From an uncultured virus (IMG/VR IMGVR_UViG_3300021387_000016) (Duplodnaviria > Heunggongvirae > Uroviricota > Caudoviricetes), in the IMG/VR virus record IMGVR_UViG_3300021387_000016: a stretch of DNA of 64,000 nt. The stretch is one strand, 5' to 3'. Below are positions 1-64,000 of this stretch, piece by piece. The notes below the pieces were generated by a model, which had not been told where the DNA came from, ran no database searches, and saw only the letters and a program-made list of their open reading frames with translations. Within the stretch, counting starts at the first letter, position 1. Each line of letters begins with the position of its first letter. A program made the translations under genes and the position numbers.

Positions 1-194
1 TTCTGTCTATACACTCCACCATCTGAAGTACCAATGCACTTAGCTAAAATAGTTGCACCACTTGAAATTGTAAACTCAATATATCCAGTGCTAGCCCATA
101 TCAAATACATCTTGTTTGGAGTATACCCACTAGAGCTTGTATAGTATGCGCTAGAGTTCCATGTTGGTGTAAAAGCATGGAAGCTAGAGGTGGT
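1..194 (-). other. Silent variable cassette A (truncated by window edge)
   Basis: Open frame TTSSFHAFTPTWNSSAYYT... begins at the Thr codon of site GTT193; no start codon or RBS. Confidence 0.7.
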
Positions 195-197
195 TCG

Positions 198-482
198 TTA
201 AAATGTTTCGCTACGATAATACAACTTTCCTGTATATACAACCGCAACGTTTGTCGCTCGATATCCTTTATTTACTACAACAATTCCAGTTGAAGGTGTA
301 TATGATATTGTCACATTTCCTAATGTCACGCTACCATCGGGAGTATGTCCTTGAACAGACGTTACAATGATAAAAAAGTTGTCGCTAGTTAAACTAGAAT
401 AATTTGTTAATTGACTACGTATATCAAATGTATCTTGCTGATAAGCAGTACGTAAATCCGCTAAATACTTGACTTCCAGTGT
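198..482 (-). other. Silent variable cassette B (absent from ORF track)
   Basis: Manual translation TLEVKYLADLRTAYQQDTFDIRSQLTNYSSLTSDNFFIIVT...YYRSETF*; its TAA lies inside the next site; paralogous to cassette F. Confidence 0.8.
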
Positions 483-519
483 TCGTTGAAATCATACGAG
501 CCAAAAGTTGTTGTTAATT

Positions 520-822
520 TTAGTTAAATGTAAATAATCCATAACCCGCAGTATTATGTCTATTAGTATTACAACGTATAGTTACAGAAGTCGCTTCACT
601 AGGAACAGATATATTTCCTGTAATTGTTGGCTTTGTATTTCCTACAGTTCCAGTTGTTCCATTACTAAAAGAATAAGTAATAGTTGGAGTGACATCTGAG
701 TGACCAGTGAATGAATATGCAATTGTGGATAATCCATTTACAGGAAACGTATACGTATAATACGCTGGATACGTATTCCCAGCATGGTAGTTGGTAAATG
801 AAAAAGTTACACCAGACAATGT
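520..822 (-). other. Silent variable cassette C
   Basis: ORF 520..819 extends in frame to site GTT821; T/S/Y/G-rich beta-type sequence. Confidence 0.8.
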
Positions 823-840
823 TCGTTGAAATTATACCGA

Positions 841-1134
841 TTATTTCAAAGCATAAACTACTGATACTCCTTGATATACATTACCTAGCTGATATGGAGT
901 TGATGTAACTGTAATATCTGTCCAAGCGGGTGATATCGTGTAGTTTCTAAATACTCTGTACTTTCCTGTTCTTAACGCAAATGTATTACATTCGGTTGAT
1001 ATGTTTGAGAATTGGAAATACGTAGTAGAAAATGAATAATGATTACTAATTGATATTTCGTTCATGCTTGAATCATAAACAGTAGCTCCTTGATTCACAC
1101 AATAGACCAATACTTCATTCCATTCAATTCCCGT
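841..1134 (-). other. Silent variable cassette D
   Basis: Frame TGIEWNEV... opens at site GTT1133. Confidence 0.8.
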
Positions 1135-1155
1135 TCCTTGGAAAAACACGCAATT

Positions 1156-1464
1156 TTAGTTAATCAAAGATACTGGCCCAGTGCCTACTACAAATATACA
1201 TCCACCACTCATAGAACCAGAGTAAGCTCCTGTGACTTGTATCACTCCTGAACTTATGAATGAAGGAGATACACGCGCATCTGTAATACCGTCAGTATAG
1301 ATTTTGGTAAGAGTGTTTGTGCTAGATTTAAAGCTCCACATACCATTACCATAGTAAGCACCTAACATCAGATATCCGTCAGGTGCTTGAGACACATTAA
1401 ACTGTCGATTGTAAACTACAGTAGTGGCTTCTATCATAGGAGAATAGGCTACGCTTGGGGTTGT
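1156..1464 (-). other. Silent variable cassette E
   Basis: Frame TTPSVAYSPMIEATT... opens at site GTT1463. Confidence 0.8.
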
Positions 1465-1479
1465 TCGCTAAAATACTAC

Positions 1480-1755
1480 TTACGTTGTTGGTAACGGTTC
1501 AGGAGTGTAATAAACTCTGCAATTACAATACAGATAATATTCTCCGCCCCATCCCGCGCTACATGTTAATGTCCCTGTAGAGGAATCATATGTCCAAGTG
1601 GGAGTTGGATCACCATAAGAAATATTATGTGCAGCTATAGATGTAACTATGCAAAAGAAATTATCATGTGTCGCACTTCTGTAAGCAGAAACTTTAGACT
1701 TTACATCAAAAGAACTACTTAGCGAAAACGTTCCGATAAAGATATTTTGTGAAGT
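1480..1755 (-). other. Silent variable cassette F (absent from ORF track)
   Basis: Manual translation TSQNIFIGTFSLSSSFDVKSKVSAYRSATHDNFFCIVT...EPLPTT*; an in-frame TGA sits immediately upstream, so full-length expression needs fusion. Confidence 0.8.
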
Positions 1756-1775
1756 TCATTTGAATAATACCTTAA

Positions 1776-2105
1776 TTATTCAATCCACAACTGTGACCAA
1801 TAGCCACCACCATAGTTATAGTAAGAAAAAGAATCCGAATCAGTTTTTATAGTTCCTGTGAACACATATAATCGAGTTATGCTAGAAGGAGCATATACAT
1901 AATTAGTGTGCCCATTATTGTAACTACAATCATAGTAAGTTCCGGTTAGCACTGTTCCGTTTTGAGAATATGTGAGAGTATAACCCTCCACAGTATACGC
2001 AGTAATAACAAACTTCTTGCCTTTGTATCCGTTGATTAACATTTCTGGAAATGATGAACTAGAAGTACTTGGATAAATATAGTAAGCTGTGGAATATTGC
2101 GCAGT
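1776..2105 (-). other. Silent variable cassette G
   Basis: Frame TAQYSTAYYIYP...EMLINGY opens at site GTT2104. Confidence 0.8.
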
Positions 2106-2108
2106 TCG

Positions 2109-2468
2109 TCAATATGCTACAATTTCTGCACTATTGAAAAAAGCAGTTCCCAATGCACCACTAAACGTACCAACATAACCAAAAGATTGCCCAATATTAT
2201 AATTGTTATCTACAGAGTATTGTGTGGTAGCATTATCAAAATGTCCAACTATATGACAATTTTTTAATGCAGTAACAGTAAGATTATTGCCAGTTCCATA
2301 CTTCCATGTTGAATCCCATGTTAGCTTAAAGAAATTATTGACATTAACTTCAAAACTTGTAGCCCCTAAATTATTAGTATGCGTTAACAACGATTTTCCA
2401 CTAAACGAAGATGGAGTATATATTGTATCTCCATAATACAAGCCATAAAAATAGGCTTGAAGTCCCGT
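2109..2468 (-). other. Silent variable cassette H
   Basis: Frame TGLQAYFYGLYYGD... opens at site GTT2467. Confidence 0.75.
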
Positions 2469-2490
2469 TGGTATAAATCACACGTAAATT

Positions 2491-2820
2491 TTACTTGAAT
2501 ACAATAGCAACGTCACCACCGACAGTATTCCAAGTCGCTGATTGATAATTAGTAACTTCTATTTGATACAGCGAACATTTTGAGTTATACCCACCTGGAT
2601 AATTTGCATTTGCATTCTTACTATTTACTGTACTTAAATGAGTTGCAGTAGCATTCGTGAGTCCGTTTATTGCAATAGGGTTAGTATCTGTATTTGTTGC
2701 ATTGTATGTCTCAATTAGCATGTACCATGTTCCATTAGACTTAAATGGCAAATCTTGATTTGCATTATAGTGCGGTTTGTACATTGCAGCATTTGTTATC
2801 GAGTACAGATTTGAGGGAGT
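2491..2820 (-). other. Silent variable cassette I
   Basis: Frame TPSNLYSITNAAMYKP... opens at site GTT2819. Confidence 0.8.
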
Positions 2821-2827
2821 TCCTTAA

Positions 2828-3145
2828 TTAAATACCATATATTTGTTTAGGGACAGCTGCATTAGAACCTCCTACTCCGTTAGGCAAAACACCATTAGTG
2901 AAAGTCACTCCGCTATTATCAACAGTTACGTTCCTACCGTATGCACAATAGTTTACAAGTGAGCAACACATTGCAACAAAAGAGTTTGATGTGCCTTTGT
3001 CTACATATGCAACATTTGAAACGCTTTGTAACGTGATATCGTATCCAACAATTATTACTCCACTATAAGATGTCAAGTCTAGTGATACTTTCTGAGCTGC
3101 AAATTCTGCACTAAGATTAGGGTTTGTCCAGAGCAGAGTCTTTGT
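2828..3145 (-). other. Silent variable cassette J, tail-fibre C-terminal-like
   Basis: TKTLLWTNPNLSAEFAAQKVSLDLTSY...PKQIYGI*; the LLWTNP...FAAQ.V.LDL and terminal IYG motifs are typical of Bacillota phage tail-fibre tips. Confidence 0.8.
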
Positions 3146-3165
3146 TCGAACAAAAAGGAATGATT

Positions 3166-3315
3166 ATGAGATTGAAACTTTTTATAATTGCCCTAATTTT
3201 TTTATGCATAGGATTATTTATAAAAAATCAGCTAGTAACAAGTGAGCAGTTATGCTATGTAGTAGGATCTATATTTGTTCTTCTAGCCATAGCATTAGAT
3301 GATAGAAAGAAATAA
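3166..3315 (+). CDS. Small two-TM membrane protein
   Basis: Two hydrophobic stretches and a basic tail (DDRKK). Confidence 0.5.
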   Translation: MRLKLFIIALIFLCIGLFIKNQLVTSEQLCYVVGSIFVLLAIALDDRKK

Positions 3316-3457
3316 CCGCGTAAAAGGAATGTTTGACGTGGTTTTCTTATGCAATTTTCTAATTATCTAAATTCTGTTTATAAAACTTCTAATTCTTATA
3401 ATCCCATTGTTTTATATAAACACCTCTAAAGAAAACTGATATAATCCTTAGTCGGAG

Positions 3458-4312
3458 GTGATTTATTTGGATAATGAAAAAATGATAGTAGGCTATGCCA
3501 GAGTATCTACACCCAAGCAGAGTCTACGCAGGCAGATAGACAACTTAAAGTCTGCCTACCCAAACATTGTTGTGGTGTCTGAGGTATTTACCGGAAGCAC
3601 CGACAATAGACCGAAATGGAAAAAGCTAATGAGGCAATGCCGCGCTGGTAACATTAGCAAGTTGGTTTTTGATGAAGTTTCCAGGTTCAGTAGAAATGCG
3701 GAGGAAGCTATTGTCGAGTATAAGGAATTGTATTCGTTAGGGATTGAGTTGGAGTTCCTGAAAGAGCCACACATCAATTCTAAGATATACAGAGATGCTT
3801 CTGAGCGAAAAATCGAGATTGCCACAGGCTCTATGGATCACGAGACTGCACAACTTATTACAACGGTTATAGGTGGTTTGAACGATTACTTATTGTCTGT
3901 TGCGGAAAAGCAGATATTCTTAGCATTTGAACATGCGCAAAAGGAAAGGGAACTATTATCCAAGAGAACATCAGAAGGATTGAAACAAGCTAAGTTAATG
4001 GGTAGCAAGGTAGGAAGACAACCAGGGCAAAAGTTAGTTACCAAAAAGTCTAAGAGAGCAAAACGTATAATTCGGAATCACTATGAACTATTCGGTGGAG
4101 AGTTGACCGCGACACAGTGTTTCACCCTTGCGCAAATAACGAAATCGACTTTTTATAGGTATCTGAATGAGATGAGAGAAGAAGACAAGGCCAGGGGAAT
4201 AATATGGGATGATGAAATCCTGGCAGAAAAGATAGACAAGAAAGAAACTGATCCAGACGAAATAGTTAAGACCATTATTGCTAACAAAAAAACGCGAAAG
4301 CCTATTAACTAA
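3458..4312 (+). CDS. Serine recombinase, resolvase/invertase family
   Basis: GYARVST catalytic motif, RP.W..L, DEVSRFSRN, ERELLSKRTSEGL, GR.PG and a C-terminal HTH (ITKSTFYRY). Confidence 0.95.
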   Translation: MIYLDNEKMIVGYARVSTPKQSLRRQIDNLKSAYPNIVVVSEVFTGSTDNRPKWKKLMRQCRAGNISKLVFDEVSRFSRNAEEAIVEYKELYSLGIELEFLKEPHINSKIYRDASERKIEIATGSMDHETAQLITTVIGGLNDYLLSVAEKQIFLAFEHAQKERELLSKRTSEGLKQAKLMGSKVGRQPGQKLVTKKSKRAKRIIRNHYELFGGELTATQCFTLAQITKSTFYRYLNEMREEDKARGIIWDDEILAEKIDKKETDPDEIVKTIIANKKTRKPIN

Positions 4313-4447
4313 GCAATCACGCTGATTGATAAGCATATACTTATCTTTGACAAAGAAAAAGTATATGATAAAGGCAAAAATTAAACAAGAACAAAATGAC
4401 TTAATTTTATTCATTATCTGATATAATGGATTAAAGGCGGTTACAAT

Positions 4448-4690
4448 GTGGGTTACAAGAAACATCAGCTTAAGGATGTCACAAGATCACAACTAAATCA
4501 CATCATTGATGAATATATCATAGGTTTCAAGGCAGAACGCAATCGGAGCATTATGCGTGAAAGGCTATGTGAAGGTCATACATATGAAGAACTGGCTGAG
4601 ATGTATGATATGTCTGTCAATCAGATTAAGAATATTGTATACAGGGAATTAGAAGTATTAAGCAGACATTTAGAGGTAGAAATCAACTGA
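4448..4690 (+). CDS. Sigma-70 region-4-like HTH protein
   Basis: EGHTYEELAEMYDMSVNQIKNIV. Confidence 0.75.
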   Translation: MGYKKHQLKDVTRSQLNHIIDEYIIGFKAERNRSIMRERLCEGHTYEELAEMYDMSVNQIKNIVYRELEVLSRHLEVEIN

Positions 4691-4708
4691 TTTCTACCTC
4701 TATTTTTT
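4672..4708 (+). terminator. Intrinsic terminator
   Basis: AGAGGTAGAAATCA-AC-TGATTTCTACCTCT followed by a T-run. Confidence 0.7.
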
Positions 4709-4781
4709 GGCCTAAAATTGTACTTTTCTTTGATTTTTCAATAAGTACTTTTATCTGAAAATGTATATAGAGGATAAAAGT

Positions 4782-5174
4782 ATGTCTTTTTGTTATTACC
4801 AACCAAACCCCCTACATAAGAATGGAAAAGGTGATTGCACTGTTCGCAGTGTATCAAAGGCATTAGGCATATCTTGGGATTCTGCTTACATTGATTTAGT
4901 TATGCAGGGTTATCTTTTAAAAGATATGCCTTCCTCGAATGAAGTTATGTCCTCATATCTAAGATCTAAAGGTTTTAGGCGATATGCGGTTAGCAACACT
5001 TGTCCTGATTGTTATAGCTTTGAAGATTTCGCACAAGACCATCCACAAGGAACGTTCATAGTCGGAACTGGGACTCATGTAGCTTGTATCGATTCAGGTT
5101 GCATTTACGATAGCTGGGATAGTTCCGACTGTGTGGTTATCTACTATTACGAAAAGGAGTATGAGCCATGGTAA
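4782..5174 (+). CDS. Hypothetical protein with Cys-His-Asp motif (papain-like fold suspected)
   Basis: GDCTVR...GTHVACID..IYDSWD. Confidence 0.55.
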   Translation: MSFCYYQPNPLHKNGKGDCTVRSVSKALGISWDSAYIDLVMQGYLLKDMPSSNEVMSSYLRSKGFRRYAVSNTCPDCYSFEDFAQDHPQGTFIVGTGTHVACIDSGCIYDSWDSSDCVVIYYYEKEYEPW

Positions 5175-5620
5175 ATCCAACTTATTCACCCAATTATCAG
5201 TATTGTTATCCAGGAAATCAAATGCAATATCAAGCACCTGTCATACAGCAGCCTATTCTTTCTCAACCAGTTCAACAGACTGTTCCTAATCAGATTCTTG
5301 CATGGGTTCAGAGTGAAGAAGAGGGTGTTAAATATCCACTCAATGCAGGGCAAAGCATTTTTCTTATGAATCAGCATGACCCATATCTTTATATGAAATC
5401 TGTGGATCAGCTTGGAAAAACAACATTTATCAAAAAGCGTCTTGTTGATGAAACAGAAAATCAGGAACAAAAAGTAGATCTTACTGATTATATCCGCAAA
5501 GAAGAAATTGAAAATATCATTTTGGATATTGTCCAAAAAGAAGTTGAAAAACGTGTTTCTCAGATTTCTTTTAAGCCAACAAGAAAGAAAACAGTAGTTG
5601 TTGATGAAGACGAGGACTAA
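5168..5620 (+). CDS. Conserved hypothetical protein, Q/P/Y-rich N-terminus
   Basis: ORF with RBS (AAGGAG), overlapping the upstream stop. Confidence 0.75.
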   Translation: MVNPTYSPNYQYCYPGNQMQYQAPVIQQPILSQPVQQTVPNQILAWVQSEEEGVKYPLNAGQSIFLMNQHDPYLYMKSVDQLGKTTFIKKRLVDETENQEQKVDLTDYIRKEEIENIILDIVQKEVEKRVSQISFKPTRKKTVVVDEDED

Positions 5621-5623
5621 TCT

Positions 5624-5938
5624 ATGAATCCATTTTTTAGACCAGGTATGCAAGGAATGCTCCCACCACCAGCTCAAAACATAATGAATATCATGCGTCA
5701 GGTTCAGCAAATCAAACAGCATCCAAATCAGCTTGCAGATTTATTAAAGCGAAGAGGAATGATTGATGATAACCAGGTTAAAGATATTCAAAAAATGGGA
5801 AATAACTATGAACAAATAGGACATTATCTTATGAATAATGGGAAAATGCCAACTAACATTCAGCAATACGAAAGTCAAGTTAATCAAGTCCAAAACATGA
5901 TGAATCCCCCTCAGAATGTTCAAACCGGACAGAATTAA
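5624..5938 (+). CDS. Q/N/M-rich hypothetical protein
   Basis: ORF in the same operon. Confidence 0.75.
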   Translation: MNPFFRPGMQGMLPPPAQNIMNIMRQVQQIKQHPNQLADLLKRRGMIDDNQVKDIQKMGNNYEQIGHYLMNNGKMPTNIQQYESQVNQVQNMMNPPQNVQTGQN

Positions 5939-6109
5939 TTAGACATAGAAAAAGAGCGTATCAGTATGCTTGGTGGCCTGATACGCTCCCTTACGAAACA
6001 AGTTTACACTTATTCCCTAACCAAGATAAGTATAAGCCTTTCGTAAGGATTTAACAATGGTTTCATTTTGCGCAAATGAAAATACAACCTTATGAAAGGA
6101 GAAATTCTT

Positions 6110-7036
6110 ATGAATGACGAGAACATGGTAATGCCTGTACAGCCTTTGTATGGCGGCGCTGGTTATGGCGGTGGTATGGGTGGATTCGGCTACGGCGGTG
6201 ATTGGTGGCTGATTCTTATTCTTTTATTCGCTTGTGGCGGATGGGGAAATGGATTTGGCGGCGGTTTTGGCGGCTATGGAAACATGATGCTCGGTTATGA
6301 TTTCCCTTGGCTTCTTAACGGTCAGCAAGGCATCAATAACAACGTCTCAGACGGATTCAGAGATGCACAGATTAGCAACAACGTTACTTCTATTCGTGAT
6401 GGCATTGCAGCTCTTTCTACTCAGATTTGCGGTGCTACTGGTGACATTCAGAACAGCCTTTGCAGTGGATTTAACGGTGTTACTACAGCCGTTAACACAG
6501 CTCAGAATGCTCTTGCACAGCAGCTTTACACAAATCAGATTGCAGATCTTGAGAGAAGTTACGCTGCTCAGACTGCTTCCACACAGGGAATGAGCAATAT
6601 TCAGAGTCAGCTTGCGCAGTGCTGCTGCGACAACAGATTGGCTACATGCCAGACTCAGAACATTGTTCAAAATGAAGGCAATGCTACAAGATTTGCTGAT
6701 GCAAACAATACAAGAGATATTATTGAAAATCAGAACAGGAATAGTCAGGCTATAATCGACAAGTTATGTGCTCTCGAATTAGATGGCGTTAAAAATCAGC
6801 TTGCGCAGGCTCAGAGAGAAAATGTTGGTTTACAAAATCAGCTCAATATGGCTACTTTAAGAGAGTCACAGACAGCACAGAACGCATTCATCTCACAGGG
6901 CTTTGCAAATGAAGTAGATCAGCTTTACAACAGACTTTCTAACTGTCCTGTTCCTTCAACTCCTGTATATGGAAGAACCCCTATATTCACATGCCCACAG
7001 AATCAGACTATGGGATGTGGATGCGGTAACTTCTGA
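6110..7036 (+). CDS. Gly-rich TM plus long coiled-coil protein with CCC motif
   Basis: GGDWWLILILLF hydrophobic segment, QLAQCCCD, C-terminal GCGCG; RBS AAGGAG before ATG6110. Confidence 0.8.
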   Translation: MNDENMVMPVQPLYGGAGYGGGMGGFGYGGDWWLILILLFACGGWGNGFGGGFGGYGNMMLGYDFPWLLNGQQGINNNVSDGFRDAQISNNVTSIRDGIAALSTQICGATGDIQNSLCSGFNGVTTAVNTAQNALAQQLYTNQIADLERSYAAQTASTQGMSNIQSQLAQCCCDNRLATCQTQNIVQNEGNATRFADANNTRDIIENQNRNSQAIIDKLCALELDGVKNQLAQAQRENVGLQNQLNMATLRESQTAQNAFISQGFANEVDQLYNRLSNCPVPSTPVYGRTPIFTCPQNQTMGCGCGNF

Positions 7037-7050
7037 TAGGAGGTGTTACT

Positions 7051-7500
7051 ATGGCAGAGTATATCGAAGTTGCGCCTCAGAATGTGGCCCTAAACAATCC
7101 GATTATATTCAATGCGTCCATTCCTTGTCCTAAAGGCTATGTCTATCACGAGGATGGCACAGCGAATTTTGTTCTGCGCGGTGTAACAAACAATTGCTTT
7201 GCACGTTATCAACTCGATTTTGGAGCAAACGTAGCCATTCCAGAAGGAGGGGCTGTTTCTCCAATAGCTGTAGCAATCTCTGTAAACGGAGAAATAAGAC
7301 CTAGTAGCCTTGCTATTACCACACCTGCCGCAGCTGAAGAGTTCCAGAATCTTAACGCAAGCGCAATAGTTACTGTTCCTAAAGGATGCTGCTTTAACAT
7401 TGCTGTGAAGTATGTCAGCGGTGTTACGGACGGAACAACTACACCAACCCCTACTATCGATGTTCAAAACGCAAATCTGGTTATTACCAGAATCGCGTAA
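7051..7500 (+). CDS. Beta-sandwich protein, BclA-C-terminal-like (tentative)
   Basis: Q.VA.N.PI.F...Y.L.F..NV...NANLVITRIA pattern; RBS AGGAGG. Confidence 0.55.
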   Translation: MAEYIEVAPQNVALNNPIIFNASIPCPKGYVYHEDGTANFVLRGVTNNCFARYQLDFGANVAIPEGGAVSPIAVAISVNGEIRPSSLAITTPAAAEEFQNLNASAIVTVPKGCCFNIAVKYVSGVTDGTTTPTPTIDVQNANLVITRIA

Positions 7501-7512
7501 AGGAGGCATGTT

Positions 7513-7989
7513 ATGAAGGTATATGACCAAATCAAAGACATGCTGTGCGATGAGCTGGAAGAAATTGCAAAAAAGAAAGAGCTGACTTCGAATAGCCTTG
7601 AAGTTCTTTATAAGGGTGTTGATATCCTTAAAGACATTAGTACTATCAAAGCTATGGAACAGGAATATCCTGATGAGGGTTATTCAGGCGAGAATGGTTA
7701 TTCCAGAGATGGCTATTCCAGAGGATACTTTGGAAGAATGCCTTATTATATGTATGATGACGCTCCAATGGGAATGTCTCAGGAAGGCGGCTCATATGCT
7801 CGCGGAAGAGGTTCAAACGCAAGACGTGATTCTATGGGTAGGTATTCAAGTGATGGAAGATCATATGATTACTCCAGGGATGGTTACTCAGGAGATACCA
7901 AGGAAGAGTTGCAGCGTCTTATGAACAACGCTCAGAATGACAGAGAAAGAGAAGCTATTAGAAAAGCTCTTGACAGCATGAACAGATAA
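7513..7989 (+). CDS. Hypothetical protein with GYSR repeats and RRDSMGRY motif
   Basis: ORF with AGGAGG RBS; low-complexity G/Y/S/R core. Confidence 0.8.
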   Translation: MKVYDQIKDMLCDELEEIAKKKELTSNSLEVLYKGVDILKDISTIKAMEQEYPDEGYSGENGYSRDGYSRGYFGRMPYYMYDDAPMGMSQEGGSYARGRGSNARRDSMGRYSSDGRSYDYSRDGYSGDTKEELQRLMNNAQNDREREAIRKALDSMNR

Positions 7990-7991
7990 AC

Positions 7992-8029
7992 AAAAGGGCC
8001 TGATTCCTATATGGGAGTCAGGCTTTTTT
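7992..8029 (+). terminator. Intrinsic, probably bidirectional terminator
   Basis: AAAAGGGCCTGATTCC-TATAT-GGGAGTCAGGCTTTTTT. Confidence 0.8.
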
Positions 8030-8395
8030 ATTGATGTTATCCAAACTATATCAAATTATTTTGTACAATGTTCTGTGTATCAATATTTTGGATACAGTGA
8101 TAGAATTAAACACAAGGTCGATGATAGGTATTGCAAGCCGACAAGGAGTAAATCGCTGACTCTTTCATCGACTTTAAATCAGCGAGTAACGAAAGCGAGG
8201 TTACAATCTTGGAAAAAAGTCTTTTAGAAATCCCTGATGAAAAATAACTCTTACGGATGAAAACCCATTAAACCTTTGCCATAACCATATAGAGAGGTAG
8301 AAGAATGAATGAACTACCACCACCGATGATATCGGAAATGGTTTCTCGCTGAATTTTATAATGACGTTGATGTGCGGAGATTAAGGAGAATGGAA

Positions 8396-9707
8396 ATGAA
8401 TTTAATAGATGTAAATAATATTGATTGTACTAAATTACCAAAGAAACTTTATCCTTATATGAAAGATATTTTAGATTTTTTCGATGTACAACCAACAATT
8501 GATGCAATCCCCAAAGACCAATATGAAAACCGCTTAAAGGCTGATTTAGAGGCTATTCTTGTTGAGTTACAGTTGGAGATTAAAGAAATACAATCTCTTG
8601 AAGGTGAATGTGACTATGCTATTGACGAATGTATTTATAAGTACAAAGTAACAGATTTAATCCAAGAAAAAATTAATGAGTTAAAGGGAAAAAGTTAGAA
8701 TAATGGGAAAATAAAAGGCCTTGGTATATGCCAAAAGATAAAGAACTGGAAGTCATAGAATGAGGTGCACATGGGGAAGAAACAAGATAAAGAATTAGAA
8801 CAATTAGATATTCTTACAACCTACGACATGCTCGATGATGATGATATATCAACAGAGAGACTATTCGCTTTGGTATGTGATGAGTGTCACTGTGATGTGG
8901 ATGATGTTATTAACGCATTAATGCAAGCGGGGAGACTTAAAGAAAAATGATTGAATGGAATCCTAAAATAACAATAGTGGGCAAACTAATAAATGTGCTA
9001 TACGGACTTGATGGCTGTGAAGAAGGGGGATTATTACATTTTGTTATTGAGGATGGAAATATTAAAGATGATGATATTGAGTATGCTTTACATAATTGTG
9101 TAAATAATCCTGATGAAATTGATTCTGAGTTAGGTATTATCATTTGTTGTTATCTTTCTCAGCTGACTCTAGAGCAACGTGCTTTATTATTGAGCTTGTC
9201 AAGTTCATACATAACCAAAGAGCTTTGGGAAAGTTTACAAGATAATCCTAGAGTTCAAGCCAAATTTAAAAGCTATTTAGGAACATCAATTGGAGAGTGA
9301 TGAAAATGGTGGGAATGAATAATGAAAAAATGAAACAAGAAGCTATTTCAAGAATGCAACGTTTGGAACTAGACGAGTTTGTTATTGAAGATTTCAAAAA
9401 TGGAAAACTATCTCTGTCAGATCATAATAGAATTACTGATGTTCCAGAGGACATACTTAAACAAATTAAAGAATGGGAAAATAAATTCCACAACCTTGTA
9501 TATCATGTGGTACATGGTAATTTTATGTGTGAAACTTATGAATGCTTATCTGTATCAAATTATAAGGAAGACTGGGATTATGAGAATTCAATCATGGATG
9601 ATAACTGGGTCATGTCACACAGTATCAATATTAGTATTCCGGCATATACTGAATCCGGTTCAGTAAAAGTCAAAAATAATAATGGCATTTTGCAACGTAT
9701 AAATTAA
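8396..9707 (+). CDS. Four small hypothetical genes (8396-8698, 8771-8950, 8947-9300, 9297-9707)
   Basis: ORF track; overlapping stop/start codons. Confidence 0.6.
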
Positions 9708-9746
9708 AGGAGATAGAAGAATTAGTTCAAAGAAATAATTGTATTA

Positions 9747-9786
9747 AAAAACCGCTCCTGACCCTGTAAGCTGGAACGGTTTTTTA
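9747..9786. terminator. Bidirectional terminator between convergent units
   Basis: AAAAACCG...CGGTTTTTTT hairpin. Confidence 0.65.
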
Positions 9787-9905
9787 ATCGTTATCAATCA
9801 AAGGGTATCGCTACCACCTTGTAAAAACATACTATCATATCTTCTGTAAAAATTCCACTTTTAAAATAAATTAAAGCTGAACTCAAAATTGAACTGAAAT
9901 TGAAT

Positions 9906-9933
9906 TATTCGCTAAACGCGAGTTTAACGAATA
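9906..9933. other. 11-6-11 palindrome, dif-like site candidate
   Basis: TATTCGCTAAA-CGCGAG-TTTAACGAATA; related copies at 14576 and 53089. Confidence 0.45.
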
Positions 9934-9968
9934 ATTAGTGATTTAACATGTGTCCAGGATTCTGTGCC

Positions 9969-11132
9969 TTAGTTATCTAAAAATAGTTTTTCATCAATAT
10001 CCTCTGTATTTTGCTGGAATTTAAAAAATGAAGAACTATGCTTTTTTGATTTTGGTGGTTGGTAGTTATTTTCTATCGCTTTAAGTAACCAGGCAACAAC
10101 GTTTTTTATTTCAGATTCAGAATCATTCATAAGATCTATAGCATCAGTGACCTTTTTCACATCATAATTAGCCTTTTCAGCAAGTACACGAGCATCTGCA
10201 ATACTAAATTCACTTCCTAATAACATCTTGATAGAAAAAATTGATTCCATCTTTTCATCATCAGTTATCTTTTTCTCCACATCTTCATTATTTGTTATCT
10301 TTTTCTCCACATCTTTATAGTGAATGGTAAATGTAATTGCTACTATCTTACCGCCTTTTCCTGCCCTATTAGGTTTATAATTTAGGTTCATTTCAGTCTT
10401 TTCGGTAATTTCTTTTGTAGCTACTTCTAACACATATTTTTTCAGATCACGCCAATCATCATATCGTTTTTCTGAGGCTATTTCTACAGCTTTGTCGTAA
10501 TCAGGTTTTTCTTTTCCGTCCAGAATTGCTCTTATCTTCTTTTCGGAAGCATCTATTACACCTAATTCTAGTTTTAGTTCTGACAATCCTATTACAAATT
10601 CAAAACCACCATCCATTGTTTGCTGACAATTCCGGTTTCCAATAAATGTCTCAGATTCTAGTAATTCATATAATCTGAATGAGTATACCGATTTAAAATC
10701 CATCATTACAGGAAGTGACAAAAGCGTAAATTTATTCTGTAACTGGTATACCTTGGACTTAACCTTTTTATTGAATGTTATTGTAAAAACTCCCTTAACA
10801 TAATCAGCGTCAGTAACAATTGACATATAATGGAATTCTTTTTTCTCATCATCTTCTATTCCGATGGATCTGCCAACAAGAGCTTTGGCCGTAGGCCGTA
10901 AATGTGAATATATACTATTGCCTTTATTGAATATTTTCTTTAATTCTGCTCCGGCCATTGATACAGTAATATCATCGTTTTTGTCATCTAACACAGTATT
11001 CTGCAACTTGTATAAGGCAGCTGCAAAAAGTTTATTTTCATATATAGTGGATTTATATTTAGCACCAATGATAATATTAGATTTTTGATAGACCATCCCC
11101 TGAGAATTATTCTGGGATTTTCGGTTAGACAC
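9969..11132 (-). CDS. repB: Plasmid replication initiator, Rep_3/RepB family
   Basis: QKSN.II.AKY, FKSVYSFRLYELL, L.ELK..LG, DLKKYVLEVA.KEI, GGKIVAITF. Confidence 0.9.
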   Translation of the reverse strand: MSNRKSQNNSQGMVYQKSNIIIGAKYKSTIYENKLFAAALYKLQNTVLDDKNDDITVSMAGAELKKIFNKGNSIYSHLRPTAKALVGRSIGIEDDEKKEFHYMSIVTDADYVKGVFTITFNKKVKSKVYQLQNKFTLLSLPVMMDFKSVYSFRLYELLESETFIGNRNCQQTMDGGFEFVIGLSELKLELGVIDASEKKIRAILDGKEKPDYDKAVEIASEKRYDDWRDLKKYVLEVATKEITEKTEMNLNYKPNRAGKGGKIVAITFTIHYKDVEKKITNNEDVEKKITDDEKMESIFSIKMLLGSEFSIADARVLAEKANYDVKKVTDAIDLMNDSESEIKNVVAWLLKAIENNYQPPKSKKHSSSFFKFQQNTEDIDEKLFLDN

Positions 11133-11350
11133 TATTCAATTCCCCCACAATATTTATCTTTTACACCACAACTTATGTAGTTATTGTAACACTATTTTAT
11201 CTTTTACACCACAACTTTAATTCATTGTGGAGAAAAAAATATATTATATGGAGAAAAAGATATATTTTAAACATATATTTATATAATCAATATGATATTA
11301 TGGTAAATATCACATCTGGATTCTCATTTTCTTCCACTAGTTAATGTTTA

Positions 11351-11518
11351 TTTATCTTTTTCTCCCCCTAGATTTATTAATAATTCCCCATCTTGTTATC
11401 TTTTTCTCCACATCTTAAGCAATCAATTTAGTTATTAATATCTCCCCATCTTGTTATCTTTTTCTCCCCATCTTGTTATTAATAATTCCCCATCTTGTTA
11501 TCTTTTTCTCCACATCTT
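11351..11518. repeat. Iteron array (22-bp unit CCCCATCTTGTTATCTTTTTCT), plasmid origin
   Basis: Several tandem or partial copies upstream of rep; inverted partial copies (TGGAGAAAAA) near 11228 and 11249; AT-rich flanks. Confidence 0.85.
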
Positions 11519-11743
11519 ATACAGTAAAATGCCGATTTTGTGCGCTTTATCACCTCTCTAAATAAATAAATCAAACTGTTGTATTAATATATAAATAAAC
11601 AACAACACCGTGGTAAGTTTTTTTGTCGGATTTCTGATAAGGAATTGATTTGTCGAGTTATGGTGTAAAATCTGTCAAGACAGTATTTGAGCGAATCACA
11701 GCGTTTCTCTTTTACTATCTTTTACTATTATCTTTACATTCTT

Positions 11744-12490
11744 TTACATCAACTTATCAATAACCAAACTTAATTGATCTATCACCTTTGGGTTAAAATG
11801 AATCGTTTTATCTTTAAAAGAACGGCTCAAAACAATACAAGAATTTTGGGAATTTACTCCATAAACGCTCAAAAATGGGTAGAAATTATCTTTAATCATT
11901 TCGACATAATCGGACATAAATTCATCAGGAATTACACATTCATTATCAAGTAGACTGCCATACTGGTTACATATATAAACAATATGTTGGAGAAACTTCA
12001 TGGCTTCTCTCTCGTTATTTAGATAAATCTTTTCAATTGGGTTTTTACGACTTCCATTTTTCTGAACAACGTGATTCAAATAATAATGATTGCCCTCAAA
12101 AAGCCCTAAATAATATTCTCCATATTTTGTATGGCTGCCATGCGGAGCAGGACTTTTTTTGACTTTTTCAATAATTGGATTTTTATATTTAACCCATACA
12201 GGTTCTGTTATATGAATATATGAACTAAATCCGCTTTGATTGTCTGCACCATTTAAGACCGGTTTATATTGATTGATAAGTGCTCTTTCAAGAAGATAGG
12301 ATTCTGTCGAATTTGGTAAAAAAGCAATATATATGTCGCACTTGTCTTTGTAATCAATAAATTTAGCATCAGGGCCTAGTCCTTTGTTGTGCTGATCTAT
12401 TCTTCTCTTAAAATTAGTATCAGTTTTTCCAATGTAAATTATTTCTTCTGTATCTTTAATGACATATTTATATACTCCGTGTTGGCGCAT
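11744..12490 (-). CDS. GIY-YIG nuclease domain protein
   Basis: GVYKY...IYIGKT...RRI.QH...LE..LI....P..N. Confidence 0.85.
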   Translation of the reverse strand: MRQHGVYKYVIKDTEEIIYIGKTDTNFKRRIDQHNKGLGPDAKFIDYKDKCDIYIAFLPNSTESYLLERALINQYKPVLNGADNQSGFSSYIHITEPVWVKYKNPIIEKVKKSPAPHGSHTKYGEYYLGLFEGNHYYLNHVVQKNGSRKNPIEKIYLNNEREAMKFLQHIVYICNQYGSLLDNECVIPDEFMSDYVEMIKDNFYPFLSVYGVNSQNSCIVLSRSFKDKTIHFNPKVIDQLSLVIDKLM

Positions 12491-12507
12491 AGATATCCCC
12501 TTTCAAT

Positions 12508-12537
12508 AAAAGCCTCCACTGGAGTGAAGGCTTTTTT
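12508..12537. terminator. Terminator hairpin
   Basis: AAAAGCCTCCAC-TGGA-GTGAAGGCTTTTTT. Confidence 0.65.
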
Positions 12538-12626
12538 ACATTACTGTTCTCTTTTTGGGCATTTTACTTTCAGTGTGTTTGACCGATATGGTAAACTGTC
12601 GAAATGTTAAATGCCTTTAATATCCA

Positions 12627-13131
12627 TTAGTAATCACTATCACTAAAAGACCACTTAGTTTTACATTTAGGGCATGTTAGTTTCACATCCCAATCTGAAC
12701 CATTCAAATAATCTGTTGTACTTGTTGTATTAATATTTGATATTCTGATATGCTTGGATGTTTCCTTACCAGAATTTATCAAATCGCTATATTCACCAAA
12801 CATATCATAATTACATTTTGGGCATTTAAGCTTTATCATCTTTATCTCCTTACCTGTTATTACATTCCCCAAATTAGTATAAAACAATGTAGTATCTAGC
12901 AATGGAAAAAATGGTAGTGGCACCTACCATTTTTTAGATTCATCCTACTATCACCGCATTAAAAATAATATCGCAGCTAACACAAAATTTCCCACCGCAA
13001 TTAGGGCAATGCAATATTGAGTCATTTGGGTTAGTGCTTGAAACAAGTTTTAGTAATTCAGATTCATCCATTTCCAAAGGCAAATTGCAGTGTGGGCAAT
13101 TAGGCTTGCTTATTCTCTTGATAGGATACAT
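12627..13131 (-). CDS. Two small Zn-ribbon proteins
   Basis: CPKC...CPKC and CPHC...CPNC. Confidence 0.65.
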
Positions 13132-13132
13132 T

Positions 13133-13501
13133 TTAATTACCTCTCTTTATATCTTCTTCAATCAGCCAATTGATATATGCATTCATACCTCCAAATCTAC
13201 CGCCGACCTTTCTGGCATGTTCATAGTTTTCCATTTTTAATCTGGCAGAAATTGGTTTATACACGCCCTGGAGAATTTTAGGTCTCCCAACATTGGACTT
13301 ATCAATAACAGTAATTAAATCACTAGAAATATCAGAGGTCTTAAATTCACTTTTTGGAGGTTCAGGAAGAATTTCAGTACTCTTCTCTTCCTCTTTTTCA
13401 TAATTTTCTACCAGCTCGTCTACAATGGTTGTAACATTCTCTTTTGGACTTGGTGTAGAAGTCTGATTAAGCATTTTTAATTTATCTCTTTTGCTTGCCA
13501 T
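13133..13501 (-). CDS. Putative centromere-binding adaptor (RHH, type Ib partition)
   Basis: Coupled to the parA stop; C-terminal GRPK..ISARL...MNAYINWLIEED. Confidence 0.65.
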   Translation of the reverse strand: MASKRDKLKMLNQTSTPSPKENVTTIVDELVENYEKEEEKSTEILPEPPKSEFKTSDISSDLITVIDKSNVGRPKILQGVYKPISARLKMENYEHARKVGGRFGGMNAYINWLIEEDIKRGN

Positions 13502-14271
13502 TATTTTGCACCTCCTATAGCTGATAATAATTTTTTCGCAGCCAAGTTATAGTCTGTAGCCAGATTGCTATTTGAATCATAATCGAGAATTGCCTGTTTA
13601 AAACACTTACACTCACTGGCCGCAATTCCTTTTCTGATAGTTACTACTAAAGGATGATCTTCATACTCTTCGCTTTTTTCATCCAGCTTTTCTTTTGCAT
13701 TTTGGTGCATGATTGTATTTTCATATCTATTAAGAATGAGCATTGAAATCTTTGCTTCGGTTATAGGGCGTTTACCCTGTCTATATTTGATGATGTCATT
13801 GTGCACTTCTTCAACACCATCAATAGAACCATCATCTGCTTCTGCCGGAATAACAATAAAATCTGATGCTACATAGGCCATTGTAAGAAGCGTAGATCTC
13901 GCAGGAGCATTGTCAATTAAAATAACATCATATTTTTCTTTGATTAGGTCAATAACATCTTCCAGAAGAAAAATATCATCATGCTCTACGAACTCTTTAT
14001 CTGATTTTGAAAGTTCTTTTGATGATGCAATAACATCTACTCTTCCACAAGTCTGAATTGCATCTGAAATTGGCTTTTCTGCCTGGAGAACATCATAGAT
14101 TGTTGGAACAGATTCATCAGCCCCAACGTATTTTGAAAGATTACCCTGTTGGTCAAGATCCATGATAAGAACTTTTTTCTTTTTGCTTGCTATTGCATTG
14201 GCCAACTCAATTGTAGCTGTAGTTTTTCCTACACCACCCTTTTGATTAATTACACCTATTACTTTTCCCAT
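13501..14271 (-). CDS. parA: ParA/Soj partition ATPase
   Basis: NQKGGVGKTT deviant Walker A, DLDQQGN, YDVILID; real start is probably ATG14271 (AGGAG upstream). Confidence 0.95.
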   Translation of the reverse strand: MGKVIGVINQKGGVGKTTATIELANAIASKKKKVLIMDLDQQGNLSKYVGADESVPTIYDVLQAEKPISDAIQTCGRVDVIASSKELSKSDKEFVEHDDIFLLEDVIDLIKEKYDVILIDNAPARSTLLTMAYVASDFIVIPAEADDGSIDGVEEVHNDIIKYRQGKRPITEAKISMLILNRYENTIMHQNAKEKLDEKSEEYEDHPLVVTIRKGIAASECKCFKQAILDYDSNSNLATDYNLAAKKLLSAIGGAK

Positions 14272-14279
14272 AAAAAATA

Positions 14280-14575
14280 CTCCTATTTTTAATATTGATA
14301 TTAAAAATATTTCTAAATACGATATGAATATTTCTAATATTGAAATTAAATATACCAATATTAAAAACAAAAGTCAATATAAGTATTTTTAATATAAATA
14401 TTTATAATAAATATACGCATATTATAAATACTAATATTTATAATATGCGTATATAAAATACAAATATAATTTATTATGATATTAAAGATATGAATACCAT
14501 AAATACTAGTATCTCAAACATTATAGATATTAGTATTTGTAATAAACATATTTTTAATATGAGTAATATTCATAT
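14280..14575. repeat. AT-rich region with AATATT/ATACTAATATT repeats, candidate parS/operator
   Basis: Very AT-rich degenerate repeats upstream of parA; similar motifs at 14820-14875. Confidence 0.45.
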
Positions 14576-14604
14576 ATTGCGTTAAACGTGAGTTTTGCAA
14601 ATAA

Positions 14605-14799
14605 TTAAAATGTATCATTGATTTTATGTTGCTTTTCGCACAAGGCTTCATGCTCCCATAAAATAAAAGTTCTCAACAAATCGGGAATTGTGATTGTCTT
14701 GTTTCTCTTTGGATTATTGTTAAATTTTTCTACTAAATCCATGAGTTGACCATATTCAAAGTCATTTAACCGAAGTGTTATTACATTATTGCGTGCCAT
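14605..14799 (-). CDS. Small RHH-type DNA-binding protein
   Basis: VITLRLND...TIPDLLR. Confidence 0.6.
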   Translation of the reverse strand: MARNNVITLRLNDFEYGQLMDLVEKFNNNPKRNKTITIPDLLRTFILWEHEALCEKQHKINDTF

Positions 14800-14884
14800 A
14801 AATATTACCCCCCCTTATATATTAAATACTAATATTATAAATATTTTAGATACTAATATTTGTAATATTAGTATTCTACAAATA

Positions 14885-15640
14885 TCATTCTCCAATAGCT
14901 TTTCTATATTTAATATCCAATTTATCAAGAAGCATATGACAATCCGGACAAGAGCAAGTAAAACAAGCAAGCTTGTTCGTGATTACATTTATATCTTCAT
15001 CAATATGTGCTACTGAGGGGCATAAAGTAGATTCACCACATTTAATGCCTCCATCATAAGCAATTTGCGGAGTACAAAAACTATGAAAGGCGCGAAGCGA
15101 TATAATAGTTGTCCTGAAATCATGGGTACTTCTAATAAAAGATCTGAAATTAAAACATTGTGGAGCTTTTGCGTTAAAGATCCAATTTTTGTGTTGAGCA
15201 GCCCTTCCTCTTGGTTCTAATTTTTCTAGCTTTTTCGCAATGAAAAAATCATCAAGTTTAAATATGTCTAATCTTTCATCAATATGAATAGGATAATAGG
15301 GCCTGATAGAAGAAACCTGATATAGTATTTTTCCTTTGCATTTATTTCTTAAGGCAATAACTTTATCAATGTCATCATTAGAAAAATTCATACCATTAGT
15401 AACAATGGAAGCGATGTGATTAGAAGCCATTTTGTCAGCTAATACTTCCATCATTTCCCAAAATAAAGGATTTTCAGTGGGTTCACCACCAGTAATTGTT
15501 ATTGTTCTGTCGTATTTAAAATTAAAATCGACAGCTTTTTTAAACATATCCATAGTCATATGTTTTTCAGAATCAGCCCTGGCATCATCCATACAATGAG
15601 AACAACCCATTCTACATTTTTCTGTAATACTAACTAACAT
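14885..15640 (-). CDS. Radical SAM protein
   Basis: CRMGCSHC (CX3CX2C), ITGGEP, VTNG and C-terminal cysteines. Confidence 0.9.
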   Translation of the reverse strand: MLVSITEKCRMGCSHCMDDARADSEKHMTMDMFKKAVDFNFKYDRTITITGGEPTENPLFWEMMEVLADKMASNHIASIVTNGMNFSNDDIDKVIALRNKCKGKILYQVSSIRPYYPIHIDERLDIFKLDDFFIAKKLEKLEPRGRAAQHKNWIFNAKAPQCFNFRSFIRSTHDFRTTIISLRAFHSFCTPQIAYDGGIKCGESTLCPSVAHIDEDINVITNKLACFTCSCPDCHMLLDKLDIKYRKAIGE

Positions 15641-15784
15641 TATTCAATACTCCCAAAATAGCGATATTCATATACAAAATAAACGATACTGTGATATGTA
15701 TAAACACAATATCAATATATGTGTACATGTTTTATATCACAAAAATGCAAAAAAATAAACCGCATTTAAAATGCGGTCTAAATG

Positions 15785-16153
15785 CTAATTAGTCTTTTCA
15801 TTAAGATACTTTTGATATTTTTCATGGTATGCCAATAATCTCTTGGTTGCAGCTTCTTTTTGTTTAAGAATTTCATTTTGCTTCTCTTCAAGTTCCTTAA
15901 GTTCCTGCTCTATTTGTTTCTTTTCTGATAAGTATTGCTCAATCTTTATGCATGGTTGCCATCCAAATAGTTCATTAGGAGAGATGTCGAATATTTCGCA
16001 CATTTTTTCTACAGAATCAACATCAGGACTAATCTTACCGGATTCCCAATTAGAAACAGTGTTCTGAGAACGACCTATTTTCTCAGCAAATGTTTTTTGT
16101 GACAAATTGGACATTACTCTTAAAATTCTCATATTTTCAGAAAGTTTACTCAT
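15785..16153 (-). CDS. CI-like XRE repressor
   Basis: LSQKTFAEKIGRSQNTVSNWESG; divergent from the Cro-like gene. Confidence 0.9.
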   Translation of the reverse strand: MSKLSENMRILRVMSNLSQKTFAEKIGRSQNTVSNWESGKISPDVDSVEKMCEIFDISPNELFGWQPCIKIEQYLSEKKQIEQELKELEEKQNEILKQKEAATKRLLAYHEKYQKYLNEKTN

Positions 16154-16420
16154 ATTTTACCTCATAACAGATGAAACACACAAAAAATCACAGAAAATAT
16201 ATGGGTATATAAAACCAGGTAGCATTCTTCTTGACAAAAATTTTATCAGAGTAATATTCGATTTACAATAATTTGTACGACAATTAGATAACTTTATGTT
16301 GTAATTAGAAAAATAGAGTATTAAAATTATATATACACCGATTATAAGGACATCAGAATTGTTACACAATTATCGCTACCTAATTACGAGTAGCAATAAA
16401 CTGTGAAAGGAGGGAAATAG

Positions 16421-16627
16421 TTGGTTGTTGAGGCAAGAATAGCTGCCTACATTAAAGAAACTGGACGAACAAGATCTTATGTGGCAAGAGAAGCAAAAAT
16501 ACGACAATCAAGATTATCACAGATTTTGAATGGAAAATCATCACTTAGAGCTGATGAATTTGAAAGAATTGTCAATGCTCTTGACGAAGATCCTAATAAG
16601 TTTATAAAGCGAGTCCAAAATGAATAG
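16421..16627 (+). CDS. Cro-like HTH protein
   Basis: VAREAKIRQSRLSQILNG; RBS AGGAGG. Confidence 0.85.
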   Translation: MVVEARIAAYIKETGRTRSYVAREAKIRQSRLSQILNGKSSLRADEFERIVNALDEDPNKFIKRVQNE

Positions 16628-16707
16628 GAGAGCAGCATGAATAAGACCATTATTCCCAGGGGAGCGCACTTTATTATGAGGGGAATAAAAAAGTGTGTGG
16701 GCATAAA

Positions 16708-17223
16708 ATGGAGAGCTGCAATTTTGTTAGGGGGATTCTTTTCGGCTTTATTCTTACAAGCCCAATTAAGGCAAATGCATATTGCCTTTCAAATCAATCC
16801 TTATACGAGGATGGAATCCCAGAAGATATTAGAATATTATGCGAATTAGTTGGAACAGAATTTCAGATATGTCCAGAAATACTAGAAGCTATTGCATATA
16901 ATGAAACTCGATTTACACCGGATATTACCAAAGATAATTACTATGGAATGATGCAGGTGAATGTAGTGATACATTCAAAAAGAATAGAAAAGTATGGGTG
17001 GACAACACAAGATATGTTAGATCCATACAAGAATCTGATTGTTGCTGCGGACTTTCTTAATGAACTTTATCAAATATATGGTGATGAAAATCCAATTGTA
17101 CTGTCATATTATGCAGGAAATACTACGGCAATAAAAAAATACAACAAGACAGGACAATTGACCGGATATGCAAAAGAAATTTTAGAAAAGAGCGAAAAAT
17201 ACGAACGTTTGCATGGAAAATAA
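16708..17223 (+). CDS. Lytic transglycosylase SLT-domain protein
   Basis: AIAYNETRF, GMMQV, LDPYKN, L..Y..G; signal-like N-terminus. Confidence 0.8.
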   Translation: MESCNFVRGILFGFILTSPIKANAYCLSNQSLYEDGIPEDIRILCELVGTEFQICPEILEAIAYNETRFTPDITKDNYYGMMQVNVVIHSKRIEKYGWTTQDMLDPYKNLIVAADFLNELYQIYGDENPIVLSYYAGNTTAIKKYNKTGQLTGYAKEILEKSEKYERLHGK

Positions 17224-17515
17224 AAAAGAGATTGTGCTGGGAACACAATCTCTTGAATGAAGGCTTATGTTGTAAAAGTGGTATCCTTCGTCGACTATTT
17301 TATCAGACTGAAAACTAATTTTAAAGTCAATTAGAATCAATCTTATAAATTTCTCACGGCAAGGGATTTTTAACATAAGTCAAAAAGAATCACTATGCAT
17401 GTCTTTTTTGCCTTTATTTTTTACGCGCAAAAAGCAAATAAATCACACACTCTCCAATGCCTAATTTTATACGGCAACGAAGCAAATTTAATACAACTCT
17501 GAAAAGGTATTTATT

Positions 17516-17728
17516 ATGCACGGATTAGTTGTTAAATATCACAAAAAGAAAAAACGTAGGCCTTATGGATTTATATGTGGCTATGACGGTGAAGAATACT
17601 TTTTTAATGAAAAGATGTTAAAAGATGAAGTTCATGAAGGCGATGAAGTTAAATTCCGAGAGGGCTTTAATGAAAGGGGCTTTTATGCAAGGGATGTTCA
17701 ATTATTGGGAAAGGATGAAAATGGGTGA
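17516..17728 (+). CDS. Cold-shock-domain-like protein
   Basis: G.V..Y...YGFI....EEYFF...EGDEVKF...A.DV. Confidence 0.75.
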   Translation: MHGLVVKYHKKKKRRPYGFICGYDGEEYFFNEKMLKDEVHEGDEVKFREGFNERGFYARDVQLLGKDENG

Positions 17729-17985
17729 TTTTAGCAAAGATAATCTATACGAGATTTATGGAAATTACCTTGCTCAGTTCACAGAATTGGCTCAATTAGC
17801 AAATGAATATGGTGTTTACTTTGAACTTAATATATCACCTGAAGGAGATATAGAGTTTAGATCCAGAAAGTATTTTGAAAAGAACTCAAAACAGTGTGTC
17901 AATACCATGGAAATTAAGCAAGGAAAAGATTATGTAAATGAAAATTGTCGGACTACTGTATTAAAAGATTTGAAAGGAGAGAATA

Positions 17986-18861
17986 GTGGAAAAGAATGAA
18001 GTTCAAGTGACTAAAAAACAGGGAATAAATGCTTTTTTACAAACCGAAGCAGTCAAATCAAATATTGCTTCTGTAATCGGGGAGAAGGATTGTCAGAGAT
18101 TTATTAGTTCTGTAGTTAGTGCTGTTCAGACAAATCCATCTCTTGCAGAATGTACCAATGCAAGCATTCTGTCAGCTGCATTATTGGGGCACAGTTTGAA
18201 GTTGCCTCAATCACCACAATTGCAGATGTTTTATCTTGTTCCATTTAATAACAAGAAAAAAATCACGGATGAAAATGGACGAGAAACTGAAATTAAAATC
18301 AAGGAAGCGGTATTTCAGCTTTCATACCGAGGATATTTGCAGCTTGCAATGAGAAGTGGCCAATACCACAAAATCAATGCATGTGAGATCAGGGAGGGGG
18401 AACTTAAGTCCTATAACCCCATCACAGAAGAATATCTATTCGATGCAATAAAGGACTTTGAAAAAAGAAAAAATCTTCCTGTTGTGGGATATTATGCATA
18501 TTTTGAAATGACCAATGGGTACAAAAAAGAGATTTATTGGTCAAAAGAACAGATGGAAGAACATGCAAAAAGATATTCTGCTTCATATAGAACAGATCTT
18601 CAAAAAGGGTGGAAAACATCGTATTGGACATCTGATTTTGATTCAATGGCACTTAAGACAATGCTTCGCCAACTCATAAGCAAGTGGGGCATGATGAGTG
18701 TTGAACTTGAAAAAGCTTATCAGAATGACATGGCAGTTGAAGATGAAAATGGAAACCCACTATATCTTGATAATGTTCCAGATGAACCAGAGAAAGGAAC
18801 AGATGTAATGGCTGATGTTATTGAAAGTGTTGCAAAAGAGGTTAAAGAGGAAAAAGTATGA
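17986..18861 (+). CDS. recT: RecT-family ssDNA annealing protein
   Basis: L.EC...SIL, YLVPF, FQLSYRGYLQLAMRSG, MALKT.LRQL. Confidence 0.9.
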   Translation: MEKNEVQVTKKQGINAFLQTEAVKSNIASVIGEKDCQRFISSVVSAVQTNPSLAECTNASILSAALLGHSLKLPQSPQLQMFYLVPFNNKKKITDENGRETEIKIKEAVFQLSYRGYLQLAMRSGQYHKINACEIREGELKSYNPITEEYLFDAIKDFEKRKNLPVVGYYAYFEMTNGYKKEIYWSKEQMEEHAKRYSASYRTDLQKGWKTSYWTSDFDSMALKTMLRQLISKWGMMSVELEKAYQNDMAVEDENGNPLYLDNVPDEPEKGTDVMADVIESVAKEVKEEKV

Positions 18862-19703
18862 GTGATTTTATCTTGACAGAGGGAAATTACTACAGTCAAG
18901 AAGCAGATCAACTCTACTGTTCAGCTTCACAATGGAAGGACTTTATTGGCTGTCCAGCTATTCCAGGATGTGAAGCTAGAGCAATGGCTAAACTAAATGG
19001 AAAATATCAACAGGAAATAACAAATTCATTACTTATTGGCTCAATATTGGATGCGCTTTGGGAAAATGATGATCCTGAATACATAGCAGAACGGTTTCCA
19101 GATTGTGTAAGTTCAAGAGGCCCTACAAAAGGGCAACTAAAATCTGAATTTCAAATTGCTTTGCAAATGTATCAAAGAACATTAAAAGAACCAAAGTTTT
19201 GTCAATATATGAGCGGAGAAAAGCAGGTCATAATGACCGGAATCATTGAGGGATTACCCTTCAAAATTAAGATAGATTCATATATCGCAGGAAAAGCAAT
19301 AGTCGATTTGAAATCTACAAGAACACTTGATAGGGATTTTAGGATATTTATTCCTGATAGTGGTGAAAAGCTTCCATGGTATAAGGCATATGGTTATGAC
19401 ATCCAATTGGCTATATATCAGGAAATCGTGAGACAAAACACTGGTGAATCATTAAGATGCTTTTTGGCAGCGGTGGATAAAGAAAAACATCCGATTGGAG
19501 ATGTTATCGAACTTTTGCAGAAGATGTTGAATGAAGCACTGGATGAAGTTAAACGAGGATGCAAAAAAATTATTCTGCTTAAAAATGGAGAAATTGAACC
19601 CATTCGGTGCGATCACTCGTCGTGTGATTATTGTAGAGATACACATGAATGCCAGGTTATAAGTACCGATGAGTTTGAGACACATGAAATTCAAGGAGCA
19701 TGA
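18858..19703 (+). CDS. RecE-like PD-(D/E)XK exonuclease (DUF3799-like)
   Basis: KIKID...IVDLKST...YDIQLAIY; adjacent to recT. Confidence 0.85.
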   Translation: MSDFILTEGNYYSQEADQLYCSASQWKDFIGCPAIPGCEARAMAKLNGKYQQEITNSLLIGSILDALWENDDPEYIAERFPDCVSSRGPTKGQLKSEFQIALQMYQRTLKEPKFCQYMSGEKQVIMTGIIEGLPFKIKIDSYIAGKAIVDLKSTRTLDRDFRIFIPDSGEKLPWYKAYGYDIQLAIYQEIVRQNTGESLRCFLAAVDKEKHPIGDVIELLQKMLNEALDEVKRGCKKIILLKNGEIEPIRCDHSSCDYCRDTHECQVISTDEFETHEIQGA

Positions 19704-19704
19704 C

Positions 19705-20052
19705 ATGGAAAAATCTTCAATAATTACAAAATTCATGCAGTATTGCATGATATGTGGAAAACCAAATGTTGAGATTCACCATGGCCTTTTTGGAAATAAG
19801 CATAAATTAGCAGATGAAGATAAGCTTTTAATGCCTTTATGCCCTGCTCATCATAATTCATCAAACATGAGTGTTCATATGAACATGGAAATGAAGATTC
19901 TTAGCCAGCAGGTATCACAACTCTCATGGGAAAGAAAATATCTCGCAGATAAGTTGGCAGAAGATAGTGTACAAGGGCATCAATCTTCAGAAGATTGGAT
20001 GATTGAGGCAAGAGAAGCTTTTAGGCGTAGATATGGCGAAAGCTTTTTGTGA
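19705..20052 (+). CDS. HNH-like Zn-binding protein
   Basis: CMICG...HH...LCPAHH. Confidence 0.7.
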   Translation: MEKSSIITKFMQYCMICGKPNVEIHHGLFGNKHKLADEDKLLMPLCPAHHNSSNMSVHMNMEMKILSQQVSQLSWERKYLADKLAEDSVQGHQSSEDWMIEAREAFRRRYGESFL

Positions 20053-20061
20053 GGATAATGT

Positions 20062-21492
20062 ATGAAAATTTCAAAAATAACAATTAGAAATCTGTTCGGA
20101 ATCAAGGAACAGAGTTTAAATGGTAAGTCTATTGAGTTGTCTGGTGATAATGGTGTGGGGAAAACCAGCGTAATTGACGCAATCAGGTACGCATTAACCA
20201 ATAAGTCTGACCGTAAATATATTGTACGAAATGGTGAAACTGAAGGCGAGATCATTATTGAGACGGATAGTGGTCTCAGTATTGATAGAAAAGCCAGAAC
20301 AAATCAGACCGACTATAAGAGTGTGAAACAAAATGGTCTGGCTGTCGGTTCTCCAGAAGCCTTTTTAAAGACACTATTTGTACCTTTGCAACTAAATCCT
20401 ATGGAGTTTATCAAAATGACCGAAAAAGAGCAAAATACGGTTATTTTGAACATGATTCAATACGATTGGGACATGAACACCATCAAGGAATGGTTTGGGG
20501 AAATTCCACAAGATGTGAACTACGATCAAAATATCTTGTCAGTTCTCTATGATATTCAGAAAGAAGACGGATATTATTTCCAACTTAGACAGGATATCAA
20601 TAGAGAAATTAAAGCAAAGAAAGCTGTAATAGCCGATATTAGTAACACACTTCCGGTTGAGTATGATGGTTCACAATGGGAAAACGCAAATATTGGCGAT
20701 TTGTACACAAAGATTGAGCGTATCCGAAAAGACAATCATGATATCGATTATGCAAAAGCTTTGATTGAAGAACATGACCAGAAAATCAGAGGTTTCCAAG
20801 CGACCAGAGAGATTTCCCTTGCTGCACTTGATAGAGAGATTACAGCTGAAGGTAATCAGATTGATACAGAATTAGCTTCACTTGAGGAAAGGATAAAGTC
20901 TCTTAGAGAAAAAAAAGAATCCCTTTCATCCAAGAAAAAAGACAAGGAAAAAGCTATAGAAAGTGAATATAAGGCTGCTGTAGCTAAGTTCGAGGGAGAA
21001 ATAACCAAGTATACAGAACTTTCAAAAAAGGAAATCACCCCAATTGATGATCTGATGGCTGAAGCTGACAACACAGAAAAAATGAAAGCTTTTGTTGGTG
21101 AATGGAGACGAATGCTCGATATTCAGGATGATGTTGAAAAGCTTACGGCCAAATCGGAACTTCTTACAGAAAAAATAGAAAAAGCAAGATCACTTCCAGG
21201 CGAAATTCTTGAGAAAGCTGAAATACCTATCGAAGGATTGTCAGTTAAAGATGGTGTTCCACTTATAAACGGGCTTCCAATAAGCAATCTTTCGGAAGGA
21301 GAAAAATTATCTCTTTGCGTAGATGTTGCAGTAGAAAATCCTGGTGGATTACAGATCATTCTTATTGATGGGGTAGAAGCTTTATCTGATGAAAACAGAA
21401 AAGCTCTATACGATACCTGTAAAGCGAAAGGGGTACAGTTTATTGCTTGCAGAACAACAAATGATACGGAACTTATGATTACAGAACTTTAA
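20062..21492 (+). CDS. SMC/SbcC-like AAA ATPase
   Basis: GDNGVGKTS, long coiled coil, LSEGE signature, ILIDG. Confidence 0.85.
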   Translation: MKISKITIRNLFGIKEQSLNGKSIELSGDNGVGKTSVIDAIRYALTNKSDRKYIVRNGETEGEIIIETDSGLSIDRKARTNQTDYKSVKQNGLAVGSPEAFLKTLFVPLQLNPMEFIKMTEKEQNTVILNMIQYDWDMNTIKEWFGEIPQDVNYDQNILSVLYDIQKEDGYYFQLRQDINREIKAKKAVIADISNTLPVEYDGSQWENANIGDLYTKIERIRKDNHDIDYAKALIEEHDQKIRGFQATREISLAALDREITAEGNQIDTELASLEERIKSLREKKESLSSKKKDKEKAIESEYKAAVAKFEGEITKYTELSKKEITPIDDLMAEADNTEKMKAFVGEWRRMLDIQDDVEKLTAKSELLTEKIEKARSLPGEILEKAEIPIEGLSVKDGVPLINGLPISNLSEGEKLSLCVDVAVENPGGLQIILIDGVEALSDENRKALYDTCKAKGVQFIACRTTNDTELMITEL

Positions 21493-21690
21493 TAGGGGGA
21501 ATATTCTCATGGCAAACAGAGACGTTATTTTTGAAGTAACAAAAACGCTTAACAACATCAAGAATCATGATTTCACAGTGGCTGACTATAAGATGTGCAA
21601 AGACGAAGCAGAAATTGTAACAGAGTCACTGGAACTCTTTATTTATTTTCTACAATACAAACAAGATACTGATGGAAAGGACATCAGACC

Positions 21691-22131
21691 TTGAATCTTC
21701 AATTTGAAATCCCAGACAAATGCACAATGCCAAAGGTTGTTATTTCCGGAAACTATTACGGCTCTAAGACTTTCCCAAGTTTGAACAATCTTTTGGCTGA
21801 ATATAGTTACTCTCCTGCTCGCGGCAATAGCATGAAACGTAAGTACATGAAAATCTGTAACGATGAAATTAGGATGCAGCTTAAGGGGTATAAAGCTATT
21901 CATCCTATAATTTTGCACTACAGATATTATGAACCCAGGGATGGCCATTATCGTGATTTTCCGAATATCCATGGCTTTTTCAGTAAGATATTTTGTGATT
22001 CGCTTCAATTATGCGGAGTTATCCAAAATGATGATCCCAGATTTTTAAGAAACGAGACTCATGATTTCTTCTATTTGCCTTTTGATTATGGAGAACCTTT
22101 TATCGAAATTTATATCGAGGAAATCACATGA
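21691..22131 (+). CDS. rusA: RusA-like Holliday junction resolvase
   Basis: PSLN, RD..N...K...DSL...GVI.NDD. Confidence 0.75.
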   Translation: MNLQFEIPDKCTMPKVVISGNYYGSKTFPSLNNLLAEYSYSPARGNSMKRKYMKICNDEIRMQLKGYKAIHPIILHYRYYEPRDGHYRDFPNIHGFFSKIFCDSLQLCGVIQNDDPRFLRNETHDFFYLPFDYGEPFIEIYIEEIT

Positions 22132-23161
22132 ATGAGTATATACAAATGACCTTAGATATGATGGGTGAAAGTGGTGAAAAGCCCATAGTTATCAGCAAAA
22201 CTGAATCGGGGGGGTAGAACGGAAGACCCTAGAGGACAAGGTTTCGGATAGTATTCGAGCTTTAAAACTTGCAGCTGATATGAGCAAAGTATACTACAAT
22301 GCCCCACTTATTATTTGCTATTCCGGTGGAAAAGATAGTGGAGTTTTGCTTGATCTTGCTGAGAAATGTCTTAGGCCAGATGAATTTATAGTACAGAATA
22401 GCCACACAACTGTAGATGCTCCTGAAACGGTGAAATTTATCCGTGAGGAATTTAAGAGGCTGGAACAAAAGGGTATAAAAACAGAAATCCTTTTTGCCAA
22501 GTATGCAGATGGAACACCTATAACAATGTGGAATTTAATACCCAAAAAATTGATGCCACCGACCAGAATTGTTCGCTATTGTTGTCAATATTTAAAAGAA
22601 CAATCAACACCAAACCGATTGGCATGTTTGGGTGTCAGAGCCGCAGAATCCAGTAAACGTCAGGGCCGAGACACTTTCGGAATTAGGGGGGGGAACTACA
22701 GGCAAGCTACATTTTTTTCACTTGACCATGCAGAGGAAGTACATCGTGAATCTCAAGAGATTAATGACCCTGCATGGGATTGTACACTAATCAAGCTGAT
22801 GAAGGAACGTGGCAGTACTGTAGTTAATCCAATCTATGAATGGACAGATCAGGACGTTTGGGATTATATACGCAGAGAAAATCTGAAAATCAATCCTTTA
22901 TATGCACAAGGCAAATTGAGAATCGGATGTATCTTGTGCCCTATGGCTTCGTGGTCTACTAAACAAAAAGAGATGGCTGAATATCCCAAATATAAGCAAG
23001 CCTATATCCATGCTTTTGATGAAATGCTTAAGAGACGAGAAGCACACGGACTTGAAAATAAATGGAAGAACGGCCAGGAAGTTTTTGAATGGTGGATAGA
23101 ACAAGGCAAGCACGAATGCAAAGGACAATACAACTTATTTGACGAGGATATATACGGATAA
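22128..23161 (+). CDS. PAPS-reductase-family protein, frameshifted at a G7 tract (22208-22214)
   Basis: YSGGKDS, RYCC..LKE, GVRAAES, NPI.EW, RIGCILCP; the frame from ATG22128 joins the main ORF if G7 becomes G8. Confidence 0.85.
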
Positions 23162-23300
23162 CCGCAGCTGAAAATAGGGCATATTACGGGACAATTGGTT
23201 AAGACCTTTTGGCTACAAGGAATTTATCACAGAAGACTTTGAAAGCCATTGTATAGATCCCCCTGGTGAAATCCCAGGGGAGAAAGGAGCTTCGAGGGGG

Positions 23301-24110
23301 ATGAGCGAAGTTAAATGGATATCTATTGCAACGGACATTTTTAACGATGAAAAGATGTGCACTATTGAGAGTATGCAGGATGGATTAAGCATTGAAGTAG
23401 TGTGGTTTAAAATCTTATGTTTGGCAGGAAAGTGTAACGAAAATGGCTACTTAATGATAAGCCGAGAAATACCATACACAGAGGAAATGATGGCCAAATA
23501 TTTTCGTATGGATATTGGAATCATACGAAGAGCGTTAGAAATCTTTCAAAGTCTTAGCATGATTGAGATTGTGGATAACATTTACATGATTTCTAATTGG
23601 ATGAAATATCAAAATAACACTGAGTTAAGTCACATAAGAGAAATGAACAGACTTAGACAAGCCAGATATAGAGAGGCGCAGAGAGCATTAAAGGACGGAG
23701 TAAATAGTAACGTTACATTGTCACAAAAAGATAACGTAACAAGTCACGATTTTTGCTCTATATGTAATATGTCTTATGTTGATGTTTATAAGACTATTAT
23801 TAATTACTTAAATAGTAAGACAAATAGTAATTATAGATATACAACCAAAAAGAATCAGACACTTATCCATGCCAGATGTGAAGAGGGTTACACGATAGAT
23901 GATTTCAAAAAAGTCATTGACAAGAAAAGTGATGAGTGGCTGAAAACGGATATGGAAAAGTACTTAAGACCGGAAACGTTATTTGGAACAAAGTTTGAAG
24001 GTTATCTGAACCAAAAAACATCAAATAAAAAATCGAAAAATGCTTTTTCAATGATGATGAAAACAGAGCAGATAGATAATGACCTGGAAGCGATGTTGTT
24101 AGATAACTAA
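23301..24110 (+). CDS. Phage replisome organiser / lytic replication initiator
   Basis: KWI.I..DIF.DEK N-terminal domain; C-terminal YLRPETLFG.KFE.YLN. Confidence 0.85.
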   Translation: MSEVKWISIATDIFNDEKMCTIESMQDGLSIEVVWFKILCLAGKCNENGYLMISREIPYTEEMMAKYFRMDIGIIRRALEIFQSLSMIEIVDNIYMISNWMKYQNNTELSHIREMNRLRQARYREAQRALKDGVNSNVTLSQKDNVTSHDFCSICNMSYVDVYKTIINYLNSKTNSNYRYTTKKNQTLIHARCEEGYTIDDFKKVIDKKSDEWLKTDMEKYLRPETLFGTKFEGYLNQKTSNKKSKNAFSMMMKTEQIDNDLEAMLLDN

Positions 24111-24573
24111 CAGGAGAATAGTAATATGCGGAAAAGAAGAGAAGGTCAAAGAGCAAGTGCTAAAAGAATAGCCGCCGTAAGGAAGTTTGATTATCTACAA
24201 AATTTGAAAATGTCAGAGCAGCAGAAAAAGATGTGGAATAGAAAACCTTATGGGGTGGGAGAAAAATGAACATAAATCAGATCCTTGAAAAGCAGAAGAA
24301 AGAAAAAGCAAAGGCTTATAATGCCGAATATTACAAGAAAAACAAAGAAAAAAAGAAAAAGTATGCTCATCAGTATTATTTGGATAACAAGGCAGAAATA
24401 AATGAAAGAAATAAAGAATGGGCAAAGAATAACACAGCAAAAAGCAAAAAGATTTTCTGTAGGAAAAATGATGTTCTAGCCATTTTAAGGAAGCAACGTA
24501 GAAATATAGGGGATAATTCATACCACCTTCTTGTTGATGAATTGGAGAAAGTTGATAAACACATTTTTAAGGT

Positions 24574-25158
24574 TTGACCGGAATGAACAGAAAAGAAACT
24601 ACTGATTTTTTAACAAATCTTATTATTAGGGACAGATTATGCGATAGAAAATACTATGCAAAAGAAGTAACGCTGGATTACGGAACAAGGCATAGCAAAC
24701 GAGTTGATATTATGCAGTACTCACCTAAAGGAACTACATATGTATCTGATATTGAGCAGGGTTATTTTACTTGTTATGAAATCAAATCTTGTATTCAAGA
24801 TGTATATAGCGGAAATGGTCTGAATTTTTACGGCGAGAAGAACTATATCGTCACGACGATGGAAACATATAAAAAACTCTTAGAAGATATTACAAGTGAT
24901 AAACTGCAAAACCATATTAAGAGCTTTATGGGGATTTCCATGGAAGATACATGTCCGTATTTTGGAATAATAGTCCCAGTACCATATTCGAATGATGTTA
25001 GAAAGAAAAGCATTGAAGAATTTGAACATCCTACATCATTAGATTCAAATGTAGGGTGGACAACAAGCATTATATATCCACAGTGTCAATTGTGGCACAG
25101 AACAAGAAGCACAACCGAGCTATTGTTCTGTATGCTGAGATCAAAACATGCAAATTGA
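24574..25158 (+). CDS. PD-(D/E)XK nuclease-like protein
   Basis: EV...RVD...CYEIKS. Confidence 0.6.
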   Translation: MTGMNRKETTDFLTNLIIRDRLCDRKYYAKEVTLDYGTRHSKRVDIMQYSPKGTTYVSDIEQGYFTCYEIKSCIQDVYSGNGLNFYGEKNYIVTTMETYKKLLEDITSDKLQNHIKSFMGISMEDTCPYFGIIVPVPYSNDVRKKSIEEFEHPTSLDSNVGWTTSIIYPQCQLWHRTRSTTELLFCMLRSKHAN

Positions 25159-25338
25159 GGGAAAGAGGATATGGAAAAAACATGCAGAACATGCAAGTGG
25201 TTTGAAGAACTCCCTTTTGTTGATACAGGAATATGTGTAAATGATGAGAGTGATTATGGGCATTGTCCAATTGATTATATGGAGAATGATACCTGTAAAT
25301 ATTGGGAAGAAAAAGAGTAAAAAAAAGAGAGGGGAATT

Positions 25339-27925
<2,587 letters not shown>

Positions 27926-28061
27926 TTATCAAAGCTGCGCAGCTTGATATAAAACCCAGGATGTGACAACTATTAACATTTAAAAATAGAAAGGGGAAAC
28001 CTTTTGCTGGCAAATGTTGAAAAGTGTAAAACCACACATCCTGGGGAAAAGAGGGGAGAAA

Positions 28062-28307
28062 ATGAGAGAGCTTACAAAAAGAGATAAAGAAATACTTGAT
28101 TTTATTAAAAACTATATGCTCGTTAATGGTACTACTCCCACGATAAGGGAAATAGGAGAAGCTGTTGAATTATATAGCACTAACTCTGTATATGCTCATT
28201 TTCAAAAATTAGTAAGGCTGGGATATATAACTCAAATTGCAGATAAAAGAACTACACGTTATCGAGTTCAGGGGATGAAATACATTTATGACGAAAGCGG
28301 AACTTAA
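28062..28307 (+). CDS. LexA N-terminal DNA-binding-domain-only protein
   Basis: LTKRDKEILDFI...PTIREIG...STNSV. Confidence 0.85.
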   Translation: MRELTKRDKEILDFIKNYMLVNGTTPTIREIGEAVELYSTNSVYAHFQKLVRLGYITQIADKRTTRYRVQGMKYIYDESGT

Positions 28308-28434
28308 TTATTTAGTAGAGCAGCTTATAAGCATAAGGGGCAGAGTAGAAATGTCTTGGCAGGATAAAGACATATTGGCAGATGAAAGCAATATTATCTA
28401 TCACAACATTGACAAAATAAGTGAGGACTAAGGC

Positions 28435-31400
28435 ATGGAATATTGTAAGTGGTGTGGGAGGGAATTACACGGATGGTATCTGACATATAAGGGCATGACA
28501 TTCTGTGATGATAAGGATGAAATGTGCATTAAGAATTATCTTCGTGAAAAACATGATCTTGATATTGATTCAGAGATAGCTGAAGACAGTGAATATTCAA
28601 TGCAGGAGGTATGCGAACGTGACTGAGGAAAGAATAAGAGTATACTCATGGTTTTGTTTTTGGCTCTTGGTTATGGGACTAATACTTATAAAGATAGGAG
28701 TTTGATATGGATAATCTGAATTGGAAAAAAGGTGATTTGGAAGTAAGGACAGTAACAAGGTTTGACGGAAGTTCACATGTAGAACTTGTTAAGTGGGAAG
28801 GACAGTCGGTTTGTATCACCATTGCATACTTTATCAAGGATTCCGATGGGAATGTAACACTTAGGTTTGTTGGTAATAGGCCATTTAAGGAGATAGCTGA
28901 GATAGATGTTAACGATGTATGGAAAGAACTTTGGCTTACATGTATGTTGCTAGAGGGGAAGGATGAGTAATGGATACACCAGATGATATAGCAAGAGAAA
29001 AATGGTATTCAAAACACGCATTTAAGTGCGGCACTTGTAAGTACAGAAAGAAGAACTACTGTAACAATGCAGATAGTGAGTGTTGTGACGATATCGTTGA
29101 CTATGAGTGTTCCTGTGATGCCTACGTCCCAGAGAAAGGGGTTTACTTATGAGTGTAGCGTGGGATTGCGCATGTTGGCAACATTATCCTAACGAACATC
29201 ATAAGCATAAAAATGGCAAGTGGAAATGTGTTGATAAGTTTGAATGCATCAGGGACTTAGTAGAAGAAAGAACACTTAGCGGATATGACTGTTGCACTCA
29301 TTGCGTTAGAAAGGACGAGAGAAAATGGATAAAGATACACTTAGGGAATATGCCAGACAGTTCTGCGGACAAGACTGCGGAATAATCCATTGCGAAATGA
29401 TGAATGGGAAGCATCCGGAAATAATGATTGGAGGGGACACTGTTTCTATTATGTGGCTCATCGATGGAGTTATAAACCGGTTAAGTGAAATTTCAGGAGT
29501 ACCCTTTGAAGAAACTGCAATGACTATTTTGAGCTTAACTGAGTTAGGTTATGACAATGTGCAGAATGTGAGAAAAAAGGAAAAGCCACGGTACTACGTC
29601 AGTGAAGATTGGCAGGAAAGAGCTAAGAAAGATATTGAGAAAGATGTCAAAAGAGAAGTTGCCTCAGAGAGTATAACCCTTGCACTTAACCTTGCGGAGA
29701 TGGAAAAGAGAAACACTTCACTCAATAACCAGCTTGTAGACCTTAAGAAAGAATATACAAAGAACCTTAAGACCAAGGATGAGCAGATAAAGGCACTCAC
29801 AAAGGAATGTCAGGCACTTGAACACAGGATGAAAGAGATGGAGCAACACACATTACTTCCAAGAGAGGATGAAGAGATGTGAAACTCTTACAGATACTTT
29901 TGCTTTGTTTATTGATCCAAGCATACATATGGCTTGATAGGAGGGATACATGAAAAAAATATTGAAAAGAGGATTTATTAAGGTAATGAAGTGCAAAACA
30001 TGTGGTTGTGAGTTTAGTTATGAAAAAGAAGACGTTGTTAGAAAACAAGCTGGGCCAATTGAATATGATGTATATGTTGTATGCCCTCAGTGTGAAAGAG
30101 AATGTTTTATTAGGTCAGGAGTGTAAAGATGAAAAAAAGAATAATTTTGCTTATGAGCATACTCTTTTGTCTGACAGGGTGTAGGGAAGTTGACTCTAAA
30201 ATCATTGTGGATTACAGGCATATTCCGGAGCATACAGAGGTACATTCTGATACTGTTCGCACGAGTTGCCCTAGCTGTGGAAAACAAGTGGATGGGGAAG
30301 TAGTTGCAGAAAGCCATTATTATCCGGAAGAATATCAATTATTGTGGGAATACAAATATGATGATGGTTCTAAAAAACGTAAATGGGAAACATGCACTAG
30401 GTTCGAGTATGAGGATGCGGTTGTTGAATTAGGGAGATAAAAAATGTGGGGGATAGCACTATATTTGTTTCTCGTATTAAGTGGAATATTGTTGTTTATT
30501 ATTATTTATTCAAATGAAAAACGGGGGAAAGAAGTTAAAATCTGGCAAAAGATTCTTAGCGAAGCATATTTAATATCCTGGATCGGATTCACATTATGGA
30601 TAGTTTGGATAGCATACAAAATAGGGATGGTGAGATAGATGGAAATTAAATTATTTATTGAGCAAAAAGAGAGTTCGTACCTGTTGGCAGAACAAAGAGA
30701 GGTTAGAATAGGGGGAAACTATGAAAAGAAGATTCATAACAGCAGAAGAGGCAATCAGCTTGCTCCCATCAGGGGATACAATCCACACATTTTACAATTG
30801 TGGTTTTTCACTTATTGGTGGAGATTGGGACAGAACAGGTGTCATTGAAAAAATAAACCGCTCAGATGTGATTGAGATTACCGGAGAAAAGGCAAGAGCA
30901 TTAGGACATGGGTTAGCAGTATATAACAAAGATACCACGCTACTATCAGAGGTGTTATTTGTGGAAACCGACAAGGATAAGTTAGATGCTTTTGATCCAC
31001 TACAGGAGGTAGACTATGAGCTGGAAGATTAAAATCACAGAGGTCAGGGAGGTAGCAGATGAGAAAAAAGATTAAATTTTATAGAGCATTATTGGCAGAG
31101 ATATGTGAGACATTATGCACCATTTGTTTTGATAGGGCTCACATTCCAGGCTCACAAGGCAGAATGAGAGAGAATTACATGAGCCATTTTTATCAGCTCA
31201 AATGTTTTTCCGAGAAATTGAGAGGCAAGGAGGCAGCAGATGACAGAGCAAAGACTGAGAACATATGAGAGACTTTTGGGATATGTGCTCTTGGCAGCAG
31301 TCATCCTTGGCATTGTGAGCCAGATCACAGGATAAGGAGCTTGGAGAGTGAAAAGAATAATCACGATCATGATCCTGAGCATTTGGTGCATATTCCTGCT

Positions 31401-34400
31401 GTGGATCATGTATGTAGCAATAAAGATAGGGATGGTGAGGTAGAAAATGGGAATGACATTCACAATAGGTAAATGGGAAAATATGATTTACTTTATTCCA
31501 ACTATTATCTGGTTAAGTAAAAGCCCCAAAGTATTAGCACTTACATGGGGCAAATGGTATATAGGACTTGACGAAAAGGAGTAGACAATGGGAATGACGA
31601 TTAACAATAAAGAATTTGCAAGTTATTTAATTGCCCTTGCTATCATGTGTGCAGAAAATGATACAGATAATTGTGATTTGGAATTGACTACAGGGATGGG
31701 CAAGATTAATTGTCATATTGAGTTTGAGGGAATAGAAGATGGGAATGAAACTCGATGAAGCTATTAAAAGATACAAAAACAATGCTGAATATGAACGTAC
31801 TCATGGCGATTTGCAAGGGTGTTTAGAGTTTAAGCAGCTTGCAAAGTGGTTAGAAGAATTAAGGGCTTATCGCAATATGTATCATGCAGAGAATGTTGAT
31901 AATTGTTTAAGGAAAAAGGTGGTAGACAATGGGACTGTCGATTGATAAGACAATTTCTGAGTTAGAGATTTTAAAGAAAAATACTTTCAGTTATATGACA
32001 GCTAATCAAGCATTTACAACAGCAATTGAAACCATGAAGAAGTATCAGAAGATAGAGCAGATAGTAGAAGATAGATATGGAAAACCAACATTCAAGTTTA
32101 TGGATGCAATCGTAAAGGTGGTAGAAGATGGGAATGATTGATAAACCGTACAGAACGATAACAATGCCTAAATGTCCTTGTTGTAATTACAAACATTCTA
32201 ACTGTTCGCCTAGCAATTACAATTGGTCTAAATTAGTTGGAATGGCAACAGGCACAGGAAGTAGTGATGTTAAATTAAAATGTGAGAATTGTGGAGAATA
32301 TTACAGAGTTAGGTGTAATATAAGGTTTTTCGGAAGTGGGGTAGAAGATGGGAATAAACACTAAACATCAATCACCAGATATGGTTAAGTATGATGAAGT
32401 AATAGCTATTATTGCTAACTATCCTAAAGCATTTGCATCAGAGAAGGATATGGCACAGATATTAAGGTGTATTAGCAGTTTACCCAAATATGACTTAAAG
32501 CCTAATGCGGACAATATCACCAATAACAACACGACAATAAATCTAGTAGCTGAAAGCCCAAAAGTTAAACAGCTTATAGAAAAGATTCGGGAGAACATAT
32601 GAATGGGAATGAGTGAGAGAGAACACCACATCAAAGTATTAGAACAATTTCTACATGATTATCAAGAGTGGGGAGAAGATTTAGAACTGGAGAAAACAAT
32701 TAAGTATGCCATATCATCACTCAAAACAGACCTTAAATACGACTTGATGTACGAGGGAGAAGATATTTATACAAAGGCTGATGTGGTGGCTATGTTGACA
32801 GAGTTAAAGACGGAGATTGATATAATGTCAGATTCAGTTGTTGAAGGTAGAACTGTAACTGTTACATCTTGGCGTGGTATGCAAAAGAGAATATGCAAGC
32901 TGATCCAATCTAAAATCGACAAAACAAAGGTTAAGAAAGAATACAAAACAGACTTAAAAATTATTCTAAATAGGCTCAAGGTTAGGATGAAAGACCGTGA
33001 CGAAGATAATGGTGGAGAACCTTTAAATAATTTTGATAAGGGCTATCATACAGCTTTTATTCATTTATGTAAAGAGATAGACAGCATACTATCAGAACAA
33101 GAAACAAGGAGATAAAAATGAAAAGCACACTTGATTATATCTTACAGATGATACAACTATATGCTTACAAATTACCTACTGTTAAGGTGGGCAATATAAT
33201 AATGGATTTCAGAATGAAATATACCCTACCAATATAAGGAGAATGAAGAATGGACTTTTGTATTTTTGTGGTTTTGGTTTATATAGCTTTTGTGCTTACC
33301 ATAGGGCTATCAGATATTTTGCATACATTAGATGATATTCGAGGGAAAATTGATAAATTACCAGATATAGGATTGTATCCTGGAGGAAAGAAAAGTGAAA
33401 AAAGAAATTATTAAAAAGACTATAGAATCATGTTATGAGTTTATAAATAAAATTCAAAGATTGTCTATTCCTACTGTTTCAATGAAAGACGTATTGGATG
33501 CAGATGGATCTTTTTCGTCAGCAGATGGGACATATGACTACTATTGGATAGGAACTCCGCATGGTAAAGAAGTAAAGGTAAAAAGAACTGAACCAACATA
33601 TTTAAGTTTGAAATCATTGTTGGAAACTTTTTTTATAACTCAATACGATATAAGTCCTGCTCTTGCTGAAGAAACTGTGATTAAGATGTTTAATGCTGCT
33701 ACTGAATATATATATATCATTGAAAGAACAAAAGAAAAAGAACCATGAGGACGTTCTAGGGTAAAGTCTGTGAGGATGTATGAGTTACATAGAAAAAGAA
33801 AAACTAATAGTTGTTAGCGGTGAATATCCTAAAGATTGTCTACATTGTAATTACCGTCATTGTTTGCATATTGGTAATAAGTATTATCAGATGTGTGGAT
33901 TATGTGGTGATGGATATTTAACTGAATCATGGTTCAAGTCAGAAGATTTGGTAGATGGGTTCAAGTCAGAACATTGTCCAATTCAAGGAGAATATGAAGA
34001 AGTATTTAATCATGACTTATCAGTTATAGATATGGATTATTTGTTAGAAAAGAAAGAAATATTGGAAAGTGAGGATAAGGAATGACAAAAACAGTATGTG
34101 ATATATGTGGTAAAGACATGCCTTTAGAAATATATTCAAGATCAACTAAAGACTATAAATTTTGTATATCAAGTTATGGAAAAGTATGGGATATATGTAA
34201 TGAGTGCAGGAATGAACTCAATGAGTGGATGAAAAAACGAAAGGCAGAAAGTGAAGGTAAGGAATGAAACCGCTTAATTGCTGTAAAAGTTGCGATGGAT
34301 TAAATGAAAACGGCATTTTTAGAAATAAATTAAAGTGTTTATTATGTGACAAATATATTTTTGAAGATACGAAAAGGTTATATGACGAGCAAAAAGGGAA

Positions 34401-37400
34401 TAAAGGATGTTCCACTTGTAAATATTGCGAGCATATATACAATTACCCTGGTTATGTAACGGCTGAAGAATGCATTTGTAGAGTAGGTTTAGAATGTGAC
34501 ACTGTTTACTTTACAGTAAAAAATTGCTCAAAGTGGGTAGGAAGATTTGAAAGTGAGGGATAAGAATTGTATAAAAGTCCTATTGAAAAGATATATGGCG
34601 AGTTACAAACACAAATGGTGCAAGAAGATGAAAATATGGTAATGAAAGCCATTAGAAAAGTAGGAGTAAATGTTGATAAGGGAGCGTTAATAAAGGCTTT
34701 ACAATATGACCGCGATCAATATGCAAAGGGATATAAGGATGGTAAAAATGATGTTCTCGACTCGTTGAAAGCAGAGATAGACAAAATCTATGAGCGTGAA
34801 GGTAGTAGTTTTGATTGTCTTAATGCTTTGGATGAACTAAAAGAGTTTATTGACAAGTATAAGGCAGAAACGGAGGGAACATAATGCAGTGTAATATTTG
34901 TCCTTTATATTCAAGCTGGAATAACGAAAGTGATAGCGGTGAAGCGTGCGCATTATTCGGCGATGGATGGGACAGTCAATTCCAATATGAGAGGAATAAT
35001 CAGATATGGGGATGCTACATTGAAAAGGCTTATATAAACAAGGTTGAGCAGAAAATCGAGAAACATAGAGCAGAAGAAGTGCAAGCCTTTTTAGAAAGTG
35101 AGGAAGGATGATAGACGAGATTTTTGATGTTATGAAACATTTTAACGGAAGTTACATAAATCAATGTGGTGAGTTGATTCTTTCTGACATAGGAAATGTT
35201 TACTTCACGGCAACTAATTGTGAAACGAAAGAGGACGTTATTTGCAAGTTGCTTGAATGGTGTTCAAGACCGATTGCAAAGGGTGAACCATACGCCACAA
35301 ATAAAAGGAATATTGAGTGGAGAAGTTCTTTGCTTTGTGGCTACAACAATTATCTCAGCACCAATTTCACACAGGATGATATGTATTGGATATATGAGAA
35401 ACTCGGTAATGCGGTAAACCATCAATTGACGCTTGAATTTATCCATAGCAACTTTGATTTATCGCTTGTAAGACCAAAGAAAAGTGAGGGATAAGGAATG
35501 ATATACGATATAGAAGAAATCAAAGCACTTATAGCAGGATATGTGGAAAGACACCCACTTGTAGAAAAAATGGGTGGCGAGTATATCATGCAGGATGATG
35601 AAGCACAAGAAGATGCATTACAGTTGGTTTGTGATATTTTCGATAATATGGAAAGCTGAGTGAAAAAGAATGATAGATAAACCTCTATACAAAAGTGTTC
35701 CAACATTTCGCAATTATGAGGATTATCATAATGCAGAACAGTATACAAAAGGATGGAATGATGCTATGGATTATATTTTTCCGGAATCAAAGAAAGCAAA
35801 GGAAAAAGAAGCTATAAAGAAAAATTTCACTATTATCAAGGCAGAAAGTGAGAAGTAAATGGATAAAGAATTGTTAATATTACATGGGGCGAGATATGCA
35901 GTAGGAGAAATGCTAAATAAAGGTAGTTGTAGCTTCGCTAAACATCTGGAAGATGGAACATGGCAAACTATAGAATGGGCTGATATTTGCAACTATTTAA
36001 CGGAAATGATTGATAAGTACAAAGCAGAAAGTGAGAAAAATGAATAAGAAAGTTATAGTTTTAGCAATATCATTATTACTAACAGGCTGTAGTCAAGAAG
36101 TAAAGAATCCCTATGCAGATATAGAGTTAAATCCTTGTCCTATGTGTGGTGGGCAAGTTGTAATAAATGATTATAGGTATGGTTATTGGATTTCTTGTGA
36201 TAATTGTATGTTACATACAGGAAACTATGAAAGTCTCGATGAGCTTGTTAAAACATGGAACAAGGCAGAAAGTGAAAACCCATGAGCGAAGAAAACGGAA
36301 AAGTTTGTTGTAATTGCAGACACAACATAAGGACAGGCGAAATAACAAACATAAAGTGCCATTGTGACATTGACAACCACTACATTGGGTATATCGCTTG
36401 TATGGAACATTGGTGTCGGCATTGGAGCAGAGTTAAGGCAGAAAGTGAGGAAGAGAAATGAAGAAAATAAAACTCTTTTCTTATAGAAAAATAAAAAGTA
36501 TTGAGGGATCAGATGCAGAGTTATATCTTAACTTTTATATAGTCTTTAGTAGAGAATATATCTTTACTTTCTTGATAGAGAGTTCAGACCTTGCTTGCAG
36601 TAATAGACACCCAATAAGACTTATAAAACATTGGATAATGGAAATTGAAGAACAAGAAACAAAATATTTACGCAGGTACGAAAAATTCATTATGAGATAG
36701 AAAGTGAGAGATAAGATATGGCAGATATTAAGTTAGTAATTAAGATGCCGGAAGAAATGTATGCACAAATTATAGATGAAAATGGTATAGATACAATGCT
36801 AATCCCATATAAGGATATCATTAAGAACGGCACACCACTTCCTAAAGGGCATGGAGATTTGATTGATAGAAGCGAAGTAATCAAGAGTCTTTTTGATTTT
36901 CATAAAGGAAAAAAGACAATTGGACAATGTATTGATGATGTTCAGACAATCATAGAAGCAGATAAGGAGCAGGCAGAGGGGAATGACGATTAATGCTAGT
37001 AGAGAAACCATAAAAGACGTTATTAAAATAATGGTTGATGTGGATTACGACAACAATAAAACCTTTATTGTTGCGTTGAGTAATGTAAATGGAATATATA
37101 ATAAAAGAATTATTCCGATTGAGGAGGTCTATGAAATATATGAAAATTTCGATTGAAGATATAAAGCACTGTTTGAAAGTTATGGTTGATTGTGAAGTAT
37201 GCGAGGAATGTAATCTCTATGGCACAAAAGGGGAACAAAATGAATAAATATCAGAATTTAAGAGTATTAAGCAATAACTCAGCAATAAATAATAGTATGT
37301 CTGAAGATCCTGTTCAGGAGATTGCAAATCTAATTAAGGCAACCGGACAAAATAGAAACCAAAGAAGATATTTAACTAAAAAACTAGGTAAGATTCAAAC

Positions 37401-40400
37401 GATTCAAAGACATGTGCAAGATCATGTTGACAGATCAGCGTATAAACAGTATGCAGCTGAATGTGATGAACATATGAGATTATTCTTTGCATTATTAGGA
37501 ATTTGTCTTGTTAAGAATTATGGGAAAAGCGAAGACGAGCTGGAAGAACTCTTTGACATGTTAAACGCTTATCTTGCTGAATACCAGGGAGTACCAGTAG
37601 ATGATATTTGCAAAATATTTTATGAATTAACTGGAATAGAGTTAGTATCTGAATGAGGTAAGAAGATGATTACCATAGAATACAAGAATGCTCTTGTAGA
37701 TCAAAGACCATGGTATGACTCATTAACTGTTGATTTCTGGATGGGAGAAACAAATGGGAAAAGTAGTTGATATAGAAGAAAATATGCCTCATGAAGTGGC
37801 TGAACTGATTTGCCTGAATTGTCATAGAAGATGGATAGGAGTATGGCCACAAAAAACTTTGCTTAAAGACTTACAATGTAAATGCGGTTGCATAGGACTT
37901 GTTATCAAGACAGGACAAACTTTCGAACAGAATAATAGAATATATTGATAAATATATACTAAGTATCAAGAAAATGTGTTATATTAAAATAGTTATCAAT
38001 ATATTTTGTAAGGGAGATAAAAGATGTCATCAAAAGAGTTTCAAGAGGCATATAAGTACATGACAGAAGAAGAGAAAGATCTTATGGGGGAATTATATAT
38101 GAGTGGAGAAAATCATGATTGTCATGTATGGGTAAGGTATTGTGATGTTGAAAAAATTGTTGGGAAAATCATTTTAGGGAGAAAAGAGCGTGGAAATTTG
38201 TAAAAACATGCAAAAGTTAATGGAATGGCTATACGCTTTAAAAATACAATGGACAGATAAATCTGAAGATTATGATGGGTGGGGGAAAAAATAGATGAAA
38301 GAGCTAAATATAAATGAATTTGGCCAAATAATGGACGGTCTTATTTATAATAATAATATTAAACTATCGATTTCAATTCCTGAAAATTCTAGGGATATAA
38401 ATATCCAGTCTAATTTCTTAGATACCCCAACTACAAATTTATATATTCTTTTAAATGCGCTTGAAAAAACATTCAAGGATCTTTTAAACACAGGTCTGAT
38501 TGATGAGTCAAAAAAGGAAGCATTGTTGGATGGACTGTTGTTGCTTGTTAGGAATGACATTTTAAAAACATTGGAGGCACAGGATGAACACTAATGATTA
38601 CATTGATTATTTAAAAAGTTGTGGAAGAAAATAATGAATAATACAGAAAATAACGAGGAGAAGGAAATAAATGAATAATAAAGATAAAGAAAAAGCAATA
38701 GCAAAACTAATGGAAATATCAGGGGGAAATCCTGGATGTCTGATGTTTATAGCAGCGGCTACAGCAGATGCTAAGAATGAAAGGGATATTTGCAGGCTGA
38801 CCGCTGGATTAACAAGAATGGAAGCTTTACAGGTCGTTGGGGATAAGTTGTATATGTTGTGGAATGATTGCTGCGGAAGGGATGTAAGAAAAACAATTGA
38901 TGTCATGATAGACAATTCCACCGTTAACATAATTGAACATATCAATTATTCAAAGGGAAGAGGAATACCTTATGAGACTTGACAAAGCTATAATAATACA
39001 TCGGATTGGAATATTTGTGTTTATATTTGGTTTAGCGATAACGACTTTGGGTGTTTCACTAGGAAAGACTCATGATATAACAAACGGCTTTTTGCTTGCT
39101 ATGTGGACATGGAACGGATTTTTGCGAGGAAAAAGCTTAGAGAAAAAACGAGAACTTAAAGAAAAACAACAATAAATTATACGAGAATAGGAGAAAACAA
39201 TCATGATATCTAGTGATAATGGAGTAATTAAAATTGAGGGCAACCCGATGTCAGTATTAAAAGATGCATTGGGCCTTATTTGTGCAGTTGATATGGCCCT
39301 TAAGAAATATCCAGAATTAAGCCATTTATATAAAGATAGTCTTAAACGGGTTGCAAGTGATGATATGCAGGATTCTATTGCTTATTTAAAACAATTTGAT
39401 TCAGAAGAAGAACTTAAAAAATATATGACTAACATGAAATCTGGCGAAGGTAAAAGAGGAACATTTGAAGATATGTTTGGAGATTTATTTTCTTGATGAA
39501 AGGAATGAAATCATTGGAATCCTCAAAAGAAAAAGAGTATATCCATTATGGCGCGACCACTCTACAAAAAAAAATAAAACCAATTAAAAATTGCCCATAT
39601 TTCACAAAGCCTGAAGGGGGATTATGGGCAAGCCCTGTAGATGCAGAATTTGGTTGGAAAGAATGGTGCGAAAGGGAACACTTTAGAAAGAACAGTGAAG
39701 ATAATGCATTTCGGTTCAGGGTGAAGAATCCATCCAAGATCATTCACATAAGAGATGTAAAGGATCTTGGAAAACTTCCAATACAGAAATCTAAATTAGG
39801 ATTAATAGATCCAACAATGACGTTTCTCGATTTTGAGAAAATTCAAAAAAATTATGATGGAATTGAGCTGCACCTGTCAGAAGAAAAACTGACTAGTGAG
39901 ACTTTCTGTGAAGGATTGTATTTCAAACTATATGGATGGGATTGTGATTCAATTCTTATTTTCCATGAGAATGCCATAGAGGTTGTTAATTGAGATGAAA
40001 AGCAAAGATATAAAGGATGCAATCATCGTTTGCCCAACGAAAAAGCGAGCAGTTATGGAATGGGACAGATTTACCCGCGCATTTGCTCCAACAATTAAAT
40101 TCAAAAATAAGAAAAAGCTGAGTATCACAATGGAAAATGGACAAAAGATGATTTTTATAAGTAATCATGAAGGGCGAAGAATGGTCGTTGGTTTTCCAAA
40201 TGATTTTGTGACCTTTAGCATAGAAACATTCGAGACCATGTTGAAAGAGGCAATTAAGGAACGAGTGGAGAAAAGGCGCATGAATAAAGAAATGTGAATG
40301 GGCTGAAAATATTAGTAGATGCTAGATCTGTGGGTGTTTGTTTAGACATGGAGAATGAAGATGGAGAATTACGGATTGATTGCTTACTATAAAAGCGTTG

Positions 40401-43400
40401 TTATTCCTAGAGTAGCGCAAGAAGCCAGGAAAGAAGGTTATGAAGAAGGCCTTAACAATGCCTGGGAATGTGCAAAGAAGTTAAGGCACATGGATTATTC
40501 AATGTTATACAAGGTGTTTGATGGCGATAATGTAGTGATACATGGTATCCAGATAAAAGGTCTTGAAGCAGTATTCGAGAAGTATTCAGCATCCGAAGCA
40601 ATGGCCAAGATTAAGGAGTATGAAGAAAAGCAGAAGCAGACTCAAAAGAGATGTTCTAATTGTGGACATTCGTACATCGACAAAGACGGTGATAGATTGT
40701 GTGATATAGGAGGAGGTTGCGGTGGTACATATGCAAAGTGGACACCAAGGGATACAGTGATAGAAGCCGCGAATAAGTATCAGAAGATAGAACAGATAAT
40801 AGCTGACTATGAAGAATATAAATGGGAAAGAATAGATGCTAAAGATATAAGGGAGATTATAGAGGGGAATGACTATTGACACAGTTATTCAATGGCTAAA
40901 AATACAGAGACAGAATCGCAAGGACTTTCCAGAAGTGGGAAACGACAAAAAGATAGAATCATTAGACACTGCGATCTCTTATCTGGATGATTTGCAAGAG
41001 GTTAAAAAGGTAGTAGCCAAGTGGAAAGTCGACGATTTCACAGGCTCTGACGGATTTGCTTGGGATTGCATGAAAGAAATAGCAGACATTGTGGATGAGG
41101 TAGAAAAATGACAATAGAAGAACTATATTTCGGTCATCCCATATATATTGCTACTAAAGAATGGCAAAAAAGAAAGCACCACAAAAAACGTATAAATAAA
41201 AAATGGCTAAAACGATATGGAACTTATGAATTAAACATGATGCCACATGGAGAAATGGTATTGATGGATGGTGCAATTTGGATGACCAAGAGGACTTTTG
41301 AGCAATTTAAAAAACAAATTGTAATGGAGATCGAAAATGACAAACGGAGAAAAGATACAGGCAGTGTTCCCAGATATTGAAATGTGGGGAGAGTCAAAAG
41401 ATACATTGGATTATTCTTTAGGTGGAATGATTCATAGAGTTACAAAGAGTTGGTGGAACGCAGAGTATATTGAGTCACCTATACAAGAACGCCAAGCCGA
41501 GAGTGATAAATTTGATGCTGCGTTTCAAGATGGATATAACAATGGCTACGCACAAGCAAGATTTGACTATGAGCAAGAGCCAACTACTAAGAATGATTTA
41601 GGGGTTGATTGTGTGGCTAGGCAAGATGTTGAAAGATATATCGAGGGCTTTATCAATGAATATACACCAAGGGAAGAATTAGAGTTTATCAATTTAGAGC
41701 TTGATGGGCTAAAACATATACCATCAGTAACACAACAAGAGTTTATTCTTGACAAGATAAGAGCCGAGATAAAAGCATTAAGCCCCGAACCGACAGCCTA
41801 TGATGTAGTAGACGGAAACCCTATAAAAGATGCTGTTTGGGAAACATTGGCTGATGTATTGCAGATTATTGATAAGAACAAGGCAGAAAGTGAGGAGGTA
41901 TGAACTTTAAACTTGGTGAAAAATATATAGTTGATGTGACAGAAAATGGGATTATACCATTGATGGAATTTGACAGGGATAGATGGTTTGACAAAGACTG
42001 TGATAATTTAGATTTCTTGACAGATGAAGAAAAGATAGTTGTTGTCAATGATGTTCTTGACAAGATAAGAGCCGAAATAAAGGAAAAAATCGAACAAGAA
42101 GAGTTTGCGCGTTCTGTGTTTCGCCATGAAGAAAAAGATGCTGTTAAGGCAGAACAATGTACAGGCAGTATTATGGCTTACAATAATCTGATTAAACTCA
42201 TTGATAAGTACAAGGGAGAAAGTGAGGTAAACAATGGGTGAGTATATCTTAGGACTTATAACAGGTATGTTTGTAACTGCCGTGGTTGATATAGCTATAA
42301 ACTATATACTCCATAAGGCAGAAAGTGAGGAGAAAAATGAGTGATGAATTTGGTTTTGGAATATTAGTGGGTGCTTTAATAACTTTCTTAGTTGATACTT
42401 TGTTTTTTGCTAGATACAAAAAAGAGATTTATGAAAGATTACATAGAGAATTAACTAATAAGGAGAAATAAAAATGGGAAATTTAACACCTAAAATAGTA
42501 CAGTTCTTTAGTGGAGAGGATTTTGCAGAGCATGGTGATGATGCAAGGCTGGAACTAACTCCTACTGAATTAAGGCAGATTTCTAATCTCATGACGGAGA
42601 ACGCAAAGCTTAAAACAAAATTGGATTTTATAGAAAAAGAAGCCACTCTTTATTGCCCTAAGTTTAGAAATCAGCAAGAAAAACACAGGGTATTTCATAC
42701 GGTTACTGCGGTTGAGAAGTTCCTTAATGTAATAGGGAATGATGATGCCATAGATGATATTTCTGTTCTCAAAGAGCTGGTGCGAAAAATAGAGGTAGAA
42801 GAATGACAAGAGAAGAGCTAAAAAGGCATTGTGAAAAACAAATTGAAAGTTGTGAAATGTGGGCGAGATGCAAAGGAGAAGAACCGCATGGAAACATCTA
42901 TGAAGAACACAAGCTTATATTAGAATTGTTAGAGCAAGAGCCAAGATGGATTCCTGTTAGTGAGAGGTTGCCTAAAATCGCTGATGTTTATAGAGTGACG
43001 AGATATTATCCAAATAATGTAATGAATCCTAATTATCTTGTTGATGCTTGTTTCTTTGATGGTTCTAACACTTGGTATAACGATAATAGAATCAATCATG
43101 AAAGAGGCTACGCAGATAATATAATAGCGTGGCAAGAAAACCCCGAACCATACAAGGCGGAAATTGAGCCATAGGAAAGTGAGGATAACAATGAATAAAT
43201 TAAGACAATGCCCTTTCTGTAAGAGCAATAATGTAAGAATATTTAATATTTGGAGAAAACCCATTGAAATTGTCTGTGACGAGTGTCATTCAATTTATCC
43301 TAATCTACTTGATAAGTACTTGGAAAGCGAAGAATGTGAGCCACAGGAAAGTGGGAATAAGGAATGATATTCATAGATACATTTGAGGATGGAACAGTTT

Positions 43401-45357
43401 AGAAATATTATGGTAGATAAACCAGACAACCTATTAACAGATCAAGGAGAAAAAATGCTGAGTTTAGAATACGTTAAAGAACACATAGACGAGATTGAGC
43501 AGGATAGTTTTTTAGATAGAAGATTTACCAAAAGATTATTAGATTTTATTCCTCTTGAAGAATTTGAGAAATTCGGATTTGATTACATTGGTACGGATGA
43601 ACACGTAGCTAAAGAATGGACGGAAGAAAATGTTTTAGCTCAATTAAGAGACGATACGGAATTTGCTATTGAAAAAGCGACCAATCACAGAGGAATATCG
43701 GCAAGCCTTATGAATGAGGTATTAAAAGCATGGTGTATTGTGCTTGAGAATGGGCTTGAAAATACGGAATATGGTTGGTACGGCGATGCGCTTATCAGAA
43801 TTATTGACTCCAAGTATGGGTTTGGCCTTGTAAATGATAATACATTTGACGATAAATTTTACTGTGAATGGTAAATGTATAAGCATTAAAAATGCTTTCA
43901 AAAATTGGAGAATCAGGAAATAGGATGAGACCATTAGAAGAGATATTAAAGAATCCAAGATTAAGAAATGTTGATGAGGGATTAGATGGATTTAGCGCAG
44001 AAATACATATAGGCGGTTGGGACGGTACAATCGTGTTTAGTTATAGAGGCGGCTGGGAACACTGTTCAATAAGTCCCTACAAAAAGAGAATAACGCCGGA
44101 TTGGGATACAATGTGTCAGCTAAAGGAAATATTCTGGAATGATGATGAAGCAGTAATACAAGTTCATCCGGCAAAAAGCGAATATGTCAAAAATGTGGTG
44201 AATTGTTTGCATCTTTGGCGGCGCTATTACAAAGATATGTTTTTACCGCCTAGTTGTTTTGTGGGGATAAAAGAAAATCAAACACTAGAAGAATTTAAAA
44301 ATGAATGTAAAGCTGCTTTTGCAATGGCAGGAGAGAAATTTTAACGCGCTGTGAGCAAGAAATCCCCTTCCTTTAAGAAGCGTAGAATGGTGTAGGTTTG
44401 ATTAATTATCATCCAAGGAGAAAAACATGGAAAACTTTGATAAAGAAAAAATGGCAAATGATATAAAAGAAAGCATTTTAAAGCAAAGACGATCTGTAAA
44501 TAAAACGAATATGATATTAAATATTTTATGGGGAGTGTCATTTGGGTTTGTTGCGGCTGCTATGTTTGCAGGTTTACTTCATGATTATATATCTGTATTT
44601 ATGCTTGTTCTTTGGACATTTAATGGTTATTTAAAAGGTAAATCAGCAGAACGAGACAAGCAAATCGACTTAGCTGAACAGAAATTGTTATCAGTCCTGG
44701 AAGATGTGCAAAATGGAAAGGCTGAGATAATAATTACTGATGAAGAGAAATAGTAGCTTATTTTTAGATATTTAGAGGAGAAAAAGTGACAAAAAGATGG
44801 AAAGACTATTAGAATGCGTTATAGAAGGTCTTGAGGCTAAAACAGACTTTAAGAGCAGATGGTGTGAAAAGTTCAACGAAAATTGTAAAGAGTATTTATA
44901 TAATTACGGGGATCAAAAAAAGGATTGCGGATATTCCTGCGAGTATTGTGATAAGTATAGATGGATTATTGATAGAGCAAAACACTATGAGGAAAAATTA
45001 GGAATTTCATGGAAAGAAATATTGTCTTCGTGGGAAGATGATCGTCATTATTGGTTTATGAATTACTATAACGAATCAGATCAACCACTTATTGAAAGTG
45101 ATGATGTGTTTGTGTTCGAAAACCTTCAGGAGCTATATGAAAAATGTGGTAATGAATTTATTTGCCCAGCTTGTAAAGGAATTTCAACGAATCCTTATGA
45201 ATGCAATAGTGGGAAAATGATACATGGAAAATGTTGTGACTGGAAATCATACGGTTTTTTTCAATTTGACTTAGCATATGTTTATGTTAAATCGGAGAAA
45301 AAAGGAAATAAAATCTTTAAACCAGTCAAATTATATAAAGAGACTTGCAAATCATGA
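28435..45357 (+). CDS. Dense array of about 50 small co-oriented hypothetical genes
   Basis: Tightly coupled ORFs, many Cys-rich; recurrent junction motifs. Confidence 0.75.
36040..36285 (+). CDS. Lar-like Zn-finger protein with lipoprotein-like leader
   Basis: LLLTGC followed by LNPCPMCGG...CDNC...WN. Confidence 0.55.
   Translation: MNKKVIVLAISLLLTGCSQEVKNPYADIELNPCPMCGGQVVINDYRYGYWISCDNCMLHTGNYESLDELVKTWNKAESENP
42803..43174 (+). CDS. DUF551-like protein
   Basis: WIPVSERLP...IAWQ..PEPY. Confidence 0.7.
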   Translation: MTREELKRHCEKQIESCEMWARCKGEEPHGNIYEEHKLILELLEQEPRWIPVSERLPKIADVYRVTRYYPNNVMNPNYLVDACFFDGSNTWYNDNRINHERGYADNIIAWQENPEPYKAEIEP

Positions 45358-45375
45358 TGCTTGCAAGGCTCTTTT
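45338..45375. terminator. Bidirectional terminator between convergent blocks
   Basis: AAGAGACTTGCAA...TTGCAAGGCTCTTTT. Confidence 0.6.
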
Positions 45376-46871
45376 GTCAGATGCAAATTTTTGTTCATAA
45401 TCTTATCTGTGATTCTTTTCATGAAATTTTCTCCGTAAAATTAGTATACTCATCCCAACGGTATTGTCTTATTGGCATGGGTCTGTGATTGTCAAAGTAT
45501 AGAACCAGGGCAGGAGAAATATTGTTCCATTTTTCAACAATCTCGGACTTAATGAGGTGTCCCTCGGAGATAAGTTGTTTGGCTTTTGCGTGATAATTAT
45601 AATACATACCTAATACCCTTATCGTTTTCTTCTTCAAAATACTTAATGAATATATCTTTTTCAAAGCTGTTTCCGCATCTGTTTTCATCAAGAATAATCA
45701 CACAATCATTATGCTTTATTGCTCTATATACATTATCCTTGATAAAATTTGAGTATCTGCCACCTATCATAAGAATTTTCACATCCTCTTTTGCTTTCAC
45801 TCTAAATTCACTCATTTTCGTTCTCCTATTATACACTCTTTAGTAATTCTTCAACTTTAAACAATCTCTTAAAACAGTTATTACAATAAGCGTATTTACC
45901 AATTGTCTTATATGAAGTATTTTCGTACATTGCACCATTTTCAACGTCTTGATTATCCATATCAAATCGCATATTAAAATTACAAGTTCCTTTAAAAGAT
46001 TGTTTAACAAAAAATTCTTCATTTCCGCAATATGGACAAACCATGTCAGGTGAATAATGTATTTCTTTTGCCATTATCTATTTCTCCTTATCTGTCAAAG
46101 TGATTTTACAAAATCTCGTAAACACACTGAAATTTACATTCCCATATCCTTTACATCTAAGATTCTAATGGGTTATTTGGAAGAATCCGGTAAAGAGTTG
46201 AATTGTCTTTTTTGCAATAAGCGTACCCATCATCTAAGAAATAAACATCATCCATCGCTACATCGTCAGGAATCTTGCAGCCATGAAAATGATTTAAGAA
46301 AGAAGTATCTTTTGGAAGATCCTTGATGTTTATATTTTCAATTGCCCAGTGCTTTGTCTTTGCATTTTCAATTAAAAAATTCAATAGTTGTTTATCCATT
46401 TTTGTATCCTCAAATCATAATGTAGTGATCTTATTTAGTTCTTGATTTTGAATTTCAATATAGTGCTGGAAAGTTGGAAATTCACACACATCAATATCAA
46501 AAGCTTCTAAGCAATATGCTATTCCTCTAAGTACACCGATTTCGTTAAGTAAAGAGGTAGTACGATTCTCGTTTTTATACAATTCACAATTACTAAGAGT
46601 TCTATTAAAAAGATCCATCAATTTTGAATCGAATGGTGCATCATTAGTAAACTTGTTGGAAACGGATGGATTATTTTCTTCTGACAGCTCCGAAGAAACA
46701 ACCTGTCTGTATCTCTTTAAATAATCCATAGTGTGATCTACCGTCAATGTTCCTATCTTATCGGGAAGACCTGGACAAGTGTTGATAGCCTCAATACATC
46801 CGGTTATACCTTTTATAGCATCTTTTCTAGCTTCATTAGTTAAGTACTGTTTATTCATAATTTAGATCCTT

Positions 46872-48080
46872 TCAAATTGTTGGTGGATAATTATTGGTCT
46901 GGAATAATACTGGCTTTACAGAAAATATAGCCTTAATCAATCCCATACGCTTTTTCTTTGTAGGCTGCTTGATGTGATTATCTTCGCTACAAGTTGACGT
47001 TGCTCCTTCAAGTGGTTGCTTTTCTATGTAAATACTGTCTGCGAATCCTTTTTTAATATCCTCGGAAACGTATGCAGACTGGATTCTTATTGGCTCAAAA
47101 GAACCATTTGCAATAAATAGCATATCTCCTTTTCCAAGTAGCTTTTCTGCACCTGACCTGTCAAGAATGATACGAGATTCAACCTGGTTAGTAGTCTTCA
47201 AAGCAATTTTAGTAGGAACATTGGCTTTGATTAGTCCAGTTACTACGTCACGTCTAGGAGACTGAGTACCAATGATTAGATGGATTCCGCAAGCTCTAGC
47301 CTTTTGAGCAATTCGAACTATGTTAGGCTCAACAGATTTATTAGACATCATCAAATCAGCTAACTCATCAATAATAATGACAATGGGGTGCATATCAACA
47401 TCACCAGTATAAGAAAAGATATCTTTAGCGTTATTTCTTTCAAGTTCTGCATAACGTTCTTCCATGATCTCGACAGCTTTTTCTAGGCACTGTGCAGCAT
47501 ATGACATTTCTGTGATTACTCTAATACGTTTGCAGTTCTTATACGCTGAAAATTCTGCTCTCTTTGGGTCAATTATAAGCAACTCAACATTTGTTGAAGA
47601 CATACCGGAAATAAGGCTACATACAAAAGAGTGAAGTAATTCAGACTTACCACTTCCAGTTGTACCACCTACAAGTATATGAGGGGCTTTCCTTAAATCT
47701 GTAGTAAGTTTCTTTCCATCAGTATCAACTCCAAGAACGAGGGTAAGCTTTTTAGACTTAAACAAGTCAGGATTGAAGGAATTGAAAGGAACGGCTATTA
47801 GTTTTGTTGGACGCTCAATAAAAAGATAGTTCTTTTCATGGCCATAAGTGTATTCTGTTGAAGATATAGCAGAAGATAATGTATATCTAATATTAGGTTC
47901 TGCGCGTCTTATTTTGCCCTGAATTTCAACATCTAAAGGCAATGTAATAATATACTTGATAGACTGCGCACATCTTACTACTTCATCAATATGAAGGCTG
48001 TAAGGGGCAAATATGGTATCAATTGCGTTAACCTCATCAACTTGGTTAGGGTTTTGGTTAAGGTAATCTTGTATTCTCAT
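46872..48080 (-). CDS. FtsK/SpoIIIE-family ATPase (motor domain only)
   Basis: PHILVGGTTGSGKS, IDPK, IIIDELADLM, ARACGIHLIIGTQ, GAEKLLGKGDML. Confidence 0.92.
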   Translation of the reverse strand: MRIQDYLNQNPNQVDEVNAIDTIFAPYSLHIDEVVRCAQSIKYIITLPLDVEIQGKIRRAEPNIRYTLSSAISSTEYTYGHEKNYLFIERPTKLIAVPFNSFNPDLFKSKKLTLVLGVDTDGKKLTTDLRKAPHILVGGTTGSGKSELLHSFVCSLISGMSSTNVELLIIDPKRAEFSAYKNCKRIRVITEMSYAAQCLEKAVEIMEERYAELERNNAKDIFSYTGDVDMHPIVIIIDELADLMMSNKSVEPNIVRIAQKARACGIHLIIGTQSPRRDVVTGLIKANVPTKIALKTTNQVESRIILDRSGAEKLLGKGDMLFIANGSFEPIRIQSAYVSEDIKKGFADSIYIEKQPLEGATSTCSEDNHIKQPTKKKRMGLIKAIFSVKPVLFQTNNYPPTI

Positions 48081-48092
48081 TTCGTATTCCTC

Positions 48093-48338
48093 TTATTTTT
48101 TGCAGAGATTTTTATTGTGTTTATATTCTTCTGGATAAAAAATCTCAATGATTGTATCAATAGGTACTCTTAAAATGTCGGCAATCTTAAAAGCAAAGGC
48201 AATCTCAATCTTCTGAGTAACACCATTTACACGCCTGTTCATATTGCCATAGTCAAGGTTATTATCTTTGCAGAATGCAAAAAGGGAAGAGTAGCCTTGT
48301 TTGTGAAGCAGCTTGTCGAAACGTTCTTTATTACTCAT
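48093..48338 (-). CDS. XRE HTH protein
   Basis: SLFAFC...YGNMNRRVNG...KIADIL. Confidence 0.7.
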   Translation of the reverse strand: MSNKERFDKLLHKQGYSSLFAFCKDNNLDYGNMNRRVNGVTQKIEIAFAFKIADILRVPIDTIIEIFYPEEYKHNKNLCKK

Positions 48339-49819
48339 GTCAATGTATCCTTTCTATGTAGTATTGTACATACAAAATAACATGATAGTATGTATAATGC
48401 AACACATAAAAGTAACAATTAATCAGTGGTTCTTTTGTCAATTTCTACTTGAAAATCAATGCCACAATCAGATTTATGAGACTCAAGCCACAAGTATAAA
48501 TCAATAAATAATGGTGCTGTTTTGTCGTCGTCAATGTCCATTACTAAATATTTTTCCTGCCAATCAGGATACCAGGCTTCTTCATTTCCTCTTGGATCTT
48601 CGTTTACAATTCTGAAAGAGTCGTTATCGTCTTCAGCAATAAAGAATGTACCATCTGATAATTCACCGACAAAACACCAGATACCGCCGCCAGTGTATGT
48701 TGGTTCAATATCTTCAAACTCAATATGAGGAGTATTGTCTGACAGATCAATATATTTTTTTGTATCCTCAATATTATGTGGGTTTTCCAAGTACTCATGG
48801 CAATCATATTTTCTAACTTGTAAAACCAAGTCAAGAGCATTGGATACCATATGACAATTGTTACAATTAATAATTTCCTGAATTTCCGGTGTTACGTCCT
48901 CAATATGGATAGTTCTAATTATTTCTTCTGCCATAGATAAAACCATCAATATATATTTGTCACCTAAAGGGGCAGAGTGAACGCCATAATCATTGTAAAC
49001 TTTTGTTTCTATATCCATTATCTTATTTGCTAAATCGTTCATATCAAGCGACCTCCTTAAAATTTGAATCAATTATATCGTCAATGTTGTCAGGTGCTGA
49101 CTCAATAACAGCACACAAGTGTTTTAAGAATTCCTTTGCATATTGTATAGAACTATCAAAGCTATTTTCATCCCTGTAATATATGGAGCTGCGAACGTCA
49201 GAAGCGCACATGTAAATTGTTTCTTCATATCCATTAAGTTCAATAGAGCAAGCATTTTCAATACGCTCTTTGACTGTTTTCATGATATAAGGTTTGTGCT
49301 GTTCAACCTCATAAAGTGACACTTCGCAAAAGCATGAATTATTCAAGTTTTCGTTGCCGTCTTCATCAATAGCACCAATAAAAGATACTTGCAAACGATA
49401 ATCATTTAACGCGCTGGAAATGTACCAATTAAAATTTATGTCATCAAATATATAATTTTTCTCCTCGAAATAGATATTTATATTATTCACTGTGTTACCT
49501 CCATAAAATCAAAATATTCAATTATTTCGTACATGATTTCTTGCTCTGTAATGCTGTGCGGTTCTTCGTTCAGGTATTTTAATTCATCAATATATATTTG
49601 TACGTTGTCAGACTCGGAGCAGCTCTTTGCATAAGCCTTAATAAAATCGTCTAAGCTTATTCCGTGGCACTCAATAGAGAAATTGTTCAAATCATTTCGA
49701 AGATCATCATTAACCCTGTAAAACTCTTTCAGATTTTCATATATCAAATCAAAGTTGCTCATTGTTCAATATCCTTTCATATAACCGCCCAACCCCAAGA
49801 GGAGAAGGGCGGGAGCGTG

Positions 49820-51655
49820 TCAGCGTTGCCAAGTGTCTAATATTGGCTCAATGCCTTGCGCCTTAAAATAGTTGTAAATATTAGGTAATAACACATCATA
49901 ATTATATAGTTCCGTCATTGTGTCGCTAATCTTGCGCCCCTTCACTTCATCAGGTAAAAGAACATTAACGCCCTTATATATTAGGCATTCGTGATTATCT
50001 CGGATAAATACACGTTTTTCCTTTCTGCCTTGCTGAAGTGTAATATATACGCCGCTATACTGTGCATATGTGCCGGATTCAATAGCCGTTACAGTTCCGA
50101 AACCGTCTAAAACCTTGTTTAATATCCATCCGTCACACTGCCAAACGGTTATATCATCACCCACGGCAATATTATTAATCTGTTCCTCAATAGGGGCTGG
50201 AAAATAAAAATCATTTTTCTCCTCGGATGCTGTGCGCATTTCTTCGAGCTTGGACGGTGCACCGCAAAGAGTGCAACCATCCGCAATATATACATATCGA
50301 GCATATGAAAAGCCCTGAGGATCAATGACAAGCTTTAAAGAACCGTCAAAGTAAACGCCGATACAATTTGTGTAATATAAATCGATGCTTTCGCGTTGTT
50401 CTGCGGTCATTTTCGAATATTGTTCGAAGTCCTGAAGCCTTACATCCTCGGAAGCAGTACCACCAAAGGAGGCTAAAAAATCAAAGTCATGCAAGAACAA
50501 TTTACAAAATCTTTCGAAAGCGTCCGCGGTTTTAAACTCAATAAGGCGCGTTATTAATGCTTTGGCGTTGTGTGGGTTCTCGCTCACTTCTTCGCGAAGC
50601 TCATTTATAGAACACTCTTTACCAATACCGCCCACAAGATCAAGTGCGAAAAGCTGTTCAGATGGCTCAAGGTCATTTATTGAAATGTCATTATATATAA
50701 TTTCTTCGGATTCTTTCAGCCACTCGTTATATTTTCGGCTTTCTTCCTCGTGTTTTTTTTGTTCTTCTTCCCATTCAATGCGCTTTCGTTCGTTTTCTTC
50801 TGCTTCTTTTTTGCGCTCATCTTCCAGGGCTTTGCGCTCTTCGTCTGTCATAGTCTCACGAATTGAGAAATCGTCGGCGCGTTTTATATCAATGTCGAGA
50901 TAATAACCCACATCAAAATAATCGGTCATCGAATCGCTGTTGTCATAGTTCCATTGGTTAGCAATAGCCCAAACGGCTTTTAGTTTATTGAAAAATGGGG
51001 TTGTAAAATACCAGAAACGCTCACGAGTTGCCCACAAATATTTAAAATTAACGTCGCTTTCTTTAGATAACCAGTATCTTATATATTTTTCGTGGTTCTC
51101 GTTCTTTTCTTCCTCGCTCATCTGCTCAAGATCATTTATATAAAGCCATCTTTCACCGTTAAACATGCCACTTGGAGAGTCAACACCACAAGCAAATGCG
51201 GATAAATTAAAGCGTTCTTTTGCTTCTTCAACACTGCAAAAGTCTGTTGATGTTGCTTTAACAGTCAATCTAATAGTTGTTGTATATGTTGCCTTACCTG
51301 CGCGAACTGTTACACCCTTAACACCTCTTTTTTTCAAATCTTCCCTAATAGCTTTTGCAAGGTCTGCACCGTGTAAATGAGCTGTTAAACAATTTTCATT
51401 TGCTAAATTATCAAGATTGATAGACTCAATATGAGAAGAAGAGCGAGCAGCGCGAGCGTTTGCGTCAATATTGCCGAGACTCTGCGCAAATGCGAGGCGG
51501 TCGGCGGTGTTCTTTGAATACCACAACTTATTTTTAGGACTCCAGCGGAAGCCGTTAGCCTTTACGCTTGCGATAATGTCCGCACTTGGTTTCTCATCAA
51601 ATAATAATTCGATTCCGTTTAATTCCTCGTTTAAGTTTATTTTACAAATTGCCAT
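49820..51655 (-). CDS. Large polyvalent-protein-associated (LPD-type) domain protein
   Basis: GIELLFDEKP...GFRWS...LWY and NSDSMTDYFDV motifs recalled from LPD-type domains. Confidence 0.6.
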   Translation of the reverse strand: MAICKINLNEELNGIELLFDEKPSADIIASVKANGFRWSPKNKLWYSKNTADRLAFAQSLGNIDANARAARSSSHIESINLDNLANENCLTAHLHGADLAKAIREDLKKRGVKGVTVRAGKATYTTTIRLTVKATSTDFCSVEEAKERFNLSAFACGVDSPSGMFNGERWLYINDLEQMSEEEKNENHEKYIRYWLSKESDVNFKYLWATRERFWYFTTPFFNKLKAVWAIANQWNYDNSDSMTDYFDVGYYLDIDIKRADDFSIRETMTDEERKALEDERKKEAEENERKRIEWEEEQKKHEEESRKYNEWLKESEEIIYNDISINDLEPSEQLFALDLVGGIGKECSINELREEVSENPHNAKALITRLIEFKTADAFERFCKLFLHDFDFLASFGGTASEDVRLQDFEQYSKMTAEQRESIDLYYTNCIGVYFDGSLKLVIDPQGFSYARYVYIADGCTLCGAPSKLEEMRTASEEKNDFYFPAPIEEQINNIAVGDDITVWQCDGWILNKVLDGFGTVTAIESGTYAQYSGVYITLQQGRKEKRVFIRDNHECLIYKGVNVLLPDEVKGRKISDTMTELYNYDVLLPNIYNYFKAQGIEPILDTWQR

Positions 51656-52070
51656 TGTTTACACCTTTTTAACCTTTCTATAATTCAATCAATAATCTAT
51701 ATATGGTGTTTTTAGTAACCAGATAACGCCGTTATTTTCTTCGTGTCTGAAAAGATTTTTTATTAAGATCAAAATTTTTCGCATCCCTGAAACTCCTTAA
51801 ATCAACCAAAATAATAATAATCATTGTCAATTTTTACCTTGCAACATTCACTATCAAGAACAGAGGGAGAGAGTGAGAGAGAATAAGGATATTTTTTTCC
51901 GTTGGTGTTGCTTTCCATGTCTTATGTTTCAGTATTAACATATTGGATTTTATTGATATCTGACATATTTTTGCCCTTTCTTTGTTGCTCTATCCGTCCC
52001 ACGGACTCCGCAAGGGTTAAGCCGTAAGGCGTAGCGGTGAGCATTGAAAAATATATATGTTGTTAAATAC

Positions 52071-52099
52071 ATACTACTACTATAGATATATGTTGTCAA
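52071..52099 (-). promoter_or_regulatory. Sigma-70 promoter driving the minus-strand block
   Basis: TTGACA-17 nt-TAGTAT on the minus strand, overlapped by a direct repeat ATATATGTTGT(T/C)AA(A/G)TACATA at about 52053 and 52086. Confidence 0.75.
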
Positions 52100-52246
52100 G
52101 TACATATAACAAATAATAGTTTTATTTTTTATGTTGTGAAAATCCAGGAAACAAGCGACTTTTTAAAAAATGGTGTTCGTGTTCAGTGTTCTATGTGTAC
52201 ATATTTTTATATTATTTTTATGTACACATTTAAAGGGTGCAAAAAA

Positions 52247-53041
52247 ATGAATGATTTAAACATAGATAATTTAATTGATGATATAGCGGAAGAGGTACGC
52301 GAAAACGGCGATTTTTGCCAAGATCAGAACAAAAAAAACGCTCCCAGCAACGGAGAAAGGGAGACAAGAGGCAGAAAGAACCAAGGAAAAACACAAGAAC
52401 ATTACCAAGAATATAAAGAGAGCAAAAAAGAATTTCGAAAGATTCCGCAAAATGGTTTTAGCAATGAAATAATTGAAAAGGTTAACGGCGAAATTGTCGA
52501 AGCTGAAAACCTTGAAAATTTTAAAGAATGTTACTCTTTAACATGTTACTCGGTTTTAGATAAGTTTTTACAAGATAATGAAGAACTAGCAAAAAAAAGC
52601 GTGTTCATGTGGTATAAGAGGGTACTTATAGAAATAAAGAAAAATACTCCGAAGGTGGGAGCGGATGAGGTTGAAAAGCTTTCGATAATTTGGGACGTGT
52701 TGAGCGAGTTCTTAGAGTACATAGGATTATATATAACTTATGAAACTTTCCAAAAGGTAACAAATATATATAAATACCAACTTGAGGATAGGGCTAAACT
52801 TAGCCCAAAACATGCGGAACTTGTTAAAAAAATTAATATAGAGCGAGACAATGCGCTAATTAACGAATTACAGTATAACCCATATAACCAAACTAATAAA
52901 ATGTTCATTGCAAAAGTGCACGGAATAATTGAACAAACCGCACCCAAACAAATAGAAGTGACGCATAATATACAGAATTTCGATAATATTTCAAGTTATC
53001 GATTATTAGAGGATGAGACCAGAAAAGACGAAAACGAGTAA
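52247..53041 (+). CDS. Putative terminase small subunit / DNA-packaging protein
   Basis: RGRK motif and MFIAK..HG..E C-terminus; first gene of the plus-strand block leading to TerL. Confidence 0.4.
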   Translation: MNDLNIDNLIDDIAEEVRENGDFCQDQNKKNAPSNGERETRGRKNQGKTQEHYQEYKESKKEFRKIPQNGFSNEIIEKVNGEIVEAENLENFKECYSLTCYSVLDKFLQDNEELAKKSVFMWYKRVLIEIKKNTPKVGADEVEKLSIIWDVLSEFLEYIGLYITYETFQKVTNIYKYQLEDRAKLSPKHAELVKKINIERDNALINELQYNPYNQTNKMFIAKVHGIIEQTAPKQIEVTHNIQNFDNISSYRLLEDETRKDENE

Positions 53042-53270
53042 AAACCGCATAACCACGCGGAAAATGGGATTTTAAAGGATTGTGCAACTGTTCGCGAAAC
53101 GTTAATTTAGCGAATAGTTGAAAATCTCAGACGTAACGCAAGACGCTAGATCACTGATAAATGCTAGATTTTCGGCTTGCAAAGTTTAACTAATCCGCTT
53201 GGGGAGAGGGGTTTCATTGAGTGCAGCGCCGGGGCCGTGTTTAGTCCAACGAACTCCGAAAAAGCCAAAA

Positions 53271-53909
53271 GGGGTACACCCCAAAAGAATAGAGAGGGGG
53301 GTACACCCTTAAAACAGAATAAGGAAGGGTACACCCCATGAAGATCAGGCTGGAATATTTTACAACAAAAACGGAGTACTCTAGGCAGTTTAGTAAAGTA
53401 GAGATATGTGTAGATGGCGAGTGGATAAGGAATGCGAGGGACATAATCTACATAGGAGATGGATATAGGCAATGGAAGAGTAGAGAGATAGACACAGGAA
53501 AGATATGTTGGTCAGAGTTTGAAGGAAAGATAAATTATAGGCCATATGGATATGGGTTAGTAGATGTGGAGATAAAGGATGCCAAGTGCAGGTAGTATAA
53601 CAAAGACGATAAGGTTCAGCCCTGAAGATCGAGAGAAAGTCGAAAGCCTTATAGAGAGTGAGAATCTGACATGGGGAGGGGCGATACATAAACTGATATC
53701 CGGTCAGGGTACACCCCAAAATGGGTATCAAAAAACGCGGGAAAATACAAAAAGTGTTTATCAGGGTACACCCCATGACGAGATAAGGGATTTACGTAAT
53801 CGGCTGCAAGAATTAAGGGCAAGATGTAAAGGGGAGAAAGCGGAAGAGTTATTTGATTCTAAGCTTTACTCAGGTATTCAGATAGAACCCATAGGCGAGG
53901 GTACACCCC
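53271..53909. repeat. Six copies of the quasi-palindrome GGGTACACCC(C)
   Basis: At about 53271, 53298, 53327, 53707, 53764 and 53899. Confidence 0.85.
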
Positions 53910-54166
53910 GAAGACAGGACTTAATGGATAAGGCTGTAGAGGATGATATAAACCAGATGTGTCGGCTAAGTGGAATCAGCACACATGACTTTTACCGAGG
54001 CGTAAGTGAGTTATGGAGTGCTGGGAAACTGGAAATTGAGGGCGAGAAAGTAAAAAGCAATGGCGAATATGACGTAAAGCATTTTGAAGAGGTTTGTTAC
54101 AGAGCGCATATAGGGCCACAGGAAGCCATTGATAAGCTGACAAGGAGTTTAGAGAGAAATGTCTAG
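53579..54166 (+). CDS. Hypothetical protein with RHH-like N-terminus
   Basis: TKTIRFSPEDREKV; three GTP tripeptides are encoded by the repeat. Confidence 0.6.
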   Translation: MPSAGSITKTIRFSPEDREKVESLIESENLTWGGAIHKLISGQGTPQNGYQKTRENTKSVYQGTPHDEIRDLRNRLQELRARCKGEKAEELFDSKLYSGIQIEPIGEGTPRRQDLMDKAVEDDINQMCRLSGISTHDFYRGVSELWSAGKLEIEGEKVKSNGEYDVKHFEEVCYRAHIGPQEAIDKLTRSLERNV

Positions 54167-55431
54167 TGGTAATACAAGTAAGACAACCAGGCTAAAAACA
54201 ATTAGGATCAAAAACGAGACTGCGGATTTTTTTTCAGATAAGCCATTAAACAGGGTTGTAGAGAGCGTACATTCATTAGCTGTCGAAGACAAGATTGAGA
54301 TTAAGGGGGATGGAAAAGTTGTTATTCCATATAATTTTAACTAATGGGACTGACTATGTAGTTGAGGCAGATGATATTGAAAGAAATGAAGGGATATACT
54401 CATTTCTCAAGGACGGAAAAGTTATAGCAGAATTCAACGGCAATCGAATAGCCGGATATTTTGTAGATGACGAGGAAGAGGATGAATAACATTGGCCCGT
54501 TATATATTTCTACTCCAGATGGAAAGATGCACAAGCTGGGTGAACTAAGTGAAACGGACATTTCTTTAAGCGAAGAAGAAGTGAAAGAATGTGATAGCCT
54601 GCTTAGTTCCGAAGTTGAATTTAAAGGTGAAGTAGAAATTACTATCGCAGAGGGCAAGAGGAAATTAAACCCATACAGATTTTTTGCAAGTGGTTGTGAT
54701 AAGAGCACATATAATGCCATGACATTAAGAGAAGAAGGTTATCTAAGCCCTAAGAATGGATGGATAAAGTAATGCACAAGGTCAAGATTGAAAGTTTAGG
54801 AGTTCCATACGCAAAAGTTTCATTAGACGGAAAACCGATTCGCTGTTCCAAAGTGGACGTACATATGGAAACAGGGTGTGTTCCACAGACGGACATATCT
54901 TTTCATAGTGATCCAGAACTTGACTATGAAACATTAGTGACAGTGGATTTAAGCCCTAAAACAGTAAAATCAGCGGTAAATGTCCTTAAAGCAGCTCTTA
55001 AAAAGAATGATTTTACAGCATTTATAGGGATGAACGACTTAATGGAGGCTATGAATGAAAAATAACAACGCCAGCAAAACTAGTCAGGGAATAGGGTTTT
55101 AGGTATGGTATGTGTGATATGGCTCAAAAAATAATAGTTTTTTTTGTAGTTTGTGTACTGATATATCTGACATTATTAAGGGATGACTGAATGTGTGATT
55201 TTTGCCAAAACAACCGTAAAAAATGGGATAGAAGTGGTTTGGACGTAATGGATTTAAAAGGAAAAAACTTAACTATTATCGTGAATGATGATGGAGCGGG
55301 ATGCCGAACAGAGTTTGAAATAGAGTATTGCCCTTTCTGCGGAAGAAACTTAAGTGGGAAAGTTGATTTAGAGCGAATGACAGCCTCAGAAAACAGGGCA
55401 TATTTTGGCATATATGGGTGAGGAAGCAACT

Positions 55432-55791
55432 ATGAAAGAATATGTGGATATTTTAGGGACAAGATACACCATCTCTGAAAAGACTTTTGAGCAAGATCCT
55501 TATTTAAAAGAAAACGGATTTGGTGGGTATTGTGCCGAGCTGGCAAAAGAAATAATCCTATTGGATATAAACGCAGATGTTTATAAAGATCTTAGCGAAG
55601 CTGAAAAAATAGAAAACCGGAAGCAAATACTCAGGCATGAAATAATCCACGCATTTTTAAATGAGTCAGGATTAAGCCAGGACGCAAATAAATGGGATGG
55701 TGCATGGCCCAAAAATGAGGAAATGGTAGATTGGATAGCAATTCAATTTCCAAAGATTCTTAAAGCTTATCAGTGGTGCGAATGCTTATGA
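55432..55791 (+). CDS. HEXXH metallopeptidase-like protein
   Basis: ILRHEIIHAFL...EEMVD. Confidence 0.7.
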   Translation: MKEYVDILGTRYTISEKTFEQDPYLKENGFGGYCAELAKEIILLDINADVYKDLSEAEKIENRKQILRHEIIHAFLNESGLSQDANKWDGAWPKNEEMVDWIAIQFPKILKAYQWCECL

Positions 55792-56129
55792 ATAAAACCT
55801 GCGGGAATTGTCGGTGGTCTGATGGTAGCATGACTAAATTGGATTTTTATTGTTCCTTATCCTACAGAAGAATCGCAGATAAAGATGATGCATGTGAACA
55901 CTGGATGGCATTATCTAGCAAAAAGAACTGTGAAAATTGCAAATGGCATGATGATTTTAGTTGGGTATGCAGTAACGCTGAAAGCCCAAACGTAGCAGAT
56001 TTTACAGACAACGAAGATTCATGTTGGTTATGGGAGAAAAAGGATGGACTCTTGAAGTGATGTCTAAGCCGCAAGGCCTGACATATACGTTTACGCAAGT
56101 GGCGGTTTCTAAGGCACTGACCGCCATAA

Positions 56130-56201
56130 TGGGGCATGGGGTAAAGGTTAACCCAAGAGATTTTGGTTCTCTTAATCTCAGTTCGATTCTGAGTGCCCTA
56201 G
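56130..56201 (+). tRNA. tRNA-Gln(TTG)
   Basis: TGGGGCA/TGCCCTA acceptor, AGAGA-TTTTGGT-TCTCT anticodon arm, CTCAG-TTCGATT-CTGAG T arm. Confidence 0.85.
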
Positions 56202-56611
56202 TTGAGTCTAATTACCAGCATTAGGTAGAAAAGATCACGGGTATCGGTAACAGATACCTGGATTATGCAATAAAAGGGGAAAATATATGAACGATATTAA
56301 GTTCTATATTCCAAAGGATTTAACAATCCCAACAGATTTAGCTTTATATGTTGGAGATACTTATGTGAAATATGAAAGAATATCTGGAGGATTCAGATTT
56401 TACATTTGCGAAGATGACGAATCAAAAGCTATGAAAATCGCAGAGCAGATAGCAAAACAGATAATAGATGAACATGACGAATCAGAGCATGGAGTTACCT
56501 GGAGAACAGTAGAACTTAAAATTGTTGAACAGGAAAAGCGATACAAGGTAGGAACTATTGTAGATTGGTTCTTTAGAGTAAGAGATTCTTACTGATCTTG
56601 TATGTCAGTTA

Positions 56612-57143
56612 TAAATGGGTGGAAAGGATGGAAGTCCGTGTACCTCACAGCGTTAAGTAGCCAAAAGCAAATGTGAGCGCGTTACGGACGAATGAACCTT
56701 AATAAGCCTGCATAAAATGGTAGCCACCGCAGGAAGCCCAAAAGATTAGAGATAAACTTCTACATCGAGCGAGTGCGGGGCGACCCAATAGGCTTGTGGG
56801 TGTTAATCGGTGCATCGGGAAGGGAATCTCTAAATAACCTACCCATCCTTGTGTGGGAAAGGTTGAGATTGCGGTAATGCCGCTTTCGTAGGCGCGGTAG
56901 TGTTTCTACTGTTAAATGTCCAACAGCGTAAGCAAAAGGGAAACAGCCACGAACCATAAAAGTGTGGTAGTCATCCGTTCACCATCCTGTAAAGGAAGTC
57001 GGGCAAGTGTACGAGGTTGCGGGGATGACAATGGTTCTTGTAAGAAGGGCGGCATTGTACGCAATATTCTTTACGGACAGTAAGAACGGCAAGCTCTTAC
57101 GAGTAAACTGCTATGGGACGCAGGATAAATAAAAGCCCACTTT
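56612..57143 (+). ncRNA. Large ornate ncRNA candidate (ROOL/GOLLD-like)
   Basis: About 530-nt GC-enriched stretch without a credible ORF, with nested helices, abutting a tRNA. Confidence 0.65.
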
Positions 57144-57145
57144 TA

Positions 57146-57219
57146 GCACAAATAGTCCAACTGGCAGAGACAAGTGGTTTAAGCCCACTGAAGTGAGAGT
57201 TCGAATCTCTCTTTGTGCA
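57146..57219 (+). tRNA. tRNA with TAA anticodon (Leu), short variable loop
   Basis: GCACAAA/TTTGTGC acceptor, AGTGG-TTTAAGC-CCACT anticodon arm, GAGAG-TTCGAAT-CTCTC T arm. Confidence 0.8.
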
Positions 57220-57320
57220 CTGGTCTTGTTTGCCGTGAGAAGACCTACCTTATGAAGTTTGGCGGAGCAAGGAACACCGTTCTTCTAAAAAACGGGTGGT
57301 TATGTAAGGAGAGGAAGGGT

Positions 57321-58262
57321 ATGATTGCATTAATAATTGGAATATCAGTATTTTTAATATTACTATTTTTATTAGGATTTGATGACTGCGGAGATTGGAG
57401 TGTCAATCCTAAGATGTTTCTCGCATTTCTTGCAATTAGCATATGCTTCATTGGATGTGTGAAAATTGTTCCAACAGGTTCAACAGGAATTGTGACAACG
57501 TTTGGACGAATTGAAAACATTACGTTGGATGCAGGAATCCATTTTATGAGTCCATGGAAAAAAGTTGTGAACATGGATAACCGAACCCAGAAACAGTCCA
57601 TAGAAATGCAGTGTTTTAGCTCTGATATTCAGGAAGTCAGTGTAGTATATACAGTTAATTATCAGATAAACAAGGCAAATGCCCAGGAAATTTACCGGAC
57701 AATTGGTACGGAATACTTCGATAAGATTGTAATGCCGAAAGTTTTAGAGGCAGTTAAGGCAGTATTTGCAAAGTATACCGCAGAAGATTTGATAGCATCA
57801 AGATCAGTTCTTTCAAAAGAGATTGAAAAGATTCTTGTTGATGATTTAGCTACTCAGAATGTGCAGATTACAGCTACTTCAATTGAGAATATTGACTTTA
57901 CAGATGCATTTACCGATGCAGTAGAGGCCAAGCAGGTAGCTGAACAGAATAAACTTAGGGCACAAACAGAGCAGGCACAGGCAACTTTGGAAGCAGAAGC
58001 CCAGGCAGAAAGACAGGTAATCCAAGCTAAAGCTGATGCGGATGCTGCAATCGTAGCTGCAAAGGCAGATGCAGAAGTAGCACAGATTTCTGCTGATAGT
58101 AGCTTATATCAGGGAGAAAAAGAGGCAACCATTCTTCAGAGAGTTGGTGAGCAGCTTGAAAGATACCCAAATCTCACAAAGTACAAATATTTTGAGAAAT
58201 GGGATGGCCAACTTCCCAAGACTGTACTTGGTGACTCAGATGTAATTATGGATCTTAACTAA
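57321..58262 (+). CDS. SPFH/band-7 (prohibitin-like) membrane protein
   Basis: TM helices, VPTGSTGIVTTFG, AVEAKQVAEQ, KWDGQLP. Confidence 0.92.
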   Translation: MIALIIGISVFLILLFLLGFDDCGDWSVNPKMFLAFLAISICFIGCVKIVPTGSTGIVTTFGRIENITLDAGIHFMSPWKKVVNMDNRTQKQSIEMQCFSSDIQEVSVVYTVNYQINKANAQEIYRTIGTEYFDKIVMPKVLEAVKAVFAKYTAEDLIASRSVLSKEIEKILVDDLATQNVQITATSIENIDFTDAFTDAVEAKQVAEQNKLRAQTEQAQATLEAEAQAERQVIQAKADADAAIVAAKADAEVAQISADSSLYQGEKEATILQRVGEQLERYPNLTKYKYFEKWDGQLPKTVLGDSDVIMDLN

Positions 58263-58272
58263 ATAGATTTAA

Positions 58273-58393
58273 GCGGTTGGTAGCTCAACTGGTAGAGCAT
58301 ACTTTATGTGATAACAGCTCATGTATGTGGGCTTAACAGCAAACTTGCACAAAGGGGCAAAGTATTGTATTGGTTCGAGTCCAATCCAACCGC
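58273..58393 (+). ncRNA. tRNA-like RNA with an ~50-nt insert replacing the anticodon loop (contains ACAGCAA)
   Basis: GCGGTTGG/CCAACCGC acceptor, canonical D and T arms, ATACTTT/AAAGTAT stem. Confidence 0.75.
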
Positions 58394-58397
58394 GTAT

Positions 58398-58517
58398 GTG
58401 CTGCGTAGCTCAATGGTAGAGTGTAAAATGCGCAATCCTGTTTGGGATTAAGACAGCAATCTTTCAATTTAACGATCTTTAAAATCGGGGATTCCGGTTC
58501 GAATCCGGACGCAGCAC
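58398..58517 (+). ncRNA. tRNA-like RNA with an insert between D and anticodon arms (ACAGCAA); loop reads TTA
   Basis: GTGCTGCG/CGCAGCAC acceptor, CGAT-CTTTAAA-ATCG arm, TCCGG-TTCGAAT-CCGGA T arm. Confidence 0.75.
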
Positions 58518-58521
58518 TTAA

Positions 58522-58585
58522 GGGATTGGTACAGCAATTATCAAATGGAAAAGACTTTTAATCTTTTAACCAAAACAACAATCCT
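58522..58585 (+). ncRNA. CAGCAA-motif stem RNA with a Lys(TTT)-like anticodon hairpin
   Basis: GGATTG/CAATCC closing stem, ACAGCAA at 58531, AAAAGA-CTTTTAA-TCTTTT hairpin. Confidence 0.65.
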
Positions 58586-58590
58586 GTTAA

Positions 58591-58674
58591 GGGTAGGTAT
58601 GCCTAGTGGCGATGGCAGCGGTCTGTAAAATCGTGACACAAGAAACAACGTAGGTTCGACTCCTACCCTACCCA
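58591..58674 (+). tRNA. tRNA-Tyr(GTA)
   Basis: GGGTAGG/CCTACCC acceptor, loop CTGTAAA, long variable region, GTAGG-TTCGACT-CCTAC T arm. Confidence 0.85.
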
Positions 58675-58678
58675 TTAT

Positions 58679-58742
58679 GTGATTGCTTTCAGCAAATTAC
58701 TAAGGAGAAAACAGCTAATTTTCTATCCAACACAGCAATCAT
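58679..58742 (+). ncRNA. CAGCAA-motif stem RNA
   Basis: GTGATTGCT/AGCAATCAT stem, TCAGCAA at 58689, AGAAAA-CAGCTAA-TTTTCT hairpin. Confidence 0.65.
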
Positions 58743-58752
58743 GAATCAAATA

Positions 58753-58821
58753 GTGACCTTAACAGCAAAATCTTATGGTCGTTGATTCCAATTATTATCA
58801 ATGTGAAAAATAACAGGTCAT
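58753..58821 (+). ncRNA. CAGCAA-motif stem RNA
   Basis: GTGACCT/AGGTCAT stem, ACAGCAA at 58762, TTGAT/ATCAA hairpin; ends just before the RBS of the next gene. Confidence 0.65.
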
Positions 58822-58835
58822 GGAAAGGAAGAAAA

Positions 58836-60347
58836 ATGAATTTTGCAGAAGCAGCAAGAGCAAATGGTACATTTACAAGAACTGAAAATGGAGCAGTAGC
58901 ACTGAATACAACGGGGAATAAGTTGCTTGATTTCTATGCAACTATTGGTGCACTTCGAGGAACTGATGAAGTAAGGATTCAGAGATTATTTGCAGACGCT
59001 TATAACGAAGATCCTCTTCTAGCTACAAAAATTGCGTTCTATGGCCGTGACGTGCGAGGTGGGCTTGGAGAAAGAAATACTTTCAGGATTATTATTCGCT
59101 ATATGGCTGAGTATCATCCTGAAGCACTCAGACCAAACCTTGATTTAATTGGTGTTTATGGACGATATGACGATATGTACAGCCTCATTGGAACACCGCT
59201 CGAAGATGATATGTGGGCTGCGATGAAGAAGCAGTTTGAAGAAGATGTTCAGAACCTTCAAGCTGATAAAGCAGTTTCACTTCTGGCCAAGTGGATTAAG
59301 ACTGCGGACGCAAGCTCAAAAGAGACAAGAAAGCTTGGTATTTTAACAGCACAGAAACTTGGATATCCAGTTTATAACTTCAAGAGAATCGTCAGAGCGC
59401 TCAGAAGAAAGATAGGCATTATTGAATCTTTAATGTCGGCAGGCAGATGGGATGAGATCGAGTATTCACAAGTTCCATCCAGGGCAATGATGATCTATCG
59501 AAATGCCTTTTCAAAGCATGACGAGGACAGATACAAGGCATTTATTGATAAGGCTGTAAGCGGAGAAGAAAAGATAAATGCATCTACTCTTTATCCGTAT
59601 GACCTTATTGAGAAGATATTCCTCTATTCTTGGAGTAGATGTAAAGTAATTGAAGATAAGGCAATAGAGGCACAATGGAGAGCGCTTCCTAACTATGTTG
59701 AAGAAGACACAAATGCGCTTGTAATTGCTGATACGTCCGGTTCAATGTCAGGCAGACCAATGAACAGTGCTTTAGGCCTTGCAATTTACTTTGCTGAGAG
59801 AAATACAGGCGCTTATCACAATATGTGGATGAGTTTTTCTGCCGCTCCAAAAATCCAAATACTCAAAGGCGAGACCCTTGCACAGAAGTTGCAGAGTATG
59901 AATATGGATGCTTGGTCAAGCAACACGAATCTTCATGCAGCTTTTCAACTTGTGCTGGACATAGCCATAGAAAACCATGTTTCACAGAATGAGATGCCAA
60001 AGTCTCTTATTGTCATTTCTGATATGGAGATTGACTGCTGCGGAAATGATGATTGGACGTTCTACGACAAGATGGCTGCTAAGTTCGAGAAAGAGGGATA
60101 TCAGATACCAAACATCATATTCTGGAATGTAAACAGTAGACATGATATATTTCACGCAGATTCTAAGAGAAAAGGCGTACAGCTTGTAGGTGGCCAGTCA
60201 GCATCAACTTTTAAGAATCTTATGTCATGCATTGGAATGACACCTGTAGAAGCAATGCTTAAGACACTCGGTTCAGAAAGATATGCTCCGATAGGTGTTG
60301 AGGGAACAGCATATGCAGGTAACGACAAAGCGAGTCAAGCAATATAA
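58836..60347 (+). CDS. DUF2828-family protein (TROVE/Ro60-like helical domain plus vWA)
   Basis: TENGA, RDVRGGLGER, LAKW, LYPYD, vWA MIDAS DTSGSM, ISDME, IIFWNV; start is probably ATG58836. Confidence 0.85.
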   Translation: MNFAEAARANGTFTRTENGAVALNTTGNKLLDFYATIGALRGTDEVRIQRLFADAYNEDPLLATKIAFYGRDVRGGLGERNTFRIIIRYMAEYHPEALRPNLDLIGVYGRYDDMYSLIGTPLEDDMWAAMKKQFEEDVQNLQADKAVSLLAKWIKTADASSKETRKLGILTAQKLGYPVYNFKRIVRALRRKIGIIESLMSAGRWDEIEYSQVPSRAMMIYRNAFSKHDEDRYKAFIDKAVSGEEKINASTLYPYDLIEKIFLYSWSRCKVIEDKAIEAQWRALPNYVEEDTNALVIADTSGSMSGRPMNSALGLAIYFAERNTGAYHNMWMSFSAAPKIQILKGETLAQKLQSMNMDAWSSNTNLHAAFQLVLDIAIENHVSQNEMPKSLIVISDMEIDCCGNDDWTFYDKMAAKFEKEGYQIPNIIFWNVNSRHDIFHADSKRKGVQLVGGQSASTFKNLMSCIGMTPVEAMLKTLGSERYAPIGVEGTAYAGNDKASQAI

Positions 60348-60508
60348 TTCCACAACAAAGACAGTGGTAATGGTGAATGGAGATCCTATTTGTATTGTTC
60401 AAGGTTGTGGAAAAACTGTATCTAATATTATGGCTTTCTTAGAAGGCTATGATGTTGAAATCAAAGATGGGAAGATAAAGAAAATTCTTGAAAGGGAGAG
60501 AAAAAAGA

Positions 60509-61171
60509 ATGGGGATTGTTGATTGGGCAGAAAAAGAAGTCGAGCTGGCGTGTAAGAAAGAAAATCCTAATTGGGATGGAAAGAGTTTTGATTATGGAAT
60601 TGCGTGTTATCAGTCCGCATTAAAGGCTTTTAAATCATTGTGCGAAGACGAACACTCTGGAATGAGCATAGTATTTACCCAAGGTATCTTAAACCGATTA
60701 ATCGATATGAAATGTCTTACTCCAATAGAAGACACTGAAGATATTTGGAACGAAATAACAGTTAAGGAAAACGGATCAAAATGTTATCAGTGTAAAAGAA
60801 TGAGCAGCCTTTTCAAAGATGTTAGCCCTAATGGTGAAGTTTCTTATCATGATAATGATAGAGCGGCATTAATTGATGAAAATGGAATGTATTGGCATAA
60901 TGGCCTTTCGTCTCAACTGATTGATGAAATGTACCCTATTAAAATGCCATACTATCCACATCAGGAGCAGTATAAGATTTATGAAGAAAAATTCCTTGTA
61001 GATCCTGCAAATGGCGATTATGACACATGGGGATATCTATACTTGATAACACCGGATGGAGAAAGAGTTGAGCTTAACAAATTCTGGGCTGAAAAAAATG
61101 GTGAGTCGGTAGAAATATCTAAGGAGGAATTTGAAGAGAGAAAAGCGAAGCGAGTGGATTGTAAACCATGA
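60509..61171 (+). CDS. Conserved phage hypothetical protein
   Basis: ORF; HSGMS, QCKRMSSLFK. Confidence 0.7.
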   Translation: MGIVDWAEKEVELACKKENPNWDGKSFDYGIACYQSALKAFKSLCEDEHSGMSIVFTQGILNRLIDMKCLTPIEDTEDIWNEITVKENGSKCYQCKRMSSLFKDVSPNGEVSYHDNDRAALIDENGMYWHNGLSSQLIDEMYPIKMPYYPHQEQYKIYEEKFLVDPANGDYDTWGYLYLITPDGERVELNKFWAEKNGESVEISKEEFEERKAKRVDCKP

Positions 61172-61457
61172 AAAATTCCTTTTTATTCAAATTGTATGGA
61201 TGGTGTCTTGCTTGCAAGCAGTATGAAAGTCTGATTCTTCATAGAAGAAAGTTTAAGTGGTACATATGCAAAAAAGAGACTGTTCTTGAAAAAATAAGAA
61301 AAACATATTTTTTTAACCTTAAAAGAAACCTTGAAGGATAAAGTCATCTGCGGAGTGCATGAGACGGCTGACACACACCTAAACAAGTAAACTTTTAAAA
61401 GATAGATGCACATATCAAGGATAGGTTACAGATTATTCGAGGTTGTCCTATCCATAA

Positions 61458-61530
61458 GGAAGCATAGCTCAATCGGCAGAGCATTCGGCTGTTAATCGAA
61501 GGGCTGTAGGTTCAAGTCCTACTGTTTCCG
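61458..61530 (+). tRNA. tRNA-Asn(GTT)
   Basis: GGAAGCA/TGTTTCC acceptor, TTCGG-CTGTTAA-TCGAA anticodon arm, canonical T arm. Confidence 0.9.
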
Positions 61531-61768
61531 CTACACTTAGTTCCCCTCAAGAATTATAGTGTGTCCTGAGAAGTGTTTAACTGTTGCACCAACACTCTAA
61601 AAAACATAACTGATTACATAAAAAAGTCCTAGCAACAGGGGCAAAAGTAACTAGAGACAAAGATACATTTTGTGGTTATATCCTTTGTTTTCAAATACAA
61701 CTGTAATCAGTTTACAAGCCCAGTTTTTGCTTTCCCTGGAAGCGAAGTAAGGTTTTTACAAGGCTTAT

Positions 61769-61852
61769 GGCAGGTAGTTCAATCATGGTGTAGAATATCA
61801 GTTTTTTCCGTCCAAAAACTGAAGAAAGCGGGTTCAAGTCCCGCTCTTGCCT
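61769..61852 (+). ncRNA. Degenerate tRNA-like element with a 9-bp anticodon stem
   Basis: GGCAGG/CTTGCC, TCAGTTTTT-TCCGTCC-AAAAACTGA, GCGGG-TTCAAGT-CCCGC. Confidence 0.6.
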
Positions 61853-62125
61853 CTCCACTTAGCCAAGGTGGAACTACATATTTCATTCTAGTTTAGCCGA
61901 CTAGTAGTGAAGACCTCTGTGGATTGCAATGTGTCACAGCATTGCAATCTATTATCAAACCGATGCAAGAAAGATTGCACCGCTAACCTTATTAGCTAAA
62001 GGCAGTTCTTTTTTTGCGTCTTTGATGCTTATTGTGCATAAATCCTGTTTTTCTCACCCCTAAGAGAAAAATACCATGCTAACCAACAGGGGGAGTACTT
62101 AACTCCCCCAACTCCCTTAAAAATT

Positions 62126-63889
62126 ATGAACGAGATATTAAAAGATAGTCAGGGAATCGCCAGATACCTTGAAAGACACAAAATTGACGAAAACGTAATT
62201 AGAGAAAGTATTAGTTTGGTTGATAGAGCTTTCTATACAGAAAAAGACACTCAACTTGGGAAAAGAATGGGTGCACTTGCCAAACAGTATGTCAGACAAA
62301 ACATCATGGATATGACTGGTGGACTGTCTTTTGAAAAATTAGAAGAATTAACCCAAAAAAACAAAGATAACTCTATAGCTCAGATACATTACTATTACGA
62401 CATATTACGACTTGAAGCACCTTTTATTTTGGACAGTTATAAGCTCTATATTGAAAAAGATCGTCCAAGAAAAGACCGATTTTACGAGCCACGCAGAAAA
62501 ACTCTGATTAAGGTAACGGAAGCTGTTCAAAGGCTTGAAGATAATGAGCTGGATATTTTATTTCTACATCAGCCTCCGCGAACAGGAAAAAGCGGAGATA
62601 TGACTATGGATACATCCTGGCATTGTTCAAGAGATCCAGAGTTATCAAATCTCTATGTGACATACAAAGAAGGCTTGGGTGGAGCTTTTTTAGATGGTGT
62701 TATCGAAACATTAACAGACCCAACGTATTGCCATAAAGACGTTTTTCCAGACGTAAAAATAAATGAAACTGACGCAAAAAACAACAAACTTGACCTAAGA
62801 AAAGAGGGTGGCCGAAAAACAAAGAAGTATAAAACCCTCTCCGGAAAAGGTCTGGAGTCTGGATTAAATGGTGAATACGATGCAAGCGGATGGCTTCTTA
62901 TAGATGACCCACTTGAAGGTGTTCAGGATGTAATGTCAGAGGAAGTCTTAAAAAGAAAACAGACTATTTTTGACAACAACGTTCTGTCAAGAAAAAAAGA
63001 AAATTGCAAGGTTATCTGCATAGGAACATTGTGGGCAACTAATGACCTTTTCATGAATTATCTTGATTTCATAGAAACAAGGCCTGAAATGAAGGATACT
63101 CGCTATGAAATTATCAAGATTCCAGCACTAGATCCTAATACTGACGAGAGTAATTTCGAATATGATTATGGAGTAGGCTTTTCCACCAAGTATTATCAGA
63201 GTTTAAGAGCAAAATTTGAGAATAACGATGATATGGTCGGATGGTTTTGTCAGTATCAGCAAACACCTATTGACCGTGTTGGAGCAGTATTTAATCCTCA
63301 ACACATGAGATATTACAGTACGCTCCCAGGAATAGAACCACTAAAGGTTATCTCTCATGTGGACGTTGCTCTAGGCGGCGCAGACTATTTGGCAATGCCT
63401 GTTGTATATTACTACGAAGATGAAGAAGATGGACTGGTTGGATATGTTGAGGATGTTGTTTTTGATAACTCCGAGAAGCATATAACAGAGCCACAGGTTA
63501 TAGCCATGGTCAAAAAGCATATCATTAAGCATCTACACTTTGAGGCAAACCAGGGTGGCGAAGGATATGCGGACGATATACGAAAAGCTCTGGCAGAGGA
63601 TAAAGAGTACAAAGAAGTCTGTAATATTTCATCTGATTGGGCATTAACCACCAAAAGAAAACAACAAAGGATTTTTGATAACGCAGAAAGCATACGAAAA
63701 CTTTATTTCAAAGACCCACAACATCGTAGTATTCAATACCAAAGATTTATGAATAATCTCTTTAGGTTTTCAACAAATATGAGAAAAAGAGAAAATGATG
63801 ATGCACCTGATGCTTTATCAGGACTTGTTGATTTTGAAAAGCATGGGACTGGAATTAAGACAGCAAGAATTATCCAAAGTCCAATCTAA
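62126..63889 (+). CDS. terL: Terminase large subunit
   Basis: QPPRTGKS Walker A, LLIDDP Walker B, GT.W, HVDVA, FEANQGG, DDAPD. Confidence 0.92.
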   Translation: MNEILKDSQGIARYLERHKIDENVIRESISLVDRAFYTEKDTQLGKRMGALAKQYVRQNIMDMTGGLSFEKLEELTQKNKDNSIAQIHYYYDILRLEAPFILDSYKLYIEKDRPRKDRFYEPRRKTLIKVTEAVQRLEDNELDILFLHQPPRTGKSGDMTMDTSWHCSRDPELSNLYVTYKEGLGGAFLDGVIETLTDPTYCHKDVFPDVKINETDAKNNKLDLRKEGGRKTKKYKTLSGKGLESGLNGEYDASGWLLIDDPLEGVQDVMSEEVLKRKQTIFDNNVLSRKKENCKVICIGTLWATNDLFMNYLDFIETRPEMKDTRYEIIKIPALDPNTDESNFEYDYGVGFSTKYYQSLRAKFENNDDMVGWFCQYQQTPIDRVGAVFNPQHMRYYSTLPGIEPLKVISHVDVALGGADYLAMPVVYYYEDEEDGLVGYVEDVVFDNSEKHITEPQVIAMVKKHIIKHLHFEANQGGEGYADDIRKALAEDKEYKEVCNISSDWALTTKRKQQRIFDNAESIRKLYFKDPQHRSIQYQRFMNNLFRFSTNMRKRENDDAPDALSGLVDFEKHGTGIKTARIIQSPI

Positions 63890-64000
63890 ACATAAGGGGG
63901 AAAAGCATAATGAAAGCACCACAGATTATAATGATTGTTCTCTATAGTATTGCAGTATTCACATCACTGCTTAAGCACGGAGAGTCCAAGGGAGAATATA

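Follow-up and report, generated by a model that had tools for sequence, protein, structure and literature searches.

A probable multiple-inversion shufflon for the tips of a small tail protein in an animal-gut phage

Inversion switches that exchange the tips of phage tail fibers are textbook material (Gin, Cin, Min), and gut phages are known to have a few multi-cassette versions. Sites of the Gin/Hin type are 26 bp long and symmetric on both sides, with inverted half-sites around a 2-bp core, and the corresponding invertasome needs an enhancer bound by Fis; Min has six crossover sites. The layout common to Min of p15B, Gin of Mu, and Cin of P1, as summarized in one article (PMC6109161), is a serine recombinase gene beside start-less cassettes for the tail-fiber C terminus, with an in-frame crossover site in the constant 5' part, and inversion picks the tip. 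The same article describes Rin, a shufflon of Bifidobacterium prophages in which five tips are exchanged by a tyrosine recombinase and the repeat measures 11 bp (Mavrich et al. 2018, PMC6109161). In Rin, the constant N-terminal part of the receptor-binding protein has 168 aa and the tips, of ~95–100 aa, resemble one another little; each tip is preceded by a short asymmetric repeat, a second, directly oriented site lies just past the expressed gene, and the recombinase is at the far end. A tail-fiber shufflon of BV01-like Phocaeicola phages, described in a preprint (PMC13596623), is flanked by a recombinase and has directional short motifs (TGGGAGAACT with extensions) between nonhomologous cassettes, with three cassettes and six variants in a 1.7-kb window.

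The locus described here lies at the start of a window (the whole stretch of DNA analyzed, 64,000 nt) from an uncultured virus (IMG/VR IMGVR_UViG_3300021387_000016). The element is a phage of roughly 95 kb from animal gut. We consider it very probable that window positions 1–3163 are the silent store of a multiple-inversion shufflon that switches the tips of a small tail protein. Enzyme, start-less cassettes, and in-frame constant site are laid out as in Min, Gin, and Cin, and, as in P1-like elements, there are genes of plasmid type for partition and replication (in the window, those for a ParA-like partition protein and for a replication initiator). The layout is very similar to that of Rin too, with a constant N-terminal part of 116 aa rather than 168 aa; the differences are the serine recombinase, the 19-nt motif, and the 15 tips. 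With the BV01-like shufflon, it shares the setting in a gut phage, the flanking recombinase, and the directional motifs, but the motif and the host are others, and activity was seen at read level there, whereas the rearrangements described here come from contigs. The R64 shufflon (Rci/sfx) likewise has many sites, a constant N-terminal part with variable C-terminal parts, and one conserved site arm, but there the enzyme, Rci, belongs to the tyrosine recombinases, and what it varies is PilV, an adhesin on a conjugative pilus, rather than any protein of a phage. What sets the present locus apart is, in part, scale: with 15 tips in 4.8 kb, as against the six crossover sites of Min, it would be a host-range switch of known type but very large size.

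Ten minus-strand frames without a start are packed head to tail in the window, as the initial annotation had described, and stop-to-stop frames fill positions 3–3163. In order from the window edge, their lengths are 65 (cut by the edge), 97, 103, 104, 103, 91, 110, 122, 110, and 111 aa. Nine of them reach at least 90 aa and together occupy 2853 of the 3163 nt; the most found on one strand in 500 mononucleotide shuffles was three. The open frames are cassettes A (3–194), B (198–482), C (520–822), D (841–1134), E (1156–1464), F (1480–1755), G (1776–2105), H (2109–2468), I (2491–2820), and J (2828–3145). The 3' part of cassette A is cut at the window edge, and the cassette is complete, as a 94-aa frame, at positions 6456–6737 of L007, a metagenome contig that is identical to the window over 300 aligned bases and extends leftward. 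The first count of at least ten cassettes thus holds within the window and has to be corrected to 15 for the whole array, because L007 adds five cassettes to the left. A Pfam search matched none of the ten window cassettes. The proposed paralogy of B and F is borne out by BLASTP (34% over 76 aa, E 8e-11), and the only other pair with E < 0.01 is V3/H (3e-4).

An invariant AAC heads every window frame, and its AC begins a Thr codon in 10 of 10 cases, just as first noted. The sites, all on the minus strand and each starting with GTT on the plus strand at its first coordinate, are those of A (193–211, sense GCGAAACATTTTAACGAAC, weight-matrix score 17.6), B (481–499, 24.3), C (821–839, 22.9), D (1133–1151, 20.3), E (1463–1481, 18.6), F (1754–1772, 18.3), G (2104–2122, 16.6), H (2467–2485, 16.8), I (2819–2837, 15.1), and J (3144–3162, 11.0), the last being a weak match and the right boundary of the array. 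Two details reported earlier are visible in the sequence: an in-frame TGA directly ahead of the Thr of cassette F, and stops of B and H that fall inside the next site. Across the whole array, AAC is present in 15 of 15 sites and GAAC in 14 (CAAC replaces it in H), and the site as a whole is asymmetric, 19 nt long, and ends in GAAC (sense consensus NGGTATNATTTNAACGAAC). The conserved outer half-site of the initial annotation is confirmed by a 19-nt weight matrix built from all 15 sites and scanned over 70.5 kb on both strands: the top 13 matches are all true sites, the V5 and J sites rank 15th and 17th, and the highest-scoring nonsite reaches 13.8. In leave-one-out scoring, 13 of the 15 sites reach at least 10.9; V5 drops to 4.0 and J to 2.8. 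All information lies within positions −14 to +2, and toward the cassette, beyond AAC, no conservation was found across the array sites, all columns there having at most 0.52 bit. The sites therefore do not have the two half-sites around a 2-bp core that mark the Gin/Hin type, and they differ from Gin/Hin sites in being conserved on one side.

A plus-strand constant gene with an in-frame site was predicted to the left of the window, and L007 contains it at 4520–5140 (206 aa), 1.4–2.0 kb left of window base 1 and with an RBS and an ATG. Its site falls within the codons …FVPFGG|T…, where a 116-aa constant N-domain is fused to a ~90-aa tip, and it is oriented opposite to the 13 minus-strand sites. 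One tip is expressed in the present arrangement, one more stands on the plus strand, and 13 (including the ten in the window) are on the minus strand, which gives two plus and 13 minus sites. Cassette V2, on the plus strand, is apparently frameshifted; 14 of the 15 cassettes are intact open frames. The locus has the anatomy of a shufflon: at least three sites that face both ways, of which one lies in frame within the constant 5' part and each of the others heads a start-less 3' part. The constant gene was thus correctly foreseen, but its product is a small protein encoded after the lysis genes rather than a long fiber, and matched no family in Pfam, PHROG, or NCBIfam. The lack of a recognized family also separates this target from those of Min, Gin, and Cin. 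Tail-fiber and lysis genes lie upstream, and a ~580-nt hairpin-rich gap separates the expressed gene from the holin and endolysin genes that precede it. The endolysin combines glucosaminidase and PG_binding_1 domains. We presume a Gram-positive host.

The serine recombinase that was reported beside the array is encoded at 3458–4312 on the plus strand (284 aa) and has a serine-recombinase catalytic domain, of the kind with its nucleophilic Ser close to the N terminus (Pfam Resolvase at residues 10–132, E 7.8e-23). It is full length, its catalytic motifs YARVST and SRFSRN align with those of Sin and Tn3 resolvase, and it matches PHROG 125 “DNA invertase” (E 4.9e-36), a broad family. We infer that this presumed invertase is the enzyme acting on the sites. 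A close kinship with Gin, Cin, and Min, the systems cited in the initial annotation, did not hold, as the protein is nearer to Sin/Bin3 (2.4e-8) and resolvases than to Gin (4m6f, E 3.2e-4), has 284 aa as against ~190 aa in Gin and Hin (a catalytic domain followed by a short C-terminal HTH), of which it is not a close relative, and is at most 29% identical to named phage invertases. Its C-terminal 88 residues (156–243) match positions 115–200 of 203 in the NCBIfam Mpi-family model (E 7.9e-12), at 45 bits and thus far under the model cutoff of 272. Mpi, the Bacteroides master invertase, flips promoters at many dispersed loci, whereas the cassettes here are coding.

In the mechanism that we propose, the recombinase would exchange strands within or beside GAAC, probably with a 2-bp stagger at AA or AC, between the constant-gene site and any oppositely oriented site. 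The DNA between the two sites would flip and bring a new tip in frame with the constant gene, and inversions between remaining pairs of sites would reorder the store. With a resolvase-like enzyme, the 13 sites in direct repeat would be prone to deletion; we presume that the recombinase strongly favors inversion over deletion. For R64, site asymmetry is reported to inhibit recombination between direct sites (Gyohda et al. 2002, 2006).

Rearrangements were read from assembled contigs of four runs. The alternative cassette orders with breaks at AAC that the initial annotation called for are present in relatives of this phage. In a sheep-gut relative (run X3, contigs ~96% identical to the window), the site is the exact junction between cassette F and the constant gene: the 26 letters behind window position 1757 are those of L007 4840–4865, the 3' end of the constant gene (reverse complement compared by eye), and the joint reads in frame as FVPFGG-TSQNIF. 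Two more joints come from X3: the site of E (1466) leads into an F-type outer half-site with G behind it, and G runs directly into the right boundary (2103 to 3144, five shared letters). Such junctions are expected if the constant-gene site was inverted first with E and next with F. Contigs from X3 also depart exactly at 1133 (cassette D) and behind 2469 (cassette H), a contig from run X2 departs before 2819 (cassette I), and X2 contigs with differing left neighbors break at 3143/3144, the right boundary. In a sister clade, L019 2136–2890 equals L021 1271–517 in inverted orientation (755 bp, 99.5% identity), with sites at both ends, and cassettes occur in both orientations in L001, L005, L019, and L021. 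Alternative arrangements with breakpoints at sites were found in relatives only. In run X1, which contains the window completely and is possibly its source, one contig spans 135–4788 and no joint is listed; strand-changing joints are listed among the assembled contigs of none of the four runs. Because rare variants drop out of assemblies, switching within one population is not seen in these data.

The inverted segment of L019 and L021 bears directly on whether the cassettes might be a static library, in which ordinary homologous recombination at the conserved short linkers moves cassettes from one co-infecting phage to another and the recombinase has a different task, for instance resolving dimers of a plasmid-like prophage. 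The partition protein and replication initiator would give a resolvase such a job, a 43%-identical homolog in a human-gut phage record has no adjoining cassettes, and X1 has no alternative junction. However, homologous exchange needs more than a 19-nt linker with four invariant bases to work efficiently, unrelated cassettes are joined at those same four bases, the recombinase gene stands beside cassettes in every related locus with sufficient upstream DNA, and one constant site facing 13 opposite sites is the orientation that suits an inversion switch, all of which makes a static library very improbable. A decaying or locked system, whose sites and cassettes would be leftovers of a switch that has stopped working in the present array, would agree with the single arrangement in X1, the frameshift in V2, the weak J and V5 sites, and an IS200/IS605-type element within the cassette array of L006. 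We regard it as quite unlikely, considering the intact frames in all cassettes but one, the full-length recombinase with its catalytic motifs kept, and the different arrangements in relatives of ~96% identity.

That the cassettes encode tail-fiber tips, as originally proposed, gained support for cassette J (the TLLWTNP family), which is the only one modeled alone (pLDDT 82.6, pTM 0.77). Its best fold match is the phi812 baseplate chain 9euf_8 (residues 514–637; Z 8.6, rmsd 2.7, 99 aligned), followed by the C terminus of phage K gp144 (5m9f_A, Z 8.2; Foldseek E 1e-3), a monocin side fiber (9j1l_2, Z 7.0), and the tip of T7 gp17 (4a0t_A, Z 6.4); the next match has Z 5.8. Each of these four is a receptor-binding domain from the distal end of a phage or tailocin fiber, which argues against a real shufflon whose variable product is something else, for example, a decoration, lysis-associated, or anti-defense protein. 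Such a product would account for the missing family match, the gene position after holin, endolysin, and the hairpin-rich gap, and the weak fold matches of the full-length model (best Foldseek PDB E 0.016; VIA Z 6.1 over 47 residues). On the other hand, the expressed gene lies directly behind tail-fiber genes in the sister phages L001, L005, and L003, and the core of the N-domain (residues ~20–80) recurs in larger proteins (among 12 checked, Pfam BppU_N stands directly ahead of it in three, which are of baseplate type, and CBM_5_12 occurs in four). In addition, a trimer is predicted for the expressed protein (ipSAE median 0.78 vs. 0.00 for the best control; contact agreement between runs at least 28%, partner pLDDT at least 56), with the interface in residues 20–115, so that the constant N-domain is predicted to form it; in a calibration with two copies and their own alignments, which applies only roughly to three copies, 20 of 30 solved same-chain pairs and one of 23 single chains came up to the mark used. 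Taken with this evidence, a nontail product appears unlikely. Because the protein lacks a family match and is encoded after lysis genes, its place in the virion is argued from gene neighborhood, the trimer prediction, and the core shared with BppU_N proteins, which indirectly suggest a tail part that may decide adsorption. The tips are most likely receptor-binding domains, and a tip switch would therefore alter the host surface that the virion recognizes and, presumably, the host range.

The locus also stands out by its enzyme, from a serine recombinase clade far from Gin and acting, we propose, on one-sided sites. It is possible, although we hold it to be doubtful, that this clade is a mechanistically separate kind of serine invertase that handles one-sided 19-nt sites, at least 15 of them without loss by deletion, without Fis or an enhancer, and probably in a Gram-positive host, with a modular scaffold reducible to a leader of 10–11 residues. 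If so, it would be a compact natural tool for multiplex inversion, and the tips, with at least 69 unrelated families on one 116-aa base in public data, would make up a plug-in library of receptor-binding domains larger than any other known. Should the enzyme prove inversion-specific by itself, it could be put to use in multiplex DNA shuffling. The base-plus-tip system would be a ready set with which to study how phages of uncultured gut bacteria recognize their receptors, or to retarget them.

The scaffold is a further distinction, being a very small, predicted-trimeric base that takes dozens of unrelated tips across animal-gut metagenomes. Most of the 102 homologs of the expressed protein match its N-terminal ~57% only. 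The motif F[VIL]PFGG[TS] is present in 85 of them, which share the N-domain up to FVPFGG(T/S), and the 85 tails behind it fall into 69 mutually unrelated BLAST groups. Some proteins carry a J-type tip on the constant domain (P0007, 40% over 108 aa; also alignment A3). Unlike in Min and Gin, the constant part is cut down to a 10–11-aa leader in the sister phages L001, L003, and L005, where a whole small protein would be switched behind it.

Ten minus-strand open frames, each running from stop to stop and set head to tail against the next, take up the leftmost part of the window (1-3163; G+C 36%). These start-less cassettes, denoted A to J, lie at 3-197 (A, truncated at the window edge), 198-491 (B), 520-831 (C), 841-1155 (D), 1156-1467 (E), 1480-1755 (F), 1776-2108 (G), 2109-2477 (H), 2491-2823 (I), and 2828-3163 (J). 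Nine of the ten reach at least 90 codons and account for 2853 of 3163 nt; in 500 mononucleotide shuffles, the maximum was three frames of that length per strand. Each of the ten is headed by a plus-strand GTT (at 193, 481, 821, 1133, 1463, 1754, 2104, 2467, 2819, and 3144, respectively), and none of the ten has a Pfam match. Given the ten frames, the shuffle test, and the GTT at every head, the cassette array described in the initial annotation is real.

That annotation also predicted a plus-strand constant gene with an in-frame site to the left of the window, and such a gene was found. A search of metagenome contigs with the recombinase recovered L007, a contig whose recombinase is 100% identical, that matches the window across 300 aligned bases without a difference, and that supplies a 6.5-kb left extension (window position = L007 position − 6543). 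The region is absent from G001, the nearest virus record; a 60-nt exact pattern from the recombinase gene has no match in viral contigs, nor does Megablast of window 1-6000 find one in GenBank phages. From the left, L007 carries a tail-fibre-like gene followed by three small genes, two genes for holin-like proteins, and one for an endolysin with glucosaminidase and PG_binding_1 domains. After a gap of ~580 nt that is rich in hairpins comes the constant gene (L007 4520-5140, plus strand), which is preceded by an AAAGGAG ribosome-binding site and encodes 206 aa. Codons 111-117 read FVPFGGT, encoded by …TTCGTCCCATTTGGAGGAAC A…, with the site in the orientation opposite to those in the window; the part before the tip joint ends at GGAGGAAC. 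Beyond it lie V2 (plus strand, headed by …GACGAAC), V3-V5 (minus strand), and the complete cassette A, bringing the array to 15 cassettes and 15 sites in ~4.8 kb.

Two features of this extension deserve mention. The gap before the constant gene (L007 3935-4519) holds four terminator-like hairpins (0.8 expected from shuffles), one of which, at L007 4467-4491 with a T-run, ends ~15 nt ahead of the ribosome-binding site; an Rfam search of the gap gave no match near the gathering score. Cassette V2 (L007 5130-5457, ~1.1-1.4 kb left of window base 1) shifts reading frame midway (5130-5381, then 5233-5457), and the overlap contains a run of seven Ts (L007 5285-5291). The cassette may be dead, the tract may be slippery, or the shift may be an error of sequencing.

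When the 15 sites are aligned in cassette sense, AAC is invariant and the preceding G is present in 14. Conservation spans −14 to +2 (sense consensus NGGTATNATTTNAACGAAC), and on the cassette side every column holds at most 0.52 bit. We scanned a 19-nt weight matrix over both strands of the joined 70.5 kb: the top 13 matches are all true sites, with those of V5 and J ranking 15th and 17th, and the best non-site scores 13.8. Leave-one-out scores are at least 10.9 for 13 of 15 sites (V5, 4.0; J, 2.8). The site is thus genuine, but with conservation on one side only. That conserved half reproduces the end of the constant gene in degenerate form, and the residues ahead of silent cassettes are …FQRT, LFKRT, FFQGT, LFVRT, or FIPT. 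Some outer halves contain in-frame stops: F has a TGA before it, and B, H, and V1 each terminate within the following site. This fits cassettes that are untranslatable in their stored position. The right-most site overlaps the likely ribosome-binding site and start of a small plus-strand ORF (window 3160-3315), which begins inside the outer half-site of cassette J, encodes two hydrophobic stretches (MIMRLKLFIIALIFLC…), and has no family match. In the related locus L001, only ~120 nt occupy the corresponding place.

Evidence for rearrangement comes entirely from assembled contigs of public metagenome runs, four of which were compared. Run X1 contains all sampled words, with one contig covering 135-4788, and may be the source of the window. 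The expectation that alternative cassette orders would break at the sites was borne out in relatives but not in X1, whose contigs list no joint and display a single arrangement; strand-changing joints are listed for none of the four runs. Most informative is X3, a sheep gut run with contigs ~96% identical to the window. One X3 contig that includes cassette F (1490-1757) runs on into 26 letters identical, once reverse-complemented by eye, to L007 4840-4865, which hold the final codons of the constant gene. The join reads FVPFGG-TSQNIF, in frame, so cassette F occupies the expression site there. On a second contig, E at 1466 is followed by 16 letters resembling the outer half-site of F and then by G, an order that would be expected from two successive inversions, of the constant-gene site with E and then with F. 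On the same contig, G at 2103 is joined straight to 3144 (with five shared letters, GTTCG) and continues into the recombinase gene, as would be expected for the remnant of an expressed G exchanged with the right-most site. Other X3 contigs diverge exactly at 1133 and 2469. Contigs of a further run, X2, diverge at 2819, 3143/3144, and 3148, and several different left neighbours meet the right boundary. In a sister clade with recombinase 73% identical, L019 2136-2890 corresponds to L021 1271-517, inverted, at 99.5% identity, with both ends at sites and collinear flanks. Cassettes occur on both strands in L001, L005, L019, and L021.

The layout, the in-frame site, and the position of the junctions within GAAC are direct observations, and the in-frame constant-gene site together with the site-bounded junctions in relatives supports the earlier interpretation of the array as a shufflon. 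We infer that the recombinase pairs the constant-gene site with an oppositely oriented one. Cleavage would then fall within the shared bases, staggered by 2 bp (all 15 sites offer AA or AC, and 14 of 15 offer GA), and the interval between the paired sites would be inverted. The one-sidedness recalls the sfx sites of R64, with regard to avoiding deletion among 13 direct repeats; sfx asymmetry reportedly blocks recombination between direct repeats. Overall, the feature is real and is an unusually large variant of its kind, with putative within-population switching, enzyme directionality, and virion placement.

The serine recombinase (3458-4312, 284 aa) matches Pfam Resolvase (E 7.8e-23) and PHROG 125, ‘DNA invertase’ (E 4.9e-36). 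For its catalytic domain, the best alignments are to Sin/Bin3 (E 2.4e-8) and the Tn3 and gamma-delta resolvases; Gin (4m6f) reaches only 3.2e-4. Over residues 156-243, the enzyme resembles the C-terminal region of the Mpi-family model in NCBIfam (E 7.9e-12; 45 bits versus a cutoff of 272), and ~45 additional residues separate this region from the catalytic domain. Among GenBank phages, uncultured human-gut records come closest (43-44% identity), with named invertases at no more than 29%; a search of 185,579 species genomes returned one weak match, to a Blautia MAG (38% over 40 residues). A human-gut phage record, L034 (MT835627.1), encodes a 43%-identical recombinase of the same long architecture at 7001-7678. 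Its gene neighbours serve replication and recombination, and no cassettes lie close by, so the link between recombinase and cassettes holds for the clade of 64-100% identity.

The expressed protein has no Pfam, PHROG, or NCBIfam family match and none in GenBank phages, and an alignment of the constant domain has no match in the 185,579 species genomes. The full-length model (pLDDT 75) gave weak fold matches: in Foldseek, the PDB rows that scored best (E 0.016, weak) are chains from the receptor-binding complex of the phage Milano baseplate, and the BFVD rows comprise uncharacterised siphovirus proteins (6e-6) and a ‘baseplate component’ (4.5e-4). According to VIA-align, residues 25-75 resemble the N-terminal part of the phage 7-7-1 tail fibre (Z 6.1, rmsd 1.6, 47 aligned) and also chitin-binding domains. 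Cassette J, modelled alone with six relatives (pLDDT 82.6, pTM 0.77), gave a clearer answer. Its four best rows are all distal receptor-binding domains, namely phi812 baseplate chain 9euf_8, residues 514-637 (Z 8.6, rmsd 2.7, 99 of 106 aligned), the phage K gp144 C-terminus (Z 8.2), a monocin side fibre (Z 7.0), and the T7 gp17 tip (Z 6.4); the fifth falls to 5.8, and Foldseek lists 5m9f_A (E 1e-3). With three copies, the chains are predicted to associate via residues 20-115: the median ipSAE is 0.78, against 0.00 for the highest of three controls; runs share no fewer than 28% of contacts, and the partner pLDDT is 56 or more. The calibration, which 20 of 30 solved same-chain pairs and 1 of 23 single chains passed, was made with two copies and different alignments and so holds only roughly here. 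In a full HMMER scan, the 116-aa N-domain matched 1292 representatives at E ≤1e-3 (121 at 1e-10; 17 at 1e-30), and its core (residues ~20-80) recurs, often repeated, in larger proteins. Among 12 of these checked, the shared module is immediately preceded by Pfam BppU_N (baseplate upper protein) in three, and four have CBM_5_12. On this combined evidence, the expressed protein is probably a small receptor-binding tail protein that forms trimers, in which the base is constant and the head can be swapped.

A collection of 5.8 billion proteins yielded 102 homologues of the expressed protein, most matching the first ~57% only, at 70-95% identity. F[VIL]PF occurs in 94 of them and F[VIL]PFGG[TS] in 85 (56 T, 29 S). 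The 85 tails beyond this motif are 40-135 aa long (median 99) and form 69 BLAST groups; an alignment of 84 homologues is conserved through residue 116, with no consensus beyond. Only J and A among the window cassettes have relatives in these tails, in the proteins P0007 (40% over 108 aa) and P0003 (39% over 49 aa). Searching the other 32 loci by tblastn (E 1e-5) found relatives for J only; thus, most tips are private to this phage. Smaller arrays occur elsewhere: ~8-9 sites in L022 (a cut contig), five to six cassettes in L031, and two to four each in L001, L003, L005, L006, L019, L021, and L029.

Sister phages whose recombinase is 73-81% identical have as their constant part only a leader of 10-11 residues with its own ribosome-binding site (L001 8292-8345; L005 8775-8830; L003 2580-2640; L019 ~1849; L021 ~211), for example MAFYRCGTSGG-T, MAFFDCQSGG-T, and MPFVREQSGG-T (hyphen before the tip). 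What inversion switches in such phages is an entire stand-alone protein of ~100-135 aa instead of a larger protein's tip. J-type tips are found in both the leader-only and the N-domain format. A second, directly upstream gene consisting of the constant N-domain alone, and stopping right at …FVPF/…FTAF, is present at L006 5918-6508 and L029 1389-1805 and with P0059, P0075, and P0089; it may be a tip-less partner or a remnant. Locus L006 also carries an IS200/IS605-type pair (7399-8986) between the constant gene and the silent cassettes, comprising, on reading the translations, a TnpB-like ORF of 394 aa and a TnpA-like ORF of 153 aa.

The kind of system is already known. Gin, Cin, and the multi-site Min of p15B are phage tail-fibre inversion switches with serine invertases. 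The Rin shufflon of bifidobacterial prophages, as described in PMC6109161, has an 11-bp repeat, five tips, and a layout nearly the same as that of the array here, but its enzyme is a tyrosine recombinase rather than a serine one. A preprint (PMC13596623) describes a tail-fibre shufflon with three cassettes and six variants in BV01-like Phocaeicola phages. A survey of programmed inversions (PMC9881135) names phage tail genes among the enriched targets but did not scan viruses. Full-text searching of one literature collection found no report of the present system or of a rumen-phage shufflon. The novelty lies in the array size, the enzyme's clade, a site conserved on one side, a tiny scaffold serving a very large repertoire of tips, and sister forms that retain only a leader.

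Sheep, goat, and bovine gut runs share small fractions of words with the window, a weak hint of an animal-gut habitat. No integrase was seen among the 35 window ORFs scanned, and no prophage relatives were found in the 185,579 genomes. The window encodes a replication-initiator-like protein (9969-11132, minus strand), a RecT/exonuclease pair (17986-19703, plus strand), a large terminase (62126-63889, plus strand), and a ParA-like partition protein (13501-14370, minus strand; PHROG 164, E 7.5e-46), and the virus may have a phage-plasmid lifestyle like that of P1/p15B.
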